NCBI GenBank assembly: GCA_963555995.3
Contig: OY821641.1
Coordinates: 2,624,001 to 2,688,000, forward strand
Direction of reading: 5' to 3'
From: Vicinamibacteria bacterium
Lineage (GTDB): Bacteria > Acidobacteriota > Vicinamibacteria > Marinacidobacterales > Marinacidobacteraceae
Length of the DNA stretch: 64,000 nt
Below, one piece after another: positions 1-64,000 of this stretch; within the stretch, counting starts at the first letter, position 1; every line of letters starts with the position of its first letter. The translations under genes were made by a program, and so were the position numbers. The notes under the pieces were generated by a model. The model had not been told where the DNA came from, ran no database searches, and saw only the letters and a program-made list of their open reading frames with translations.

Positions 1-425
1 TTGCCGATCATGCCGCCGAGGTTGGCGCGGTTCGAGGTCGAGGTCTCGGGGCCGAACCGCAGCCCGTGGGGGGCGAGCGCCGCGCCGAAGGCGTCCTGGA
101 CCACCCCCGGCTGCACCCGGGCCCACATCTCCTCCCGGTTGATCTCGAGCACGCTCCGGAAGTGCACCGACAGGTCGAGCACCACCGCTTCGCCGACCGC
201 CTGTCCGGCGAGCGAGGTGCCGCCGCCGCGCGGCAGCACCGGCGCCCCCGCCTCCGCGGCGACCCGGACCGCCTCCGCCACATCCGCGGTGTGGCGGGGG
301 ATCACCACCCCGAGCGGCTCGACCTGGTAGATGCTGGCGTCGTTCGAGTAGAGGATCCGGCTCGCGCGGTCGAACCGCACGTCCCCCTCGATCCGCGATG
401 CAAGTTCGCGCGCCAACTCTCCCAT
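1..425 (-). CDS. FAD-linked oxidase (FAD_binding_4, GlcD/YdiJ-like), N-terminal part; runs off the window edge
   Basis: Manual translation from ATG at 425 (not in ORF track): MGELARELASRIEGDVRFDRASRILYSNDASIYQVEPLGVVIPRH...PRGGGTSLAGQAVG...VQPGVV...FGPETSTSNRANLGGMIG. PRGGGTS and GGMIG are FAD-binding PCMH motifs. Confidence 0.85.
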   Translation of the reverse strand, partial: MGELARELASRIEGDVRFDRASRILYSNDASIYQVEPLGVVIPRHTADVAEAVRVAAEAGAPVLPRGGGTSLAGQAVGEAVVLDLSVHFRSVLEINREEMWARVQPGVVQDAFGAALAPHGLRFGPETSTSNRANLGGMIG

Positions 426-478
426 GGGCCGTGGAGGGTACCGGAGCGAAAGATGCGGGCAAGGTGGCGCGACGGCCT

Positions 479-503
479 GGAACGCCGGTCTCCAGACCGG
501 CAC
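479..503 (+). repeat. REP-like palindrome (single)
   Basis: GGAAC-GCCGGTCT-CC-AGACCGGC-AC; same family recurs ~34 times in intergenic DNA. Confidence 0.85.
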
Positions 504-570
504 CGCGGCGCTCCGCGCCGCGCACGTCGCACCCCACCCGTCCTCACGGCGTGTTGGATGCGGTGGCCGG

Positions 571-1533
571 CTAGTCCCCCAACGCCTCCAGCGTCATGCT
601 CGCGATCGCCAGGTCCTGAACCCCCATCCCGGTCAGATCCACGACCGAGATCCCCTCCTCCGCCATCCGCGGATCCGGCTCGGCCAGCGCCAGCATTTCA
701 CCGAAGGAAACGTCGCAGTCCTCGGCGACCTCCCCGGCCCGCACCGCGGCGCCGAAGTCGCTGTTGCTGAGGCACTCCTCGTGGGCGTCGGTGACGATGG
801 TGTGGGCCCTGCCCAGGATGCGCGGATCCAGTTCCGTCTTCCGCGGCGTGTCGGCCCCCACGGCGACGATGTGGAGCGTCCCGGGAACGTCCTCGAGCCG
901 GACGACCGGGCTCGTGGCCGGGGTGGTGGTGACGAGGACGGCGCTCGCGTGGCACACCTCGCGGACGGTGTCCATCGGGGCCGCCGCGAGGCCGCCCGCC
1001 CGCAGCCGGTCGCAGAGCGCGGCGGCCTTCTCCGCGGCACGCCCCCAGACCGCGACCGACGAGAGCCCCAGGTGGGCGCAGATCATCCCGGCCTGCATCT
1101 CCGCCTGCGTCCCGGCGCCGATCACCCCGAGCGTCGCGTCCTTCGGGACCGGTTTCAGGCCGGCGGCGAGGGCCCCGGCAGCCGCGGTGCGGACATTGGT
1201 CAGCCAGCACTCGTCGTGGAGCAGGGCCACCGGCAGGCCGGTGTCCGCGGAGATCAGCAGCACCATGCCGCCCGCGCCCGGCAGGCCGCGGGCCGCGTTC
1301 CGGTACGACCCCGAGGCGATCTTGACCGCCACGTACGGGTTGCCGCTCCAGGTCGCGGACTTGACGTGGCACTCGCCGTGCTGTTCGTCCCGGTCGTCGC
1401 GGAAGACGATCTGGGTGGGCTCGGGGCAGTGCACCAGCCCCTGCGCGTGGGCGATGAACCCCGCCTTCACCGCCTCGACGGCGGCTTCCGGAGCGATGGC
1501 GGCCTGGATCTCGGCCAAGGAAACGATGCGCAT
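571..1533 (-). CDS. Ornithine cyclodeaminase/mu-crystallin family protein
   Basis: Start MRIVSLAEI; motifs VKIASG, LTNVRTAAAGALA, Rossmann GVIGAGTQA, AVGAD..K.ELD, DLTGMGVQDLAIA. The ORF-track N-terminal extension is REP sequence. Confidence 0.9.
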   Translation of the reverse strand: MRIVSLAEIQAAIAPEAAVEAVKAGFIAHAQGLVHCPEPTQIVFRDDRDEQHGECHVKSATWSGNPYVAVKIASGSYRNAARGLPGAGGMVLLISADTGLPVALLHDECWLTNVRTAAAGALAAGLKPVPKDATLGVIGAGTQAEMQAGMICAHLGLSSVAVWGRAAEKAAALCDRLRAGGLAAAPMDTVREVCHASAVLVTTTPATSPVVRLEDVPGTLHIVAVGADTPRKTELDPRILGRAHTIVTDAHEECLSNSDFGAAVRAGEVAEDCDVSFGEMLALAEPDPRMAEEGISVVDLTGMGVQDLAIASMTLEALGD

Positions 1534-1570
1534 GGGGTCGGTCCTCTCCGGAACGAAGCGTAGCGGGCTT

Positions 1571-1762
1571 GGAACGCCGGTCTCCAGACCGGCACAGCGG
1601 CGCTCCGCGCCGCGCACGGCGGGGCGTTCGCCTGCGCCGTGGTCCTCTCCGGATGCACCTCAGCGGATTGGAGATTTCCTTACCCGCATCCCGCAACGGC
1701 GCATAGCGAAACGACATCCGCGGCGCGGAGCGCCGCTGTGCCGGTCTGGAGACCGGCGTTCC
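1571..1762. repeat. REPIN-like inverted REP doublet
   Basis: GGAACGCCGGTCTCCAGACCGGCAC at 1571-1595 and its reverse complement at 1738-1762. Confidence 0.85.
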
Positions 1763-1787
1763 AAGCCGGCGCGCCCGCCCGCCGTCC

Positions 1788-2219
1788 TCAGTTTTGCCGC
1801 TTCGCGATCATCCCGAGCACCGCGGCGATCAGGATGAGCGCCAGCGGGACGAAGGCGGTGACGAGGCCGAGGCCGACGCCCAGGATCGGCGCGCGGAGCA
1901 GGATGACCACGGCGTTCACCAAACTCGCGATGAGCAGCCACTTGAAGAGGCGGCCCCGCCGCCGGTACGGCCCCCACGCGATCCCGAACAGCAGGATTCC
2001 GTAGGAGAGCCCGAACGCGGCCGCGGTGCCCCGCCGGGCGGAGAGCGCGGCGGCGAGTTCCGCGTCTCCGTTCGCAACCTCGGCGGGGGTGAACCGGCCG
2101 CCGATCAGGTCGGCGTCGGGGTTCAGGTAGGCGAAGTTGAGCGAGGTCAGCGAGATCAGGATCGTGATGGCTCCCAGGAGGGCGAAGATCACCCAACTTA
2201 CGGTGTGCGCGTGCTTCAT
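1788..2219 (-). CDS. Hypothetical membrane protein (~4 TM)
   Basis: 143 aa with four hydrophobic segments; co-oriented, 12 nt downstream of the amidohydrolase. Confidence 0.75.
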   Translation of the reverse strand: MKHAHTVSWVIFALLGAITILISLTSLNFAYLNPDADLIGGRFTPAEVANGDAELAAALSARRGTAAAFGLSYGILLFGIAWGPYRRRGRLFKWLLIASLVNAVVILLRAPILGVGLGLVTAFVPLALILIAAVLGMIAKRQN

Positions 2220-2231
2220 GGCCGTTACCGC

Positions 2232-3503
2232 TTACTGTCCTCCGACCCACCCGGCGCTCAGTCCGGCCCGGTCCACTTCCTCGCCCCGGAGGTACACCGA
2301 CTCGATCATCCGGGTGTTCGTGATGTCGTCGAGCGGGTTCGCCTCCAGCACCACAAAGTCAGCGCTCTTGCCGGCCGCGATGCTGCCGGTGTCGTGCAGC
2401 ATCAGGTACTCGGCGCCGGCGCTGGTGGAGGCGACGATCACCTCGTGCGGGGTCATCCCGGACTCCACCATGTCCCGCATCTCGATGTGGGGACGCCAGC
2501 CCGCGTTGCCGTCGGTGCCCATGACGATCTTCATCCCCGCCTCGTTGAGCCGGGCGAGGTTCCGCGCCTGGATGCCGAAGGACTCGTGCGCCTCGGGCCG
2601 CTCCTCGTGGGCCGCCTGGGCCGCCTCCAGCGCTTCGCCGGACAGCGTTCCCGACAGCCAGCTCATGTCCTCGTAGGCCCCGCGAGCCCCGAGGTTCGGG
2701 ATCAGGACCACGTTCGGCCGTTCCTGGACCATCGCCACGAACTCGTCGTCCACGTCCATGTCGCGGACGCTGTGGGCGAACGAGTCCACCCCGGCCTCCA
2801 GCAGCCCCTTCGCGTCCTCGAGCGAGAAGATGTGGGCGGTCACCCGGAGGCCGTGCTCGTGGGCCTCCTCGATGATCGGGCCGTAGAGGTCCGCGGTCAG
2901 CTTGTCGTACTGGCCGCCGCGGTCGTCCACCCAGATCTTCACGATGTCCACGTTCGCGGCGGCGAGCTCCCGGACCGCGGCCCGCCCCTCCTCTGCGGTG
3001 TTGATCCAGTAGGGGGCCTCGGAGCGCCCCGGCTCGTGCCGGGTGATCCCGCGTCCGGCGGTCATCGCGAGGGCCGCGCCCGGGACCGGGTTGTCGCGCA
3101 CGGCGGCCCCCGCGTCGCCGTCGTCATGGCCGAGGCTCACGGCGGCGCCGACCCCGTAGTAGGCGCGCCGCTGGAGGTCGTCCACCAGGCCCTCGCGGTC
3201 CACCCGCAGGTGCACATGGGTATCAATGAGCGCCGGGATGACGAACCGGCCGGAGAGGTCCACCCGCGCGGCGCCCTCCGGCGCCATGACCGCGTCCGCC
3301 GCCCCCGCGGCTACGAAGCGGCCGTCTTCGACCACGAAGACGCCGTTCTCGATCGGGTCGCTGCCGTCACCGACGATGACGGTCGCGCCCTCGAACACGA
3401 CGGCGTTCGACTGCGGGGCCTCCCCGGTCGGGGCGCAGGCGCCGAAGAGCAAGAGTGCGGCGGAAAGAGTGGCGCAGACCGCGCCGGTCCGGTTTCGGAA
3501 CAT
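2232..3503 (-). CDS. Amidohydrolase family lipoprotein
   Basis: GGAGG RBS, lipobox LLFGAC, PALIDTHVH (HxH), VKIW, TAHIF, MGTDG, GSIAAGKSADFVVLEANPLDDI. Confidence 0.9.
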   Translation of the reverse strand: MFRNRTGAVCATLSAALLLFGACAPTGEAPQSNAVVFEGATVIVGDGSDPIENGVFVVEDGRFVAAGAADAVMAPEGAARVDLSGRFVIPALIDTHVHLRVDREGLVDDLQRRAYYGVGAAVSLGHDDGDAGAAVRDNPVPGAALAMTAGRGITRHEPGRSEAPYWINTAEEGRAAVRELAAANVDIVKIWVDDRGGQYDKLTADLYGPIIEEAHEHGLRVTAHIFSLEDAKGLLEAGVDSFAHSVRDMDVDDEFVAMVQERPNVVLIPNLGARGAYEDMSWLSGTLSGEALEAAQAAHEERPEAHESFGIQARNLARLNEAGMKIVMGTDGNAGWRPHIEMRDMVESGMTPHEVIVASTSAGAEYLMLHDTGSIAAGKSADFVVLEANPLDDITNTRMIESVYLRGEEVDRAGLSAGWVGGQ

Positions 3504-3673
3504 GCTGTCTCCTCCTGGGCTTGCGGCGGGCGGAAGGCCCGTCCGCAGGAAGTCGTGGGGCGGAAAGACTACCGGCTCGAAGGCCGTCCCCGCATCAGCG
3601 ACAAGAGCCCGCATCCAGTAGTCTCCGTCGCGTGATCCGGCCGCCGGGACCGAGGCCGGACCGAGGAGGGGTC

Positions 3674-5653
3674 ATGAGACTGCACCGTTTTCTTGTCGCC
3701 GCAGCGGGACTGGCGTTCGCCGGGGGGCTCGCGTGTTCGGTGGAGGAAGGCGGTTCGCCGGCCGCGTCCGCCGACGAGATCGCCGGGCCGATCGGCGCCG
3801 CCGAACTGGTGGACCTGCGGGCCGCGGTCGGGGGCAGCCGTTCGCCGCAGTGGGCGCCGGACGGGTCCCTGATCACCTTCGTGTCGGCCGGGGGCGACCT
3901 CGCCGGCGTGGACCCCGCGGACGGGTCGTTCCGGGTCCTCACCCCGGACCTGACGCTCAGCGGGGTGGGATCGCTCGGGGCCCCGCAGCCGGTCTGGTCG
4001 CCCGACGGACGTTTCGTCGCCTACACCACCGACCGCGACGGCGCGCCGGACATCTACCTGTGGTCGGCCGAGGACGGCACGGACCGGCGCCTCACCCGGC
4101 TCTCGGCGCGGGCGAACGGGCTCGCCTGGTCTCCCGACGGCCAATGGATCGCGTTCGCGGGCGACCGGTTCGGCAACATGGACATCTGGAAGGTGTCGGT
4201 TCCTGAGGGACAGGTACACCGCCTGACCGGCGACCCGCTCTACGAGGGATATCCGAGCTGGGCTCCGGACTCCGGGGCGCTCTTCTACGTGCGCATGGAC
4301 GACCGCTGGGTGGATCACGACGTGATCGAGGTCACCCCCGACGGCCGGAACCCGCGCACGGTGGTGGAGGACCGCGGCTTCTTCGACTACCGCGCGGGCC
4401 GGGGGTTCGGCGCCGCCCAGCCGTCGCCCGACGGCGAGCACCTGCTCTTCCGCTCGCAGCGGAGCGGCTGGCTGAACTTCTGGATCGCGCCGCGCGCGGG
4501 GGGCGAGCCCCGGCCGCTGGCGGCTTCCGACCACGACCAGAGCGACGCCCGCTGGTCGCCCGACGGCGCCTGGGTCAGCTATACCGAGAACCGGGGCGGC
4601 GTCCATTCGCTGCGGCTGGCGGCGGCCGACGGGTCCGGCGGCCGGACGCTCGTGGAGCGGGAGAACGGAGCGGCGCTCCGTCCCGAGTGGTCACCCGACG
4701 GGACCCGGATCAGCTACACCTTCGAGACCCCGGCGCGTCCCGCGGAACTCTTCGTGCTCGACGTCGCGTCGGGAGAGAGCACGCTGGCGCACAGCGAGAT
4801 CGGCGCGGACGCCGAGCCCCGGGTCCATCTCCCCGAGAAGATCCGCTACCCGAGCACCGACGGCCTCACCATCGAGGCCTACCTGCACCGGCCCCCGGAC
4901 GCCGCTCCCGGCGAACGCTTCCCCGGCGTGGTCTGGATCCACGGCGGACCCACGTCCCAGTTCGACGAGCAGTTCCGGCGGCACCAGCAGGTCCACTTCT
5001 TCGCCCAGCGCGGCTACGTCGTGCTCATGCCGAACATCCGCGGCAGTTCCGGCTACGGCCTCGCCTTCGAGGACCTCAACAACGGCTGCTGGGGACACTG
5101 CGACCTCGAGGACATCCTCGCCGGGGTGGACTACCTGAAGGGCCGCCCCGACGTGGACCCCGACCGGATCGGGGTCACCGGCACCAGCTACGGCGGGATC
5201 ATGACCATGGCGGCGGTCGCCTTCGCCCCGGACGTCTTCCAGGCGGCCATCTCGCTGTCGGGGTACGGCGACATGACCGAGTTCCACTCCACGGTCCACG
5301 AACTCCAGCACATCAAGCTGGTCGAGTACGAACTCGGCCCGTACCCCGAGAACCGGGAGACCTACCGGAACAGCTCCTCCATCCTGAAGGCGCACCAGGT
5401 CACGACCCCGACTTTCGTGATCCAGGGCGAGGGCGTGGCCGCCGGCTGGCGGATGCGCGAGGACCAGCCGCAGGCCGCGCTGAACTTCGCCCGCAAGCTC
5501 GACCAGCACTACAAGATCGTCCGCTACAAGGCGTACCCGAACGAGGGGTACTACGTGTACGGGAGGCAGAACACGATCGACAAGCTCCACGACATGCTCG
5601 ACTTCTTCGAGGAGTTCCTGACCACCGACATCCACTACCCCACCACGGAGTGA
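3674..5653 (+). CDS. S9 family peptidase-like lipoprotein with PD40/TolB-like propeller
   Basis: GAGGAGG RBS, lipobox GGLAC, repeated WSPDG, IHGGP, NIRGSSGYG, GTSYGG nucleophile elbow. The catalytic His position reads EGY (see findings). Confidence 0.9.
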   Translation: MRLHRFLVAAAGLAFAGGLACSVEEGGSPAASADEIAGPIGAAELVDLRAAVGGSRSPQWAPDGSLITFVSAGGDLAGVDPADGSFRVLTPDLTLSGVGSLGAPQPVWSPDGRFVAYTTDRDGAPDIYLWSAEDGTDRRLTRLSARANGLAWSPDGQWIAFAGDRFGNMDIWKVSVPEGQVHRLTGDPLYEGYPSWAPDSGALFYVRMDDRWVDHDVIEVTPDGRNPRTVVEDRGFFDYRAGRGFGAAQPSPDGEHLLFRSQRSGWLNFWIAPRAGGEPRPLAASDHDQSDARWSPDGAWVSYTENRGGVHSLRLAAADGSGGRTLVERENGAALRPEWSPDGTRISYTFETPARPAELFVLDVASGESTLAHSEIGADAEPRVHLPEKIRYPSTDGLTIEAYLHRPPDAAPGERFPGVVWIHGGPTSQFDEQFRRHQQVHFFAQRGYVVLMPNIRGSSGYGLAFEDLNNGCWGHCDLEDILAGVDYLKGRPDVDPDRIGVTGTSYGGIMTMAAVAFAPDVFQAAISLSGYGDMTEFHSTVHELQHIKLVEYELGPYPENRETYRNSSSILKAHQVTTPTFVIQGEGVAAGWRMREDQPQAALNFARKLDQHYKIVRYKAYPNEGYYVYGRQNTIDKLHDMLDFFEEFLTTDIHYPTTE

Positions 5654-5699
5654 ACCCGGGAGTTGACCGGCGACACCGGCCTCCATGGCGACGCGGGCT

Positions 5700-5858
5700 G
5701 GGAGCGCCGGTGTTCACACCGGCACGCGCTGCGTAGCAGCGCACGGCACGACACTGATCTCTGCGATGGCTCTCCCCCTCTCGGTACAACATCGCGAACA
5801 GCGACACCGCATCCGCGGGCCTTCGGCCCGCTGTGCCGGTGTGAACACCGGCGCTCCC
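5700..5858. repeat. REPIN-like doublet (GTGT/ACAC stem variant, spacer family S1)
   Basis: GGGAGCGCCGGTGTTCACACCGGCAC and its reverse complement, with a CGGGCCTTCGGCCCG hairpin inside the spacer. Confidence 0.85.
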
Positions 5859-5917
5859 AGCATCTCGCGGCGCGAGCGTCGGCGCTCACCTGGGTGTCAC
5901 CACAGACCGTTCACGTG

Positions 5918-5958
5918 AACCTTGAAAATCAAAAGCCGTGCTTTTGATTTTCAAGGTT
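5918..5958. terminator. Perfect 19-bp AT-rich hairpin between convergent genes; possible bidirectional terminator or protein-binding site
   Basis: AACCTTGAAAATCAAAAGC-CGT-GCTTTTGATTTTCAAGGTT. Confidence 0.5.
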
Positions 5959-6039
5959 GAAGGCGGATCGAGAGGGGGAGTGCACCGTCCCTCATCCCGC
6001 CCGGGCGCGATGGCCGATGCCAGCCGCCCGGCCCTTCGG

Positions 6040-8097
6040 TTACTGCGGTTCGCCGAGGTTGACCGGTTCCGGATCCACCAGCTTCACCGCCCACAGCCCC
6101 GAGTGGTGGTCGGCGACGAAGATGTGGCCCTTGTAGGGCTGCGGCCCCCAGACCATGGGGGCATTGGGGATGAAGCTCTCCGGGTCCTGCGGCCGGAAGA
6201 CCGCGATCTCGCGGCCCTGGCGGTAGAGGTCGCCCCGTAGCTCGCCGGAGATGTCCACCACCCGCAGGCCGCCGTTGTAGTAGCCGATGTAGAGGATGTC
6301 GTCCTCGACCCAGAGGTTGTGGGTCCCGGCCTCGGGCACCTGGTAGCGCGCCACCTCGCGGGCGTCCTCCCACTCGTCCCACTCGTAGATGTGGATCCAG
6401 CCGGCGGCCCGGTCGGGCGTGTCCGGCTCGCCGATCGTCTGGTAGGGGAACGCCTCGTCGCCGCCGATCATCAGGAACTTGCCGGTGGACTGGCTGCGGT
6501 AGGGATAGGCGGCGTGGTTCCAACCGCTCGGGTAGCGGGTCCGCCCCAGTTCGACCGGGTTGTTCGGGGCGCCGCCCCTGCCGCCGCCGCCAACGTCCAC
6601 CGCGACGATCCCATCGTCCCAGTTGGACGAGTAGGCGATCCCGTCCACCACCCAGACGTCGTGGATGGAGTGGCCGGGGGTGTCCAGCTCGAAACGTCCC
6701 ACCCGGTACGGGTTCGTCGGGTCCTCGGCGTTCAGGATGTCGTAGCGGCGTCCCGCCGAGAGCGCGTAGATGTGGTCCTCCGCGATGAAGACGTTGTGGA
6801 CGCCGCCGGTGAGCTGGTCGTCGTAGCGGGCGATCACCTGCACCCCGCTCTGCGGGTCGCTGACGTCCAGGATCACGAGGCCGTTCCGCCGGTTGGAGGC
6901 GCCCTCGCGGCTGATGACGCAGAACTGCGCGTCCTCCGAGACCTTCACGTCGTTCACCGTCCGGGCGTCCACGCGCACCGTGTCAATGAGCGACATCGCC
7001 GCGGGGTCGGTGACGTCCCAGAAGTAGGCGTGGCCGTCGGCGCCCCAGGTGCCGGTGACCGCGTAGTCGCGGCCGTCCGTGCCCTCCCAGACCCAGAGGT
7101 CGGAGGTGTAGCGGTCGCGGACGGGGCCCTGTCCCACGATCTCGACGTCCTTCCGCACCTTCCGGGACGTCACCGCCACGGTGGCGCTGGCCGACGTCGT
7201 GAAGCCGTCGGCGATCACGGTGTGGGTCCCCGAGCGCTCGGCCACGAAGGCGCCGGCGGCGTCCACCTGGCCGATGGCGCCCGGCGCCACGATCCCGTCC
7301 GCCGGCGCCCCGAGGGTCGCGAACTGCACCGGGTAGTCGGGGACCTCGTTCCCGGCGGCGTCGGTCACCTTCGCCTCGAAAAAGACCACGTCGCCGGTGC
7401 GGATCGCCTCCTCGGGCGCCCCGGTGAGCGTGATGGAGGCGACCGGGTTGGCGAGCACTTCGATCTCGGTGTCGCTGGACGCCTCCTCGGCGGAGACGGT
7501 GAGGGTCGTCCGTCCCGCTCCGGTCAGGGCGAGCGTCCCGAGGGAATCCACGCTCGCCACCGACGGGTCCGCGCTGCTCCAGCCCACCTCCACGTCGCTG
7601 CGGACCGCGCCCGAAATGTCGGTGACCGTCGAACGCAGCCCGATCTCGGTGCCGGCGTAGAGGTGGCCGGGCAGGTTGGCGACCTCCACCGTGGCCACCG
7701 GCGGGTTGGGGATGGTCACCGGGATCTCCACCATCACCGCGGGTTCGGCCCGCCGGTCGGTGTCCTCGGGATCCTTCGGGACCATGGCGATCAGGGTGTG
7801 CTCGCCGGGCCGGAAGGCCTCCACGATGCCGGCGGGGTTCACGCCCACCGAGCGGCGGCGGCGCGAGAAGAAGACGACGGTGCGGTCCATGGCGTTGCCG
7901 TCCGCGTCGCGGACCTCGGCCTCGAGGGTGGCCGTCGCCCCCACCTCGAGCGTCAGTTCGCTCGGGGTGATGACGAGTTCGGCGGGCTCGGGGCCGGCGG
8001 TCTCCTCGGCTTCCTCCTGGGCGAACGCCGGAAGGGCGAGGAGGAGAGCGGCGACGGCCGCCACGGGAATCGGTTGAGGGCGGAATGTGCGGGTCAT
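6040..8097 (-). CDS. Secreted Ig-like (Big_2) + LVIVD-repeat propeller protein, paralog 1
   Basis: Signal peptide ending PAFA-Q, Ig-like segments (WSSADPSVASVD), LVILDVSDP/LRVVDIS repeats, His motifs GGVHN, HSIHD, GWNH, GTHN. Confidence 0.85.
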   Translation of the reverse strand: MTRTFRPQPIPVAAVAALLLALPAFAQEEAEETAGPEPAELVITPSELTLEVGATATLEAEVRDADGNAMDRTVVFFSRRRRSVGVNPAGIVEAFRPGEHTLIAMVPKDPEDTDRRAEPAVMVEIPVTIPNPPVATVEVANLPGHLYAGTEIGLRSTVTDISGAVRSDVEVGWSSADPSVASVDSLGTLALTGAGRTTLTVSAEEASSDTEIEVLANPVASITLTGAPEEAIRTGDVVFFEAKVTDAAGNEVPDYPVQFATLGAPADGIVAPGAIGQVDAAGAFVAERSGTHTVIADGFTTSASATVAVTSRKVRKDVEIVGQGPVRDRYTSDLWVWEGTDGRDYAVTGTWGADGHAYFWDVTDPAAMSLIDTVRVDARTVNDVKVSEDAQFCVISREGASNRRNGLVILDVSDPQSGVQVIARYDDQLTGGVHNVFIAEDHIYALSAGRRYDILNAEDPTNPYRVGRFELDTPGHSIHDVWVVDGIAYSSNWDDGIVAVDVGGGGRGGAPNNPVELGRTRYPSGWNHAAYPYRSQSTGKFLMIGGDEAFPYQTIGEPDTPDRAAGWIHIYEWDEWEDAREVARYQVPEAGTHNLWVEDDILYIGYYNGGLRVVDISGELRGDLYRQGREIAVFRPQDPESFIPNAPMVWGPQPYKGHIFVADHHSGLWAVKLVDPEPVNLGEPQ

Positions 8098-8162
8098 GGA
8101 GCGCGGTCCCTCCGTGCGGGGGAATATACGCCCGCCCGCCGCTACTGCACGTTCGCTTCGAT

Positions 8163-8215
8163 TTTTCCACATTTCGTCACGCGGTGGGAAATTTCCGACC
8201 GGAATTGCGTCTATG
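8163..8215 (+). promoter_or_regulatory. Putative ECF-sigma promoter (GGGAAA-N16-CGTCTA) overlapping an inverted repeat TTTCCAC...GTGGGAAA
   Basis: The same motif and spacing recur at 31182-31235, also upstream of a small coiled-coil gene. Confidence 0.5.
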
Positions 8216-8270
8216 TCTTTTGGGGAGGCTTCCGTTCGACGGACGCCCCTTTTCCCCGAAGGAGCTACCG

Positions 8271-8636
8271 ATGCCTCAAAGCGCGCCGCAACCATCCCCG
8301 CGTGAACAAGATACGTCTCGGCGGCGGGGAGAAACCCCGCCTTCCGGCAGGGACGATGCGACACGGAAACCAGCGCCGAACGGCGCTCTGTACCACACCC
8401 TGGTGAAGGCCGGATTCGAGCCTCAGGTGGCCTATACTGCTGAAAGGCGGATACAGGCCATGACTTCGGAGATCGCTGGCGACCGCGTGCAGCCGGTGCT
8501 CGCGGAAATCCGGCAGATTCGGGAGAACATGAAGTCGGATCTGGCTGCCACCGAGACCCGGATCGTCAAGTGGATGTTCGGGGCGCTGATGGCCCAGGGA
8601 GCGTTCATCATCGCCGTCATCAAGCTGCTGGGCTGA
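8271..8636 (+). CDS. Small coiled-coil protein with C-terminal TM (DUF1640/CCDC90-like)
   Basis: AAGGAG RBS before ATG 8271; C-terminus KSDLAATETRIVKWMFGALMAQGAFIIAVIKLL. Confidence 0.7.
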   Translation: MPQSAPQPSPREQDTSRRRGETPPSGRDDATRKPAPNGALYHTLVKAGFEPQVAYTAERRIQAMTSEIAGDRVQPVLAEIRQIRENMKSDLAATETRIVKWMFGALMAQGAFIIAVIKLLG

Positions 8637-8809
8637 CCTCTGGAGCTGCTTGCGCAGCGGCGCCCGGAGGGACGGAGCGCAGGATCGCCCGCCTGCGGCG
8701 GCCGCGGGCATTTCAGGAGGAGGCTGAAGCGACTCACGGCAGGCGGCCGACCTTCGTCGCCGCAGCGAACTGCACCACCCGCCCGCCGTGAAAACGGCGG
8801 AAACGGCTT

Positions 8810-9008
8810 GGAGCGCCGGCTTCAGCCGGCACAGCCCGCCAAGGGCGGGCAGCGGGAAGGACCTCACCTGCCGGGATGGCACGAAGGCCGGGAACGCGGG
8901 CCACCAGTTCTTCGGTGGCGCCTCAACTGCCCTCGCGCCATCCGGCCGGCAGCTGTACGTCGTCCCGCTGCGCTTCGCGCAGCAAGTGCCGGCTGAAGCC
9001 GGCGCTCC
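8810..9008. repeat. REPIN-like doublet (GCCGGC-TTCA-GCCGGC variant, spacer family S2)
   Basis: GGAGCGCCGGCTTCAGCCGGCAC and reverse complement; spacer homologous to 46036-46192. Confidence 0.85.
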
Positions 9009-9150
9009 AAGCCGGCGGCGCCCTGAGGGCTGTTGGCGGATCTGCGGGATCCGATTCTCACGGCAACTGGGCCGCGTGCGTTTACCCGCCGACCGCTAAT
9101 ATCTGACCAGACCTTGAGGGCGGCGCGGTTCGACGCGCCGCCGACACACC

Positions 9151-10053
9151 TTGCAGACATTGGCCGGGCGGCCGACCGCCCAGCATCCGGAACTCCGGAG
9201 CCGGTCCGCGCGCGGAGGTGTCGCGCTCGGACTCGCGGGATTGGCGCTGCTCCTGAGTGGGGCTCCGGCTGGCGCCCAGGTCGTCGAGCGGGTGGTGGAC
9301 GGCGACACGATCATCGTGGCGGGCGTCGGGCGCGTGCGGCTGATCGGGGTGGACACCCCGGAAACGGTGGACCCGCGCCGGCCGGTCCAGTTCTTCGGCC
9401 GGGAAGCGAGCGCCTTCGCCAAGCGGCTGCTGGAGGGCAAGCGGGTCCGGCTCGAATTCGATCAGCAGCGCACGGATCGCTACGGGAGGACGCTCGCCTA
9501 CGTCTGGCTGCCCGACGGTCCCATGGCGAACGCCGAGATCATCCGGCTCGGCTTCGGCCACGCCTACACGCGCTTCCCCTTCCGGTACCTCGAAGAGTTT
9601 CGGAAACTCGAACGCGAGGCGCGGCTCGCGGGCCACGGCCTCTGGGGCGCGGACGACTCCGCTCCGGCGGCGGACGCCGACGCATCGGCGGACCGGGCCG
9701 CGGCGTGGGACGACAACCGCAACGGCCGCGTCTCTTGCGCCGAGGCCCGCCGGCACGGCATCGCCCCGGTCCGCCGCGAGCATCCGGCGTACGCGTTCAT
9801 GACCGACCCGGACGGCGACGGCGTGGTGTGCGAAGCCGGCGCGGCAGCGAATCCCGCCGCCCGCGGGGATGCCGCCAGCCGCTGGGACGACAACGGCAAT
9901 GGCCGCGTCTCCTGCGCTGAGGCCCGCCGACACGGCATCGCGCCCGTCCGCCGCGGTCATCCGGCGTACGAGTTCATGACCGACCGGGACGGTGACGGCG
10001 TGGTGTGCGAAGCCGCCGGCCGCCATCGCGACCCCGCGGCAGCGTCCCGGTAG
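9151..10053 (+). CDS. Secreted thermonuclease (SNase) with two Excalibur Ca-binding domains
   Basis: VVDGDTI, VRLIGVDTPE, DRYGRTLAYVW, A...GLW, then two copies of WDDN.NGRVSCAEAR...DGDGVVCE. Start codon uncertain. Confidence 0.9.
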   Translation: MQTLAGRPTAQHPELRSRSARGGVALGLAGLALLLSGAPAGAQVVERVVDGDTIIVAGVGRVRLIGVDTPETVDPRRPVQFFGREASAFAKRLLEGKRVRLEFDQQRTDRYGRTLAYVWLPDGPMANAEIIRLGFGHAYTRFPFRYLEEFRKLEREARLAGHGLWGADDSAPAADADASADRAAAWDDNRNGRVSCAEARRHGIAPVRREHPAYAFMTDPDGDGVVCEAGAAANPAARGDAASRWDDNGNGRVSCAEARRHGIAPVRRGHPAYEFMTDRDGDGVVCEAAGRHRDPAAASR

Positions 10054-10060
10054 CGTCGGT

Positions 10061-10471
10061 TCAGGCAGCAGGCCGCGGACCGGACCAGTCTTCGCAGGCC
10101 AAACCGTCAACGCGGGCGAACTCGCGGACGTTGGCCGTCACGAGAACCAGGCCGCGGGCGCGCGCCTGGCCGGCGATGAGGATGTCGTAGGGACCGATCG
10201 GGCGTCCGGCGCGCTCCAATCCCGCCCGGACCGCTCCCGCGGACCGCGCGTCCGAGGCGTCGAACGGCACGATTTCCAACCCGATGCTGTCGAGCTGCGC
10301 GAGGTTCCGGTTCTGCCGCCGGCTCTTGAACGCGCCGTAGTAGAGCTCGTAAGCCGCCGGCGCGGGCAGTCCGATGTCGGCGACCCGTTGACGGCGGACG
10401 CGAGCCTCCAACCCGGGATCGCTGCGGTTGAGCAGCGCGATGCAGGCGTTGGTGTCCAGCAGGTACCGCAT
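10061..10471 (-). CDS. vapC: VapC PIN-domain toxin
   Basis: MRYLLDTNACI...ELYYGA...GRPIGPYDILIAGQA...LVTANVREFARV; TGATG overlap with the antitoxin stop. Confidence 0.92.
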   Translation of the reverse strand: MRYLLDTNACIALLNRSDPGLEARVRRQRVADIGLPAPAAYELYYGAFKSRRQNRNLAQLDSIGLEIVPFDASDARSAGAVRAGLERAGRPIGPYDILIAGQARARGLVLVTANVREFARVDGLACEDWSGPRPAA

Positions 10472-10719
10472 CAATCGAACAGCGTGTCCAGTTCGGGGCG
10501 GCTCTGTTCCTCCGGTTGCTGCCGGCCTTCGGCGAGAAAGTCTTCGGAAAACGCGCCGCCGACGGCATCGAGCCACGACCAGTCGTCCGCGATCGGCTCG
10601 AGGATCACCCGGCGCCCCTGACGGCGAATCCGGACTTCCGTCCCGTCCATACGGAACGGCTTCGGCAGGCGCACGGCCTGGGAACGGCCGGACCAGAAGA
10701 GCTTCGCCGTGTGCGTCAT
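10471..10719 (-). CDS. vapB: VapB (AbrB/MazE-type) antitoxin
   Basis: AKLFWSGRSQAVRLPKPFR...VILEP; acidic C-terminus. Confidence 0.92.
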   Translation of the reverse strand: MTHTAKLFWSGRSQAVRLPKPFRMDGTEVRIRRQGRRVILEPIADDWSWLDAVGGAFSEDFLAEGRQQPEEQSRPELDTLFD

Positions 10720-10736
10720 GACCTTTCCGGCAAGGA

Positions 10737-10757
10737 ATATATCTCATTGAGATATAT
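10737..10757. promoter_or_regulatory. Palindromic vapBC operator
   Basis: ATATATCTCA-T-TGAGATATAT, 17 nt upstream of the vapB start. Confidence 0.75.
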
Positions 10758-10891
10758 CACGGGCGGGCGTTCCCGATCGGCTGGTTCCTGCGCCGCCGCA
10801 CGATCAGCGAAGCACGGCCCGCCGCTGGTGACGGCGGATTCCGCTCGGCGATGGGGGAGGCGCGACCGACGGGCCGGATAGGATCAGCCCT

Positions 10892-12436
10892 ATGCGGCGG
10901 CGACTGCCCTTGGGGATCCAGAACCTCCGTGAGATTCGGGAGGAGGGCTGCTACTACGTGGACAAGACCCCCTGGATCCGGCAACTCGTGGACCGGGGCA
11001 AGTACTACTTCCTGTCGCGGCCGCGGCGGTTCGGGAAGAGCCTGCTGCTGGACACGATCAAGGAACTCTTCGAGGGGAACGAAGCGCTCTTCCGGGGACT
11101 TGCCATCCACGGCGGCTGGGACTGGTCGGCTCCGGCGCCGGTGGTACGGCTCGACTTCGCGGGGGGCAGCTACGGATCGCCGGAGGACCTGGGGGCCGGG
11201 CTGGCGATCCAGTTCGACCGGCTCGAGGCGGCCTACGGGATCGAGCGCCGTTACGAAAGGCCAGCGGACCGGTTCGGACACCTGATCTGGTCCCTCCACG
11301 AGCGGACCGGTCAGCGCGTCGTGGTGCTGGTGGATGAATACGACAAGCCGATCCTGGACACCCTGGAGACGCCGGAGGTGGCGGTGGCGCACCGGAAGGC
11401 GCTGCGCGGGCTCTACGGGGTCATCAAGGCGAGCGACGCGCACCTGCGGTTCGCCATGCTGACCGGGGTGAGCAAGTTCACCAAGGTGAGCCTGTTCTCG
11501 GAGTTGAACAACCTGACGGACATCACGCTGGACCGGCGTTACGGGGCGCTCTGCGGCTACACCGAAGAGGATCTCGACACGGTGTTCGCGCCGGAACTCG
11601 CGGATCTCGACCGGGAACTCGTAAGGGATTGGTACAACGGCTATTCGTGGGGCGGACCGGACCGGGTGTACAACCCCTACGGGCTGCTGCGGCTGTTCGA
11701 CAGCCGGAAGTTCTCGGGCCACTGGTTCGAGTCGGGGACGCCGAAGTTCCTCGTGGAGACGCTGGTCGGGCGTGGAGTGTCTTCGGTGTCGCTCGACGGG
11801 ACGCTGACCACGGAATCGCTGCTGTCGGTGTTCGACGTGGAGGAGATCGGGACGGAGGCGCTGCTGTTCCAGACGGGCTACCTGACGATCGCGACCGAGG
11901 AGGTGCGCGCGCGGGGGACCGCCTACCGGCTCGGGTATCCGAACCGGGAGGTGCGGCAGGGCCTGAACGAGCACCTGCTCGCGGGCCTGGTGCGGAATCC
12001 GCCGAGACAGCAGGCGAACAGCTACCGGCTCGAAACGCTGCTGGAGGCCCACGACTGCGCCGGCCTGAAGGAGCTGTTCCACTCCTTCTTCGCCAGCATT
12101 CCCTATGAGTGGTACACGCGGAACGACATCGCCCGCTACGAGGGGTACTACGCGAGCGTGTTCTATTCCTACTTCGCGGCGCTGGGGTACGACGTCACGG
12201 TGGAGGATTCGAGCAACCAGGGCCGGCTGGACATGGCGGTGCAGGCCGGGGGCCGCACGTACCTATTCGAGTTCAAGGTCCGGGAAGCGACGGCGCCGGG
12301 ATCGGCGCTCGCCCAGCTACGGGACCGCGACTACGCCGCGAAGTATCGGAGCCGGGGCGAGCCGATCCACCTCGTGGGCGTGGAGTTCAGCAGCGAGACA
12401 CGGAACATCACGGCATTCGAAGTCGCGGACGCCTGA
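10892..12436 (+). CDS. AAA-ATPase-like + PD-(D/E)XK (PDDEXK_9) protein
   Basis: LPLGIQ, YYVDKT, SRPRRFGKSL (Walker A), LVDEYDKP (Walker B), WYNGY, YNPY, GYLT, YPNREV, GRLD...FEFK. Confidence 0.9.
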   Translation: MRRRLPLGIQNLREIREEGCYYVDKTPWIRQLVDRGKYYFLSRPRRFGKSLLLDTIKELFEGNEALFRGLAIHGGWDWSAPAPVVRLDFAGGSYGSPEDLGAGLAIQFDRLEAAYGIERRYERPADRFGHLIWSLHERTGQRVVVLVDEYDKPILDTLETPEVAVAHRKALRGLYGVIKASDAHLRFAMLTGVSKFTKVSLFSELNNLTDITLDRRYGALCGYTEEDLDTVFAPELADLDRELVRDWYNGYSWGGPDRVYNPYGLLRLFDSRKFSGHWFESGTPKFLVETLVGRGVSSVSLDGTLTTESLLSVFDVEEIGTEALLFQTGYLTIATEEVRARGTAYRLGYPNREVRQGLNEHLLAGLVRNPPRQQANSYRLETLLEAHDCAGLKELFHSFFASIPYEWYTRNDIARYEGYYASVFYSYFAALGYDVTVEDSSNQGRLDMAVQAGGRTYLFEFKVREATAPGSALAQLRDRDYAAKYRSRGEPIHLVGVEFSSETRNITAFEVADA

Positions 12437-12540
12437 TCAACAGCGTCCAGACCTCACCTTCCGCGAGTGAGCCCCCGGAAGCGGGTTGCGCCCATCCGGT
12501 GGCTTCCGGCGGCAACCGGCCTGATTGACGTGAGATTCCC

Positions 12541-12939
12541 TCAAAGCAGCCGCGCGCCGGGAAGCGAAGCCATCCGGCGGTCCAGAGTCAGGGTTTCCAG
12601 TGCGCCCTCGGCATAGTCGTCGGCGATGAGCCGGTCCATCAGGCCGGGGGATGCGGGGGCTTCGATCATGGCGAGCACGCGCCGTCCGTTACGCGGGGTG
12701 ACCAGTCCGCTCCGGAACACCTCCAGCAGCGCGGCGCGCGCATCGGCGCGCGACACGCCGTAGTGGTGCTGCACGGCGATGTACGCCTCGCCGATGACCT
12801 GATTCGAAGCCAGGATTACCGCGTCCTCCGCCTCGATCAGGTCGCGTAGCGCATCCCGGCACCGGTTGAACTCCGCCGGAGGGTCGCCGGTCAGGAGCCG
12901 GACGAATACGGACGTGTCAATCCCGAAGCGACGGGTCAT
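12541..12939 (-). CDS. PIN-domain (VapC-like) toxin
   Basis: GIDTSVFVRLL...QVIGEAY...MDRLIA...LTLDRRM. Confidence 0.85.
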   Translation of the reverse strand: MTRRFGIDTSVFVRLLTGDPPAEFNRCRDALRDLIEAEDAVILASNQVIGEAYIAVQHHYGVSRADARAALLEVFRSGLVTPRNGRRVLAMIEAPASPGLMDRLIADDYAEGALETLTLDRRMASLPGARLL

Positions 12940-13159
12940 GGGGTTGTTCGCGGAAGGCGTCCATGTCGAAGGTCCCCTGCCCACGCTTCAGTTTGCTCCG
13001 GAGCGGGGCCAGCCGGTCCGGGTCAATGCGCCGGGGGCAGAGGAGGAAACCTTCGGGGGTCTCTTCGAGCAGGAGCCGGTCACCCGGCTGCGCGCCCAGG
13101 GCGTCGAGCACCCGCGCTGGAAAGGTGACCTGGCGTTTTGACGTGACTTTCACCAGCAT
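12917..13159 (-). CDS. AbrB/MazE/SpoVT antitoxin
   Basis: MLVKVTSKRQVTFPARV...LGAQPGDRL; overlaps the PIN gene. Confidence 0.85.
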   Translation of the reverse strand: MLVKVTSKRQVTFPARVLDALGAQPGDRLLLEETPEGFLLCPRRIDPDRLAPLRSKLKRGQGTFDMDAFREQPHDPSLRD

Positions 13160-13169
13160 CGAGATCACT

Positions 13170-13196
13170 CCTTACCCAGAATCTATCAGGGTAAGG
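13170..13196. promoter_or_regulatory. Inverted-repeat operator of the second TA module
   Basis: CCTTACCC-N11-GGGTAAGG just upstream of the antitoxin start. Confidence 0.6.
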
Positions 13197-13360
13197 CGCC
13201 CTCGAGGAGCCACGCGGTGCGTTTCGCCGAGCGATCCCGAACAGGGGTCCAATCGTCAGGGGACATGCAGCGACGTTCAGCGACCTCTCGGCAACACCTG
13301 ATCAACCAGGGATCAATTGAAAAAACTACGTTTTTTCAATGACTTATGCGTGGTTCGTTC

Positions 13361-13385
13361 TCTTATATCGTTTTTCGATCAAATA
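13361..13385 (+). repeat. 25-bp direct repeat, copy L, with an IHF-like box to its left (13334-13346)
   Basis: TCTTATATCGTTTTTCGATCAAATA; box TTTCAATGACTTA resembles WATCAANNNNTTR. Confidence 0.65.
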
Positions 13386-13409
13386 TGAGAGGTGACCGCG
13401 GGTCAACCG

Positions 13410-14906
13410 TCAGGACGACGGACCCCCGTTTCCGCTTTCCTGCGCCGCCCACCACGGGATGTACCGCATTGCCTTGCGTGAGGCTGCCGCGCTTTCGGGG
13501 GTGATCGCACCGCTCTTCACGGCGTTCCGAATGAGGCGGGAGGCCGTTGCACGGTTCTGGTCGGAGATGCCGAACCGCCGCCGCAGCGACGTGTTCGTGA
13601 GGGCGTCACCGTTCACGTACCGGAGGCACGCATGGAGGTAGCAGGCCCAGTTCCGGTCGTCCGCCCCCAGCTCCCCGAGTTTCTTCCGGGCGTGAAGGGT
13701 CACGCGAGTGAAGCCTCGCGGCTTCTGGAACCGGGGCGGCGGAAGCTCGTGCGCCTCGATTTCCTCGACCACCCGGTCTATGCCCATGCCCCGTTCCTCG
13801 CTGAAACCGAACCGGCGCATGAGCGAGGCGAGCCGGTCGTTGCGGGACTGCGGCGGCGCGTCCACCAGGCGCTCCGTCTCCACCAGCGGTTCGCCCGGAT
13901 TCGTGATCTCGATCCGGCCGTCGAAGATCTCGACCATCGGCCCCGCCCCGCGCACCGCAAGGTCCTGATGGATCAGCGCGTTGGCCACCAGTTCCCGCAC
14001 CGCGACCGGGGGAAACGTCCACTCGATTTCCCGTCGGACCCGGCCAATGACTTCCCGTGACGGCAACTGGCCGTCCAACTGCTGGTTCAGGCGGTCGAGG
14101 CAGCGTGCGTAACCGTCCTCGAACTCCCACTCCCGGGCCTCGCCGGTGCGCCCGGAGCCGCGGTAACGGATGAGCCGCACCGCCTTCCGGCCCAGCTCGG
14201 GAAAGTCCGCCAGCCGTCGCGCCAGCAGCACCGCTCCCAGGTTCGTAACGTCCCACCCTCCGGAAACCCCCGGACGGAGCAACCCGTCCATGGCGAGCAC
14301 CTTGAGGGCGGAGCGCCGATTCCCCGGCGCGGGCTGACGCAGCCGCTCGAAGTACGCGGGGTAATCGAGCAACTGCGCGACCTCTGCCTCGGGGAGGTTC
14401 TCCGCCGCGATACGGGCCTCGAACGGCGTCGCGTCGAAGACGCGCCAGAGCGCCCGTTCGTATTCCGGGAACCTGTCGAGCCGCCGGGTCTGGCTTTCGA
14501 TGCGGAGGAATCTCTCCCCTCCGAAGGCCACCGGCTGGGTCCGCGCAGGGCTGACCTGGAGGACGACGACGCGCTTGTGGTCCACCTCCACTTCGTGGAA
14601 TTCAAAGGGAACGGACGGCGTCAACTGCTGGAGCAGCCACGGGATCAGCGGCTCGCTCCCCTTCGTTTCCTTCCGGGGCTGGAACCGGGTCCCCACGATC
14701 GCATGGGTGCCGTCTTCCACCCCCCAGACCAGGTAGCCGGCGAGCTGGCCGCCAAGCGCCGCGCTGTTGGCGAGCGCCGAGATGCGCTGGCCGATCATCC
14801 TCGGCTCGTTCTGGTTGACCTTGAACTCCACCCACTCGTTCTCCGCCGGCAGTCTGCACAACTCCCGGACCCGCGCCACGATGGACGCGACCTCCCCGCC
14901 GGTCAT
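13410..14906 (-). CDS. AlbA_2 (Schlafen-like) + HATPase_c_4 + HTH ATP-binding protein
   Basis: ENEWVEFK, ISALAN, GYLVWGVED; AVRELVANALIHQD, IEITNPG, SRN..LA.LMRR, EERGMGID; C-terminal HTH. Confidence 0.88.
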   Translation of the reverse strand: MTGGEVASIVARVRELCRLPAENEWVEFKVNQNEPRMIGQRISALANSAALGGQLAGYLVWGVEDGTHAIVGTRFQPRKETKGSEPLIPWLLQQLTPSVPFEFHEVEVDHKRVVVLQVSPARTQPVAFGGERFLRIESQTRRLDRFPEYERALWRVFDATPFEARIAAENLPEAEVAQLLDYPAYFERLRQPAPGNRRSALKVLAMDGLLRPGVSGGWDVTNLGAVLLARRLADFPELGRKAVRLIRYRGSGRTGEAREWEFEDGYARCLDRLNQQLDGQLPSREVIGRVRREIEWTFPPVAVRELVANALIHQDLAVRGAGPMVEIFDGRIEITNPGEPLVETERLVDAPPQSRNDRLASLMRRFGFSEERGMGIDRVVEEIEAHELPPPRFQKPRGFTRVTLHARKKLGELGADDRNWACYLHACLRYVNGDALTNTSLRRRFGISDQNRATASRLIRNAVKSGAITPESAAASRKAMRYIPWWAAQESGNGGPSS

Positions 14907-15005
14907 CGTCCGACGCCTTCCGAGCCCGCCCGGCGTCCCGCCAAACCCGGTGCCCAGGCGATGGAACCCGAGGACTCCGGCGGGGTTGAAGAGCACATGG
15001 GCGCA

Positions 15006-15030
15006 TCTTATATCGCATTTCGATCAAATA
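15006..15030 (+). repeat. 25-bp direct repeat, copy R, with an IHF-like box to its right (15046-15058)
   Basis: TCTTATATCGCATTTCGATCAAATA (23/25 identical to copy L); box TTACAATGACTTA. Confidence 0.65.
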
Positions 15031-15135
15031 AAGTAACACAACTTTTTACAATGACTTAGCATAGATTCTGGATTACTGGAGCACTTCCCGATCAAGGAAA
15101 CCCACGCCGCCCACGGACGTGGTGCCGTGTGAGCA

Positions 15136-15160
15136 GGGAGCGCCGGTCTTCAGACCGGCA
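15136..15160 (+). repeat. REP-like palindrome (single)
   Basis: GGGAGCGCCGGTCTTCAGACCGGCA followed by a GCCCGCC-GTC-GGCGGGC hairpin. Confidence 0.8.
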
Positions 15161-15226
15161 TCGCCCGCCGTCGGCGGGCGAATGGCGCCGCCCCCCGCTC
15201 GAGACCCCGAATACGATTCGCGGTCC

Positions 15227-17239
15227 GTGTCCGACGATCCCCCCTATGCGCTGCCGAAAGATACGCGGGTCAAGGAATACAAGATCAAGCGAGTCCTCGG
15301 TAGGGGTGGGTTCGGGATCACTTATCTGGTTCACGACCTCAACCTGAAGGGCCCGGTAGCACTGAAGGAGTACTTCCCCGCTGAATACGCCCGACGTGTG
15401 CAAGACGGCTCGGTAAGGCCCATTTCGCCCGAGAGCCGGGCCAACTTCGATTGGGGCCGGAAGCGTTTCGTGGAGGAGGCGCAGACACTCCATCGGTTGC
15501 GGCATCCCAACGTGGTCCGCGTGCTCCAGTGTTTCGAAGCGCATGGCACGGCCTACATCGTGATGGAGCACATCAAGGGCAGGCCGCTGGAGAAGATTCT
15601 CGCTGAACGTGAGCGTCTTCCGGCAGCCGAATGGAAGTCACTGCTCGATCAGCTATTGAACGGGCTCGAGCATGTGCATGAGCACGGCTACCTCCACAGG
15701 GATGTCAAGCCGGGGAACATCATGATTCGTGACCACGGTGCCGAGCCAGTGTTCATTGATTTCGGCAGCGCTCGTGTAGACGCCCAGGATCCCCACACCA
15801 GGGTGCTAACGGAGGCATACGCCCCGCTGGAGCAAGGGATGGGAGAGAAGGAGGGGCCGCCGACCGATCTCTATTCACTCGCCGTCGTGTCGTACCGCGC
15901 GCTACTCGGCAAGCTGCCCCCCAAAGCGCAGAATCGCGCCGTTGAGGACACGATCGCTCGTCTGGAGCAGCGCGTGACCGGGGCAGAGCGCGCGTGGCTC
16001 GCTGCCCTCGATCAATGCCTGAACCTGTATCCCAGAGACCGCCCACAGTCGGTGGCAAACCTCCGGGAGATGCTGGCGAAACCGGCTGGCGCGTCGGACC
16101 GGATGGTCACGCCGCTCTGGGAGACGATCCGACATCCGGTACGTGCCGCACGAAGGCGGGCAGTGCGGAGATATGGCCAAGCGTTTGACCGCAAACTCGA
16201 GAAACACGGAAGCACGATATGGCTCATTGAGTACATGGGTTCGCCGTACGACGGGTGGAAAGTCATCAGGCGGGTAGAAGCTCTGGCGGGTGGAGAAATG
16301 AGCGCGGTCGTGTCCGAGCCCATGCACACCGGCGCCCGAGCTGGTAGGGACCCGCTCTTCGAAAGGCGAGTGGCCACGGAGGAGGAGGGGCTCGCGTGGC
16401 TCTATGAGTTGGAAACGAACGGCAGGATCGCGGAGGCAGCGCGGGAACGGATCGAGAGCTGGCGGAGCCCCAGGAACGAGGACAGCAATGGCAAGACCCT
16501 TTCCGGCGTTATCAGCGTGGATCTCCGCCTGATCCCGCTCCCGTCGTGGAATCGACGGAGTCCTGACGGTGGACCTTACGAATTCCCGACCGTAAACGGC
16601 GTCCGCGTGTGGGATCTCGGCATCCGAACTACAACGCTTCCACCAGTGGGCACCGATGGGGTAACCCGGTTCTCCGGGACCGTCACGGAGTCGCTCCCGT
16701 TGGTGTGGTGGGAAGTGGAGTGGTATCCGTACGGCGCACAGGACGGAAAGCCCCTGCCGTGGTATTTGCCGGGCTCTGTGGGATTCGCGACGTCCCTTGA
16801 GGTACGGAAGCACAAATCTGCCCGTCGCGCGCTACCGCCCAGCTTGGCAGAGAAGATCAGAGCGTGGGACGCCACGAATCACGAATTCGAGGCGATCTCG
16901 TTCAGGGTATCGGGCCAAGTATGGGCGCACGGGAAACACGCCCCGAGAACGTGGCAGCGCAAAAGCGCCCCCGGTGACGGTTGGTGGGTATTGGCAGCGG
17001 CGTTGCTGACGGCCGCGAGTTGCGTCACTCTGTGGGAGGGTGATCGGTGGGCGATCTTGCAGTTCCCTTCCATGCTCGGGGTCTGGATTCTGATCCTCTG
17101 GAAGAAGTTGTGGCGATTTGTTTCGTTTCATGGGAGTGGACTTGATTTCGGCAACGACCAGAGTGGGCTTGAAGGCGGCTGCGGCTGTCTTCTGGTCCTT
17201 GTGGCCTGTACGGTCGCTCCTTTCCTTCGGCACTGCTGA
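15227..17239 (+). CDS. Hanks-type Ser/Thr kinase with unknown C-terminal region and C-terminal TM helices
   Basis: LGRGGFGITY, VALKEY, HRDVKPGN, IDFGSAR, YAPLEQ, DLYSLA. GTG 15227 chosen because the upstream ORF extension is REP DNA. Confidence 0.88.
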   Translation: MSDDPPYALPKDTRVKEYKIKRVLGRGGFGITYLVHDLNLKGPVALKEYFPAEYARRVQDGSVRPISPESRANFDWGRKRFVEEAQTLHRLRHPNVVRVLQCFEAHGTAYIVMEHIKGRPLEKILAERERLPAAEWKSLLDQLLNGLEHVHEHGYLHRDVKPGNIMIRDHGAEPVFIDFGSARVDAQDPHTRVLTEAYAPLEQGMGEKEGPPTDLYSLAVVSYRALLGKLPPKAQNRAVEDTIARLEQRVTGAERAWLAALDQCLNLYPRDRPQSVANLREMLAKPAGASDRMVTPLWETIRHPVRAARRRAVRRYGQAFDRKLEKHGSTIWLIEYMGSPYDGWKVIRRVEALAGGEMSAVVSEPMHTGARAGRDPLFERRVATEEEGLAWLYELETNGRIAEAARERIESWRSPRNEDSNGKTLSGVISVDLRLIPLPSWNRRSPDGGPYEFPTVNGVRVWDLGIRTTTLPPVGTDGVTRFSGTVTESLPLVWWEVEWYPYGAQDGKPLPWYLPGSVGFATSLEVRKHKSARRALPPSLAEKIRAWDATNHEFEAISFRVSGQVWAHGKHAPRTWQRKSAPGDGWWVLAAALLTAASCVTLWEGDRWAILQFPSMLGVWILILWKKLWRFVSFHGSGLDFGNDQSGLEGGCGCLLVLVACTVAPFLRHC

Positions 17240-17327
17240 CGTGTCCCGCTTGCACCTCACCTCATCCCTGACGGCTCTTCGTCCTCCTCCACGCACCAAT
17301 ACGGTGCCCGGTCCATGTCACCGCACG

Positions 17328-18584
17328 GTGCAGTGCCTCACACTCGTTGTGGCGACGCTGGCCTCCTTGGGCTCCACACGCGTTCAAGCGCAGCCACAGA
17401 CTACCGAACCCGCCGTCGTTCGCGTCCTGTTCGCCACTGAGGACGGGTTCGGGGCCGGGTCGGGGTTCTTCGTGAACGACACGCACATCGTCACGAACGA
17501 GCACCTTGTTTCGCATCCCAGTTCAGCTCCCGAATTGTTCGTTTTGTTTGCCGGGCAGGACACCCCGGAACCGGTAGAACTCGACTGGTCGAACCCCGAA
17601 CTCGATCTGGCCGTGCTTGGCTACACCGGTGGCACCTCTCGCGGGGTGCTCGCACTCACCACGGCCGATCCCGCTCGCGGCGCGGAAGTGTTCGCGCTCG
17701 GCTATCCCGGGCCGGCCGATGCCGGCTCGCTTGGCGGGGCCGCGTCGAGCACGCTCACCGAGGGCATCCTGAGCAGGGCGCCGTTCGAGGCGCAGTGGGG
17801 GCGCGACGGAACCGCCTTCGCCCGTGTGCTCCAGCACAGCGCCGCCATCAATCCGGGGAGCAGCGGAGGCCCGCTCGTGAATGCCTGTGGCGCGGTCGTC
17901 GGCGTGAACACGAGCGGCGCTTTCAGCGAGCTGCGGGACGCCGACGGCAACCTCATCGGGACGAGCGCCGCTCAGGGCATCTTCTTCGCCCTGACGGCTT
18001 CGGAACTCCGCGCGGAACTTGGGCGGCGCGGAGTGGACTTTTCCCTTGCCGAAGAGTGCGAATCCGAGGCGGGCGCAGCGCCGTTTCTTCCCTTGTTCAT
18101 CGGCCTGCTTCTGGTTGCGTTGGTCGCAGCCGGCGCCTGGTTCGCGTATCGCCGCTCGCCCCCGGGCGCGGCGGGCACCCCTGTCGGCAGTAACGGGCCG
18201 CCCGCCAAACCCGCAGAGGGCGCGGGCGGACGCCCACCGGTCCACGATCCGCCGACCCCTCCGCCAACCACGGCGCGGTTCACCGGCCGATCCGGGACAC
18301 CGGACCTGTCCGTGCCGGCCCTGAAGGACGCCCGCCACGGCATCAGCATCGGCCGCAATCCTCGACTCGTGGACCGGCCGCTCTCCGACCCGACGCTCTC
18401 CCGCCGTCACTTCCGCGTCAGCCTCGATAACGGCCGCCTGTTCGTCGAGGACCTGGGCTCGACCCACGGCACCTTCGTCAACGGCGAGCGCCTGAAGCCG
18501 TACCATGCCCGCCGCCTCGAAAACGGCGATACCGTCCGCGCCGGAAAGGGAGAATGGCGGTTCACCGCTACGGAGTCCGATTGA
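17328..18584 (+). CDS. Trypsin-like serine protease - TM - FHA protein
   Basis: Signal-like N-terminus, GSGF, TNEH (His), DLAVL (Asp), INPGSSGGPL (Ser), TM LFIGLLLVALVAAGAWFAY, FHA (IGR, SRRH, DLGSTHGT). Start uncertain. Confidence 0.85.
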   Translation: MQCLTLVVATLASLGSTRVQAQPQTTEPAVVRVLFATEDGFGAGSGFFVNDTHIVTNEHLVSHPSSAPELFVLFAGQDTPEPVELDWSNPELDLAVLGYTGGTSRGVLALTTADPARGAEVFALGYPGPADAGSLGGAASSTLTEGILSRAPFEAQWGRDGTAFARVLQHSAAINPGSSGGPLVNACGAVVGVNTSGAFSELRDADGNLIGTSAAQGIFFALTASELRAELGRRGVDFSLAEECESEAGAAPFLPLFIGLLLVALVAAGAWFAYRRSPPGAAGTPVGSNGPPAKPAEGAGGRPPVHDPPTPPPTTARFTGRSGTPDLSVPALKDARHGISIGRNPRLVDRPLSDPTLSRRHFRVSLDNGRLFVEDLGSTHGTFVNGERLKPYHARRLENGDTVRAGKGEWRFTATESD

Positions 18585-18985
18585 AACTGAAGAAACATCG
18601 CGTGCTGATCGTCGGACGGGGCCGGCAGGCGGATATCCGGTTGGACCACCGGACCGTGTCACGCCTGCATCTGGAGCTGGTGTTGGGAGCGGGCGGCGAG
18701 ATTCACGTCGCGGATCGGTCGAGCCGGAACGGCACTCGCGTCCGGTCGGACGGAAAGTGGCAGGCCCTCACCGCGCAGTCCGTGTCCCCTGCGGACCGCC
18801 TGCAGCTCGGCGATCTGGAGACCACGGTAGAGGACCTGCTGCAGCGAGTGCCGGCGGAGCCTCCCGACACCGGCCGGCGCTCTGACGACGGCCCGGGCGG
18901 GCGGCCGGATGCCGCCCCGGACCCGGATCTCCCTTCCGGCCCGGTTCGCCGGAATCCCGAAACCGGCGAAGTGATCCGCGGCTGA
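18581..18985 (+). CDS. Small soluble FHA-domain protein
   Basis: TTG start overlapping the upstream TGA; IVGR, VSRLH, DRSSRNGT; tail ends PVRRNPETGEVIRG. Confidence 0.85.
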   Translation: MKLKKHRVLIVGRGRQADIRLDHRTVSRLHLELVLGAGGEIHVADRSSRNGTRVRSDGKWQALTAQSVSPADRLQLGDLETTVEDLLQRVPAEPPDTGRRSDDGPGGRPDAAPDPDLPSGPVRRNPETGEVIRG

Positions 18986-18990
18986 ACACG

Positions 18991-19755
18991 ATGGCGGACC
19001 CCGGCGAACTTCGCGACCGCCTGACGACGGCGGCGCCCGCCATCGGGCTCGGGTCGGCGTTCGTGGCCGTGTTGAGCCTGCTGCTGACCGAAGGCTGGGC
19101 CGCCGACTTCCTGCTCGACCGCAACTCGACAGTGTTCCCCTATCCGTTCACGATCCAGAACGTCATGTGGCTGCTCTTCTTCGGCGCCTTGGGAGAACTC
19201 TGGGTCCGCTTCCAGCGGAGCAGTCTCGAACGGGTCCAACTGCGGCAGAAACTCCTGCCGGAGGACGAGGAAACGATGCTGCGCATTCAGGACCTGGGCG
19301 CGGTCCGCGCGCGTTGCCGGGGGGAAGAGCGGTTCTTCGTTCAACGGCTCGTGTCCCGCTGCGTCCTCCAGTTCCAGAGCTCGAAATCCACCGAACGCGC
19401 CAACGCGCTCCTCGACTCGTCGCTCAACCTGATGCAGCACGAAGTGGACAACAAGTACGCGATCGTCCGCTATCTGGTGTGGGTCATCCCGACGATCGGC
19501 TTCATCGGCACCGTGGTGGGAATCGCCGCCGCGCTCAACAGCGCAGGCGCCGCCGAGGACTACCAGGACCCCGCGCTCCTCGGAGAACTGACCCGCGATC
19601 TGGGCGTCGCTTTCTACACTACGATGCTGGCGTTGATCCAGTCGGCATTGCTGGTTCTCGCCCAGAATCAGGTGCAGGCGCGCGAGGAGGGAGCGCTGAA
19701 CGAGGCGGGCCAGTACTGTCTCGACAACCTGATCAACCGACTCTACGAGAAGTGA
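18991..19755 (+). CDS. MotA/TolQ/ExbB proton-channel family protein
   Basis: Four hydrophobic segments; IPTIGFIGTVVGI and GVAFYTTMLAL match the ExbB/TolQ/MotA channel helices. Confidence 0.88.
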   Translation: MADPGELRDRLTTAAPAIGLGSAFVAVLSLLLTEGWAADFLLDRNSTVFPYPFTIQNVMWLLFFGALGELWVRFQRSSLERVQLRQKLLPEDEETMLRIQDLGAVRARCRGEERFFVQRLVSRCVLQFQSSKSTERANALLDSSLNLMQHEVDNKYAIVRYLVWVIPTIGFIGTVVGIAAALNSAGAAEDYQDPALLGELTRDLGVAFYTTMLALIQSALLVLAQNQVQAREEGALNEAGQYCLDNLINRLYEK

Positions 19756-19765
19756 GGCAGCGCCC

Positions 19766-20422
19766 ATGCCCGTGTATCGAACCCCCGATGGCCGGATCGT
19801 GGAGGAGCGGACCAAGCAGCGGCTGCTCGGGGGACGCCGGAAAACCACCGCTCCCGACAGCGAGCGGACCACGGTTGCGAACGCCGGGGACGAAGCCCCG
19901 CCGTCCCCGAATCCGCCGCGCCGCGGCTACGGTGATCCCACCGTGGTGCACGCGCCTCGTACCCGGGGTACCGGCGCCACGTCTCCCCCAGTAGCTCCCG
20001 ACAGGGAAACGACGCGGCTTCATGGAAGCATCGGTGGAAGCGCGACGGGCGTGGAGGGAGCGCCGCCCGTCGTGGACCCCGTGGCGGGGTGGCTCGTCGT
20101 GGTGGACGGCCCCGGAACCGGGACGGACCTGCGAATCGGCATCGGCCAGAACGTAGTTGGCCGCGATCCCGAGAACCGGATCGGACTCGCTTTCGGGGAC
20201 CGGAAGATCTCCCGCCGCGATCACCTCCGGGTCAACTACGACCATGAGCGCCGCGTGTTCTCGGTGGTGCCCGGGACCAGCGCGAACCTCGCGTATCTGA
20301 ACGGGACGGCGATCGAACAGCGCTCGGTCCTCGCGGCGGGCGACACGATCCGCATCGGACGCACCACGCTGCGCTTCGTCGCCTTCTGCGGAGACGACTT
20401 CAACTGGCCGGATGAGGACTGA
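19766..20422 (+). CDS. FHA-domain protein with Thr-rich disordered N-terminus
   Basis: PVAGWLVVVDGP, NVVGR, KISRRDH, N.AYLNG, GDTIRIG.T.LRFVAFC. Confidence 0.85.
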   Translation: MPVYRTPDGRIVEERTKQRLLGGRRKTTAPDSERTTVANAGDEAPPSPNPPRRGYGDPTVVHAPRTRGTGATSPPVAPDRETTRLHGSIGGSATGVEGAPPVVDPVAGWLVVVDGPGTGTDLRIGIGQNVVGRDPENRIGLAFGDRKISRRDHLRVNYDHERRVFSVVPGTSANLAYLNGTAIEQRSVLAAGDTIRIGRTTLRFVAFCGDDFNWPDED

Positions 20423-21542
20423 TCGCGGCGGCCCGGCACGGCTCGCTCGCGGAGCCAGCGCCGCTACGGCCCTCACCGTCCTGGCGGTCGGCTGCGGAAC
20501 CTCGGGGGTGGGTGCGGACCCGCCGTGGTTCCTCGTCGCGCTTGGGACGGCGGCGCTCCTGGCCTTGGCGGTGTTCGGGCTGGAATTCGCGTTCCGAGGT
20601 TTGCGGATGCGGCGCGCCGCGGTCGGCTCGCCGGGCTCGGGAATCCGCCACGCCCACGGCCAGTCCCTGGGCAAGCGGGAGCGACAGGAAGACGACCTCG
20701 GGCACATTGACGGCGACACCCTCGACCCGGAAGGCAACCATTCCGTCGTCCTGGTGGCGGACGGAATGGGCGGCCACGCCGCCGGCGAGGTGGCGAGCCG
20801 CGCCGCCGTCCGCGGCTTCGTGCAGGCGTACGGAACGCGGGGACCCGCCCCGAACCGCCTCCGGTCGGCGCTCGACCGGGCGAACGCGGCCATCGCCGAA
20901 GAGAGGGATCGGGACAGGGCGCTCTTCGGCATGGGAACCACCCTGGTCGCGGCGGCGGTGACCGAACAGGGACTCCACTGGATCAGCGTCGGCGATTCCC
21001 CGCTCTATCTCTTCCGCGCCGGACGGCTCGAACGGCTGAACGAGGACCATTCGATGCGGCCCGTGATCGCCCGCCTGCTGGAGGAAGATCCGGAAGCGGC
21101 GTCCAACTACAGCCCGAACCAGCTTCTTTCCGCGCTCATGGGCGGCCACATCGAGAAGACGGACGCCCCGGCGACGCCCCGACGACTCGAAGCCGGGGAC
21201 ATCGTTCTGGTAGCGACCGACGGCCTTGAGACCCTCGATGAGGAGGAGACGGAGGCCCTGATCGCGGAGCATCGCGGCGGAGGTCCGGACGCGGTCCGCG
21301 ACGCCCTGCTGCGAGCCGTCGAGGCGAAGGATCATCCCCGTCAGGACAACACGAGCCTGTTCGTGATCGAGGTCGAGCGGAGTTCGGTGAACGGCGGACC
21401 GTCAAGGGACCCGGGCGAGGCGGCGGCAGCGGAACCAGCCACGGAACCTCCGGGAGACGAGGCCGACGGGCGCTCGGCAGAGCCGCGCCCCGACGGACCG
21501 GCAGGCAGCGACGAAGGAGGCGGCGATGCGCGGGACGGGTAG
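20412..21542 (+). CDS. Membrane-anchored PP2C (PPM) Ser/Thr phosphatase
   Basis: Hydrophobic N-terminus; RERQED, VADGMGGHAAGEVAS, MGTTLV, VGDS, EDHS, ATDGL, DNTS. Confidence 0.92.
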   Translation: MRTDRGGPARLARGASAATALTVLAVGCGTSGVGADPPWFLVALGTAALLALAVFGLEFAFRGLRMRRAAVGSPGSGIRHAHGQSLGKRERQEDDLGHIDGDTLDPEGNHSVVLVADGMGGHAAGEVASRAAVRGFVQAYGTRGPAPNRLRSALDRANAAIAEERDRDRALFGMGTTLVAAAVTEQGLHWISVGDSPLYLFRAGRLERLNEDHSMRPVIARLLEEDPEAASNYSPNQLLSALMGGHIEKTDAPATPRRLEAGDIVLVATDGLETLDEEETEALIAEHRGGGPDAVRDALLRAVEAKDHPRQDNTSLFVIEVERSSVNGGPSRDPGEAAAAEPATEPPGDEADGRSAEPRPDGPAGSDEGGGDARDG

Positions 21543-22929
21543 CGCTGCCCTCGTGGCGGCCGTCGTTCTCTTGGGTTTTGCCGCACTGGTGCGAGCGCAG
21601 CCACCGGACCTCAGCGACGTCCGGGAACAGGTGGTCATCGTGCGGGCCTTCGATGCCATGGGGCGCGCGCTGGGCGACATCTCCGGTTTCGCGGTCGGCG
21701 GCGGGTTCGTGGCCACGAACGCCGCGCTGCTCGCCGGAGCGGAGGACGTGGTGATCGTTCTGCCGGAGACCCGCGACGAGTTTCCGGCCGCGGTGGCCGT
21801 TCTGGAACGGCGTTCGGGGGTGGCGGTCCTCCAGGCGGACGGCTTCGGAGCCGCGGGATTGCGCTTCGCCGCCCCGGAAGCGGAGCCGGCGCAGGGCCAG
21901 GGGCTCTACCTGCCCCGCTTCGCCTCCGACGGAACGCTGGACGCGGAAGCGGTTCGCGGTTCGATTTCCGAACTGCGGATCATCGAGCCGACGGCGGTGG
22001 GGGAGCGGGACGTGTTGCTCTACCGCCACAACGCTCCGGCGACGGCGCGCCAGTACGGGATGCCGCTGCTCAACGACTGCGGTGAGGCGGTCGGGCAGTT
22101 GCGCACCGACCCCGACATGTCGCGCACCACCCTGAACGCCCGGCCCGATCCGGGACCCGCCCCGTTCGCGGCAGCGGCGGTGGCGGTTCGCGACGTGCTC
22201 GCTGCGGCCGGGGCCGAACCGGGGCTCGCGGACGAGCCGTGCCTCGATCCGGTCGCCGCAGCGGAGGCGGCGCGGCGGGAGGCGGACGCGGCAGCGGCGC
22301 GGGCCGAGGCCGCCGCCGCGGAAGCGGCAACAGCCGGCGAGGAGCGTGACGCCGCCCGCGAGGAAGCCGAGGCTGCCCGGACGGCGGCGGAAGAGAGTCA
22401 GGCGGAGCGGGAGTCTGCGGAGGCCGAGGCGGAGCGCCTGGCGAGACAGCGCCGCTGGCTTGGGGCTGCGGTGATTCTCGGGATGGCGGTGGTCGTCGCC
22501 GTCATCTTTCTGCTCGCCCAGCGGCTCCGCCGCCGCCGTGAGGCGCTCGCCGCCTCGAAGAAGGAACTGGAAGGGGCCCTCCGCCCGGCCGCTTTCTCCT
22601 GTCTCCTCGACGGCGCCCACGAGAGCGGGCGGGGCTACGCGCTGAAGATCAGCGCCGAGCAGCTTGGTTCGCCCTCGGGGGTGGTCGTGGGGAGGAACCC
22701 CGCCCAGGCGGGAGCCTTGCTCGACCACCCGGAAGCCTCGCGCGAACACCTCCGGCTCACGGCGCGGGGTGACGAACTTGCCGTGACGGATCTCCACTCC
22801 ACGAACGGGACCTTCGTGAACGGCGAGCGGCTGGAAGCGGGAGCGGAGAGCCCAGTGGCGGACGGCGCCGAGATCGGCGTCGGATCGGCCATCACGCTGC
22901 GCCTGACGGTCCAGCGAACCGAAACATGA
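21526..22929 (+). CDS. Inactive trypsin-like domain - coiled coil - TM - FHA protein
   Basis: Signal peptide; ISGF, TNAA (no His), QYGMPLLNDCG (no Ser); Ala/Glu coiled coil; TM; FHA (VVGR, ASREH, DLHSTNGT). Confidence 0.8.
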   Translation: MRGTGSAALVAAVVLLGFAALVRAQPPDLSDVREQVVIVRAFDAMGRALGDISGFAVGGGFVATNAALLAGAEDVVIVLPETRDEFPAAVAVLERRSGVAVLQADGFGAAGLRFAAPEAEPAQGQGLYLPRFASDGTLDAEAVRGSISELRIIEPTAVGERDVLLYRHNAPATARQYGMPLLNDCGEAVGQLRTDPDMSRTTLNARPDPGPAPFAAAAVAVRDVLAAAGAEPGLADEPCLDPVAAAEAARREADAAAARAEAAAAEAATAGEERDAAREEAEAARTAAEESQAERESAEAEAERLARQRRWLGAAVILGMAVVVAVIFLLAQRLRRRREALAASKKELEGALRPAAFSCLLDGAHESGRGYALKISAEQLGSPSGVVVGRNPAQAGALLDHPEASREHLRLTARGDELAVTDLHSTNGTFVNGERLEAGAESPVADGAEIGVGSAITLRLTVQRTET

Positions 22930-23888
22930 GGCCGATCCGCCGCGAAGCGAGCATCTTCAGCGTCTCGGCGATTGATCTGTTCGCGTCGGCGCTCGGCGCC
23001 TTCGTGATCGTCTCCTTCGTCCTGTTCCCTTACTTCCCGAACACCGGTGAGGTGCCCCCGGCCCCGGTGGCTCCGCCGACGCCCCCGCCGCCGGTACCCG
23101 CGCCGCCGACCGGCATTTCGGCGGCGGAGGCAGCCGCCCTCGAAGCGCGGATCGCGGAGTTGGAAGGGGAACTCGGCGCCGCCCGGAGCCGGGAGTCGGA
23201 CCTGGGGGAGGAACTCGGCGACGCAAGGAGCCGGGAGTCCGAACTGTCGCGGGCTCTCGACGAGGCGACCTCCACGATCAGGAAGCTGCCGCCGCTCGAC
23301 CTGGTGATTGCGCTCGACACCACGAATAGCATGACGAACGAAGTCGTTGGGCTTCGCGAAGAGATCGCCGGTCTCGCGGAACTCCTCGTGGAGTTGACCG
23401 ATGACGCGGCGGTGGGCCTGATCGAGTTCAAGGACCGGTGCGATCCCGTGAACGCAGTGCGGGTTACCGGGCTGCGGCCGGTGAACCGTCAGACGGCACA
23501 GGAACTCGCCGTCTTCGCCCGATCCATGATCCCTGGCACGCCGTGCAATTTGACCGCGGACGAGGACTACGCCGAAGCCCTTCGCGCGGCGGTGCTGTCA
23601 GAGTGGCGACCCGTCTCGGAACGGCGATCCATCGTGCTGATCTCGGACAATCCCGCTCACGACGACATGCGCACTCAAGCAATCTCCGACGCGCGGGCTT
23701 TTGCAATGCGGCCGGGGGCTCGCCACACCGTCTCGTCGGTCTTTGTGGACACCAGCCCGAACCCGCGACACCCCGACACGGAGGACTTCATGCGTCAGGT
23801 GACGCAGGCCGGACGAGGCCGATTCGTCGAGGCCGACCGGAATGCGTCGTTATCGGTGACCATCCTCCTGGCGGTCTTCCGGAGCTGA
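22926..23888 (+). CDS. ExbD/MotB-like N-terminal TM(Asp) - Pro linker - coiled coil - vWA protein
   Basis: ATGA overlap; SIFSVSAIDLFASALGAFVIVSFVLF; vWA DLVIALDTTNSM (MIDAS-like), EDY, IVLISDNPAH. Confidence 0.82.
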   Translation: MRPIRREASIFSVSAIDLFASALGAFVIVSFVLFPYFPNTGEVPPAPVAPPTPPPPVPAPPTGISAAEAAALEARIAELEGELGAARSRESDLGEELGDARSRESELSRALDEATSTIRKLPPLDLVIALDTTNSMTNEVVGLREEIAGLAELLVELTDDAAVGLIEFKDRCDPVNAVRVTGLRPVNRQTAQELAVFARSMIPGTPCNLTADEDYAEALRAAVLSEWRPVSERRSIVLISDNPAHDDMRTQAISDARAFAMRPGARHTVSSVFVDTSPNPRHPDTEDFMRQVTQAGRGRFVEADRNASLSVTILLAVFRS

Positions 23889-23944
23889 AGAGACCACAAA
23901 CCACCAGTCGCATCCCTCCCCGCAGGTAAGACCCGAGCGCGACC

Positions 23945-26900
23945 ATGGCCCGTGAGTACCCCGACGCGCTCCCAGCGGGCTATCGGCTCGAGGAATTCAA
24001 GATCGTCCGCGTGCTCGGCCAAGGAGGCTTCGCGATCACCTATCTGGCGAAGGACAACTACCGGGATCAGGAGGTGGCCCTCAAGGAGTATTTCCCGGCC
24101 GGCAACGCCATGCGAACCGGCGGGACGCGTGTGGAGCCGACGCCGGGCGCCCGCGAGGTCTTCGACTGGGGATACCGACGCTTTCTCGATGAGGCGCGAG
24201 CGCAATCGAAGTTCCGCCATCCCAACATCCCGGTGCTCCATCGGTATTTCCGCGCCAACGGCACGGCCTATGTCGCCATGGATTACATCAAGGGACCTTC
24301 CCTTTCGGATCTTCTCGCTGATCGCGGCAGTCTCTCCGTGAACCAGTGGCGTCCATGGCTGGATCGTCTGCTCGACGCACTGGAACACGTACATGGCCAC
24401 GACTACCTGCACCGAGATATCACGCCTCGCAACATTTTGATCCGAGAGTCTGACAACCAGCCGGTTCTTATTGATTTCGGGGCCGCCCGGGTCGCTGGCG
24501 GCGACAAGACCCGAACGGTGGTCTTGACCAAGGCCTACGCCCCGCCAGAGCAAGGTTCAGCCCGCGCGAAGCAGGGACCCTACACGGACATCTATGCACT
24601 CGGAGCAGTGTCGTACTGCGTGCTCACCGGTGAGCTGCCAGCCACCCCGTCTGACCGGGCTGCTGGGGAGGAGCATGAGCCCCTCGCACAGCAACTGGAA
24701 GAGGCTTTCGACTGGGTCGTTGCCGTGGACCGGGCGCTCTGTCTGCGGCCGAAGGACCGTCCACAGAAAACCGCCGCGTGGCGGAAGGAACTGCACGAAG
24801 CAGCCGCGAAGATGTGGTTGTCGGGCGAGCCCGATCAGATAGCGGCCCGGGATGCCGAAGGACTGACGCCCCTCCACCGCGCCGCCGCGGCAGAGCCGGT
24901 TCCCGGCGTCGTGGCGACCTTGCTCGAACTCGGTGCCGACATCCACGCTGTGGCGGGAAGGGACGACGTCGTTCTCTTTGAAAGGCACGGCGACACGCCG
25001 CTACACCGGGCTGCGGCGGCCAATCCGAATCCGGACATAACGGCGGTTCTGCTAGACCGCGGTGCCGACGTTCGGGCGCAGGACCTGATAGGTGAACAGC
25101 CTCTCCACCACGCAGCGAGGCACAACTCCAATGCGAAAGAGATCGCTCTGCTGCTCGACCGCGGTGCCGACATCCACGCCAAGGACGACTCTGGTAGCGC
25201 GCCTCTACACGCGGCCGCCGAGGCCAATTCCCATCCAGGCGTGCTGACGCTCCTGCTTGACCGCGGCGCCGATATCCACGTCAGAAACCGGGATGGAGAA
25301 ACGCCGTTGCACCACGCTGGGGAGAACCCACACGCCGACGTCGTGACCCTTCTCCTCGACTTTGGCGCCGACCTGCACGCGCGGGATGCCAACGGGAATA
25401 CGCCGCTCCATGTCACGGCGTGGCATAACAGAAATCCGGAAACATTCAGGCTCCTGTTGAATCGCGGTGGCGACCTGCAGGCACGGAACAGTTCCGGCGC
25501 TACGCCCCTCCACTGCGCGGTGCGAGGGAGTCAGAGCAGCGAAGTGTTGGCCCTTCTTCTCGACCAGGGCGCCGACCCTCACGCAGTTGACGGCGAGGGG
25601 CGGACAGCCCTGCACTGGGCCGCATCGGAAGACGCCATGGAGACGGTGCAACTGCTCATTGAGCGCGGCGCGGACATCGAGGCGAAAGACTCCGATGGAC
25701 GTCGCCCGCTCCATCTCGCGGCGTCTGAGGACGCCTCCAGCGCGGCCGAATTGCTCCTCAGTCGCGACGCGTGCGTCCGAGCACGCGACCAAGGCGGGTG
25801 TACTCCACTTCACCGGGCCGCGGGCCGGGATTGCCTGCGGGTCTCACAACTGCTGCTCGACAACGGCGCAGACGTGGGAGGGCGGACTCCGACCGATACC
25901 CGAAACTGGACCTCGAAGCTGGATCTTGGTCGAGCGGCAGGTGAGGAGTTGGAGACGCTATGGTGGTTGGCCTTCGACAGCTACGATCCGACCACCAAGG
26001 TTCCGATCTCGATACATGACCCAGACTGGGCGCTGTGGTTCCTGGCATGTGACAACCACTGCGACATCACCGGCTGGGCAGAGACAACGCCTCTACACAC
26101 GGCGGCGCGAACCAATGGCCAGCGTGTGACCGCGCTGCTCCTTGACCGCGGCGCCGATCCAGCGGCCAGAGATTCCACCGGAAGGACACCGCTTCACGTG
26201 GCGGCCCTGAACAACGCCGTGGATGCCGCGAGACTTCTGATTCAGTCGTCTCCGCGCAGCTTGGGCGTCAAGGACACCGCCGGCAGGACACCGCTGCACT
26301 TTGCCGCCTGGGGCGATGCCAGAGAGACGGCGGAACTACTCCTCCGCCATCGTGCCGAGATCAAGTGCAGCGAGGAGACACGCGCCAAGACTTGGTTCTG
26401 GAAGGAGAGCCGCAGGCCCGCCGACATTGTGTGCCTCTTGCTCAGTGGTCCATTCGGCGAACCGGGAAGCGGCTGCCGCGAAGACGCGAAAGCGGTAAAG
26501 GGCTGGCACGACCTTCGGATGCTCACGGAACGACTCCTGCACAAGGGCCATACACCGTTGCATTGGGCTGCGTTCGGTGACTCTCGGGACGTAGCCGAAC
26601 TGCTTCTCGATAAAGGTGTGAATGTCCATGGAGGTGCGGATGACGGAATGACGCCCTTGGACCTGGCAGCGCTCGGCGACGCCTTGATCACCGCACGGCT
26701 GCTCATAGATTGCGGAGCGGATGTCTGCGGTCGGAAAGGTCATGCCACGCCACTGCATTGGGCCGCGCTTGGAAACAGCCGCGAAACTCTGGCACTACTG
26801 TTGGAACGCGGTGCTGATGTCGCAGTGGATATCGGTACAGCGAAGTCCGAAGGAATGACCGCTCTTTTCTGGGCGGTACTCGGAAAGGCTTCCCACGCTG

Positions 26901-29572
26901 CGGAGTTACTTCTGGAACACGGAGCAGAGCTCGGACAGGCCGTGGGTTATGGCCTCGTGTCGCGCCCCTGGATGGACTGGAAGGACGCGCGCGAGGGTGT
27001 TGAGGCACTCAGCGAGGAGTCGAATTCCACGCTGCTTCACTGGGCAGCACTGCGCGATGCCACGGACGTCGTGGACATGTTGCTTGACCGCGGCCTCGAT
27101 CCGGAGGCGGAAGACGCCGAGGGCCGGACGCCGCTGGACTACGCCGCCCAAGGTAACGCCGTCGGTGCGTTGGAGCGTCTTCTGGATCGCGGGGCCGACA
27201 CGAGTGGCAGTCGACGGACGAGCGGCACACCACTTCACAGCGCGTCCCGCGCCGATGCAGTGGACGCCGCGCATCTGTTACTGGAACGTGGATCGGATGT
27301 GCAGGCCGGCGAATCCGACATCGGCACGCCGCTCCACATGGTCCGTTCGACGGAGCTCGCGTCGCTTCTCCTCGATAGTGGGGCCGACGTTGACGCGCGA
27401 GACTCCAACGGAAGCACTCCACTTCACAGCGCCAACGGCAACCGAGCCGTCGCCGAGCAACTGCTTGAACGGGGTGCCGACATCGAAGCGACTGAAGGCT
27501 CTGGAAATACGCCGCTGCACCATGCCGCCGGGGCAGAGAAAGGAAGTGATGTTGCGGAAATCCTGCTCGATCGTGGCGCATCCATCAATGTACCGAACCA
27601 CAACGGAAATACCCCTCTGCACCTAGCCGCATCCGAGACCGGACACAACGATGCCGGAAAGGCGACTGTACTTTGCCTACTCAGGCGGGGTGCTGATGTC
27701 GACCTCGTCAACGCGGATGGCAAGACGCCGCTGATGGTTGCCATCGAAGGGTCCGAAGACTGGGAGGACGTGGTTCGGGATGTGGCAGCATGCTTCCTTG
27801 ACCACGGAGCGGACATCAATGCCCGTGACACACGTGGAAGTACGCCGCTCCACCTGGCGGCTCGATGTCGGTATTCGTCGGTGAGTGAGGAACTGACCTC
27901 GCTGCTCCTTGAGCGTGGTGCCGCCGTTGACGCTGCAGACAACGACGGTCGTACGGCGCTCCATGTTGCTGCAGGCACAGGGCATTCGCGGGTGTCGGCC
28001 GAGCTAATCCGTCGCGGAGCCGACGTCCACGCCCGGACGAAAGAGGGGGAGACGCCGCTGTACAGTGCCGCCGATGGAGCGGCGTGGGGACGATCCGCTG
28101 AGGCTGTGGAACTCCTTCTGGATGAGGAGGCGATGGTTCACGCGAGAACGGAGGACTGCTGGACCCCTCTTCACGCGGCGGCAAGTAGCGGAGCGAAGGA
28201 AGCAGTTGAACTGCTCCTGGATCGCGGAGCGGACTGCCAGAGCCAGACGCGATCCGGCGAGACGCCACTGCATCTGGCGGCGTATCTGCATCTTGTCCAG
28301 GAGTCGGACAATTCGCCCCCGACCGTCAGCAGGCAGCAACTCGAAGTTGTGCAACTGCTCTCGCGTGGGGGTTGCGAGTGGAATGTGAAGGATGAGAGTG
28401 GAGATACGCCACTGAGGTGCTATGTGAGGCAGTGGTGGAGATACAGGAATCGCATGCCCGACGGCCTTGACGGCATCGAATTCGTCCGGCGTTGCGGTGT
28501 GGATGATTCCGCCTTAGTCAATGCCGCCGTCGAGGACCTCGTTCGAGTAGCACCCGAGATGCGTAGCCGATCACTATCTGGCGATCCCGAGAACGCGTCC
28601 GAATCTCTGGACACCCGCACTTACGAGGATTCCAAGGCCACTGTTGATTTTCTTCTCGATCGCGGCGCCGACGTGAATGTACTCAACGCAGCCGGGCGCG
28701 CGCCGATCCACATCGCGGCGGCGGCGGGCGTACCGTCCGTCGTCGAATTCCTTCTGGACCGAGATGCGGAGGTCAACCGCCCCGATGCAAGCGGAAACAC
28801 GCCGCTTCACTCTTGGGCTGAGCAAGTCCTCCTGGATCGCGGTGCTGACGTGATGGCGCGCAATGCGGACGGCGAAACCCCGCTGCACTCGGCAGCGGGT
28901 CGTGATGACTATGTAGCGGCGGAGTTCCTGCTTCGCCATGGTGCAGATGTTGACGCGAGGGACAAGAACGCCGCGACGCCCCTGCATCGGGCCGCTTTCG
29001 AGAATTCGACGAGTGTCGCGGAACAGCTACTGGATCAGGGTGCCGACATCGCGGCCGAAGACCAGAGCGCTGAGACTCCGTTGCACGCCGCGATCCGCGG
29101 TGGCGCCTGGGAAACAGTCGAATTCCTACTGGAACGCGGGGCGGACCCGCAGTCCATCGAGGAGTACGAGTCGGAGGGTCTGGTGGAGACTGGGGCGTCG
29201 ATCGAGGACCGCATCTGTGCCGGGAAGATGCTCCGGATCAAGCGAATCGAGGAGGGCCTGTTTGATGCGCTATGGGAGGGGCTGGACGAACTCTCCCGCC
29301 GCAAGGGATGGGATGAAGGTATGCGCGTCTTTCGGCGGTTACATGAGTGTGTGGAAGACTGGGGCAGTGCGCGATACATGTTCGACTACCCAGAGGAGAA
29401 TCGCGGATTCGGCGCAAGTCTTGAAGGGCTGCTCCGGGAAGAGGGTGAGGAAGGACCGCTGATGCGCCAGCTTCGAGACAAAGCCGACTTCGAATGGCTC
29501 CGCGATCTGGTGTGGGAGCTCAGAGACGGCACGTTGCTGGACCCAGAGCGGTGGGTTGAACGGATGGACTGA
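23945..29572 (+). CDS. Ser/Thr kinase fused to ~36 ankyrin repeats
   Basis: LGQGGFAITY, VALKEY, HRDITPRN, IDFGAAR, YAPPEQ, DIYALG; then repeated G.TPLH.AA...LLD.GAD. Confidence 0.92.
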   Translation: MAREYPDALPAGYRLEEFKIVRVLGQGGFAITYLAKDNYRDQEVALKEYFPAGNAMRTGGTRVEPTPGAREVFDWGYRRFLDEARAQSKFRHPNIPVLHRYFRANGTAYVAMDYIKGPSLSDLLADRGSLSVNQWRPWLDRLLDALEHVHGHDYLHRDITPRNILIRESDNQPVLIDFGAARVAGGDKTRTVVLTKAYAPPEQGSARAKQGPYTDIYALGAVSYCVLTGELPATPSDRAAGEEHEPLAQQLEEAFDWVVAVDRALCLRPKDRPQKTAAWRKELHEAAAKMWLSGEPDQIAARDAEGLTPLHRAAAAEPVPGVVATLLELGADIHAVAGRDDVVLFERHGDTPLHRAAAANPNPDITAVLLDRGADVRAQDLIGEQPLHHAARHNSNAKEIALLLDRGADIHAKDDSGSAPLHAAAEANSHPGVLTLLLDRGADIHVRNRDGETPLHHAGENPHADVVTLLLDFGADLHARDANGNTPLHVTAWHNRNPETFRLLLNRGGDLQARNSSGATPLHCAVRGSQSSEVLALLLDQGADPHAVDGEGRTALHWAASEDAMETVQLLIERGADIEAKDSDGRRPLHLAASEDASSAAELLLSRDACVRARDQGGCTPLHRAAGRDCLRVSQLLLDNGADVGGRTPTDTRNWTSKLDLGRAAGEELETLWWLAFDSYDPTTKVPISIHDPDWALWFLACDNHCDITGWAETTPLHTAARTNGQRVTALLLDRGADPAARDSTGRTPLHVAALNNAVDAARLLIQSSPRSLGVKDTAGRTPLHFAAWGDARETAELLLRHRAEIKCSEETRAKTWFWKESRRPADIVCLLLSGPFGEPGSGCREDAKAVKGWHDLRMLTERLLHKGHTPLHWAAFGDSRDVAELLLDKGVNVHGGADDGMTPLDLAALGDALITARLLIDCGADVCGRKGHATPLHWAALGNSRETLALLLERGADVAVDIGTAKSEGMTALFWAVLGKASHAAELLLEHGAELGQAVGYGLVSRPWMDWKDAREGVEALSEESNSTLLHWAALRDATDVVDMLLDRGLDPEAEDAEGRTPLDYAAQGNAVGALERLLDRGADTSGSRRTSGTPLHSASRADAVDAAHLLLERGSDVQAGESDIGTPLHMVRSTELASLLLDSGADVDARDSNGSTPLHSANGNRAVAEQLLERGADIEATEGSGNTPLHHAAGAEKGSDVAEILLDRGASINVPNHNGNTPLHLAASETGHNDAGKATVLCLLRRGADVDLVNADGKTPLMVAIEGSEDWEDVVRDVAACFLDHGADINARDTRGSTPLHLAARCRYSSVSEELTSLLLERGAAVDAADNDGRTALHVAAGTGHSRVSAELIRRGADVHARTKEGETPLYSAADGAAWGRSAEAVELLLDEEAMVHARTEDCWTPLHAAASSGAKEAVELLLDRGADCQSQTRSGETPLHLAAYLHLVQESDNSPPTVSRQQLEVVQLLSRGGCEWNVKDESGDTPLRCYVRQWWRYRNRMPDGLDGIEFVRRCGVDDSALVNAAVEDLVRVAPEMRSRSLSGDPENASESLDTRTYEDSKATVDFLLDRGADVNVLNAAGRAPIHIAAAAGVPSVVEFLLDRDAEVNRPDASGNTPLHSWAEQVLLDRGADVMARNADGETPLHSAAGRDDYVAAEFLLRHGADVDARDKNAATPLHRAAFENSTSVAEQLLDQGADIAAEDQSAETPLHAAIRGGAWETVEFLLERGADPQSIEEYESEGLVETGASIEDRICAGKMLRIKRIEEGLFDALWEGLDELSRRKGWDEGMRVFRRLHECVEDWGSARYMFDYPEENRGFGASLEGLLREEGEEGPLMRQLRDKADFEWLRDLVWELRDGTLLDPERWVERMD

Positions 29573-29721
29573 TGGGACCGCAGGTGCGCGGTCCGCACGC
29601 TGGTGAGTCCTGCGTGTTTCGCCCGCCTGCGGCGGGCGGGTGCTGGCTGAAGTCGGCGTTCTGGGCCAGGGCTGCCGTGGGGCCGGTGGAGTCACGACGT
29701 GCGCGGCGCGGAGCGCCGCGC

Positions 29722-29865
29722 GTGCCGGTCTGGAGACCGGCGTTCCAAGCCGTTTCGCCATTTTCATGACCGGCGGGGTGTGCACGGCTACGGCGCCAGT
29801 GCGAACGGTGCATCGCGTGTTTCGCCCGCCTATGGCAGACGATGCCGGCCGGAGGCCGGCGCTCC
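29722..29865 (-). repeat. Two REP-like palindromes in minus orientation
   Basis: GTGCCGGTCTGGAGACCGGCGTTCC (29722-29746) and TGCCGGCCGGAGGCCGGCGCTCC (29843-29865). Confidence 0.8.
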
Positions 29866-29950
29866 GAGGCCTCCTGCTCCGTCTTGTCCGGGTTCGGCGA
29901 CACCGCGTCCACCCGCACCGTCCGGGAGCGAGCGCTGGAAGCAGGTTGCG

Positions 29951-31087
29951 TTATCCGGCGGTGGATGGCGACGGCCGCGAGGATCGCCCCAGGATGTGGT
30001 CGGCGAAACTGGGAATTCCCATTTCCCAGACCGACGGCTCGGCCTCCCACAACACGCCCAGGTCGCTGAGGGTGTTCAGGAGCCCGATTTCGCTGGCCGG
30101 GACGGGCGCCGTCGCGACGAACTCGTCTAGGTCGTCGTCGTCGAGCTGCCCGCCGCGCCTCCGGACCAACGCGGCGAGCGGCCCCAGTGCGCGGTGCACG
30201 GACCGTGCGCGCGCCTCGGCAAAGCGTTCCGCGTAGAACCGCTGGATTACGGTCCGTGCAGCCTCGATACCTTCCTGGGCTGACTGGAGCCCGATCCTCG
30301 GGGAAGACGCGGTCTCCGCCGCGCGCCAGGCAGCGCTGCCGAGCAACTGGATGAAGTACGGATACTCCTGTGACTCCTGCGCGAGGAGTGTGACTGCGTC
30401 GCCGTCCATCGGAAGCCCGGCCCTTCGGGCGGGCTCTCCGAGCGCCCGCACCGCCTCCGACCGTGCGATGCGACCAACCGGCACCCGTGCTAGCGCGCGC
30501 TCCGTGAACGTGCCCGCCAGCCGTAGCCGCCGCGGCGCATCGGGGGTCCCCGCAGCCACGAGCAGGAAGGGCAGGTCCGCGCGGGTGGCGGACTGGACGG
30601 CGTCGAAGAAGAGGCGGCCGGCGTCGGGTTCGATGGCGTGGACCTCGTCGAGCAGGATCACGAGCGGGGCCGGCGCCTGGCCGATCCAGTGCGCGAACAG
30701 CTTGGTGATGTTCCGCGCTGGTTCGCCTGGCTCGGTCGAAACACCGAATCCGGCAGCCTGCACGCCCGTGATTCGCGTTCCGGCGAGGCCGGTGCGTTCC
30801 CTCAGTTCCCCGCGGAGCGCCTCGGGGTCGCGGCATGCCGCGCCCGACAACTCCTCGACCCGCAGCCCCCGCCCGCGAGCATCCTCCGCGATCTGCGACA
30901 GCAAGACAGTCTTCCCGTTGCCACGAGGGCCGTAGAGCAGAAGTCCCTGCGGGGGCCGGCGCCCGCGCTCGAGCGAACTCAGCAGCTCACCGGCAGGCGC
31001 GAGTTCCGCCGCCCGCCCCGCGAGGAGCGGCGGCCGCGCGCCGGCCCCCGGTTGGAAGGGGTTCGCCGGACCGCGGGTTCCCGTCAT
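29951..31087 (-). CDS. P-loop ATP-binding protein (AAA_16-like), paralog A
   Basis: NPFQPG..PP.LAGR, LLYGPRGNGKT, ILLDEVH, YPYFIQLLG, W.MGIPSF. Confidence 0.85.
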   Translation of the reverse strand: MTGTRGPANPFQPGAGARPPLLAGRAAELAPAGELLSSLERGRRPPQGLLLYGPRGNGKTVLLSQIAEDARGRGLRVEELSGAACRDPEALRGELRERTGLAGTRITGVQAAGFGVSTEPGEPARNITKLFAHWIGQAPAPLVILLDEVHAIEPDAGRLFFDAVQSATRADLPFLLVAAGTPDAPRRLRLAGTFTERALARVPVGRIARSEAVRALGEPARRAGLPMDGDAVTLLAQESQEYPYFIQLLGSAAWRAAETASSPRIGLQSAQEGIEAARTVIQRFYAERFAEARARSVHRALGPLAALVRRRGGQLDDDDLDEFVATAPVPASEIGLLNTLSDLGVLWEAEPSVWEMGIPSFADHILGRSSRPSPSTAG

Positions 31088-31181
31088 GCGCCGAGCCTAC
31101 CGCAGGTTCCGGCGGCGAACCGGGCTCCGGGCGCCGCAGCGCCCCGCGACGGTGGAAGGTCCCCAGCGTCTTCAATGCGAG

Positions 31182-31235
31182 TTTTCTCCACTACCTGCCC
31201 GAGGTGGGAAAAAACCGACCCGTTTTACGTCTATG
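31182..31235 (+). promoter_or_regulatory. Second copy of the putative ECF-sigma promoter/operator
   Basis: TTTCTCCAC...GGTGGGAAA-AAACCGACC...CGTCTATG; GGGAAA-N16-CGTCTA. Confidence 0.5.
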
Positions 31236-31300
31236 CATGGTGAGGGCGCCCAGATGGTGGCGCTCCGAACACCGGCATAGACTCCGAGGAGGGCCGAGCC

Positions 31301-31921
31301 ATGACGACCACCCAGCACGATTCGACATCCACGACCCTGGAGGAGGTCAAGACCATCCTCCGCGAGTTGGCGGAGCGTCAGAAGGAGACCGAACGAGTGC
31401 TGCGGGCGAACGACGAGGAGATCGATCGGCAACTCAAGGAAACCGACCGGCAGATGAAGGAAACCGACCGGCGGCTACGCCGCGCGGAGGACCTGTTCAC
31501 CACCCAGTGGGGGCGGCTCGTGGAGTCGCTCGTCGAGGGCGACCTGTTGAAGCTGCTGCGGGAGCGCGGCGTAAAGGTTGAAGCCGTCTACTCACGCCTC
31601 CGGCTGGAGTGCGGTCCGTACGAACGGGAGGTGGATCTTCTCGCGACGAACGGGGAGGAGGCGGTGGCGGTCGAAGTCAAGACCACCCTGCGGCCGCCCG
31701 ATGTGGACAGATTCCTCGGCCTCCTGACGCACCCGCCGCTGCTGCGGCACGTCGGGGGCCGGCGGTTGTACGGCGCCGTCGCGTACCTCCGGGAACACGA
31801 GGGAACGGCCCGCTACGCCGAGCGGAAGGGATTGTTCGTGATCCGGGCGACCGGCAACAGCGCCAGCATCGTCAACCCGGCGGAGTTCCGGCCGCGCGAC
31901 TTCCACCTGCCGGCCGGCTGA
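31301..31921 (+). CDS. Coiled-coil + PD-(D/E)XK-like protein (DUF3782-like)
   Basis: GGAGG RBS; KETDRQ heptad repeats; WGRLVE, EVDLL, VAVEVK, LYGAVAY, GLFVI. Confidence 0.8.
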   Translation: MTTTQHDSTSTTLEEVKTILRELAERQKETERVLRANDEEIDRQLKETDRQMKETDRRLRRAEDLFTTQWGRLVESLVEGDLLKLLRERGVKVEAVYSRLRLECGPYEREVDLLATNGEEAVAVEVKTTLRPPDVDRFLGLLTHPPLLRHVGGRRLYGAVAYLREHEGTARYAERKGLFVIRATGNSASIVNPAEFRPRDFHLPAG

Positions 31922-31973
31922 GGGGCCGCCGGTGCGAACGGCGTAGCGCGGTTTCGCCCGCCTGCGGCGGGCC

Positions 31974-32162
31974 GTGCCGGCTGAAGCCGGCGTTCCAAGC
32001 CGGACGCGCCGTGCGGCCGAGCGGCTATACGCGCTCGGCGGCCCTTCGGATCGCGTGCCGGCTGAAGCCGGCGTTCCAAGCCGGACGCGTCCTCCCCGCG
32101 GTCAGCGCCGCGCGGATGGCGCCCGCCTGCGGCGGGCGATGCCGGCCGGAGGCCGGCGCTCC
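31974..32162 (-). repeat. Three co-oriented REP-like palindromes (BIME-like)
   Basis: GTGCCGGCTGAAGCCGGCGTTCC at 31974 and 32055; TGCCGGCCGGAGGCCGGCGCTCC at 32140. Confidence 0.8.
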
Positions 32163-32165
32163 GAG

Positions 32166-34223
32166 CTACTCGGGTTCGCCGAGGTTGATGGGCTCGGGGT
32201 CGACGAGCTTGACGGCCCAGAGGCCGGAGTTCATGTCGCTGAGGAAGATGTTGCCCTTGTAGGGCTGGGGTCCCCAGACCATCGGGGCGTTCGGGATGCG
32301 GCTCTCGGGGTCGAACGGGCGGAACATGGCGATCTCGCGGCCCTGGCGGTAGAGGTCGCCCCGCAGTTCGCCGGAGATGTCCACCACCCGGAGACCGCCG
32401 TTGTAGTAGGCGATGTAGAGGATGTCGTCCTCGACCCAGAGGTTGTGGGTTCCCGCCTCGGGGACCTGGTAGCGGGCGACCTCGCGGGCGTTCTCCCAGT
32501 CGTCCCACTCGAAGATGTGGATCCAGCCAGCGGCCCGGCCCGGGGTGCGCTCGGCGCGCATCGTCTGGTAGGGGAACGCCTCGTCGCCGCCGATCATCAG
32601 GAACTTGCCGGTGGACTGGCTCCGGTAGGGGTAGGCCGCGTGGTTCCAGCCGCTCGGGTACGGGGTCTTGCCGAGCATCACCGGGTTGTTCGGGGCGCCG
32701 CCCATGCCGCCGCCGCCCACGTCCACCGCGACCACGCCGTCGCTCCAGTTGGACGAGTACGCGATCCCCTCGTGGACCCACACGTCGTGGATGGAGTGGC
32801 CCGGCGTGTCCAGCTCGAAACGCCCCACCCGGTAGGGGTTCGTCGGGTCCTCGGCGTTCAGGATGTCGTAGCGGCGTCCCGCGGAGAGGGCGTAGACGTG
32901 GTCCTCGGCGATGAAGACGTTGTGGACGCCGCCGGAGAGCTGGTCGTCGTAGCGGGCGATCACCGAGACGCCGTTCAGCGGATCGCTGACGTCGAGGATC
33001 ACGAGGCCGTTCTTGCGGTTGGAGGCCCCTTCGCGGCTGATCACGCAGAACATCCCGTCCTCGGAGACCTTCACGTCGTTCACGGTCCGGGCGTCCACCC
33101 GCACCGTGTCTATCAGGGCGATGGCCGAAGGGTCGGTGACGTCCCAGAAATAGGCGTGGCCGTCCGCGCTGTGGGTGCCGGTAACGGCGTAGTCCCGGCC
33201 GTCCACGCCCTCCCAGACCCAGAGGTCCGAGGTGCGCCGGTCGCGGACCGGCCCCTGCCCGACCACTTCCACGTCCTTCCGGACGTTCCGCGGCGCCACC
33301 GCCACCGTCGCGCTAGCCGAGGTGGTGAACCCGTCGGCGATCACCGTGTGGGTGCCGGTGCGCTCCGCCACGAAGGCGCCCTGCTCGTCCACCTGCCCGA
33401 TGGCGCCCGGGGCGACGATCCCGTCGGTCGGGACCCCGAAGGTCGCGAACTGCACCGGATAGTCGGGCACCTCGTTCCCCGAAGCGTCCATCGCGGTCGC
33501 GGTGAAGAACACCACGTCGCCGGTCCGGACCGCGTCCTCCGGCGCGCCGCTCAGGGTGATCGAAGCGACCGGGTTGGCGAGCACCTCGATCGCGGTGTCG
33601 CTCGATGCCTCCTCGGCGGAGACCGTCACGGTCGCCGCGCCCGCGCTCACCAGCGTGAGCACGCCAAGGGCGTCCACGCTCGCGACCGACGGATCGTTGC
33701 TGCTCCAGCCCACCTCCACGTCGTTGCGGACGGCGCCCGAAATGTCCGTGACCAGGGAGCGGAGCCCGAACTCGGTGCCGGTATAGAGATGGCCCGGCAG
33801 GTTCACGACCTCGACCGTGGCCACCGGGGGGTTGGGGATGGTTACCGGGATCTCCACCATCACCGCGGGCTCGGCGCGCCGGGAGGTGTCCTCGGGGTCC
33901 TTCGGGACCATGGCGATCAGGGTGTGCTCGCCGGGGCGGTAGGCCTCGACGATGCCCGCCGGGTTCACGCCGACCGAGCGGCGGCGGCGCGAAAAGAACA
34001 CCACCGTGCGGTCCATCGGGTTGCCCTCGGCGTCCCGGACCTCGGCCTCGAGCGTCAGCGAGTCGCCGACCTCCAGTTCGACCTCGGACGGGGTGATGAG
34101 GAGTTCGGCGGGCTCGGGACCGGCCTCGGCTTCCTCTTCTTCCTGGGCGAACGCCGGGAAGGCGAGAAGCAGGGCGGTAACTGCCGCGACGAAAACGAAA
34201 CGGGAATCTTGAGTTCGGGTCAT
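32166..34223 (-). CDS. Secreted Ig-like + LVIVD-repeat protein, paralog 2
   Basis: 685 aa, collinear with and highly similar to paralog 1. Confidence 0.88.
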   Translation of the reverse strand: MTRTQDSRFVFVAAVTALLLAFPAFAQEEEEAEAGPEPAELLITPSEVELEVGDSLTLEAEVRDAEGNPMDRTVVFFSRRRRSVGVNPAGIVEAYRPGEHTLIAMVPKDPEDTSRRAEPAVMVEIPVTIPNPPVATVEVVNLPGHLYTGTEFGLRSLVTDISGAVRNDVEVGWSSNDPSVASVDALGVLTLVSAGAATVTVSAEEASSDTAIEVLANPVASITLSGAPEDAVRTGDVVFFTATAMDASGNEVPDYPVQFATFGVPTDGIVAPGAIGQVDEQGAFVAERTGTHTVIADGFTTSASATVAVAPRNVRKDVEVVGQGPVRDRRTSDLWVWEGVDGRDYAVTGTHSADGHAYFWDVTDPSAIALIDTVRVDARTVNDVKVSEDGMFCVISREGASNRKNGLVILDVSDPLNGVSVIARYDDQLSGGVHNVFIAEDHVYALSAGRRYDILNAEDPTNPYRVGRFELDTPGHSIHDVWVHEGIAYSSNWSDGVVAVDVGGGGMGGAPNNPVMLGKTPYPSGWNHAAYPYRSQSTGKFLMIGGDEAFPYQTMRAERTPGRAAGWIHIFEWDDWENAREVARYQVPEAGTHNLWVEDDILYIAYYNGGLRVVDISGELRGDLYRQGREIAMFRPFDPESRIPNAPMVWGPQPYKGNIFLSDMNSGLWAVKLVDPEPINLGEPE

Positions 34224-34332
34224 GGTGCAGCGACGGCCGGATTTGCGGCCTCTCGGCAGGGAAATATATGCCTGTCCCCTGCCATGGCGATCACGCGGAA
34301 TCGGAACACCCCGCGAACCGGCGGACGATCCG

Positions 34333-34361
34333 TTGACTTACCGGGGTAATGACGCCACAAT
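34333..34361 (+). promoter_or_regulatory. Sigma70-type promoter with an internal palindromic operator
   Basis: TTGACT-N17-CACAAT, with TTACC-GG-GGTAA at 34338-34349. Confidence 0.7.
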
Positions 34362-34393
34362 GGCACGGAGCGCGACGCTCGGAGGCAGGCGCC

Positions 34394-34654
34394 GTGGAGA
34401 ACATCCAGTCCCGGATCACGTCCCAGGGCCAGGTGTCCATCCCGGTGCGGATTCGGCGCAAGCTGGGCCTGGCGCCCGGCTCGACGGTCGAATGGTGCGA
34501 ACGGGGAACGGAAGTGATCGTGCGCCGGGCGGCCAAGCACTCGTCGCTGGACATCCATCACGCCGTCTTCCCGTCACCGCCCGAGCCGAAAACCACGGAG
34601 GAGATGGACGCGGGCATCCGGGACCACCTCCGACGCCGGCATGCGCGCGCTTGA
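34394..34654 (+). CDS. AbrB/MazE/SpoVT antitoxin
   Basis: GGAGG RBS + GTG; SRITSQGQVSIPVRIRRKLGL.PG. Confidence 0.88.
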   Translation: MENIQSRITSQGQVSIPVRIRRKLGLAPGSTVEWCERGTEVIVRRAAKHSSLDIHHAVFPSPPEPKTTEEMDAGIRDHLRRRHARA

Positions 34655-35021
34655 CACGAACGTCCTGGTCCGGCTGATCGTGCGGGACGACCCGGACCAG
34701 GTGGGCCGCGCCGAAGCGTTCGTGCGGCCCGGCGCCTGGGTCCCGCTGATCGTCCTGGCGGAGACCGTCTGGGTCCTGGAGTCCACCTACGGCCTGGATC
34801 GGGAACGCGTGGCCACCGTGGTGGGCATGCTGCTGGACCACGATCGGCTGACCCTGCAGGACGAAGACGTCGTCCGCCGGGCGCATGCAATCTTCCGCGG
34901 CGAGGGGACCGCCGGATTCGCCGACTGCCTCATCGTCGAGACCGCCCGCAAGGCGGGGCATCGTCCCGTCGGGACCTTCGATCGAAACCTGTCGCGGGTG
35001 GACGGGACGGAGCGGCTCTGA
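34641..35021 (+). CDS. vapC: VapC PIN-domain toxin
   Basis: MRALDTNVLVR...VLAETVWVL...FADCLI...TFDR. Confidence 0.88.
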   Translation: MRALDTNVLVRLIVRDDPDQVGRAEAFVRPGAWVPLIVLAETVWVLESTYGLDRERVATVVGMLLDHDRLTLQDEDVVRRAHAIFRGEGTAGFADCLIVETARKAGHRPVGTFDRNLSRVDGTERL

Positions 35022-35124
35022 GCCGTCTCGGACCGCAGCGGGGGTTCACAGGTCCGGCAAGGGGACGGCCGCCGGCTTCTCGTCAGGTCGGGGCCGCAAC
35101 CTCAAGCAAGGGCCAGCACGTTCC

Positions 35125-37185
35125 CTACTGCGGTTCGCCCAGATTTCTCGGCTCGGCTTCGACGAGCTTGACCGCCCAGAGGCCCGAGCTGTTGTCGGCG
35201 ATGTAGATGTGGCCCTTGTAGGGCTGCGGTCCCCAGACGAACGGGGTGTTCGGCTTGACGGTCTCGGGGTCGAAGGGGCGGAACATGGCGATCTCGCGGC
35301 CCTGCCGGTAGAGGTCGCCGCGCAGCTCGCCGGAGATGTCCACCACCCGCAGGCCGCCGTTGTAGTAGGCGATGTAGAGGATGTCGTCCTCGACCCAGAG
35401 GTTGTGGGTTCCCGCCTCGGGCACCTGGTAGCGGGCCACTTCCTGGGGGTTGTCCCATTCGTCCCATTCGAAGATGTGGATCCAGCCGGCGGCCCGGCGC
35501 GGCGCGCGCGGTCCCTCCATGAGCTGGTACGGGAACGCTTCGTCGCCGCCGATCATCAGGAACTTGCCGGTGGACTGGCTCCGATAGGGGTAGGCGGCGT
35601 GGTTCCAGCCGCTCGGGTAGGGGGTGCTGCCCAGCATGACCGGGTTGTTCGGCGCACCGCCCATGCCGCCGCCGCCCACGTCCACCGCCACGATCCCGTC
35701 GTTCCAGTTGGAGGAGTAGGCGATCCCGTCCGCCACCCACACGTCGTGGATGGAGTGGCCGGGGGTGTCCAGTTCGAAGCGTCCCACCCGGTAGGGGTTC
35801 GTGGGGTCCTCGGCGTTCAGGATGTCGTAGCGCCGGCCCGCCGAGAGCGCGTAGATGTGGTTCTCGGCGATGAAGACGTTGTGGACTCCGCCGCTGAGCT
35901 GGTCGTCGTAGCGGGCGATCACCTCGATGCCGTTCTGGAGGTCGCTGACATCGAGGATCACGAGGCCGTTCTTCCGGTTCGATGCGCCCTCCCGGCTGAT
36001 CACGCAGAACCTGCCGTCCTCCGAGACCTTCACGTCGTTGACTGTCCGGGCGTCCACCCGCACCGTGTCAATCAGCGCGATCGCGGACGGGTCGGTGACG
36101 TCCCAGAAGTAGGCGTGGCCGTCGGCGCTGTGGGTGCCGGTCACGGCGTAGTCCCGGCCGTCGGTGCCCTCCCAGACCCAGAGGTCGGAGGTGCGCCGGT
36201 CGCGGACCGGGCCCCGTCCCACGACCTCGACGTCCTTCCGCACGTTCCGGGAGACGACGGCGACGGTCGCGCTCGCCGAGTTCGTGAACCCGTCCACGAT
36301 CACCGTGTGGGTTCCCGGCCGCTCCGCCACGAAGGCGCCCGCGTCGTCCACCTGGCCGATGGCGCCGGGCGCCACGATCCCGTCCGCCGGGATCCCGAAG
36401 GTGGCGAACTGCACCGGGTAGTCGGGCACCGCGTTCCCGGCGGCGTCGCTGACCTTCGCCTCGAAGAACACCACGTCGCCGGTCCGCACCGGCTCGTCCG
36501 GCGTCCCGCTCAACGTGATCGAGGCGACCGGGTTCGCGAGCACCTCGATCGCCGTGTCGCTCGCGGCCTCCTCGGCGGAGACCGTCAGCGTCGTCCGCCC
36601 GGCGCTCACCAGGGTGAGCACGCCGAGGGGGTCCACGCTCGCGACGGACGGGTCCGCGCTGCTCCAGCCGACCTCGACATCGTGCCGGACGGCCCCGGAG
36701 GTGTCCGTGACGGTCGAGCGCAGGCCGACCTCGGTCCCGGCGTAGAGGTGGCCCGGCAGGTTGGCGACCTCAACGGTCGCCACCGGCGGGTTCGGGATGG
36801 TCACCGGGATCTCCACCATGACCGCGGGCTCGGCCCGCCGGTGGAGGTCCTCCGGGTCCTTCGGCACCATGGCGATCAGGACGTGCTCGCCGGGGCGATA
36901 CGCCTCCACGATCCCCGCGGGGTTGACCCCGACCGACCGGCGGCGGCGCGAGTAGAAGACCACCGTGCGGTCCATGACGTTGCCGTCGCTGTCCCGGACC
37001 TCGGCCTCGAGGGTCAGCGAGTCGCCGACCTCGAGTTCGAGCTCGGACGGGGTGACGATCAGTTCGGCGGGCTGCGGGACTTCCTCCGCGTCCGCCTCTT
37101 CCTGGGCGAGCGCGAGCCCCGGGGCCAGCGCGAGGGCAAGACCGAACGCGATCAGGAGCCGCGTCCACGGGTTCGAATGCTTCAT
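35125..37185 (-). CDS. Secreted Ig-like + LVIVD-repeat protein, paralog 3
   Basis: Start MKHSNPW after GGAGG; collinear with paralogs 1 and 2. Confidence 0.88.
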   Translation of the reverse strand: MKHSNPWTRLLIAFGLALALAPGLALAQEEADAEEVPQPAELIVTPSELELEVGDSLTLEAEVRDSDGNVMDRTVVFYSRRRRSVGVNPAGIVEAYRPGEHVLIAMVPKDPEDLHRRAEPAVMVEIPVTIPNPPVATVEVANLPGHLYAGTEVGLRSTVTDTSGAVRHDVEVGWSSADPSVASVDPLGVLTLVSAGRTTLTVSAEEAASDTAIEVLANPVASITLSGTPDEPVRTGDVVFFEAKVSDAAGNAVPDYPVQFATFGIPADGIVAPGAIGQVDDAGAFVAERPGTHTVIVDGFTNSASATVAVVSRNVRKDVEVVGRGPVRDRRTSDLWVWEGTDGRDYAVTGTHSADGHAYFWDVTDPSAIALIDTVRVDARTVNDVKVSEDGRFCVISREGASNRKNGLVILDVSDLQNGIEVIARYDDQLSGGVHNVFIAENHIYALSAGRRYDILNAEDPTNPYRVGRFELDTPGHSIHDVWVADGIAYSSNWNDGIVAVDVGGGGMGGAPNNPVMLGSTPYPSGWNHAAYPYRSQSTGKFLMIGGDEAFPYQLMEGPRAPRRAAGWIHIFEWDEWDNPQEVARYQVPEAGTHNLWVEDDILYIAYYNGGLRVVDISGELRGDLYRQGREIAMFRPFDPETVKPNTPFVWGPQPYKGHIYIADNSSGLWAVKLVEAEPRNLGEPQ

Positions 37186-37211
37186 CGTCAGTCCCTCCGC
37201 AGTCACGAGCC

Positions 37212-38336
37212 TCACGGCTCGCCCTTCCAGTAGATGATGCCGCCGGCCTGCTTGCCGACGTCGATCTCGGAGACGCGCTGGGCGGTGGCGATGTCATAGA
37301 CCTCGACCGTCCCCGGCTCGCCGCCGACCCCTTCGAGGGTCACGATCGCGTAGCGGTCGTCGTCCGAGACCACCACGCCGTGCGGCACCCGCCGCGTGGT
37401 CTCCGGCGCGGCGATCAGCTCGCCGCTCTCCAGATCCCAGAAGCCGATCTTCTTGCCGGACTTGTAGGTGGCGACCAGCGTGCCGCCGTCCGAGGTGAGC
37501 TCCAGGTTGTACGGGTTCTCGCCCGGTCCGGCGTCGAACCGCCGGGAGACCTCCCAGCCCTCGAGGTCCACCTCGTAGATGGCGCTGTCACCGTTCCCGG
37601 CCACGTACACCTTGCCGGAAGGAGACGGCTTCGTGGCCCAGGTCGGCTTCACCACCGGCGCGCGCATGCCGCCCATGTCGCCGTGGTCCATCCCGGCGTG
37701 TCCGGCGTGCGGGTCGGTCCCGAGGTAGAGGCGCCGGGCGATCTCGAAGCGCATGGCGTCCACCTCGACCAGCTCGTCGTCCATCATGTTGACCGAGTAG
37801 AGCCGGTCGCCCTCTCCGTTCATCCGCGCCCCGTGCGGCATGACCCCGGTGTCAATGGTGGCCACCTCGATCATGGTCCCGGTCTCCACCACCGAGATGG
37901 TGCTCGGCACGTGGTCGCCGTGGAGGTTGAAGTTGACGACGTAGAGCAGCCCGGTGCTCGGCGAGACGTCCATCGTCGCCGGGAACATGCCGAGGGTGGC
38001 GTCCCCGAGCCACTCGTTGGTCCCGGTCTCGTACTTGTGCACCGCGCCGAACGGCATGCCGTGGGCGATCGAGAGGAACCAGTGGCGCCCGTCGGGCGAG
38101 ATGTTGATGCCGTGCGGGCCCTCGGTCTCCGTCGGGAAGCTGCCGACGGTGATCTCGTCGAGCTCCTCGAAGCCGCTCGGGCCGTAGCGGAGCAGGTGGA
38201 CGGTGTCATCCGACTCGGCGCAGACATAGACGAAGTAGTTGCGCCGGGGCGGCTGGGGATCTTCGGCGGCCGCCAGCGGGGCGAGAGCGAGCCCCAGCAG
38301 GACGGACGCCGCCAGGAAGCGGGAGCGGGAAGACAT
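37212..38336 (-). CDS. Secreted YncE/YVTN-like beta-propeller protein
   Basis: Signal MSSRSRFLAASVLLGLALAPLAAA; EGPHGINISPDG, MPHG, VPHGVVVS; His/Met loop HAGHAGMDHGDMGGM; TGATG coupling to paralog 4. Confidence 0.85.
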   Translation of the reverse strand: MSSRSRFLAASVLLGLALAPLAAAEDPQPPRRNYFVYVCAESDDTVHLLRYGPSGFEELDEITVGSFPTETEGPHGINISPDGRHWFLSIAHGMPFGAVHKYETGTNEWLGDATLGMFPATMDVSPSTGLLYVVNFNLHGDHVPSTISVVETGTMIEVATIDTGVMPHGARMNGEGDRLYSVNMMDDELVEVDAMRFEIARRLYLGTDPHAGHAGMDHGDMGGMRAPVVKPTWATKPSPSGKVYVAGNGDSAIYEVDLEGWEVSRRFDAGPGENPYNLELTSDGGTLVATYKSGKKIGFWDLESGELIAAPETTRRVPHGVVVSDDDRYAIVTLEGVGGEPGTVEVYDIATAQRVSEIDVGKQAGGIIYWKGEP

Positions 38337-40390
38337 CAGTTCGGTTCCCCCATGTTGCGCGGGGTCTCGGGATCCACGAGCCGGACGGCCCAGAGGCCCG
38401 AGTTGAAGTCGGTGAAGAAGATGGTGCCCTTGAAGGGCTGCGGGCCCCAGACGAACGGGGCGTTGGGCTTGAAGCCGTCGGGATCGGCGGGCTCGAAGAA
38501 GGAGATCTCGCGGCCCTGCTGGTAGAGGTCGCCGCGCAGCTCGCCGGAGACGTCCACCACCCGGAGGCCGCCGTTGTAGTAGCCGACATACATGATGTCG
38601 TCCTCGATCCAGAGGTTGTGGGTGCCGGCCTCGGGCACCTGGTAGCGGGCGACCTCGCGGCCGACCCCGCCGTCCTCGTCCCACTCGGCGATGTGGACCC
38701 AGCCGGCGGCCCGGTCCGGAAGCTTGCCCTCCGGGTCGAAGCCCCAGGGGAAGTTCTCGTCGCCGGCGAAGACCAGCATCTTCCCGGTGGACTGGCTCCG
38801 GTAGGGGAAGCCGGCGTGGTTCCAGCCGTTCGGATACTTGAAGCTGCCCATCATCACGGGGTTGTTCGGGGCGCCGCCCTTGCCGCCGCCGCCGATGTCC
38901 ACCGCGACCACCCCGTCGGTCCAGTTCGAGGACCAGGCGACCCCGTCCTGCACCCAGACGTCGTGGATCCCGTGGCCGGGGGTGTCCAGTTCGAAACGGC
39001 CCACCCGGTAGGGGTTCTCCGGGTCCTCGGCGTTCAGGATGTCGTAGCGCCGCCCGGCGGACAGCGCCAGGATGTGGTTCTCGGCCACGAAGGTGTTGTG
39101 GACCCCGCCCGTCATCTGGTCGTCGTAGCGGGCGATAATCTTCACCCCGTCGGTGGGGTTCGCCACGTCGAGGACCACCAGCCCGTTCCGCCGGTTCGAG
39201 GCCCCTTCCCGGCTGATCACCGCGAACTTGCCGTCCGGCGAGACCTTCACGTCGTTCACGGTGCGGGCGTCCACCCGCACGGTGTCCACGAGGTGGATGC
39301 TCGACGGGTCGGTCACGTCCCAGAAGTAGGCGTGCCCGTCGGCGCCCCAGGTCCCGGTGATGGCGTAGTCGCGGCCGTCGAGGCCCTCCCAGACCCACAG
39401 GTCCGAGGTGTGCCGGTCGCGCACCGGACCCCGGCCCACGATCTCCCAGTCCTTCTTGATGTTGCGGCCGACCGCGCGGATCGTCTCCCGCGCGGTGAGC
39501 GAGCCCCCGGAGGCCACCACGGTGTGGAGGCCCGGCCGCTCGGCGACGAAGGCGCCGTCCGGCTCCACGAAGGCGGCCGCGCCCGGCGCCACCAGGGTGT
39601 CCGGGGTGCGGGTGGAGACCGCGTACTGGATCGGGAAGTCCGGGACCGCGTTGCCGCCGGCGTCGAGGGCGCGGGCCTCGAACCAGACCACGTCCCCGGT
39701 GCGGACCTCCTCCTCGGCCGCGGAGACCTCGAGGCGGACCGCCGGATTGGCGTTCACCCGGACCGTCGCGTCCCCGCTGGCGGACTCGGCGCTCGCGGAG
39801 ATCGTCGCCGACCCCTCGCCGTGCAGCATGAGCACGCCGTGGGGACTGACCGTCGCCACGCCGGAATCGCTCGACGACCACTGGAAGTCGGGCTTGCGCT
39901 CGGCGCCGGAGGTGTCCGTCGCGGTGGCGGTGACCCGCAGCGAGGTCCCGGCGTAGAGGTTCCCCGGCAGCGCCCCGATCGCGACGCTCGCGAGCGGCGG
40001 CCACGGCACCGTCACCGGGATCTCGATCATCAGCGCCGGCTCGGCCCGCCGGTCCATGGCTTCCGGATCCGCCGGGACCATTGCGATCAGGGTGTGCTCC
40101 CCCGGACGGTGGGCTTCCACCATCCCCGCCGGGTTCACCCCCACGTAGCGCCGGGCCCGCGAGAAGAACACCACGCCCCTTTCGAGCGTGTTGCCCGCCG
40201 CATCCCTGACGGTCGCGGTGAGCTCCGCGGTCGTCCCGACCTCGAGCGTCAACTCCGGCGGATCCACCACGAGTTCCGCCGGATCCTGCGCCGCAGCGGA
40301 CCCGGCGAGCAACGCGCCGGCGAACGCCAGCGCCACAAAACGGAAGAGCCGGCCGCGATCACCGCCGGCGGAATTACGAGTCTTGACCAT
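38336..40390 (-). CDS. Secreted Ig-like + LVIVD-repeat protein, paralog 4 (most divergent)
   Basis: Same architecture and His motifs; start MVKTRN. Confidence 0.85.
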   Translation of the reverse strand: MVKTRNSAGGDRGRLFRFVALAFAGALLAGSAAAQDPAELVVDPPELTLEVGTTAELTATVRDAAGNTLERGVVFFSRARRYVGVNPAGMVEAHRPGEHTLIAMVPADPEAMDRRAEPALMIEIPVTVPWPPLASVAIGALPGNLYAGTSLRVTATATDTSGAERKPDFQWSSSDSGVATVSPHGVLMLHGEGSATISASAESASGDATVRVNANPAVRLEVSAAEEEVRTGDVVWFEARALDAGGNAVPDFPIQYAVSTRTPDTLVAPGAAAFVEPDGAFVAERPGLHTVVASGGSLTARETIRAVGRNIKKDWEIVGRGPVRDRHTSDLWVWEGLDGRDYAITGTWGADGHAYFWDVTDPSSIHLVDTVRVDARTVNDVKVSPDGKFAVISREGASNRRNGLVVLDVANPTDGVKIIARYDDQMTGGVHNTFVAENHILALSAGRRYDILNAEDPENPYRVGRFELDTPGHGIHDVWVQDGVAWSSNWTDGVVAVDIGGGGKGGAPNNPVMMGSFKYPNGWNHAGFPYRSQSTGKMLVFAGDENFPWGFDPEGKLPDRAAGWVHIAEWDEDGGVGREVARYQVPEAGTHNLWIEDDIMYVGYYNGGLRVVDVSGELRGDLYQQGREISFFEPADPDGFKPNAPFVWGPQPFKGTIFFTDFNSGLWAVRLVDPETPRNMGEPN

Positions 40391-40446
40391 GACTGTGGAG
40401 GAACCTCCTGACACCTGCCTCGCTGGGCAACCCGCGATTGTAGTCT

Positions 40447-40472
40447 GGGAGCGCCGGTGTTCACACCGGCAC
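40447..40472 (+). repeat. REP-like palindrome (single, GTGT/ACAC variant)
   Basis: GGGAGCGCCGGTGTTCACACCGGCAC. Confidence 0.8.
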
Positions 40473-40569
40473 CGCGGCCCGCAGGGCCGCGAACTACGCA
40501 CCGCCGATCGGGAACAAGCGCACCCACATCAGGCCCACCCCAGAGGGGAGAGACTGCTACGCTGGCGCC

Positions 40570-41721
40570 GTGGAGTCAGCGCGGGCCAATCCGTTCCAGC
40601 CCGGACGCGGCGTCGCGCCTCCGGTGATCGCGGGCCGGGATGTCGAGCTGGACCGCGCGGAGAAGCTCCTCGACGGCCTGCTGGCGCGGCGGATGCCGTC
40701 GCGGGACCTGCTCTTCTACGGGCCGCGCGGGAACGGCAAGACCACGCTGCTCATCGAGATCCAGCGGCGCGCGCGGGAGCGGGGCCTCCGGGCCGAACGG
40801 CTGCCGGTGACGAGCCTGACCGCGGAGGCCCGATTGATCCAGGAACTCCAGGGGCGGGCCGGGCTTCGGGGCGCCCGGGTGACGGGAGCCCAGGTCGCGG
40901 GTTTCGGGGTGGACGTGGAACCCGGGGCGGCGACCGAGAACCTGGACGACCTCCTCGCCCGCTGGATCGGAGCGGAGGCGGCGCCGCTGGTCGTCGTGCT
41001 CGACGAGGCGCAGGCGCTCGTCCCGGACGTGGCGCGCCCGTTCTTCGAAGCGGTCCAGGCCGCGAAGGCGGAGGCGACGCCATTCCTGCTGCTGGCGGCC
41101 GGAACTCCGGACGCGCCGCGCCGTATCCGCGAAGCGGCGACGTTCAACGAGCGCGGCTTCGTCGAGATTTCGATCGGACGGCTGGAGCGCCCCGACACGG
41201 TGATGGCGCTGGCCGAGCCCGCCTTGCGTTCCGGGACGCCGATGAGTGAGGCCGCAGCGGCGACACTGGCGGGAGCCTCGCAGGATTACCCGTACTTCAT
41301 CCAGTTGCTTGGCAGCGCCGCCTGGGACGCCGCCGCCGAGGGCGGCGTCCGGCAGATCGGCGGGAACGAAGCCCAGCGGGGCATCCGGACGTTCCAGAAC
41401 GAGGCCGAGCGGTTCTACGAGGAGCGCTACGACGAAGCGCGGCGGCGGCGGATCGCCCCGGCCCTCAAGCCACTCGCGAGCCGATTCGTGAGCCGCGGCG
41501 GCCAGCTCGGCAGTTCGGAGTTCACCGACCTCGTGGACGAGATGGCGCGGGCGCACGCTCTCCCGTTCGACGGATTGGCGCTCGAGAACGAACTCGTGGA
41601 TCTCGGCATCGTGTGGCGGGTGGCCTCCGGAGTCTGGGAATTGGGCATTCCGAGCTTCGGCCAGCACGTTCTCGACCGCAGGGAACCGGGCGCCGAGAGC
41701 GGGAACGTCGGCGGCTTGTAA
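40570..41721 (+). CDS. P-loop ATP-binding protein (AAA_16-like), paralog B
   Basis: NPFQPG, LFYGPRGNGKT, VLDEAQ, YPYFIQLLG, WELGIPSF; collinear with 29951-31087. Confidence 0.85.
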   Translation: MESARANPFQPGRGVAPPVIAGRDVELDRAEKLLDGLLARRMPSRDLLFYGPRGNGKTTLLIEIQRRARERGLRAERLPVTSLTAEARLIQELQGRAGLRGARVTGAQVAGFGVDVEPGAATENLDDLLARWIGAEAAPLVVVLDEAQALVPDVARPFFEAVQAAKAEATPFLLLAAGTPDAPRRIREAATFNERGFVEISIGRLERPDTVMALAEPALRSGTPMSEAAAATLAGASQDYPYFIQLLGSAAWDAAAEGGVRQIGGNEAQRGIRTFQNEAERFYEERYDEARRRRIAPALKPLASRFVSRGGQLGSSEFTDLVDEMARAHALPFDGLALENELVDLGIVWRVASGVWELGIPSFGQHVLDRREPGAESGNVGGL

Positions 41722-41818
41722 GCCCCGGACCTGATCCACGGCAGCGGGAGGTGCGGCGCGCCGCCCGGCAGCGCGGCGAAACCGCGTACGGCCCGCCGCG
41801 CGGAGGCACGGACGGCTT

Positions 41819-41974
41819 GGAACGCCGGCTTCAGCCGGCACCCGCTGCGCGAAGCGCAGCGCGCGGCACAACGCTGACCTGCCCGATAGCGCTCAGCTTG
41901 CGGGACATGGCTGCGAACAACGATACGACGTCCGCGGGCCTTCGGCCCGCGGTGCCGGCTGAAGCCGGCGTTCC
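41819..41974. repeat. REPIN-like doublet (TTCA-loop ends, spacer S1)
   Basis: GGAACGCCGGCTTCAGCCGGCAC and reverse complement. Confidence 0.85.
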
Positions 41975-42093
41975 AAGCCGGCGGCGCCTTCACGGCTGTT
42001 GGCGGACCCGCGGGACTGCATTGCACGGCGGCGCGTCGCGACAGTCCGCGCCCTCAAGGCGCGCGAGGGCTGAAACGACGTCCTGGACGAGCC

Positions 42094-43146
42094 CTACCAG
42101 ATGTCGCCGACCGTGAACCCTTCGGGGAAGGGGTCCGAGGGGTCCACCGAGTACTGGGCCGTCCCGGTGATCCAGGCGGTTCCGCTGATCGTGGGCACCA
42201 CCGCCGGAACCCCGCCGACGGTGGTCTTGCGGATGAGCCGGCCGATGAACTCGGTGCCCACCGGGCCGGAATGCCGGAAGTCCTGGCCGATCCCGAGCAG
42301 GTCGCGCGCGTGGAGCGCCGCCATCCGGGCCGAGGTGCCCGTGCCGCACGGCGAGCGGTCGAGCGCGCCGGTCCAGGTCTCGGGGCGGTCCCAGTCGAGG
42401 TCGCCCACGGCCACCGAGACCGCGTTCGCGGCGGTCCGCGTCTCCGGGTCGTAGGGACCGGTGAGCTGGCCGATGCTGGCCTGCCGGATCTCGGGGTTCT
42501 CCGGATGCACCGCCTCGAGCTGTTCGCGCGCCGCCTGCTTCACCATCGCCCCCACCCGCGCCAGTTCGCGCCCGTGCTCCGGGGTGATCCGCAGTCCGAA
42601 GCGGGCCGCGTCGGCGATCGCGTAGAACATCCCGCCCCAGGAGACGTCCACCTCCACCTCCCCGAAGGTGGGGATCTCGACCTTCGCCCCCAGGTGGACC
42701 GGGAAGGCGGGCACGTTCTCGAAGGTCACCCGGGTGACCTTGCCCCCCTTGACCCGGGCCTGCACCTGGATGAGCCCCGCGGGAGTGTCCAGCGTGAGTT
42801 CCGTGACGGGCTCCACGGCCGCCACCATGCCGGTCTCGATGAGCGCGGTGGTCGTGCAGATGGTGTTCGTCCCCGACATCGGCGGGTACTCGGTCTGCTC
42901 CATGATCACGAACCCCGCGTCGGCGTCGGGGTGCGTCGGAGGCAGCACCAGGTTGCAGTTCGCGGCCGGGTATCCACGGGGTTCCCGGAGCATGAGCTTC
43001 CTGAGGCCGTCGGCGTGGCGCTCCAGGTACTGCATCTTGCGGAACATGGTCTCGCCCGGCACGTCCAGGACGCCCCCGACGATGACCCGCCCGGGCTCGC
43101 CGGCGGCGTGCAGGTCCACCGCCTGGATGAGTCGCCTTGAGCGCAT
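42094..43146 (-). CDS. Proline racemase superfamily protein (Ser/Cys type)
   Basis: VDLHAAGEPGRV, EPRG, PMSGTNT, DRSPCGTGTSA. Confidence 0.9.
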   Translation of the reverse strand: MRSRRLIQAVDLHAAGEPGRVIVGGVLDVPGETMFRKMQYLERHADGLRKLMLREPRGYPAANCNLVLPPTHPDADAGFVIMEQTEYPPMSGTNTICTTTALIETGMVAAVEPVTELTLDTPAGLIQVQARVKGGKVTRVTFENVPAFPVHLGAKVEIPTFGEVEVDVSWGGMFYAIADAARFGLRITPEHGRELARVGAMVKQAAREQLEAVHPENPEIRQASIGQLTGPYDPETRTAANAVSVAVGDLDWDRPETWTGALDRSPCGTGTSARMAALHARDLLGIGQDFRHSGPVGTEFIGRLIRKTTVGGVPAVVPTISGTAWITGTAQYSVDPSDPFPEGFTVGDIW

Positions 43147-43148
43147 CG

Positions 43149-44780
43149 TTATCTCCTGTGCGGGGTCTCCTCGACCACGAGGAACTCTCCAGCTTCGTCC
43201 AGCGGAACCCTCTGTTCGGCCCCCGTCGGCCAGCGCACCCTAACCGAGTCGGGGACGCCGGGCAGCAGCCCGATCCACACCTCCCGGGCGCCGGACGACA
43301 GGTAGCTCGACCCGGCGGTGACCACCGACCGGCTCGGTTGCCCGCCCCGCTCCACCACCACCTCGGCGCCGACCCCGTCGCGGTTGGAGGCCCGTCCCAC
43401 CAGCCGCAGCACCGCCCGGGGAGCGGGAGCACCGCCGTTCCGGAGCAGCGCGGGGGTTCCGCCGGAGCGGGAGACCGCGAGATCGAGGAGGCCGTCCCGG
43501 TCGAAATCAATCGTCACCAGGCCCCGGCCGACCGCCGGGGGCAGGTCCAGCGCCACCAGCTCGAACGAACCGCCCAGATTGCGGAAACAGACGTCCCGCT
43601 GGCGGTAGTCCGTTCCGGGAAAGAGGACCGGCGCGTTGTCGAGGACGTGGCCGTTGGTCACGCAGAGGTCGGGCGCGCCGTCGCCATTGAGGTCGGCGAA
43701 GACGGCCCCGAAGCCCAGCCAGGCGAGCGACGGCCGCCCCACCCCGGAAAGGAAGGAGACGTCCCGGAACACGCCGTGCCGGTCCGACACGTAGAGGTTG
43801 TTCGCCTCGCCCTGGAAGTTCGTGACGAACAGGTCGAGGTCCCCGTCGGACTCGATGTCCGCCGCCGCGACGCCCATGCCGGCGAGCGCGTTCCCGTCGC
43901 CGTCGTAGGCGACGCCCGCCGGGAGTCCCCGTTCGCGGAACCGCAGCCCGCCGAGGTTCTCGAAGAGGAAGTTGGGCACCGTGTCGTTCGCCACGTAGAG
44001 GTCGGGCAGCGCGTCGCCGATCAGGTCGGCGGCAAGGACGCCGAGCCCCTTGCCGGTCCGGAGACCCACCCCGGCGGCCTCGGTCACGTCGGCGAACGAG
44101 CCGTCGCCGCGGTTCTCGTAGAGCAGGTCCGGCACCCCCGAGAAGGCGTCGGGCAGGCAGTAGGAGCGCACCGGCTCGCCGGCGATCGTCCGCGCGCACA
44201 CCGGGTTGTTCGCCGGGGACCAGTCGAGGTAGTGGGTGATGAAGAGATCGAGGTCGCCGTCCCCGTCGAGGTCGGAGAACGCGGCGCTCGCGCTCCAGCC
44301 TGCCGCGTCCAGGCCCGCGTCCCGGAGCCCGAAGGTCCCGTCGCCCCGGTTCTCGTAGAGCAGGTCCGTCCCCGCGCGAGTGATCAGCAAGTCGGCGTCC
44401 CCGTCGTTGTCAATGTCGGCAGCGACCGCACCCATCCCGTGCCCCTCCACCGGGGCCGGCGCTCCGAACCCGGCCATGTCACTCACGTCCCGAAAGCGCC
44501 CGCTCCCCTCGTTGCGGTAGAGCGTCCCCACGAGTCCCGGCGGCCGGCCCGTCCCCGGCACCTCCCCGCCCTGCACGAAGAACAGGTCGGGCGCCCCGTC
44601 CCCGTCGTAGTCGAGCACGGCCACCCCGGACCCCATCGTCTCCACCGGATGCCAGTCGCCCCGCGCTCCCCGGTCGTGCTGAAAGGAAATGCCGGCCTCC
44701 TCCGCGACGTCGCGCAGGACGATCTGACCAGCCTCAGACGAAGTTTGGAAGGACGCGAACACAAGCGCCACAACGGCCAT
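43149..44780 (-). CDS. CRTAC1-like FG-GAP repeat protein with ASPIC/UnbV domain
   Basis: ETMGSGVAVLDYDGDG, repeated D.D.DG..DL, LYENRGDGTF, SNRDGVGA.V, SYLS, VRWP.G. Start uncertain. Confidence 0.85.
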   Translation of the reverse strand: MAVVALVFASFQTSSEAGQIVLRDVAEEAGISFQHDRGARGDWHPVETMGSGVAVLDYDGDGAPDLFFVQGGEVPGTGRPPGLVGTLYRNEGSGRFRDVSDMAGFGAPAPVEGHGMGAVAADIDNDGDADLLITRAGTDLLYENRGDGTFGLRDAGLDAAGWSASAAFSDLDGDGDLDLFITHYLDWSPANNPVCARTIAGEPVRSYCLPDAFSGVPDLLYENRGDGSFADVTEAAGVGLRTGKGLGVLAADLIGDALPDLYVANDTVPNFLFENLGGLRFRERGLPAGVAYDGDGNALAGMGVAAADIESDGDLDLFVTNFQGEANNLYVSDRHGVFRDVSFLSGVGRPSLAWLGFGAVFADLNGDGAPDLCVTNGHVLDNAPVLFPGTDYRQRDVCFRNLGGSFELVALDLPPAVGRGLVTIDFDRDGLLDLAVSRSGGTPALLRNGGAPAPRAVLRLVGRASNRDGVGAEVVVERGGQPSRSVVTAGSSYLSSGAREVWIGLLPGVPDSVRVRWPTGAEQRVPLDEAGEFLVVEETPHRR

Positions 44781-44858
44781 GCCGGGCCGTTGCCGCGAGA
44801 ATGCCGTCCCGCCGTTCCTCCGCACGCCGCGTTGACAGCGCCGGCCATGAAAACGGCT

Positions 44859-45049
44859 GGGAGCGCCGGTCTTCAGACCGGCACCGTCCGCGCAGCGGGC
44901 GAAATTCGCGCGGTTAGATCGCCGTATGGCGTCGCGCCAATCTGTGTGGTGTTGCGCCATACGGCGTGGCGTTGCGTCGTCGAGCGAATCAGCGATGGGA
45001 GTTTCGTCCTTCTGCGGGGGACGATGCCGGTCTGAAGACCGGCGCTCCC
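44859..45049. repeat. REPIN-like doublet
   Basis: GGGAGCGCCGGTCTTCAGACCGGCA and reverse complement. Confidence 0.85.
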
Positions 45050-45265
45050 AGCCGACACCGCAGCCCCGACGGCCAGCGTCTCGCCGGAACTGCATTGTCA
45101 GCAACCGGGCCGGCCTCCAGCCGGCTTCGCACGGGAGCGCGAAACCAGCGTCGCTGACACCGTGCACTGCCAGCGTGGGTCCCGTGTGGTCTCTTGAATT
45201 CGGACAAGACCACGCACCGTTCCGACCACCGGGCGGCGAGACTCCGGACCGGAGGACGGGGAAAA

Positions 45266-45553
45266 TCAGGCCGAAAAGGCCATCGTCACATAGCGCACAA
45301 CCAGACGCGGCCCAATGGGAGGAGCAAGGCGGTTCGACTCCTCGCCGTCGAAGTGAACCGCGAGGGCCTGGCGGAGATTCGTGACCGTTTCGTCCAGTGT
45401 CTTGCCTTGGGTGACGACTCCAACCTCGCGGCATTCGGCAACCAGCCAAGCCTCGCATGCAACGACGTCAGCATGGATGGTCGGGGACGGATTTCCCGCT
45501 TCAACTCGGATCATCTGCATCGGCAGTCTTTCAGTTGGGATCGGGCGTTTCAA
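45266..45553 (-). CDS. HicB-like antitoxin (no adjacent HicA)
   Basis: WLVAECREVGVVTQGKTLDETVTNLRQALAVHF matches the HicB N-terminal pattern. Confidence 0.65.
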   Translation of the reverse strand: MKRPIPTERLPMQMIRVEAGNPSPTIHADVVACEAWLVAECREVGVVTQGKTLDETVTNLRQALAVHFDGEESNRLAPPIGPRLVVRYVTMAFSA

Positions 45554-45573
45554 GTGATGCTGGCGTACCCAGA

Positions 45574-45819
45574 TCAGGCTTCACCAGCCGGAACAGCACA
45601 CGCGTCCGAGCAGAAGGTCCGGCCTTCCCGCACCACCGCCCGTTGCTCCGGGACATGGAGGTCGCACCGTTCGCAGGCCACGACCCGGCCCCGCTCCTCG
45701 GTCCTTCCGGTCCTCGGCGGAGAGACCGGATTCGCGGGCCGCTTGAAGAGGGCGCGGATCAATCCCCACAGGACCCGCACCACCACGAAGGCGAGAAGGA
45801 TCTGGAGGAAGCGGATCAC
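45574..45819 (-). CDS. PP0621-like small membrane protein with Zn-ribbon
   Basis: N-terminal TM; VACERCDLHVP...FCSDAC. Confidence 0.75.
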   Translation of the reverse strand: MIRFLQILLAFVVVRVLWGLIRALFKRPANPVSPPRTGRTEERGRVVACERCDLHVPEQRAVVREGRTFCSDACAVPAGEA

Positions 45820-46035
45820 GGCCGATGCCCGATCTTAGTGGCGGCCCGGCGGCTCATCACGAGCGAGCGCCGGGGCCACCGTCTCGATGTCCCGGATGCC
45901 CACCCCGGCGGATCTCGTCGGCGGTCGCTTCGGGGGAGTCCCGGGTGACGGCGACGGCGCGCGTCCACCGGCACACCCCGCCACGGATGAGAGTGCAGGC
46001 CGGGACGCCGAGGCCCAAGGTGGCGGGGACCGTTT

Positions 46036-46192
46036 GGAACGCCGGCTTCAGCCGGCACAGCCCGCCGCAGGCGGGCGGCGGGACGGACCTCATGCGCCGG
46101 GATGGCTCAGCGGCGCACGCCAACGCATCCGGGGTGGCGTCGTAGTGTCCGCTGCGCTTCGCGCAGCGGGTGCCGGCTGAAGCCGGTGCTCC
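46036..46192. repeat. REPIN-like doublet (spacer S2)
   Basis: GGAACGCCGGCTTCAGCCGGCAC...GTGCCGGCTGAAGCCGGTGCTCC. Confidence 0.85.
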
Positions 46193-46214
46193 AAGCCGGT
46201 GGCGCGGCGAGCCC

Positions 46215-50612
<4,398 letters not shown>

Positions 50613-50915
50613 GGCCCGTAAGGCTGCGTCGTCTTGGTGGGCATGAAGTTCGTCTCAGGGACGCGCGAGGTCACGTCCGTCTCGCGCGTCCAGCGCCGGC
50701 CGGGTCAAGGCCGTCACACGCAGCTCCCCTTTGCGAAGAAACACGCGGAGTCTATCTATTTCGACGAACCGAACATCAATCGTGTTCCCCGATCACGCCG
50801 AGATTTGCTCGAAATTTGGAATATCCGTCGCACATCACGAACGGATAGCGGTAGATACACGAATTCCTGCCGTCAACGGTGACCGCCTCCGTCCCTCTCG
50901 GGGACGGGGGTTCCG

Positions 50916-51509
50916 CTACGGGTGCGCGGAGCGCAGCGACTCGATCTGGGCCCGGAGCGCCGCCGCTTCGGGCGAATCCGGCGCGGCGGCGATGGCCCGC
51001 TCCCACAGCTCGATGCCGGCGGCGAGGTCCTGTTCCAGGAAGAGGCGCACCCGGCCGAGGGCGACCAGGCTCTCCAGGTGCCCGGGGTCTTCCGCCAGCA
51101 CCGCCTCGTAGCCGCTGACCGCCGCCGCCACGTCACCGAGGCCGAGCTGGGCGAACGCGAGGCGGCTGCGGATGTCGAGGTCCGCCGGATCGAGATTGCG
51201 CGCCTGCTGGAGCCAGTACACCGCCTCGCCGAAGTCGAGCGCCTCGAGGTGGAGGTTCCCGACCGCCGCGCGCGCCGCGGGGTCCTCGGGCCGCGCCTCG
51301 ACGTCCGCGAGCCGCGCCTCCAGGAGGCCCGGGTCCACCGGCCGGGGCTCGGGCATGGGAGGCGCCTCGGGAGCGGCCGCCGCCTCGGGCGGCGGGGGTG
51401 CGGGCGGCGCAGCCGGCGGTTCCGGAGATCCGGCGATGAGCCAGCCGACCACCGCCCCGAAGACGAGGCCGGCGCCGAAGAACAGCGCGCGTTCGGAGAG
51501 TTGGTTCAT
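50916..51509 (-). CDS. Membrane-anchored TPR protein
   Basis: N-terminal TM, Pro/Ala linker, TPR-like helices. Confidence 0.8.
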   Translation of the reverse strand: MNQLSERALFFGAGLVFGAVVGWLIAGSPEPPAAPPAPPPPEAAAAPEAPPMPEPRPVDPGLLEARLADVEARPEDPAARAAVGNLHLEALDFGEAVYWLQQARNLDPADLDIRSRLAFAQLGLGDVAAAVSGYEAVLAEDPGHLESLVALGRVRLFLEQDLAAGIELWERAIAAAPDSPEAAALRAQIESLRSAHP

Positions 51510-53030
51510 TCAGGCGCTCGCGCCGGAGCGGCGCGCCTCCAGCAGCGACCGGCCCCCGACGTAGAGGTAGCCGGCCGCGAAGAGAAGCAGGAAGGGGGCC
51601 GAGGCGGCGACGCCTTCGAGGACGGCGTAGAGGGTGGCGGCGGCCATCACGAGGCCCAGGCCGAATTCGAGCGCCGGGATGGCCCCCGCGGGCATCCGGT
51701 AGGTCTTGCTTCGCCAGCCGTCCGCCGTGCGCGCGATGCCGTACTTCGGGGTGCGGACGAAGGGGGTGCGGCGTCCGAGCGCCCCGGCGAGCACGGCGGA
51801 GGCGTTGCTGAAGGAGATCCCGATGCCGACCGCCAGCGCGACCGGAATGCCCCGGACGCGGCGCCAGCGGCCGCCGCGGGTTCCGGCCGGCAGCAGCCGC
51901 CGCAGGCGGCTCTGCGAGAAGGCGTAGAAGGAGACCACGGACACGGTGGCGGCGGCGAAGATGGGGATGTCGAGGAGGGCCATCTCGCGCAGCCCGGTGC
52001 TGACCCGCGCGAAGAGCACCGGCGTCATCAGCAGGCTCAGCGCCGCCATCAGCGGGTAGGCGAGGTTGCTGGTGAGGTGGAAGAACGCTTCCGCCCGCAC
52101 CCGGAACGGCAGCGGCGAGGCCAGGATCTGGGGCAGCAGCTTGCGGGCGGTCTGGAGCGAGCCCTGCGCCCAGCGCCGCTGCTGCGCCTTGAAGGCGTTC
52201 ATGGAGACGGGGAGCTCGGCGGGCGCGGCGATCTCGGGCACGAAGACGAAGCGCCAGCCCCGGAGCTGCGCGCGGTAGGAGAGGTCAAGGTCCTCGGTCA
52301 GGGTATCCCCGGCCCAGCCCCCCGCGTCCTCGATGGCCGCCCGCCGCCAGATCCCGGCGGTGCCGTTGAAGTTGAAGAAGCACTCCGCCACGTGCCGGCC
52401 GCCGTGCTCGGCGATGAAGTGGCCGTCGAGCAGGATCGCCTGGACGTCGGTGAGCAGCGAGTAGTCGCGGTTCAAGTGGTCCCAGCGGGCCTGGACGAGG
52501 CCGGTCCGTTCGTCGGCGAGCAGGTAGGGCAGCGTCTTCTTCAGGAAATCGGGCTCGGGGACGAAGTCGGCGTCGAAGATCGCGACGAACGGGGCGTCGG
52601 AAGCGTCGAGACCCGCTTGCAGGGCGCCCGCCTTGAAGCCTTGGCGGTCCGTGCGGTGGAGGCGGCGAATGTCGAGGCCGGCGGCGGCGCATTCCGCCGC
52701 CACCCGGTCGGCGATCTCCCCGGTGTCGTCGGTGGAGTCGTCGAGCACCTGCACGGCGAGCCGGGACCGGGGGTAGTCGAGGGCGGCCACCGCCCGGATC
52801 AGCCGTTCCACCACGTAGCGCTCGTTGAAGACGGGGAGCTGGAGGAGCACGCGCGGCGGGTCGCTTTCGAGGAGCGGCGCCCCGCGCACCCGCATCGCCT
52901 CCGCCGCCGCCGCGGAGCGGGCGGCGTAGCGGGACAGGCGATAGACGAGGACGTAGCGGTGCGACCCGTAGAGGGAGAGCAGCAGGAGGACCACGAAATA
53001 GGTCGTCAGGACCGCGTCGGCGAAGGGCAA
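51510..53030 (-). CDS. Processive GT2 glycosyltransferase (cellulose synthase-like)
   Basis: QLPVFNE, QVLDDSTD, GFKAGAL, FDADF, LTEDLDLS, QQRRWAQG. TTG start inferred. Confidence 0.9.
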   Translation of the reverse strand: MPFADAVLTTYFVVLLLLSLYGSHRYVLVYRLSRYAARSAAAAEAMRVRGAPLLESDPPRVLLQLPVFNERYVVERLIRAVAALDYPRSRLAVQVLDDSTDDTGEIADRVAAECAAAGLDIRRLHRTDRQGFKAGALQAGLDASDAPFVAIFDADFVPEPDFLKKTLPYLLADERTGLVQARWDHLNRDYSLLTDVQAILLDGHFIAEHGGRHVAECFFNFNGTAGIWRRAAIEDAGGWAGDTLTEDLDLSYRAQLRGWRFVFVPEIAAPAELPVSMNAFKAQQRRWAQGSLQTARKLLPQILASPLPFRVRAEAFFHLTSNLAYPLMAALSLLMTPVLFARVSTGLREMALLDIPIFAAATVSVVSFYAFSQSRLRRLLPAGTRGGRWRRVRGIPVALAVGIGISFSNASAVLAGALGRRTPFVRTPKYGIARTADGWRSKTYRMPAGAIPALEFGLGLVMAAATLYAVLEGVAASAPFLLLFAAGYLYVGGRSLLEARRSGASA

Positions 53031-53081
53031 GGGAGTGGGATTGTGACTCGCCCCGCCAGTGGGAGCGCCCGGAGCGCCGGT

Positions 53082-53275
53082 GGGAGCGCCGGTCTTCAGA
53101 CCGGCACCGCGGGCCAAAGGCCCGCAGACGTTCTACCCCTGTCTTGTCGTGATGGACCAAGAGTCGAACGCCACCACGCCGCGCCGCGCCGCGCCGCGCA
53201 GTGCCGTGCCGTGCCGTGCCGTGCCGTGCGCTGCGCTATCGCGCAGCGCGTGCCGGTCTGGAGACCGGCGCTCCC
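53082..53275. repeat. REPIN-like doublet (spacer S1) with pentamer microsatellites
   Basis: REP at 53082-53107 and inverse at 53250-53275; (CGCCG)4 and (GTGCC)5 inside. Confidence 0.85.
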
Positions 53276-53420
53276 AGCCGGCGGCGCCATCACGGCGCCG
53301 GGGCGACCCGCGGACCTGCATTTTCACGGCGACCGGGTCGGGTGGGTTTCGCAACCGGGAAAGTTTGGTTAGAGTGCGAGTACCGCACGGATACCCACCA
53401 GGCAACCGGAGAGACCGCCG

Positions 53421-54725
53421 ATGATCCGTCAACCGATCAGCGTGGACCAGTCCGACAGGATCGTTCCGATCAACCTTCGCCAGAGCGGTCGGACGCCCGT
53501 GGAGCTGCTCATCTCCACCCGCGTCCGGAAGTCGCCCTACTGGCACCTGTCGCACGAGGCGGGTTGCTGGCGCGCGACGACCTACAACCGCACCTACCAT
53601 CCGCGCGGCTACGTGCGGCCCGAGGACGGCGGGGCCGCGGCCGAGCACGAGGCGCTGACGAAGCACGTCACGCTGTGGAACGTCGCCGTCGAGCGCCAGA
53701 TCCGCGTGCGCGGACCGGACGCCGAGCGGTTCACCGACTTCGTCATCACCCGCGACGCCACCCGCATCAAGCCGATGCGGGGGCGCTACGTCATCCTCTG
53801 CAACGAGCGGGGCGGCATTCTCAACGACCCGGTGCTGCTCCGGCTGTCCGCGGAGGAATTCTGGTTCTCGCTGGCGGACTCCGACCTGCTCTTCTGGCTC
53901 CAGGGCGTCAACGTGGGACTGCGGATGGACGTCGAAATCGAGGAGATTGACGTCTGCCCGGTCCAGATCCAGGGGCCGAAGTCGCCGGCGCTGATGGCCG
54001 ACCTGGTGGGCGACGGAATCCGTCACCTCCCCTACTACGGCATCCTGGCGGCCGAGATCGCGGGCTGTTCGGTGATCGTTTCGCAGTCGGGCTTCTCGGG
54101 CGAGAAGGGCTACGAGATCTACCTGCGGGACGCCACCCTGCACGCCGAGAAGCTGTGGGCCGCGGTCCTCGAGGCCGGCACGGCGCACCAACTCATGGTG
54201 ATCGCCCCCGGACACCAGCGCCGCATCCAGGCGGGCATCCTCTCGTGGGGGCAGGACGCAGACCACGAAACCGTGCCCTTCCAATGCAACATGGGTTACC
54301 AGGTGCCCCGCAAGAAGAAGGCGGACTACATCGGCAAGGCCGCGCTCGAACGGATGCGCGCGGAGATCGAGGCCGGCCGGCCGCCGTTCTCCATGATCCT
54401 GGTGGGCATGAAGCTGGGCGGCAGGCCGATCACGGACTACGCGCCCGATTTCTGGCTGGTCTCCGGGAGCGCCGGGGGCGACCCGATCGGGTATCTGACC
54501 TCGCCCTGGCACGCGCCGGAACTCGGATGCAACATCGCGCTGGGCTACGTACCGGTGGGAATGTCGGCGGTCGGCACGCCGCTCCAGGTGTGGCTGCCGG
54601 ACGAGTACGCGACCGAACCGGGCCGGCCCGACGCCGCCCGGGTGTGCGAGATGCCGTTCCGCGCGTCCGTCAACCCGAGCCAACGCGAGGTGGTGCACGC
54701 GCGGGGAGAGGACGCGGCGATCTAG
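53421..54725 (+). CDS. GcvT-family THF-dependent aminomethyltransferase/demethylase (DmdA-like clade)
   Basis: RVRKSPY, TYN, LWNVAVERQI...GPDA, GGILNDPVLLRL, SLADSD, QIQGPKS, SQSGFSGEKGYEIY. Confidence 0.85.
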   Translation: MIRQPISVDQSDRIVPINLRQSGRTPVELLISTRVRKSPYWHLSHEAGCWRATTYNRTYHPRGYVRPEDGGAAAEHEALTKHVTLWNVAVERQIRVRGPDAERFTDFVITRDATRIKPMRGRYVILCNERGGILNDPVLLRLSAEEFWFSLADSDLLFWLQGVNVGLRMDVEIEEIDVCPVQIQGPKSPALMADLVGDGIRHLPYYGILAAEIAGCSVIVSQSGFSGEKGYEIYLRDATLHAEKLWAAVLEAGTAHQLMVIAPGHQRRIQAGILSWGQDADHETVPFQCNMGYQVPRKKKADYIGKAALERMRAEIEAGRPPFSMILVGMKLGGRPITDYAPDFWLVSGSAGGDPIGYLTSPWHAPELGCNIALGYVPVGMSAVGTPLQVWLPDEYATEPGRPDAARVCEMPFRASVNPSQREVVHARGEDAAI

Positions 54726-54818
54726 CCGTCGGCGGACAACGCGGCCTGAGCACCGCGGCCCCCACCGGCGGACACGGTCTCGGCGAAACGTTGACCGGTG
54801 CAAGCTGCGCCGCCGGCT

Positions 54819-54981
54819 GGGAGCGCCGGTCTTCAGACCGGCACGCGCTGCGCGACGGCGCAGCGCACGGCACAACGCCGACCTGCGCCGTGGCGTTCTG
54901 CTCTCCGTTCATCGCCGCGAACTGCGACACGACATCCGCGGGCCTTCGGCCCGCTGTGCCGGTCTGAAGACCGGCGCTCCC
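54819..54981. repeat. REPIN-like doublet (spacer S1)
   Basis: GGGAGCGCCGGTCTTCAGACCGGCAC and reverse complement, between convergent genes. Confidence 0.85.
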
Positions 54982-55032
54982 AGCCGGCACCATTGTGGCG
55001 CTCCGATGCGGACCGGCTTTGTCCGCAGGCGG

Positions 55033-57585
55033 CTACGTCTTCATCCGGGCGCCGGCCGGGTCGAAGAGCCCCGTGGCGACCGCCGCCACCGTGACCGGGA
55101 AGCACTCGTTCATGTACATGACCTGGAGCCGTTCCCCGACCCGGGCGCGCTCCACCGGCAGGTAGGCCAGCAGCAGGTACCTGCCCACGGACGGCCCCGT
55201 CCCGGCCGAAAGCACGCGGGACTCCCGCCCCAGCGCGTCCACGATGCGGTCCCCGGCGAGCGTCAGGACCGGTTCGTTCCCACCGGCCGGGAAGCGGGCG
55301 ACCCCCGAGGCGCCCCGGTGGTCGTCCATGGTGAGCGTGCAGATCAGCGCCGCCGGCCCCGCTTCGCGGGCCCTGGAATAGGCGGCCTTGCCGATGAAGT
55401 CGGCCCGCTTCATCCGGGGCCGCGCCAACCCGGCCTCCACCGGGGAGTACTCGGACGTGAGCTCGGAGCCGACGAGCAGGTAGCCCTTCTCCATGCGTCC
55501 GGTGACGGCATAGACGCCGATGCCGACGGGCCGCGCATCGAAACCCCGGCCCGCGGCCCGGATCGCGTCCCAAAGCGCCAGCCCGTGCTCCGTCCGCGCG
55601 TAGATCTCCCAGCCGTTCTCGCCCACGTAGGAGATGCGCAGCATCGTGACGGGGATCCCCTGGATCAGCGCGCTCCGCACCGTGCCGTAGGGGAACTCGT
55701 CCTGGCCGAGTCCGATGTCCGTGACCCCGGCGAGCAGGGCCGGCGCGTCGGGGCCCCACACCCCGACGGTGCAGACCGCCGACGTCCGGTCCTCGAACTG
55801 CACCGACCCGTCCGCCGGCAGGTGCTTCTTGAACCAGTAGGCGTCCCGCGCCCCGTCGAAGACCCCGCTCACCACCCGGAACCGGTCCACCGCCAGCCGC
55901 TGGATGGTGAGGTCGGCGCGAAAGCCGCCGTCCGGCGTCAGCAGCGGCGTGTAGATCGCGCTGCCGACCGGGCGCCGGCACAGGTTGACCGTCAACGTCT
56001 CCATGTACGGAACCACCCCCGGCCCGGAGACGTCGAAGATCTGGAACGCGCCCAGGTCCACCAGCCCCACCTTCTCGCGCAGGTGCAGGTGTTCCGCGTT
56101 GATGATCGGCGACCACCAGCGCCGGTCCCACTCGTGCGGGCGGTCCGGGACGGCGTAGCGCGCCACCAGGTCCTCGTTCGAGGCGTACCACTGTGGGCGC
56201 TCCCATCCCCGCGCTTCGTGGAACTCGGCCCCCAGCGCCTCGGTGCGCGGGTGGAACGGCGACCGGTTCACGCCCCGCTCCGACTCCCACTGCTCGCGCG
56301 GATGGACGATTCCGTAGGTCTTGGTGAAGTGCTCGCGGCAGCGCGCCCGGATGTGGCGCCCGGTGCGCTCGTGCGGCTGGAAGCGGGTCACGTCGGAGCC
56401 GTGCGGGTCCAGCAGGCGCGGGTAGCCGTGGGTCATCCACTCGGCGAGGAGGCGGGCCGATCCGGGGCCCTCGCGCACCCAGACCGCCGCCGCCGACCAC
56501 AGGTTGGCCACCTCGGCGGTCTCGCCCAGCACCTGCTGGGTGTCGGGCGTCAGCGAGAGCAGGCCGTTCACGGCGTACTGGATCTCGGCGCCCGCCAGGA
56601 GCTCGCCCATGATCTCGCGCGCCTGTTCGAGTTGCCGCGCGAAGTCCCCGGGCGTGAAGGGCAGCTCGGTGGGGGAACGCTCGGCGTCGGCGATGGACGG
56701 GATGTCGTCGGGGCGGACCAGGATGGGGCGGTGCGCGTAGGAACCCACCTCCATCGCTCCGTGGCTCTGCCGCTCGTACATGAACGAATCCATGTCCCGC
56801 ACGATGGGGTAGCCGATCTCGTTGCCGGTCCCGAGCAGGATGTCCACCGGGCCGAAGTCGGCCATCTGGTGGACGGCCGGCGTGAGCGGGATGGAGGCGC
56901 CCGCCATGGCGGCGAGGCGCGGGCTCCAGACGCCGCCGGCGATGACCACGTGTTCGATCTCGACGGTCCCGCGGTCCGTCGCCACCGCCCGGATGCGCGG
57001 GCGTCCGAAGGGCGCGGGTTCGACTTCCAGGCCGGTCACTTCGGTCTCGTCGAGGACCGTGAGCACGCCGCGCGCCCGGGCCCGCTCCCGCATGATCGTG
57101 CCCGCCCTCACCGAGTCCACGACGGACACGCTCGGGGTGTGGAAGCCGCCGAGGATCACCTCCGGGTTCACGAACGGCGCCTTCGCGGCCACCTGCGCCG
57201 GGGTCAGCAGTTCGCTCTCGATCCCCCACGTGCGCGCCGAGGTCATGCGGCGCCGCAGCTCCTCCATCCGCTCCTCGGTGCGGGCGACCTCGATGCCGCC
57301 GCAGGTGGTGTTGACGCCGAGCGCTTCGTACTGGCGCTGGCTCTCGAGCGTGAGGAGCGCGATCTCGCGGCCGTGATCGGTGGGAAAGATGAAGTTGGAG
57401 GCGTGGCCGGTGGAGCCGCCGGGGTTGGGGAGCGGTCCCTTGTCGAGCAGCAGCAGGTCGTCCCAGCCGAGCCTCGCCAGGTGCTCGACCAGGCAGTTGC
57501 CGACGATGCCGGCGCCGATGACGGCGACCCGGGCGCGGGGGGGAGCGGCGCGGGGAGCGGTCATGCTCGCAGTGCTCGGGGTCAT
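55033..57585 (-). CDS. Dimethylglycine/sarcosine dehydrogenase-like FAD oxidoreductase with GcvT domain
   Basis: VIGAGIVG, GGSTGHASN, GWERPQWY, ADLTIQRL, RISYVGENGWEIY, RMEKGY; ATGA overlap with the upstream gene. Confidence 0.9.
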   Translation of the reverse strand: MTPSTASMTAPRAAPPRARVAVIGAGIVGNCLVEHLARLGWDDLLLLDKGPLPNPGGSTGHASNFIFPTDHGREIALLTLESQRQYEALGVNTTCGGIEVARTEERMEELRRRMTSARTWGIESELLTPAQVAAKAPFVNPEVILGGFHTPSVSVVDSVRAGTIMRERARARGVLTVLDETEVTGLEVEPAPFGRPRIRAVATDRGTVEIEHVVIAGGVWSPRLAAMAGASIPLTPAVHQMADFGPVDILLGTGNEIGYPIVRDMDSFMYERQSHGAMEVGSYAHRPILVRPDDIPSIADAERSPTELPFTPGDFARQLEQAREIMGELLAGAEIQYAVNGLLSLTPDTQQVLGETAEVANLWSAAAVWVREGPGSARLLAEWMTHGYPRLLDPHGSDVTRFQPHERTGRHIRARCREHFTKTYGIVHPREQWESERGVNRSPFHPRTEALGAEFHEARGWERPQWYASNEDLVARYAVPDRPHEWDRRWWSPIINAEHLHLREKVGLVDLGAFQIFDVSGPGVVPYMETLTVNLCRRPVGSAIYTPLLTPDGGFRADLTIQRLAVDRFRVVSGVFDGARDAYWFKKHLPADGSVQFEDRTSAVCTVGVWGPDAPALLAGVTDIGLGQDEFPYGTVRSALIQGIPVTMLRISYVGENGWEIYARTEHGLALWDAIRAAGRGFDARPVGIGVYAVTGRMEKGYLLVGSELTSEYSPVEAGLARPRMKRADFIGKAAYSRAREAGPAALICTLTMDDHRGASGVARFPAGGNEPVLTLAGDRIVDALGRESRVLSAGTGPSVGRYLLLAYLPVERARVGERLQVMYMNECFPVTVAAVATGLFDPAGARMKT

Positions 57586-58502
57586 CTCCTGATTCCTCGT
57601 GGACGCCGCTCCGCCATTCCTCGCGGGTCGGCGGTGCGCAGGTCGGACAGCCAGGCGGCGGTTTCCGCCAGGCCGCCGAAGGTGAACAGGTGGAGGTCCA
57701 CGCCGAACGCGTCCTCGCGGACGGCCCGCTGCCGGGCCAGCCCGAGCGCGACCGGGGTGGGCGACCAGCCGCCCGCCAGCCGGGCGACGCCGGGCTTCCG
57801 CCGCAGCGCCCGGGCGGACCCCGCGACGCCGCAGCGGACGGCGTACTCGATCAGCTTGCGCAGCGGGGCGGGTCCCGGCAGCCCGATGCGGACCGGCAGC
57901 GTGCAGCCGGACTCCCGCGTCCGCGCCAGCCAGGCGAGGGCGGGAGGGGCGGAGAACACGAACTGCGTCACCAACCAGAGCTCCGCACCCGTCGCCCGGG
58001 CGTACTCGGTCTTCCGCCGCAGCGCCTCCTCCAGAGCGGCCGGGCCGACGAGGGGATGCCCCTCCGGATACGAGGTGACGCCGAGCCGCCGGAGGCCGTG
58101 CTCCGCGAGCAGCCCGGAGTCCAGCAGCGCCGGCGCGTCCGGGTACGGGCCGGCGGGCGCGGAGCGGTCTCCGGCCACCAGCAGCAGCGAGTCCGTTCCC
58201 GTCTCCACCAGCGCGGACAGCCAGTCGCGGAGCTCGTCCGGCCCCCGGACCGAGCGCGCGGGCAGGTGCGGCACCGGCCTCATGCCCGCGGCCAGCACCC
58301 GTTCGCAGCCGGCGACCGTGTCCGGCCACCGGCCCGTCGGCGGGAACGGCAGATAGACGGCGGTCCCCCGCGGGAGGTGGCCGGCGAGGACTTCCCGAGC
58401 CGGCAGTTGACGCGCCAGGACCTCGACGGAGGCGCCGAGGGCCAGGTCGCGCAACGCGCGGCCCGACTCCGGATCGTTCACGGATTCGGCATTCTGCCCC
58501 AT
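57582..58502 (-). CDS. metF: Methylenetetrahydrofolate reductase-like protein
   Basis: SVEV, PVPHLPAR, LLVAGD, YPEGHP, LVTQFVF, PVRIGLPGP, HLFTFGG. Confidence 0.8.
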   Translation of the reverse strand: MGQNAESVNDPESGRALRDLALGASVEVLARQLPAREVLAGHLPRGTAVYLPFPPTGRWPDTVAGCERVLAAGMRPVPHLPARSVRGPDELRDWLSALVETGTDSLLLVAGDRSAPAGPYPDAPALLDSGLLAEHGLRRLGVTSYPEGHPLVGPAALEEALRRKTEYARATGAELWLVTQFVFSAPPALAWLARTRESGCTLPVRIGLPGPAPLRKLIEYAVRCGVAGSARALRRKPGVARLAGGWSPTPVALGLARQRAVREDAFGVDLHLFTFGGLAETAAWLSDLRTADPRGMAERRPRGIRR

Positions 58503-59218
58503 GCGGGGGGTTGACGGCGGGCGGCGCCACGCCCGCGGCCCGGTTATCGCGAAAATGCAGCTCCGGCGAGACGCTGGCCCTCGTGATGGCGCCGCCGGCG
58601 GGGAGCGCCGCTCTTCAGAGCGGCACAGCGGGCCGAAGGCCCGCGGATGTCGTGTCGCTGTCTGCGGGGATGAACCGAGAGCAAAGCACCACCGCGCCGC
58701 TCACCGTGGCGCCGTGCGCGGCGCTATCGCGCAGCGCGTGCCGGTCTGAAGACCGGCGCTCCCCGCCAGCGGCGCAACGCCCGCGGCCCGGTTATCGCGA
58801 AATGCAGCTCCTGCGAGACGCTGGCCCTCGTGATGGCGCCGCCGGCTGGGAGCGCCGCTCTTCAGAGCGGCACAGCGGGCCGAAGGCCCGCGGATGTCGG
58901 GTCGCTGTCTGCGGGGATGAACCGAGAGCAGAGCACCACCGCACCGCTCACCGTGGCGCCGTGCGCGGCGCTATCGCGCAGCGCGTGCCGGTCTGAAGAC
59001 CGGCGCTCCCCGCCAGCGGCGCAACGCACGCGGCCCGGTTATCGCGAAAATGCAGCTCCGGCGAGACGCTGGCCCTCGTGATGGCGCCGCCGGTGTCAAG
59101 CGACACCTAGTTTGGCCCAGATAAACGACACCTACTTTGTCACCCTGGAGAGCCTGTTTCGGCGGGGAAGGAGGGACGTTGGGGAGCGCGGCGGGAGCCC
59201 GGAGGGCGACCAGAGCGC

Positions 59219-60076
59219 TCACCGACGTCCCTCCTTCCCCGCCGGCGCCGCGGCGGGGGATGAGGCCGCCTCTTCCGGGAGGAGGAAGGATCGAGCGATC
59301 GTCTCCTGGCGCTCCCGGAAGCTCTGCTCCAGATCCCGCAGCCGATAGCTGCGGCCACGGATGTCGAGGACCACGCAGCGGTGCAGGAACCGGTCCAGGA
59401 TCGCGCTCGCCAGCACCGCGTCCCCCGCCAGCACCTCCGGCCATTCCCGGATCGCCTTGTTCGTCGTGACCAGCACGCTCCCCCGCTCATGCCGGTCGTT
59501 GATCAACCGGAACAGTTGACTCGCTTCCTTCGCGTCCAGGGCTTCGTAGCCCATCTCGTCGATGATCAACAGCGACGCCGACAGATACCGCCGGTTCCCC
59601 CGTGGCGTCGTCGACCCCTCATGCCGCTTCAGGGTCCGCAGCAACTCGTCCAGCCGGTAGAACGCCACCCGGAACCCGTTCTCCAGCGCCCGCATCCCCA
59701 GACCCGCCGCCAGGTGCGTCTTCCCCACCCCCGGCGGGCCCTGCAGCAGAACGTTCTGCCGCTCCCGGATCCAACCGCAGGTGCCCAACAGTTCCACCCG
59801 CGTCCGGTCCAGCGTCGGCTGGAAGCCGAAGTCGAAGTTCCCCAGGGTCCGTCCCAGAGGCAACCCCGCCATCCGCAGCCCCATCTCCAGCCGCCGCTGC
59901 CGGCGGAACTCCCTCTCCGTCTCCAGGACCCGAACCAACAGGCGATGCGCCGGCAGCTCCTCCCGCGCACACTCGGTCAGCAACTCGGACAACCGAGCCG
60001 ATGCCTCCCGCATCCCGAGCTCTCCCAGGATCCGCCGCGTCCGGTCCAGGTCCAGGTCCACATCCATACTCACCAT
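59219..60076 (-). CDS. istB: IS21 helper ATPase IstB
   Basis: FDFGFQP, GPPGVGKTHLA, LLIIDEMGY, TTNK...W, AILDR.LH, GRSYRL. Confidence 0.95.
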   Translation of the reverse strand: MVSMDVDLDLDRTRRILGELGMREASARLSELLTECAREELPAHRLLVRVLETEREFRRQRRLEMGLRMAGLPLGRTLGNFDFGFQPTLDRTRVELLGTCGWIRERQNVLLQGPPGVGKTHLAAGLGMRALENGFRVAFYRLDELLRTLKRHEGSTTPRGNRRYLSASLLIIDEMGYEALDAKEASQLFRLINDRHERGSVLVTTNKAIREWPEVLAGDAVLASAILDRFLHRCVVLDIRGRSYRLRDLEQSFRERQETIARSFLLPEEAASSPAAAPAGKEGRR

Positions 60077-61323
60077 CGCGCTACCTCCGCCAGCGCCGCA
60101 TACAGATCCAGGGGACGTTCCTCCGGAGCCATCGCCCCGATCTCCTCCAGCCGACGCCCCATCCGCCCCAGCGGCGCCGGCGCGATCACCCGACCCGTCG
60201 AAGCCCCCTCGTAATGCGACAAGTCGCGCACAAGCAAGGAGTTGCCCTCTCGGGGATGCTCCGCCACCACCTCCCCGCGATCCAACACCTGCACCCGGCG
60301 CGCGCACCGGCGCACCTCCACCCGGGTCCCCACCAGACGGAACGGCACCGACCAGCTCCGGCTGTCGAACGCCACCGTGCAGTCCTTCCGCACCGGCCGC
60401 AGCCCCACCAGGTCGAACGGCTCCGGCAACCCCGTGCAGTCCCCCAAATACCCCTGCTCCTCCTCCCAACTCTCCAACACCCCGCGCCCCGTCGCCGGGC
60501 TCGTCCGGCGCGACTCCCACTCCAGCAACCGAGCGTCCGTCCACGCCTGCAACTCCTCCAGGCTCGACCACTCGCTCGTCGGCCCCGGACCCCAACCCCG
60601 CAGGTCCAGGATCCCTCGCTCCACCTTCCCCTTCGCCTCCGGAGACCGCGGCGGACAGGGATCGATGTGAAACCGCGCCTCCTCCGCATACCGCAAATAG
60701 GCCCGGTTCACCTCCCCCCAGACCCCCGCGCCGCGCACTATCGCCGTCTTCACGTTGTCCATCCGTACCGTCGCCGTCACCCCCTTCAGACGCACAAACG
60801 CCTGCCCGTGAACCCACAACCACGACAGCGTGTCCTTCAACGGGGACCACACCACCGCGCTCTTCCGCGAAAAGCTCAACCGCAGCGCAAACGCACTTAC
60901 CCCCCGCCGGCCTCCAACCAGCATCCCCGGCGCCTCCGCCCAGTCCGCCTGCGCCTGCGCCCCCGGCGGCGTCTCCACCCGACGCCGCGCCCGTACCCGG
61001 CCCGGACCCAACCGACGACGCAGATACCGCTGCACCGACCGCAGGCTCCCCACATACCCGTGCTCCGCCACCAAATGCTCGTGCAGCGCCGTCGCGTTCA
61101 AGGGCTGACCCCCCGCAAAGTCCGCGCACCACTCCCGGATCTCCTCCCCAAGCCTCGAAGCGCGCTCAACCTTCCCGCGACCGTCGCGCCTACCCTCCTC
61201 GCGACCCAGCTCGTAGCGAACCTGACGCTCGCTCACCCGCGCCGCCCGCGCGATCTCACGCCGGGAACAACCACGCTCCGAAAGCGCCCTGATCGTCATC
61301 CGAAGCTCCTTGCTGAGTGCCAT
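60070..61323 (-). CDS. istA: IS21 transposase IstA
   Basis: N-terminal HTH, ETPPGAQAQADW, MDNVKTAI, KGKVER, WSVP. Confidence 0.95.
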   Translation of the reverse strand: MALSKELRMTIRALSERGCSRREIARAARVSERQVRYELGREEGRRDGRGKVERASRLGEEIREWCADFAGGQPLNATALHEHLVAEHGYVGSLRSVQRYLRRRLGPGRVRARRRVETPPGAQAQADWAEAPGMLVGGRRGVSAFALRLSFSRKSAVVWSPLKDTLSWLWVHGQAFVRLKGVTATVRMDNVKTAIVRGAGVWGEVNRAYLRYAEEARFHIDPCPPRSPEAKGKVERGILDLRGWGPGPTSEWSSLEELQAWTDARLLEWESRRTSPATGRGVLESWEEEQGYLGDCTGLPEPFDLVGLRPVRKDCTVAFDSRSWSVPFRLVGTRVEVRRCARRVQVLDRGEVVAEHPREGNSLLVRDLSHYEGASTGRVIAPAPLGRMGRRLEEIGAMAPEERPLDLYAALAEVARW

Positions 61324-61869
61324 GGCGGTCCCCCTGAAGCGAGAACCGAAGCCTCAGCCAACGACGCAAACAGGTGACAAAGTTCGTGTCGTTTAAGCCC
61401 GATCTTTACCTGTCGTTTGACAGCCGGCTGGGAGCGCCGCTCTTCAGAGCGGCACAGCGGGCCGAAGGCCCGCGGATGTCGGGTCGCTGTCTGCGGGGAT
61501 GAACCGAGAGCAAAGCACCACCGCGCCGCTCACCGTGGCGCCGTGCGCGGCGCTATCGCGCAGCGCGTGCCGGTCTGAAGACCGGCGCTCCCCGCCAGCG
61601 GCGCAACGCACGCGGCCCGGTTATCGCGAAAATGCAGCTCCGGCGAGACGCTGGCCCTCGTGATGGCGCCGCCGGCTGGGAGCCCCGCTCTTCAGAGCGG
61701 CACAGCGGGCCGAAGGCCCGCGGATGTCGGGTCGCTGTCTGCGGGGATGAACCGAGAGCAGAGCACCACCGCACCGCTCGCCGTGGCGCCGTGCGCGGCG
61801 CTATCGCGCAGCGCGTGCCGGTCTGAAGACCGGCGCTCCCCAGCGGCGTCGTACACACTCCCGGGCGTC

Positions 61870-63435
61870 ATGAACTCCCGCCGGCTGGTCGCGCTCGGTG
61901 GGGTCCATGTTGTGCTGGCGGGGGTGCTGGCGGGGCTGCTCGCGGGGGGGTGGGGGTTCTGGTGGCAGGTCGGCGTGCACGCCGCGCTCTTCGCGCCGCT
62001 GCTGCTCGTGGGGCTGCCCCTGGTGCGGGGGCGCGAGACCGGACGCGCTCCCCGCCGGGTGCTGCTGGCTGTGCTCGCGGCGGGGCTCGTCGGCCGAGCG
62101 CTCCTGGTCGGCGTGCCGCCCGCGCCGCAGGCCGACCTCCACCGGATGATCTGGGAGGGCCGGGTTCCCGCGGCGGGGGGCGACCCCTTCCGCCACCCGC
62201 CCGATGCGCCCGAACTGGCGGAACTCGCCGCCGCGCTCCCGGAGGTCCGGGCGGGGGTGAACTACTGGAAGCTGCCGGCGATCTATCCGCCCGCGGCGCA
62301 GCTCTTCTTCCGGGCGACGACCTGGGTCTCGGTCCACCCGGCGGCGATGAAGGGGGCGCTGGTGGTCGCCGAGGGGGTGCTCGTCCTCGCGCTGGTCCTG
62401 CTCCTGCGCCGCCGCGGTCTGCACCCGGGGCTCGTCGTGCTCTACGTCTGGAACCCGCTGCCGCTCACCGCGATCGCGGGCGAAGGCCACGGTGACGCCC
62501 TCGGGCTGGCCTTCCTCGCGCTCGGGCTGCTCGCCGCCGAGTCCCTGCGCCCGGCCGCCGCCGCGTGTCTCGCCGCGCTGTCGGCGCTCTCCAAGATCGT
62601 GGGCGGGGTGCTCCTCCCGTTCCTGCTGTTCCCGGCCCGGCGGGAGGCGCGGCGGCCCGTCCGGGTGCTGCTCGCCGCCCTCGGGACCACGGCGGTGGTC
62701 ACGCTCCCCTGGCTCACGCCGGGCGTCCTGGATCGGGGGCTCCCGGCGCGTCTCGGAGAGCTGACCGGGAGCCTCGGGCACTTCGCCCGCCACTGGCGGT
62801 TCAACGAGTCCGGGTTCCTGGTGCTCGAGGCCGCCTTCGGCGAGGCCGCCCGGGTGGGGGTGCTCGCGCTGGCGGTCGCGCTGCTGCTGGTCCTCCTCTA
62901 CCGGCGGGTGGAGCCGGCGCTCGGCATCCCGCTGCTCGCCGGGACCGTCTTCCTGCTCTCCCCGGTGGCGCACCCCTGGTACTTCCTCTGGACCCTCCCG
63001 TTCATGGTCCTCCACCCGGAGCGGCGGACGCTGCTCGCCGCGACGCTGGTCCTCTCGGGCACCCTGGTGCTCGCGACCTGGCCGTCGTGGCATCTTCCCG
63101 TCGGAGAGCCGTGGGTGCTCCCCTGGCCCGTCCGCCTCGCGGAGTACCTGCCCCCCGTCCTGATCCTGATCGCCGGAGGAGTCGCCAACCGGCGCCGCCG
63201 GCTTGGAACGCCGGCTTCAGCCGGCACCCGCTGCGCGGAGCGCAGCGGACTGCACCACGCTGACTCAGGCGATGGCGTTCGACTCTCGGTCCATCACCGC
63301 GAACAGCGGCACGATCCGCGGGCCTGCGGCCCGCGGTGCCGGCTGAAGCCGGCGCTCCAAGCCATTTCGCCTTTTCATACCCGGTGGGGTTTCTCCAGGC
63401 GGCGGAGGTGGGCCACCGCCAGCGCCGCGGCGTAG
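61870..63435 (+). CDS. GT-C fold membrane glycosyltransferase (GT87/DUF2029-like); C-terminus runs through a REP element
   Basis: D..R.IWEG, AIYPP.AQ..F, YVWNPL......GHGD, WRFN, SPVAHPWY, EY.P. Confidence 0.8.
   Translation: MNSRRLVALGGVHVVLAGVLAGLLAGGWGFWWQVGVHAALFAPLLLVGLPLVRGRETGRAPRRVLLAVLAAGLVGRALLVGVPPAPQADLHRMIWEGRVPAAGGDPFRHPPDAPELAELAAALPEVRAGVNYWKLPAIYPPAAQLFFRATTWVSVHPAAMKGALVVAEGVLVLALVLLLRRRGLHPGLVVLYVWNPLPLTAIAGEGHGDALGLAFLALGLLAAESLRPAAAACLAALSALSKIVGGVLLPFLLFPARREARRPVRVLLAALGTTAVVTLPWLTPGVLDRGLPARLGELTGSLGHFARHWRFNESGFLVLEAAFGEAARVGVLALAVALLLVLLYRRVEPALGIPLLAGTVFLLSPVAHPWYFLWTLPFMVLHPERRTLLAATLVLSGTLVLATWPSWHLPVGEPWVLPWPVRLAEYLPPVLILIAGGVANRRRRLGTPASAGTRCAERSGLHHADSGDGVRLSVHHREQRHDPRACGPRCRLKPALQAISPFHTRWGFSRRRRWATASAAA
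63205..63358. repeat. REPIN-like doublet (spacer S1)
   Basis: GGAACGCCGGCTTCAGCCGGCAC...GTGCCGGCTGAAGCCGGCGCTCC. Confidence 0.85.
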
Positions 63436-64000
63436 CCGGCGCCGAAGCCGTTGTCAATGTTCACCACCGTCACGCCGGGCGCGCAACTGTTGAGCAGCGA
63501 GAGCAGGGCGGTGAGCCCTCCCCACGACGCGCCGTAACCCGTGGACGTGGGCACCGCCACGATGGGGCACGGGGCGAGACCCGCGACCACCGGGGCGAGC
63601 GCCGCCTCCATGCCGGCGACCACCACGAGCGCGTGCAACGAGGCGAAGCCGGGGGCCTCGGTGAGGAGGCGTTGAATGCCCGCGACCCCGATGTCGAAGG
63701 TCCGCCGGACCTCGGCGCCCATGAGTTCGGCCGTCAGCGCGGCTTCCTCGGCCACCGGGATGTCCGAGGTCCCCGCCGAGACGACCCCGATGGCGGCGTC
63801 GAGCGGGGCGGGGGCGGTCCGGGAGACGACCACGGCGCGGGCTTCCTCGCGCCAGACCGCCTCGGGGACCTCCGCGAGCACGGCGCGGGCGGTCTCCGGG
63901 GCGGTCCGGGTCACCAGCGTCTGCCCGGCGGTGGCGGACAGCGACCGCACGATGGCGACGACCTGCTCCGCCGTCTTGCCCTCGGCGAGCACCACCTCCG
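63375..64000 (-). CDS. larB: Nickel-pincer cofactor biosynthesis protein LarB (5' end outside window)
   Basis: EVVLAEGKT, SAGTSDIPVAEEA, DIGVAGIQRL, VVAGMEAAL, AVPTSTGYGA, LNSCAPGVTVVNIDNGFGA. Confidence 0.9.
   Translation of the reverse strand, partial: EVVLAEGKTAEQVVAIVRSLSATAGQTLVTRTAPETARAVLAEVPEAVWREEARAVVVSRTAPAPLDAAIGVVSAGTSDIPVAEEAALTAELMGAEVRRTFDIGVAGIQRLLTEAPGFASLHALVVVAGMEAALAPVVAGLAPCPIVAVPTSTGYGASWGGLTALLSLLNSCAPGVTVVNIDNGFGAGYAAALAVAHLRRLEKPHRV

What the first reader, a model, noticed from the sequence alone, without database searches (positions are those of the whole stretch)
15227..29572. Candidate undescribed system: an ion-channel (stator-like) pair wired to a complete pThr signalling circuit and trans-envelope protease receptors
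Seen: nine co-oriented genes, with the central seven overlapping or at most 10 nt apart. Order: kinase-TM; trypsin-TM-FHA; FHA; MotA/ExbB; FHA; TM-PP2C; dead trypsin-CC-TM-FHA; TM(Asp)-CC-vWA; kinase-ankyrin. The locus holds writers (2 kinases), an eraser (PP2C) and four readers (FHA). Known: ExbB/ExbD, TolQ/R, MotA/B and ZorA/B are ion-driven motors; vWA + PP2C + kinase is the TerY-P triad; kinase + PP2C + FHA gates the Pseudomonas H1-T6SS. None of those has this composition, and no TonB, OmpA-domain, ZorC/D or T6SS core gene is present. Inference: a phosphorylation-gated, PMF-energised envelope complex that recruits FHA-tailed periplasmic proteases. Its position among TA and nuclease genes suggests a defence or host-contact role.
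Basis: partly seen in the sequence, partly recalled or inferred. Interest (0 to 1): 0.92.

Follow-up and report, generated by a model that had tools for sequence, protein, structure and literature searches.

The report
Kinase-gated vWA proton motor with proteases
This is a real gene cluster, shared by bacteria of five phyla, in which a predicted proton-driven membrane motor sits with kinases, a phosphatase, phospho-threonine readers and a live-plus-dead pair of membrane-anchored proteases; it likely works as a signal-switched envelope machine, and no test of it was found in print.

Summary
The nine genes and their domains are confirmed. The linkage is conserved: of 42 fully flanked non-Gemmatimonadota genome loci, 34 hold MotA, TM(Asp)-vWA, the GarA-like FHA, PP2C, a kinase and the dead trypsin-FHA, in five phyla and 15 gene orders. 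The motor core is not new. A TolQ-like pentamer with a trans-pore-helix vWA was predicted in 2025 (PMC12204202). Nine literature searches found no paper with the phospho or protease wiring. This scan found the same system before on other DNA (three notes).

Added here: the kinases are T6SS PpkA-type, yet TssC is missing in 28 of 31 carrier genomes. One FHA protein has an invariant Thr aligned with the GarA switch site. The ectodomain-TM-FHA slot takes dead trypsin, live trypsin, thermolysin or vWA. Kinase tails vary widely. Gemmatimonadota keep motor, vWA and a kinase-less receptor.

Best reading: sensor kinases switch on assembly of a proton-driven periplasmic grip-and-cut machine. 'Trans-envelope' is unsupported, and the defence context is only weakly supported.

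The parts
15227..17239 (+). PpkA-type Ser/Thr kinase, then an unassigned ~270-aa region and weak C-terminal hydrophobic segments (frame open from 15119; start uncertain)
   Evidence: Pkinase 1e-36; K83, HRD193, DFG214 counted from 15119; best PDB hit PpkA 5hnv 7e-49, next 9e-23; no Atlas hit for residues 345-615
17328..18584 (+). Active trypsin-like protease - TM - FHA (frame open from 17118; start uncertain)
   Evidence: His/Asp/Ser triad in 34 of 34 homologues
18554..18985 (+). Small FHA protein (F3) with a conserved C-terminal 'RRNPxTGE' motif; the gene most tightly linked to MotA
   Evidence: an FHA gene lies directly upstream of MotA in 72 of 74 metagenome loci with enough upstream DNA
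18991..19755 (+). MotA/TolQ/ExbB-family channel subunit, four predicted TM helices
   Evidence: PF01618 2e-12; P167, T174, T210, T211 in 80 of 80; AF2 pLDDT 92
19766..20422 (+). GarA/OdhI-like FHA protein (F5): conserved N-terminal motif, disordered Thr-rich arm, C-terminal FHA
   Evidence: T83 in 50 of 50, T59 in 41 of 50; best PDB hits GarA/OdhI, T83 aligned with the ETTS phosphosite
20412..21542 (+). PP2C phosphatase with lineage-specific N-terminal TM
   Evidence: PP2C_2 2e-12, Stp1 8e-35; Asp motifs found; TM position variable
21526..22929 (+). Catalytically dead trypsin - coiled coil - TM - FHA, full-length paralogue of gene 2
   Evidence: catalytic Ser replaced by F/Y/W/A in 38 of 38; hhalign with gene 2 family E 5e-63
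22926..23888 (+). Trans-pore-helix (Asp17) - Pro linker - coiled coil - vWA with MIDAS-like residues; predicted B subunit of the motor
   Evidence: D17 in 72 of 74, D131 68, S135 67, D241 69 of 74; AF2 model; vWA fold Z 18.8, rmsd 2.5, 172 aligned to 6fpy; homologous to paired TPH-vWA, E 5e-10
23945..29572 (+). Ser/Thr kinase fused to a long ankyrin array, no TM found
   Evidence: HRD156, DFG177; kinase domain 49% identical to that of gene 1

Best explanation
The locus likely encodes a proton-driven 5:2 inner-membrane motor (MotA pentamer plus vWA-tipped trans-pore dimer) whose assembly with periplasmic proteases would be switched on by threonine phosphorylation. Shown: gene set, linkage, catalytic and pThr-binding residues, channel residues, folds. 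Inferred steps: (1) the kinases are the inputs, sensing through interchangeable binding tails; (2) they phosphorylate the Thr arm of F5 (T83, T59), a GarA-type switch; (3) phospho-F5 and F3 gather the FHA tails of the live and dead trypsin proteins at the cytoplasmic face of MotA; (4) proton flow past Asp17 turns the vWA dimer, which grips a periplasmic or envelope protein through its metal site while the dead trypsin holds it, so that force exposes it to the live protease; (5) PP2C resets the complex. The likely role is an accessory envelope response to contact or attack.
For: Linkage of the six-part core in 34 of 42 loci, all eight gene types in 26 of 42, 15 orders, five phyla. Channel residues invariant and the same A/B pairing modelled for the sister family (PMC12204202). 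All four FHA domains keep R, S and H. F5 T83 invariant and aligned with the GarA site. Kinases PpkA-type; PpkA, Fha and PppA time the assembly of a membrane machine (abstracts). Kinase tails vary (Ank, FGE, PEGA, Sel1, PG-binding, LRR, PDZ) and loci hold up to five kinases, which fits many inputs and one output. The ectodomain-TM-FHA slot is filled by unrelated proteases, trypsin (40) and thermolysin M4 with HExxH (13), as well as dead trypsin (62) and vWA (6). In 27 Gemmatimonadota loci FHA, PP2C and trypsin genes are lost together as the kinase decays.
Against: No interaction, phosphorylation, ion flux, substrate or expression was shown. A live protease is missing within the flanks of 8 of 42 loci, and several metagenome loci hold only kinase, two FHAs, MotA and two vWA genes, so proteolysis is not the universal output. 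The motor pair persists without the circuit in Gemmatimonadota and in 9 of 9 Alteromonadaceae pair-type loci, so the motor does not need phosphorylation in principle. vWA distances do not track MotA distances once close pairs are removed (rho -0.14). The window's largest kinase has no TM, so it cannot sense the periplasm directly. Many loci are close kin (15 of the 34 are Latescibacterota, some from one genome).
Confidence: 0.42

Rival explanations
1. The motor is the sensor and the kinase the output. The single-pass receptor protein is the TonB/TolA-like load-bearing partner, the motor pulls on ligand-bound vWA and receptor, and the kinase-FHA circuit reports the load to the cytoplasm (integrin-like mechanosensing, or Zorya-like logic).
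For: The most constant trio is MotA, TPH-vWA and an N-in receptor: of 78 loci with 5 kb on both sides, 60 have a kinase, 17 more an LRR-type protein, 75 the TPH-vWA. In Gemmatimonadota the TM-PG-binding-coiled-coil-LRR body stays after the kinase is lost. The sister family keeps kinase-less TPR and PEGA-FGE proteins. The vWA resembles integrin I domains.
Against: No S-x3-H TonB-type motif in 112 kinase, 95 trypsin or 13 M4 TM helices. No conserved cytoplasmic effector gene among neighbour clusters. Kinases without TM exist.
Confidence: 0.24
2. It is a stand-alone anti-phage or anti-competitor system in which the proteases cut an incoming tail, tape-measure or toxin protein in the periplasm, or the kinases stop growth. 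This names a role and is compatible with the best explanation.
For: Patchy presence: 1 of 15 same-genus and 4 of 27 same-family genomes. Three PIN genes lie within 25 kb against 0.31 expected. PADLOC hits in 10 of 58 flanking proteins against 2 of 47. The kinases match PD-T4-6 and MAD6 profiles at 1e-41 to 1e-49.
Against: The enrichment is not significant (p 0.06 by protein, 0.15 by locus), several hits are generic folds, and hosts differ between the sets. The genome has 47 PIN genes. Some loci sit among housekeeping genes (FtsK-LolA-SerS, complex I). The PADLOC kinase hits cover the kinase domain only.
Confidence: 0.25
3. It is an Agl-Glt-like adhesion or surface-movement machine whose outer-membrane partners are encoded elsewhere.
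For: GltG has FHA domains predicted to pack on the AglR pentamer (PMC11761067 passages). The sister pair-type cluster has a lipoprotein-like gene and TPR and PEGA-FGE proteins.
Against: No TonB_C, ExbD or outer-membrane gene is conserved in the FHA-type loci, and profiles of the sister lipoprotein-like genes find nothing in them. Presence is patchy within a genus.
Confidence: 0.12
4. These are T6SS accessory genes (PpkA, PppA, Fha) with the core elsewhere.
For: The kinase is closest to PpkA among solved structures.
Against: TssC/VipB is found in 0 of 1 (own genome, 93% complete), 1 of 5 and 2 of 25 carrier genomes; the FHA match to TagH is far below cut-off.
Confidence: 0.02

Closest known systems
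Predicted TolQ-like / TPH-vWA 5:2 motors (PMC12204202, section 8)
   Same: TolQ-like gene without exbD/tolR, TM-tethered vWA with a conserved trans-pore Asp, Thr ring in the A subunit; gene 8 is a full-length homologue of paired TPH-vWA proteins.
   Different: The paper's family comes mostly as heterologous pairs and its main text has no 'kinase'. The pair-type MotA is only 19-23% identical to this one and sits with TPR and PEGA-FGE genes. Here there is one vWA gene, four FHAs, PP2C, PpkA-type kinases and two trypsin paralogues.
T6SS threonine-phosphorylation pathway (PpkA, PppA, Fha)
   Same: PpkA-type kinase, PP2C and FHA readers beside a membrane machine.
   Different: No sheath in 28 of 31 carriers; the machine is an ion motor; four FHAs, two of them tails of membrane proteases.
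GarA / OdhI
   Same: FHA domain preceded by a disordered arm with an E-x-T motif that aligns with the known phosphosite.
   Different: Extra conserved N-terminal motif; encoded next to a motor, not a metabolic regulator context.
Zorya (ZorA5B2)
   Same: MotA-type 5:2 motor core; weak ZorA profile hit over the channel only (3.9e-7, 92 residues).
   Different: No ZorA tail (254 aa), vWA in place of the peptidoglycan-binding domain, no ZorC/D.
TerY-P triad
   Same: vWA, PP2C and kinase genes together.
   Different: The vWA is on a trans-pore helix, linked to MotA; the kinases have no zinc ribbon or OB fold among the Pfam hits; FHA and proteases added.
Agl-Glt gliding motor
   Same: TolQ-like pentamer with FHA-bearing single-pass partners.
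   Different: No AglQ/S (ExbD-type) or TonB_C; FHA proteins have the reverse topology (periplasmic N-terminus, cytoplasmic C-terminal FHA).

Membership tests
TPH-vWA 5:2 motor (predicted class) | tolQ-like gene with linked TM-vWA gene and no exbD/tolR | tested here: met
   TPH-vWA in 75 of 78 loci with 5 kb flanks; no ExbD in the window locus and no hhalign match of gene 8 to the genome's ExbD
TPH-vWA 5:2 motor (predicted class) | conserved Asp in the trans-pore helix; conserved Thr in the A subunit | tested here: met
   D17 72 of 74; T174, T210, T211 80 of 80
TPH-vWA 5:2 motor (predicted class) | vWA genes predominantly in heterologous pairs | tested here: not met
   single gene in the window and in all 60 full-flank genome loci; pairs in 26 of 74 metagenome loci. 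The paper says 'predominantly', so this marks a variant.
TPH-vWA 5:2 motor (predicted class) | 5:2 complex and ion-driven rotation | not testable with these tools
T6SS TPP pathway | PpkA-type kinase, PP2C, FHA | tested here: met
T6SS TPP pathway | T6SS core in the same genome | tested here: not met
   TssC in 3 of 31 carrier genomes; most are MAGs
Zorya | ZorA with long cytoplasmic tail; ZorB with peptidoglycan-binding domain; ZorC/D/E | tested here: not met
   254-aa A subunit, vWA fold on B, no Zor effector hit in PADLOC
TerY-P | TerY-like vWA + PP2C + kinase with C-terminal zinc ribbon or OB fold | tested here: not met
   definition from PMC10542128 passages; 85 kinase tails gave Ank, FGE, PEGA, Sel1, PG-binding, LRR and others, none of those two; no PADLOC hit for gene 6 or gene 8
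TonB/TolA-type transducer systems | transducer TM helix with SHLS motif and TonB_C domain | tested here: not met
   0 S-x3-H in 220 TM helices; no TonB_C in the nine genes
GarA/OdhI-type FHA switch (gene 5) | arm Thr phosphorylated and bound by its own FHA | tested here: inconclusive
   motif and alignment fit; phosphorylation not testable here

The most novel reading that the evidence does not exclude
This is a periplasmic counterpart of an AAA+ protease: the periplasm has no ATP, so a proton motor turns an integrin-like vWA grip to pull or unfold envelope proteins and feed them to swappable membrane-tethered proteases, under the control of a family of receptor kinases with eukaryote-like repeat sensors.
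Probability: 0.2. Interest if true: 0.92.

Novelty: new variant of a known kind. Interest (0 to 1): 0.66.

Why it matters
As far as I recall, and in the papers seen here, 5:2 ion motors are tied to motility, uptake, envelope upkeep and Zorya defence, and none is described as gated by Ser/Thr phosphorylation or coupled to proteases. The locus gives the untested TPH-vWA motor class a concrete circuit with single-residue handles (channel Asp17, F5 Thr83, kinase Lys, protease Ser, MIDAS). Cultured carriers exist among the relatives (Aliiglaciecola lipolytica L041, Halioxenophilus L034, Nioella L031), so it can be tested directly. It also shows that the PpkA-type kinase module controls a machine other than T6SS, if the wiring holds.

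Tried and rejected
The fold search of the MotA model could not be run; its family rests on Pfam, NCBIfam, the AF2 helix pattern and one weak PDB sequence hit (MotA 6ykm, E 0.88). Paired mutual information between MotA and F3 or the vWA helix was inconclusive (effective sequences 45 and 42). The kinase tree did not support or reject a single locus clade (support 0.045), and the MotA tree root was not resolved. MotA T95 as an FHA docking site was rejected: it is kept in 26 of 27 FHA-less loci. Apparent FHA-MotA and MotA-trypsin fusions were ORF-calling artefacts. No RNA holder was listed. The promoter and terminator scan was at chance level. The Atlas gave only generic trypsin clusters for gene 7 and nothing for the middle of gene 1. 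An all-against-all BLAST timed out and was redone on a filtered set. Export of kinase-ankyrin proteins as effectors was considered and set aside: no secretion channel gene is conserved in the loci, and the Legionella Ank profile hits reflect repeats far below cut-off.

Full report
Observation. The nine ORFs stand on the + strand in the order given and carry the stated domains. The central seven overlap or lie within 10 nt; the two kinases are about 88 and 56 nt away. PADLOC gave only generic kinase, protease and ankyrin hits and a weak ZorA hit over the channel; genes 3, 5, 6, 7 and 8 had none. NCBIfam gave no hit above a curated cut-off for the nine genes. The genome (3.8 Mb, 93% complete) holds one copy. 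Its two other MotA_ExbB genes sit with ExbD, TonB_C and TolB, or with two ExbD genes and a TonB_C gene.

Conservation. A genome-collection scan with the MotA protein found 91 relatives and kept the best 80. A metagenome scan confirmed 553 and kept 80. I called ORFs and annotated them with profiles built from the window's domains. Of the 80 genome loci, 60 have at least 9.5 kb on both sides; 18 of these are Gemmatimonadota and were counted apart. In the other 42: kinase 42, F5 42, PP2C 41, TPH-vWA 39, F3 39, dead trypsin-FHA 36, live trypsin-FHA 29, thermolysin-FHA 5. The six-part core is in 34 loci from five phyla with 15 gene orders, and all eight gene types are in 26. These loci are not independent: 15 of the 34 are Latescibacterota and some share a genome. 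In metagenomes an FHA gene lies directly upstream of MotA in 72 of the 74 loci with 600 nt upstream. Among close relatives the system is patchy: 1 of 15 same-genus and 4 of 27 same-family genomes.

Motor. The A subunit models as a four-TM helical protein (pLDDT 92) with P167, T174, T210 and T211 invariant in 80. That these match the ExbB channel threonines is recalled, and fits the text of PMC12204202. Gene 8 models as TM helix 10-36, Pro linker, helix 66-116 and a vWA domain (Z 18.8, rmsd 2.5, 172 aligned). Asp17 is kept in 72 of 74 and the MIDAS-like residues in 67-69 of 74. PMC12204202 section 8, read whole, already proposes that such TM-vWA proteins replace TolR/ExbD in a 5:2 motor. Its main text has no 'kinase' and one unrelated 'Fha'. 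Its one supplement held as text has no 'FHA' and only unrelated kinase mentions. The gene maps of Fig. 4c and the SI folders could not be seen and may bear on novelty.

Sister family. A search of 121 genomes around Aliiglaciecola found tandem TPH-vWA pairs. Nine such loci were fetched; all nine read lipoprotein-like gene, TPR, PEGA-FGE, MotA, two TPH-vWA, with no kinase, FHA or PP2C. Their MotA is 19-23% identical to ours and forms its own clade; their vWA protein is a full-length homologue of gene 8. In eight pair-type loci from the window's order and class, an FHA-tailed protein follows MotA in all eight, and a kinase is fused to the TPR protein in seven. Kinase-FHA wiring therefore occurs in both motor subfamilies.

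Circuit. Both kinases keep the catalytic motifs. The best PDB match of gene 1 is PpkA (5hnv, 7e-49; next 9e-23); that this entry is the T6SS kinase is recalled. TssC is absent from the own genome and present in 1 of 5 and 2 of 25 other carriers, so these are not T6SS accessories. All four FHA domains keep the R, S and H of the pThr pocket. F5 has an invariant T83 (50 of 50) that aligns with the second Thr of the ETTS motif of GarA and OdhI, its best PDB hits. F3 ends and F5 begins with short conserved motifs outside the FHA fold, candidates for docking. Of 85 kinase tails scanned, most carry Ank, FGE-sulfatase-like, PEGA, Sel1, PG-binding or LRR domains; 69 of 102 kinases have a TM after the catalytic domain.

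Proteases. Genes 2 and 7 are full-length paralogues. The triad is intact in 34 of 34 of the first family; the Ser is replaced in 38 of 38 of the second. Across the 160 loci and the window, long FHA-tailed proteins carry dead trypsin (62), live trypsin (40), thermolysin M4 with HExxH (13), vWA (6) or an unassigned domain (4 with TM). The slot is modular, and two unrelated protease folds fill it.

Reduced form. The 27 Gemmatimonadota loci keep TPH-vWA (26) but have no F3, F5, PP2C or trypsin. Upstream of MotA they carry a TM-PG-binding-coiled-coil-LRR protein; L044 has a related protein with a full-length kinase domain, L069 a fragment, most none. The clade nests among FHA-bearing loci, which suggests one loss event. 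This shows that the circuit and proteases go together, and also that motor, vWA and receptor body can persist alone.

Mechanism. I commit to kinase-gated assembly of a proton-driven grip-and-cut complex (0.42). The gene set, residues and folds are shown; every contact, the direction of signalling and the substrate are inferred. The main rival makes the motor the sensor and the receptor its load-bearing partner (0.24), because MotA, TPH-vWA and a receptor protein are the most constant trio. No TM helix has the TonB-type S-x3-H motif (0 of 220). vWA distances do not follow MotA distances beyond close pairs, which fits a fast-changing binding domain but weakens tight co-evolution.

Role. Three PIN genes lie within 25 kb against 0.31 expected, though the genome has 47. 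PADLOC hit 10 of 58 proteins flanking 24 loci, against 2 of 47 flanking 15 pair-type loci (p 0.06 by protein, 0.15 by locus). These were up to three or four neighbours per locus, not all neighbours, and hosts differ. Defence is plausible and unproven.

Literature. Nine searches found no paper with this composition; the library lacks most subscription papers. Seen: PMC12204202 (section 8, passages, supplement search); passages of PMC11761067, PMC7159879, PMC11341870, PMC10542128 and 10.1101/2024.07.22.604496; abstracts of PMC6082577, PMC3953482 and PMC11946911. Three earlier notes of this scan report the same or the sister system in other genomes; I had reached this reading before that call, and they are not independent support.

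Verdict. A real, conserved and untested system, and a new variant of a predicted motor class. Interest 0.66.

Noticed in passing
L210:5075-16780, L211-L217: Pair-type cluster common in the window's order (MotA-like match in 24 of 27 genomes of two families): lipoprotein-like gene, kinase-TM-TPR, PEGA-FGE, MotA, a 465-aa protein with C-terminal FHA and an unassigned N-terminal region that looks actin/Hsp70-like by eye (no Pfam or PDB hit), and two TPH-vWA genes.
   Followed up: partly
L042-L074 (Gemmatimonadota), gene upstream of MotA: Decay series of a receptor kinase to a TM-PG-binding-coiled-coil-LRR protein, with the vWA gene convergent on MotA.
   Followed up: partly
L034, L039-L041, L070, L089, L091, L109, L110, L113, L123, L128, L148: Thermolysin (M4)-TM-FHA genes with HExxH, often next to a second, longer PP2C with a TM.
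   Followed up: partly
L097, L106, L136, L141, L142, L153: vWA-TM-FHA proteins in the slot of the trypsin-FHA genes.
   Followed up: partly
L032, L035, L036, L038, L075; L037:8510-9907: The F3-type FHA with its C-terminal motif is fused to the live trypsin-TM protein, or in L037 to a kinase, directly upstream of MotA.
   Followed up: partly
L076, L077, L080 (gene after MotA): Kinase reduced to a C-lobe remnant without HRD, followed by TM and FGE domain.
   Followed up: no
window 10061-14996: Two PIN toxin-antitoxin-like pairs, an AAA-PD-(D/E)XK gene and a Schlafen/AlbA-RecG-like gene upstream of the locus.
   Followed up: partly
window 32166-34223 and 35125-37215: Two neighbouring minus-strand ORFs of about 690 aa that appear paralogous from their overlapping antisense frames, with a PIN pair between them.
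   Followed up: no
window 16150-16960 (gene 1, residues 345-615): Region without Pfam or Atlas match, found in only 4 of the first 81 loci including the window.
   Followed up: partly
G000:C1:3009752-3014815: A separate two-FHA protein next to another Ser/Thr kinase, unlinked to the motor.
   Followed up: no
L034:16950-17618, L055:6440-8458: OmpA-domain genes near the locus in two relatives; not conserved.
   Followed up: no

Follow-up and report, generated by a model that had tools for sequence, protein, structure and literature searches.

A MotA/ExbB-type channel and an Asp-helix vWA protein beside kinases, a phosphatase and FHA proteins: a probable motor and its predicted switch

The 5:2 ion motors with known jobs serve in flagella, nutrient import, outer-membrane constriction, gliding and Zorya defence, and to our knowledge none has a dedicated kinase-phosphatase-FHA switch. 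The idea of a vWA-headed motor is not new, as TolQ-like/transpore-helix-vWA (TPH-vWA) 5:2 motors were predicted by Williams-Jones et al. in 2025 (PMC12204202). In the available text of that paper, AF3 models place Asp-bearing vWA helices within TolQ-like pentamers, the vWA proteins form predominantly heterologous pairs, seeded from Idiomarina, and the common features are a tolQ-like gene without tolR/exbD, a vWA protein with an N-terminal Asp helix and a Thr ring in the A subunit; its main text mentions no kinase or trypsin, and the sole match to "FHA" is FhaC. The Myxococcus AglRQS-Glt machinery resembles the present cluster in possessing a TolQ-like motor, a TM-FHA side partner (GltG), whose TM and FHA parts were modelled on the AglR pentamer, and a vWA protein (CglB), whereas in Myxococcus the vWA protein acts as an adhesin at the surface and TolR-like proteins serve as B subunits (available text of PMC11761067). 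The main text of PMC7159879, matched through TerD/vWA/PP2C, contains neither MotA nor ExbB. In CC-licensed PMC and bioRxiv texts, no description of this cluster was found, and PMC12204202 was the only source of "transpore helix" among the matches listed.

The cluster lies in the window, that is, the whole 64-kb stretch of DNA that was analysed, and combines a MotA/ExbB-type channel and an Asp-helix vWA protein with kinases, a phosphatase and FHA proteins; the first two likely form a motor, which the others are predicted to switch. Its genes are as follows.

15119-17239, + strand: Hanks-type Ser/Thr kinase, hydrophobic segment(s) near its C-terminus (Pkinase E 1e-36)
17118-18584, + strand: signal peptide, intact trypsin-like protease, TM segment and cytoplasmic FHA domain (Trypsin_2 E 8e-23, FHA E 6e-19)
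18554-18985, + strand: small FHA adaptor, directly upstream of motA (FHA E 4e-10)
18991-19755, + strand: MotA/TolQ/ExbB-family A subunit (PF01618 E 2e-12)
19766-20422, + strand: FHA adaptor with a Thr-rich low-complexity linker (FHA E 2e-8)
20412-21542, + strand: PP2C Ser/Thr phosphatase (Stp1_PP2C E 8e-35)
21526-22929, + strand: signal peptide, dead trypsin fold, Ala/Glu-rich helical stalk, TM segment and FHA domain (Trypsin_2 E 4e-7, FHA E 2e-13)
22926-23888, + strand: transpore-helix protein (Asp17, Phe26) with Pro linker, coiled coil and integrin-beta-I-like vWA domain, the predicted B subunit (320 aa)
23945-29572, + strand: fusion of a Ser/Thr kinase and about 30 ankyrin repeats (Pkinase E 2e-33, Ank in 33 stretches)

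The first kinase has its catalytic motifs and a hydrophobic segment at residues 684-702, and no hydrophobic segment was found in the ankyrin kinase. The live trypsin possesses H129, D163 and S249 (numbered from 17118) and a TM segment at 320-338, and its true start is likely the GTG at 17328; in the dead trypsin, the His site is Ala67 and the Ser site is Tyr177. The small FHA adaptor ends in a conserved tail, RRNPETGEVI, the second adaptor has the conserved N-terminal MPVYRTPDGRIVEERT, and the phosphatase carries an N-terminal hydrophobic segment at 39-57. The cluster recurs in Acidobacteriota, Pseudomonadota, Binatota and Latescibacterota. The constant partners of the MotA/helix pair are kinases and FHA proteins: an FHA gene directly precedes motA in 62/68 metagenome loci, and a kinase is found in 16 and PP2C in 11 of the 18 well-flanked ones. 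No outer-membrane or peptidoglycan-binding partner was found in the window's cluster, and a scan of 14500-30500 yielded 0 promoters and terminators at chance level. Contigs of three public runs, from one study that is possibly the source, cover 17100-24000 without listed differences, and no RNA data set is listed as containing the sequence.

The A subunit matches PF01618 (MotA_ExbB) with 47.3 bits against a curated cut-off of 22.9, and among solved structures its profile matches PomA best (E 0.06). Its P167, T174, T210 and T211 align with PomA P151, T158, T185 and T186; P167, T174 and T210 are invariant in 69/69 sequences and T211 is kept in at least 90%, these counts being drawn solely from the 69-sequence set because the metagenome loci were picked by MotA motifs that include the pore threonines. 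The genome's own ExbB/TolQ proteins have Ala at the PomA T185 site, and their TM Glu is Val in the cluster A subunit. In the available text of PMC10374538, T158, T185 and T186 of PomA are conserved in all Na+ stators. Since the equivalents of all three are kept in the cluster MotA, Na+ may be the ion of the motor, a call that falls a little short of even. It is weak because ExbB and TolQ retain two of the three threonines and run on H+.

The original prediction held that no canonical exbD or motB accompanies motA, and this is borne out: a profile search found no ExbD or MotB_plug match within the window, the three ExbD matches in the genome (93% complete) all lie beside its other two ExbB/TolQ genes, and MotB_plug has no match in that whole genome. 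ExbD profile matches occur in only 2/80 metagenome loci, at least 6 kb from the helix genes. The MotA clade and the helix are both present in the same 5/25 family genomes and both missing from the other 20. The helix gene, of which the source genome has one vWA copy, lies directly 3' of motA in 21/62 metagenome loci; it is found in 17/18 metagenome loci flanked by 4 kb or more on each side and paired in 7/18 well-flanked loci, kin being non-independent in these as in all counts here. In one well-flanked locus (L072), motA has no helix gene nearby. Co-occurrence in the same 5/25 genomes, adjacency to motA, the pore threonines and the conserved Asp17 all argue that the Asp-helix/vWA protein is, with good probability, the B subunit of a 5:2 motor with the MotA-like protein.

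The product of 22926-23888 reads MRPIRREASIFSVSAIDLFASALGAF. Its AF2 model (pLDDT 86) comprises a helix (11-36), an extended Pro-rich stretch (40-65), a second helix (66-117) and an alpha/beta domain (124-318), so that the predicted order of basic N-terminus, single Asp-bearing helix, Pro linker, coiled coil and vWA domain is seen in both the ORF and the model; the single hydrophobic segment is 16-34. Asp17, whose conservation had been proposed as a check, is kept in 103/103 homologues with an intact N-terminal motif (120 were listed, of which 17 are without the N-terminal stretch), and the motif Asp is found in 149 of the 150 best library matches (1096 in total). L18, F19, A20, A22, G24 and F26 show the same invariance. 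The conservation of Asp17 is therefore that of the helix to which it belongs, and Asp conservation by itself does not single out this residue. A cleaved signal peptide at this N-terminus was considered and rejected because the helix is near-invariant, runs into an invariant PYFPN and contains the Asp. The N-flank is net positive in 87/87 helices and exceeds the C-flank in 85/87, which suggests that the N-terminus very probably lies inside and the head in the periplasm, as had been proposed. A Phe at Asp+9 is present in 74/74 cluster helices, 23/24 ExbD/TolR and 15/15 MotB sequences; it is found in 0/9 members of a sister tolQ-like/paired-vWA family and is therefore not universal, and the cluster helix aligns with the SFLDxxxCGFGA helices of that family with 96% probability. 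No sequence homology between the helix and ExbD or MotB was detected: in hhalign, the helix scored 0.32% against an ExbD profile and 0.58% against a MotB profile (built from 24 and 15 sequences, respectively, all of one phylum and without the locus of one unpublished genome), and decoy TM profiles did no worse (0.08-1.9%). The proposed ExbD/MotB analogy is carried by co-occurrence, adjacency, the Thr ring and charge bias. A search for extended fusions of the vWA protein scored 7994 candidates and gave one unrelated vWA match, which is weak evidence of absence.

The head matches Pfam VWA_2 at E 5.6e-5 (24 bits, just below the 27-bit cut-off), and its best Foldseek matches are the BatB vWA domain (E 4e-10) and integrin beta subunits. 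Its site residues are D131, T133, S135, E213 and D241, together with D170 and N208 and the cysteines C172 and C207. Among 103 homologues, D131, T/S133, S135 and D241 are kept in 103/103 and E213 in 102/103; both cysteines are present in 82, neither in 20, and the pair is split in 1. The MIDAS is intact and of the Glu type, integrin-beta-like, with metal binding predicted from sequence, and no OmpA/peptidoglycan-binding domain is present, in agreement with the suggestion that a MIDAS head replaces a peptidoglycan- or TonB-binding one. The likeness to integrin beta-3/6/8 (alignment E 9e-4 to 0.04) consists of a DxxxS first loop, an F-x-D strand end, an N-x4-E loop, a WR motif and a closing D; unlike the integrin beta I-like domain, this head is bacterial, C-terminal and carried on a motor helix, and BatB-type vWA domains match it as well as or better than integrin beta. 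The common helix bears either a vWA domain, of which there are two subtypes, or a DUF2135/TerD-like one, the latter in 27/90 helix genes, with a fold resembling TerD homologues (TM 0.69-0.70, E 6e-4). In a MotA tree of 63 rows, the vWA and DUF2135 heads are interleaved; this tree omits duplicates, short matches and any locus lacking a helix gene, and sister loci are therefore missing from it.

As in the TPH-vWA motors, there is no syntenic tolR, exbD or motB here, an Asp helix is followed by a vWA domain, and the A subunit has the Thr ring; predominantly heterologous vWA pairs, which are not strictly defining in the available text of PMC12204202, are not found in the source genome. We infer membership in that family from its description there, from which the cluster differs in one TPH gene, a swapping head and a full phospho-module with proteases. 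With ExbB-ExbD-TonB and TolQ-TolR-TolA it shares a PF01618 A subunit with pore Pro/Thr, and with ExbD/TolR a short basic N-tail, a D-x8-F helix and a periplasmic head; unlike these, the vWA protein has no PF02472 match and the cluster no TonB/TolA match. In contrast to MotB, PomB and ZorB, the vWA protein is without a MotB plug or OmpA/peptidoglycan-binding domain, and unlike Zorya the cluster has no ZorA tail and no ZorC/D/E match. Only the FHA domains match in the comparison with GltG, no outer-membrane Glt match being found in this cluster.

The original prediction named the periplasmic trypsin domains as a possible ligand. Spelled out, this would have the motor act directly on the tethered trypsins, with the MIDAS bound to an acidic residue of either protease, dead or live, and the live enzyme unmasked by rotation. 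In its favour, the dead-trypsin and vWA genes share 4 bases (ATGA), a dead trypsin precedes the vWA gene in the close loci L001, L002, L004, L027 and L028, trypsin matches occur in 13/14 well-flanked genome loci, and proteases recur as heads of TM-FHA proteins (trypsin, thermolysin M4). However, trypsin matches are found in only 8/18 well-flanked metagenome loci (10/18 are without) and in none of the available contigs, some short, of a 25-row part of the MotA tree; vWA and DUF2135 heads are accompanied by the same dead/live trypsin pair despite the head swap; and stalk lengths do not co-vary (dead trypsin, rho 0.23, n=13; live, 0.43, p 0.07, n=19). The trypsin domains are thus an unlikely ligand, and this part of the prediction is not supported.

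In a Zorya-like anti-phage or anti-predator sensor, the head would be anchored in the periplasm, envelope damage would unplug the channel, the pentamer would turn, and the kinase-FHA part would be the downstream signal and not the upstream switch. In favour of this are the patchy spread (1/15 other genomes of the genus), a weak similarity to ZorA (E 4e-7, confined to TM2-3), the hypervariable kinase sensors and nearby reverse transcriptases in L008 and L016, and neighbours that encode an AAA/PD-(D/E)XK nuclease, Schlafen-AlbA/RecG-C and PIN-like toxin-antitoxins. Against it, the A subunit, at 254 aa, lacks the long ZorA tail and the B head the OmpA/peptidoglycan-binding domain; moreover, no recurrent nuclease or other killing effector was found among the clustered neighbour ORFs, and the kinase layout is that of receptors upstream of the FHA proteins, so that such a sensor appears decidedly unlikely. 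The parts of Ter stress systems are vWA, TerD-like, PP2C and kinase domains, and these are shared by the cluster. There could accordingly be no working motor: within a kinase-phosphatase module of the Ter/TerY-P kind, the vWA protein would sense metal or act as a scaffold anchored in the membrane, and MotA would be a gated channel or a scaffold. The TerD-like fold of the alternative head and the missing homology of the helix to ExbD/MotB fit this, but without ion coupling it is difficult to see why an otherwise apolar helix should hold a buried invariant Asp, why the Thr ring is intact and why co-occurrence is strict, which makes this reading highly improbable.

The preferred reading, held with somewhat better than even confidence, is a predicted 5:2 ion-driven inner-membrane motor that the kinases, the phosphatase and the FHA proteins encoded beside it likely turn on and off. 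The MotA pentamer would be plugged by two helices of the vWA protein, which would carry the vWA heads into the periplasm, an N-in, head-out arrangement that is highly probable; the helix most likely inserts in the pentamer, where Asp17 would relay ions against T174, T210 and T211. A receptor kinase with a variable sensor probably phosphorylates Thr sites on the FHA adaptors, which would dock X-TM-FHA membrane proteins (here proteases) on the pentamer, as GltG was modelled on AglR, and PP2C would undo this docking; this step as a whole is considered likely. More tentatively, the dimer could then turn within a pentamer clamped by the TM-FHA proteins, and a metal-loaded head could grip an acidic residue on a protein of the periplasm or on some part of the envelope and pull or twist its target near the tethered protease. 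The machine would serve as an accessory for envelope surveillance or remodelling, and the trypsins would be exchangeable accessories rather than an obligatory MIDAS ligand. The fullest version, a sodium-driven 5:2 rotary motor with an integrin-beta-like rotor head, gated by receptor kinases and pulling periplasmic proteins into tethered proteases, is rather unlikely as a whole; if true, it would amount to a mechanical protease station in the periplasm that runs on ions and is controlled by phosphorylation.

Because the cluster recurs across four phyla, it offers a compact nine-gene system for testing motors with vWA heads, which in 2025 were no more than a prediction. Furthermore, the head swap and the PomA-like Thr triad provide sharp tests of the role of the head and of the ion used.

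The MotA/ExbB-type gene lies in a cluster that is well conserved and real, and the nearest locus to it is from Candidatus Marinacidobacterium (Acidobacteriota).

15119-29572, all genes on the same strand: nine-gene cluster of kinase, trypsin-TM-FHA, FHA, MotA/ExbB, FHA, PP2C, dead trypsin-TM-FHA, helix-vWA and kinase-ankyrin
6040-8364 (-): large exported protein
31974-34349 (open reading frame on the + strand, antisense to a gene resembling the first): large exported protein

The layout between the first FHA gene and the vWA gene is operon-like, with annotated gaps of -17 to +10 bases. Contigs from three runs, all belonging to one study, span 17100-24000 with no differences listed. The cluster is patchy, being present in only one of the genus's 15 other genomes, and this, together with its island-like neighbours, indicates an accessory system. 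These flanks (10061-14996 and 29951-31921) carry PIN-like toxin-antitoxin genes (by eye), an AAA plus PD-(D/E)XK gene, a Schlafen-AlbA/RecG-C gene and an AAA ATPase, and the two exported proteins on either side of the island are related and bear Ig-like and LVIVD-like repeats (by eye).

The helix-vWA protein (22926-23888) is very probably the B subunit of a MotA-type motor. The original prediction had noted that motA lacks a canonical partner, which is borne out by the genome (3.8 Mb, 93% complete), in which ExbD/TolR adjoins the two other MotA/ExbB genes of the three present and no MotB plug was found. The cluster MotA clade and the helix co-occur in the same 5 of 25 family genomes. Of 80 metagenome loci selected via MotA, 62 extend downstream of motA, and in 21 of these the helix gene comes directly after it; 17 of the 18 loci flanked by 4 kb on each side contain the helix gene. 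MotA retains its pore Pro and threonines. Co-occurrence, adjacency and pore residues thus favour the proposed ExbD/MotB analogue, but a profile of the helix matches ExbD or MotB no better than decoys, and the D-x8-F spacing is the sole feature common to the two sets of helices. The protein belongs to neither ExbD/TolR nor MotB, and we infer that the system operates like an ExbBD/MotAB-type motor.

All features originally named for this protein were found, and in the AF2 model of its 320 residues a helix at 11-36 leads through a Pro-rich linker to a second helix of 52 residues and then to a vWA fold, which matches the BatB vWA domain and integrin beta chains. Conservation of the transmembrane Asp was upheld, with Asp17 in all 103 homologues possessing the N-terminus (17 of the 120 listed lack that end); a helix profile search gave 1096 clusters at 50% identity, with the Asp motif in 149 of the best 150. 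In the predicted metal site of the head (MIDAS), four residues (D131, T/S133, S135 and D241) never vary and E213 is almost fully conserved. The distal ligand is the Glu of an N-x4-E loop with WR after it, a stretch that can be aligned to the integrin beta I-like domain. The N-flank of the helix is net positive in 87 of 87 helices counted and a Cys pair of the head is gained or lost jointly across homologues, both of which point to a periplasmic head, as had been supposed.

The cluster helix has a profile match, at 96% probability, to the helices of a sister family. There, a tolQ-like gene (30% identity) has a kinase gene upstream and is followed by one gene with an FHA domain and by a pair of vWA genes. 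In order-level relatives (L030-L034), the sister system consists of a kinase, a PEGA/FGE-sulfatase membrane protein, a tolQ-like gene, an FHA protein and two SFLDxxxCGFGA helix-vWA genes; this FHA protein has 465 aa, with a C-terminal FHA domain and an actin/Hsp70-like N-terminal part (by eye).

The constant part of the cluster is its phospho-module, with a small FHA gene upstream of motA in 62 of 68 loci and kinase genes in 16 of 18 well-flanked metagenome loci. The kinase sensor ends are highly variable (ankyrin, Sel1, FGE-sulfatase, WD40, PEGA, beta-helix). Reverse transcriptase genes adjoin cluster kinases at L008:2611-3810, where the kinase is FGE-sulfatase-ended, and L016:13352-14434, a neighbourhood reminiscent of diversity-generating retroelements. 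The short tails of both FHA adaptors are conserved, share the pattern R-x-x-x-x-G-x-I and are likely docking motifs.

18930-18985: first adaptor tail (RRNPETGEVI), conserved across phyla, hairpin-like pattern shared with the second
19766-19813: second adaptor tail (YRTPDGRIVEE), likewise

The idea that TM-FHA proteins act as side partners at a TolQ-like ring has a precedent in GltG, whose TM and adjacent FHA were modelled on the AglR pentamer in PMC11761067.

T174, T210 and T211 of the A subunit align with PomA T158, T185 and T186, which PMC10374538 describes as kept in all Na+ stators, two of them being replaced by Ala in stators driven by H+. T210 does not vary (69/69); its site is Ala in the genome's own ExbB/TolQ and Ser in the sister family. 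The A subunit (18991-19755) retains the full sodium-site trio of PomA, unlike the genome's ExbB/TolQ, and this set hints at Na+ coupling, which is a lead and not proof.

The periplasmic trypsin domains had been suggested as the ligand of the head. The triad is complete in the first trypsin, and the second lacks His and Ser. The pair is common yet not required, with trypsin matches in 13 of 14 well-flanked genome loci and 8 of 18 well-flanked metagenome loci. TM-FHA proteins elsewhere bear thermolysin M4, vWA or peptidoglycan-binding heads. A second type of tethered protease adjoins the cluster in L055 and L078, where a thermolysin M4 peptidase-FHA protein is accompanied by a PP2C gene of its own, and similar long FHA genes occur in L057, L079, L082 and L104. 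The motor helix also changes heads: among 90 helix genes in the loci, this vWA is found in 48 and an alternative head in 27, while 15 match neither profile, and 103 long library matches comprise 62 with this vWA, 31 with the alternative and 10 with other heads, most of which look by eye like another vWA subtype. The alternative, DUF2135-like head is predicted to be a beta-sandwich (pLDDT 97) structurally nearest to TerD homologues (TM 0.69-0.70), which suggests a TerD-like fold for DUF2135. Since TerD binds Ca2+, a divalent-metal site may be the trait shared by the two heads. This DUF2135/YfaP-like head occurs on the same transpore helix at L009:10364-10735 and in 26 further locus genes; at L003:5503-6318, a stop inside the head domain splits such a gene, and 4 kb off there is a vWA-headed copy that is intact. 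The lengths of head and protease stalks do not co-vary. Because trypsins are dispensable, heads are exchanged and stalks show no co-variation, trypsin domains are a possible but unsupported ligand.

No description of the cluster was found in the openly licensed PMC and bioRxiv literature searched. PMC12204202 predicts that the dimer of TolQ-like pentamers is made up of vWA proteins whose transpore helix bears an Asp, and the main text of that paper mentions no kinases or trypsins. A defence role for the cluster is a live rival explanation. As the most likely sequence of events, in which the parts are observed and we infer every functional step, a receptor kinase would phosphorylate the FHA adaptors, whereupon the TM-FHA proteins would clamp onto the MotA pentamer. 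Ion passage at Asp17 could then rotate the dimer, so that the metal-loaded head would pull a periplasmic partner near the tethered protease, and PP2C would reset the system. Within the TPH-vWA class as predicted in PMC12204202, the cluster fits as a kinase-wired variant.
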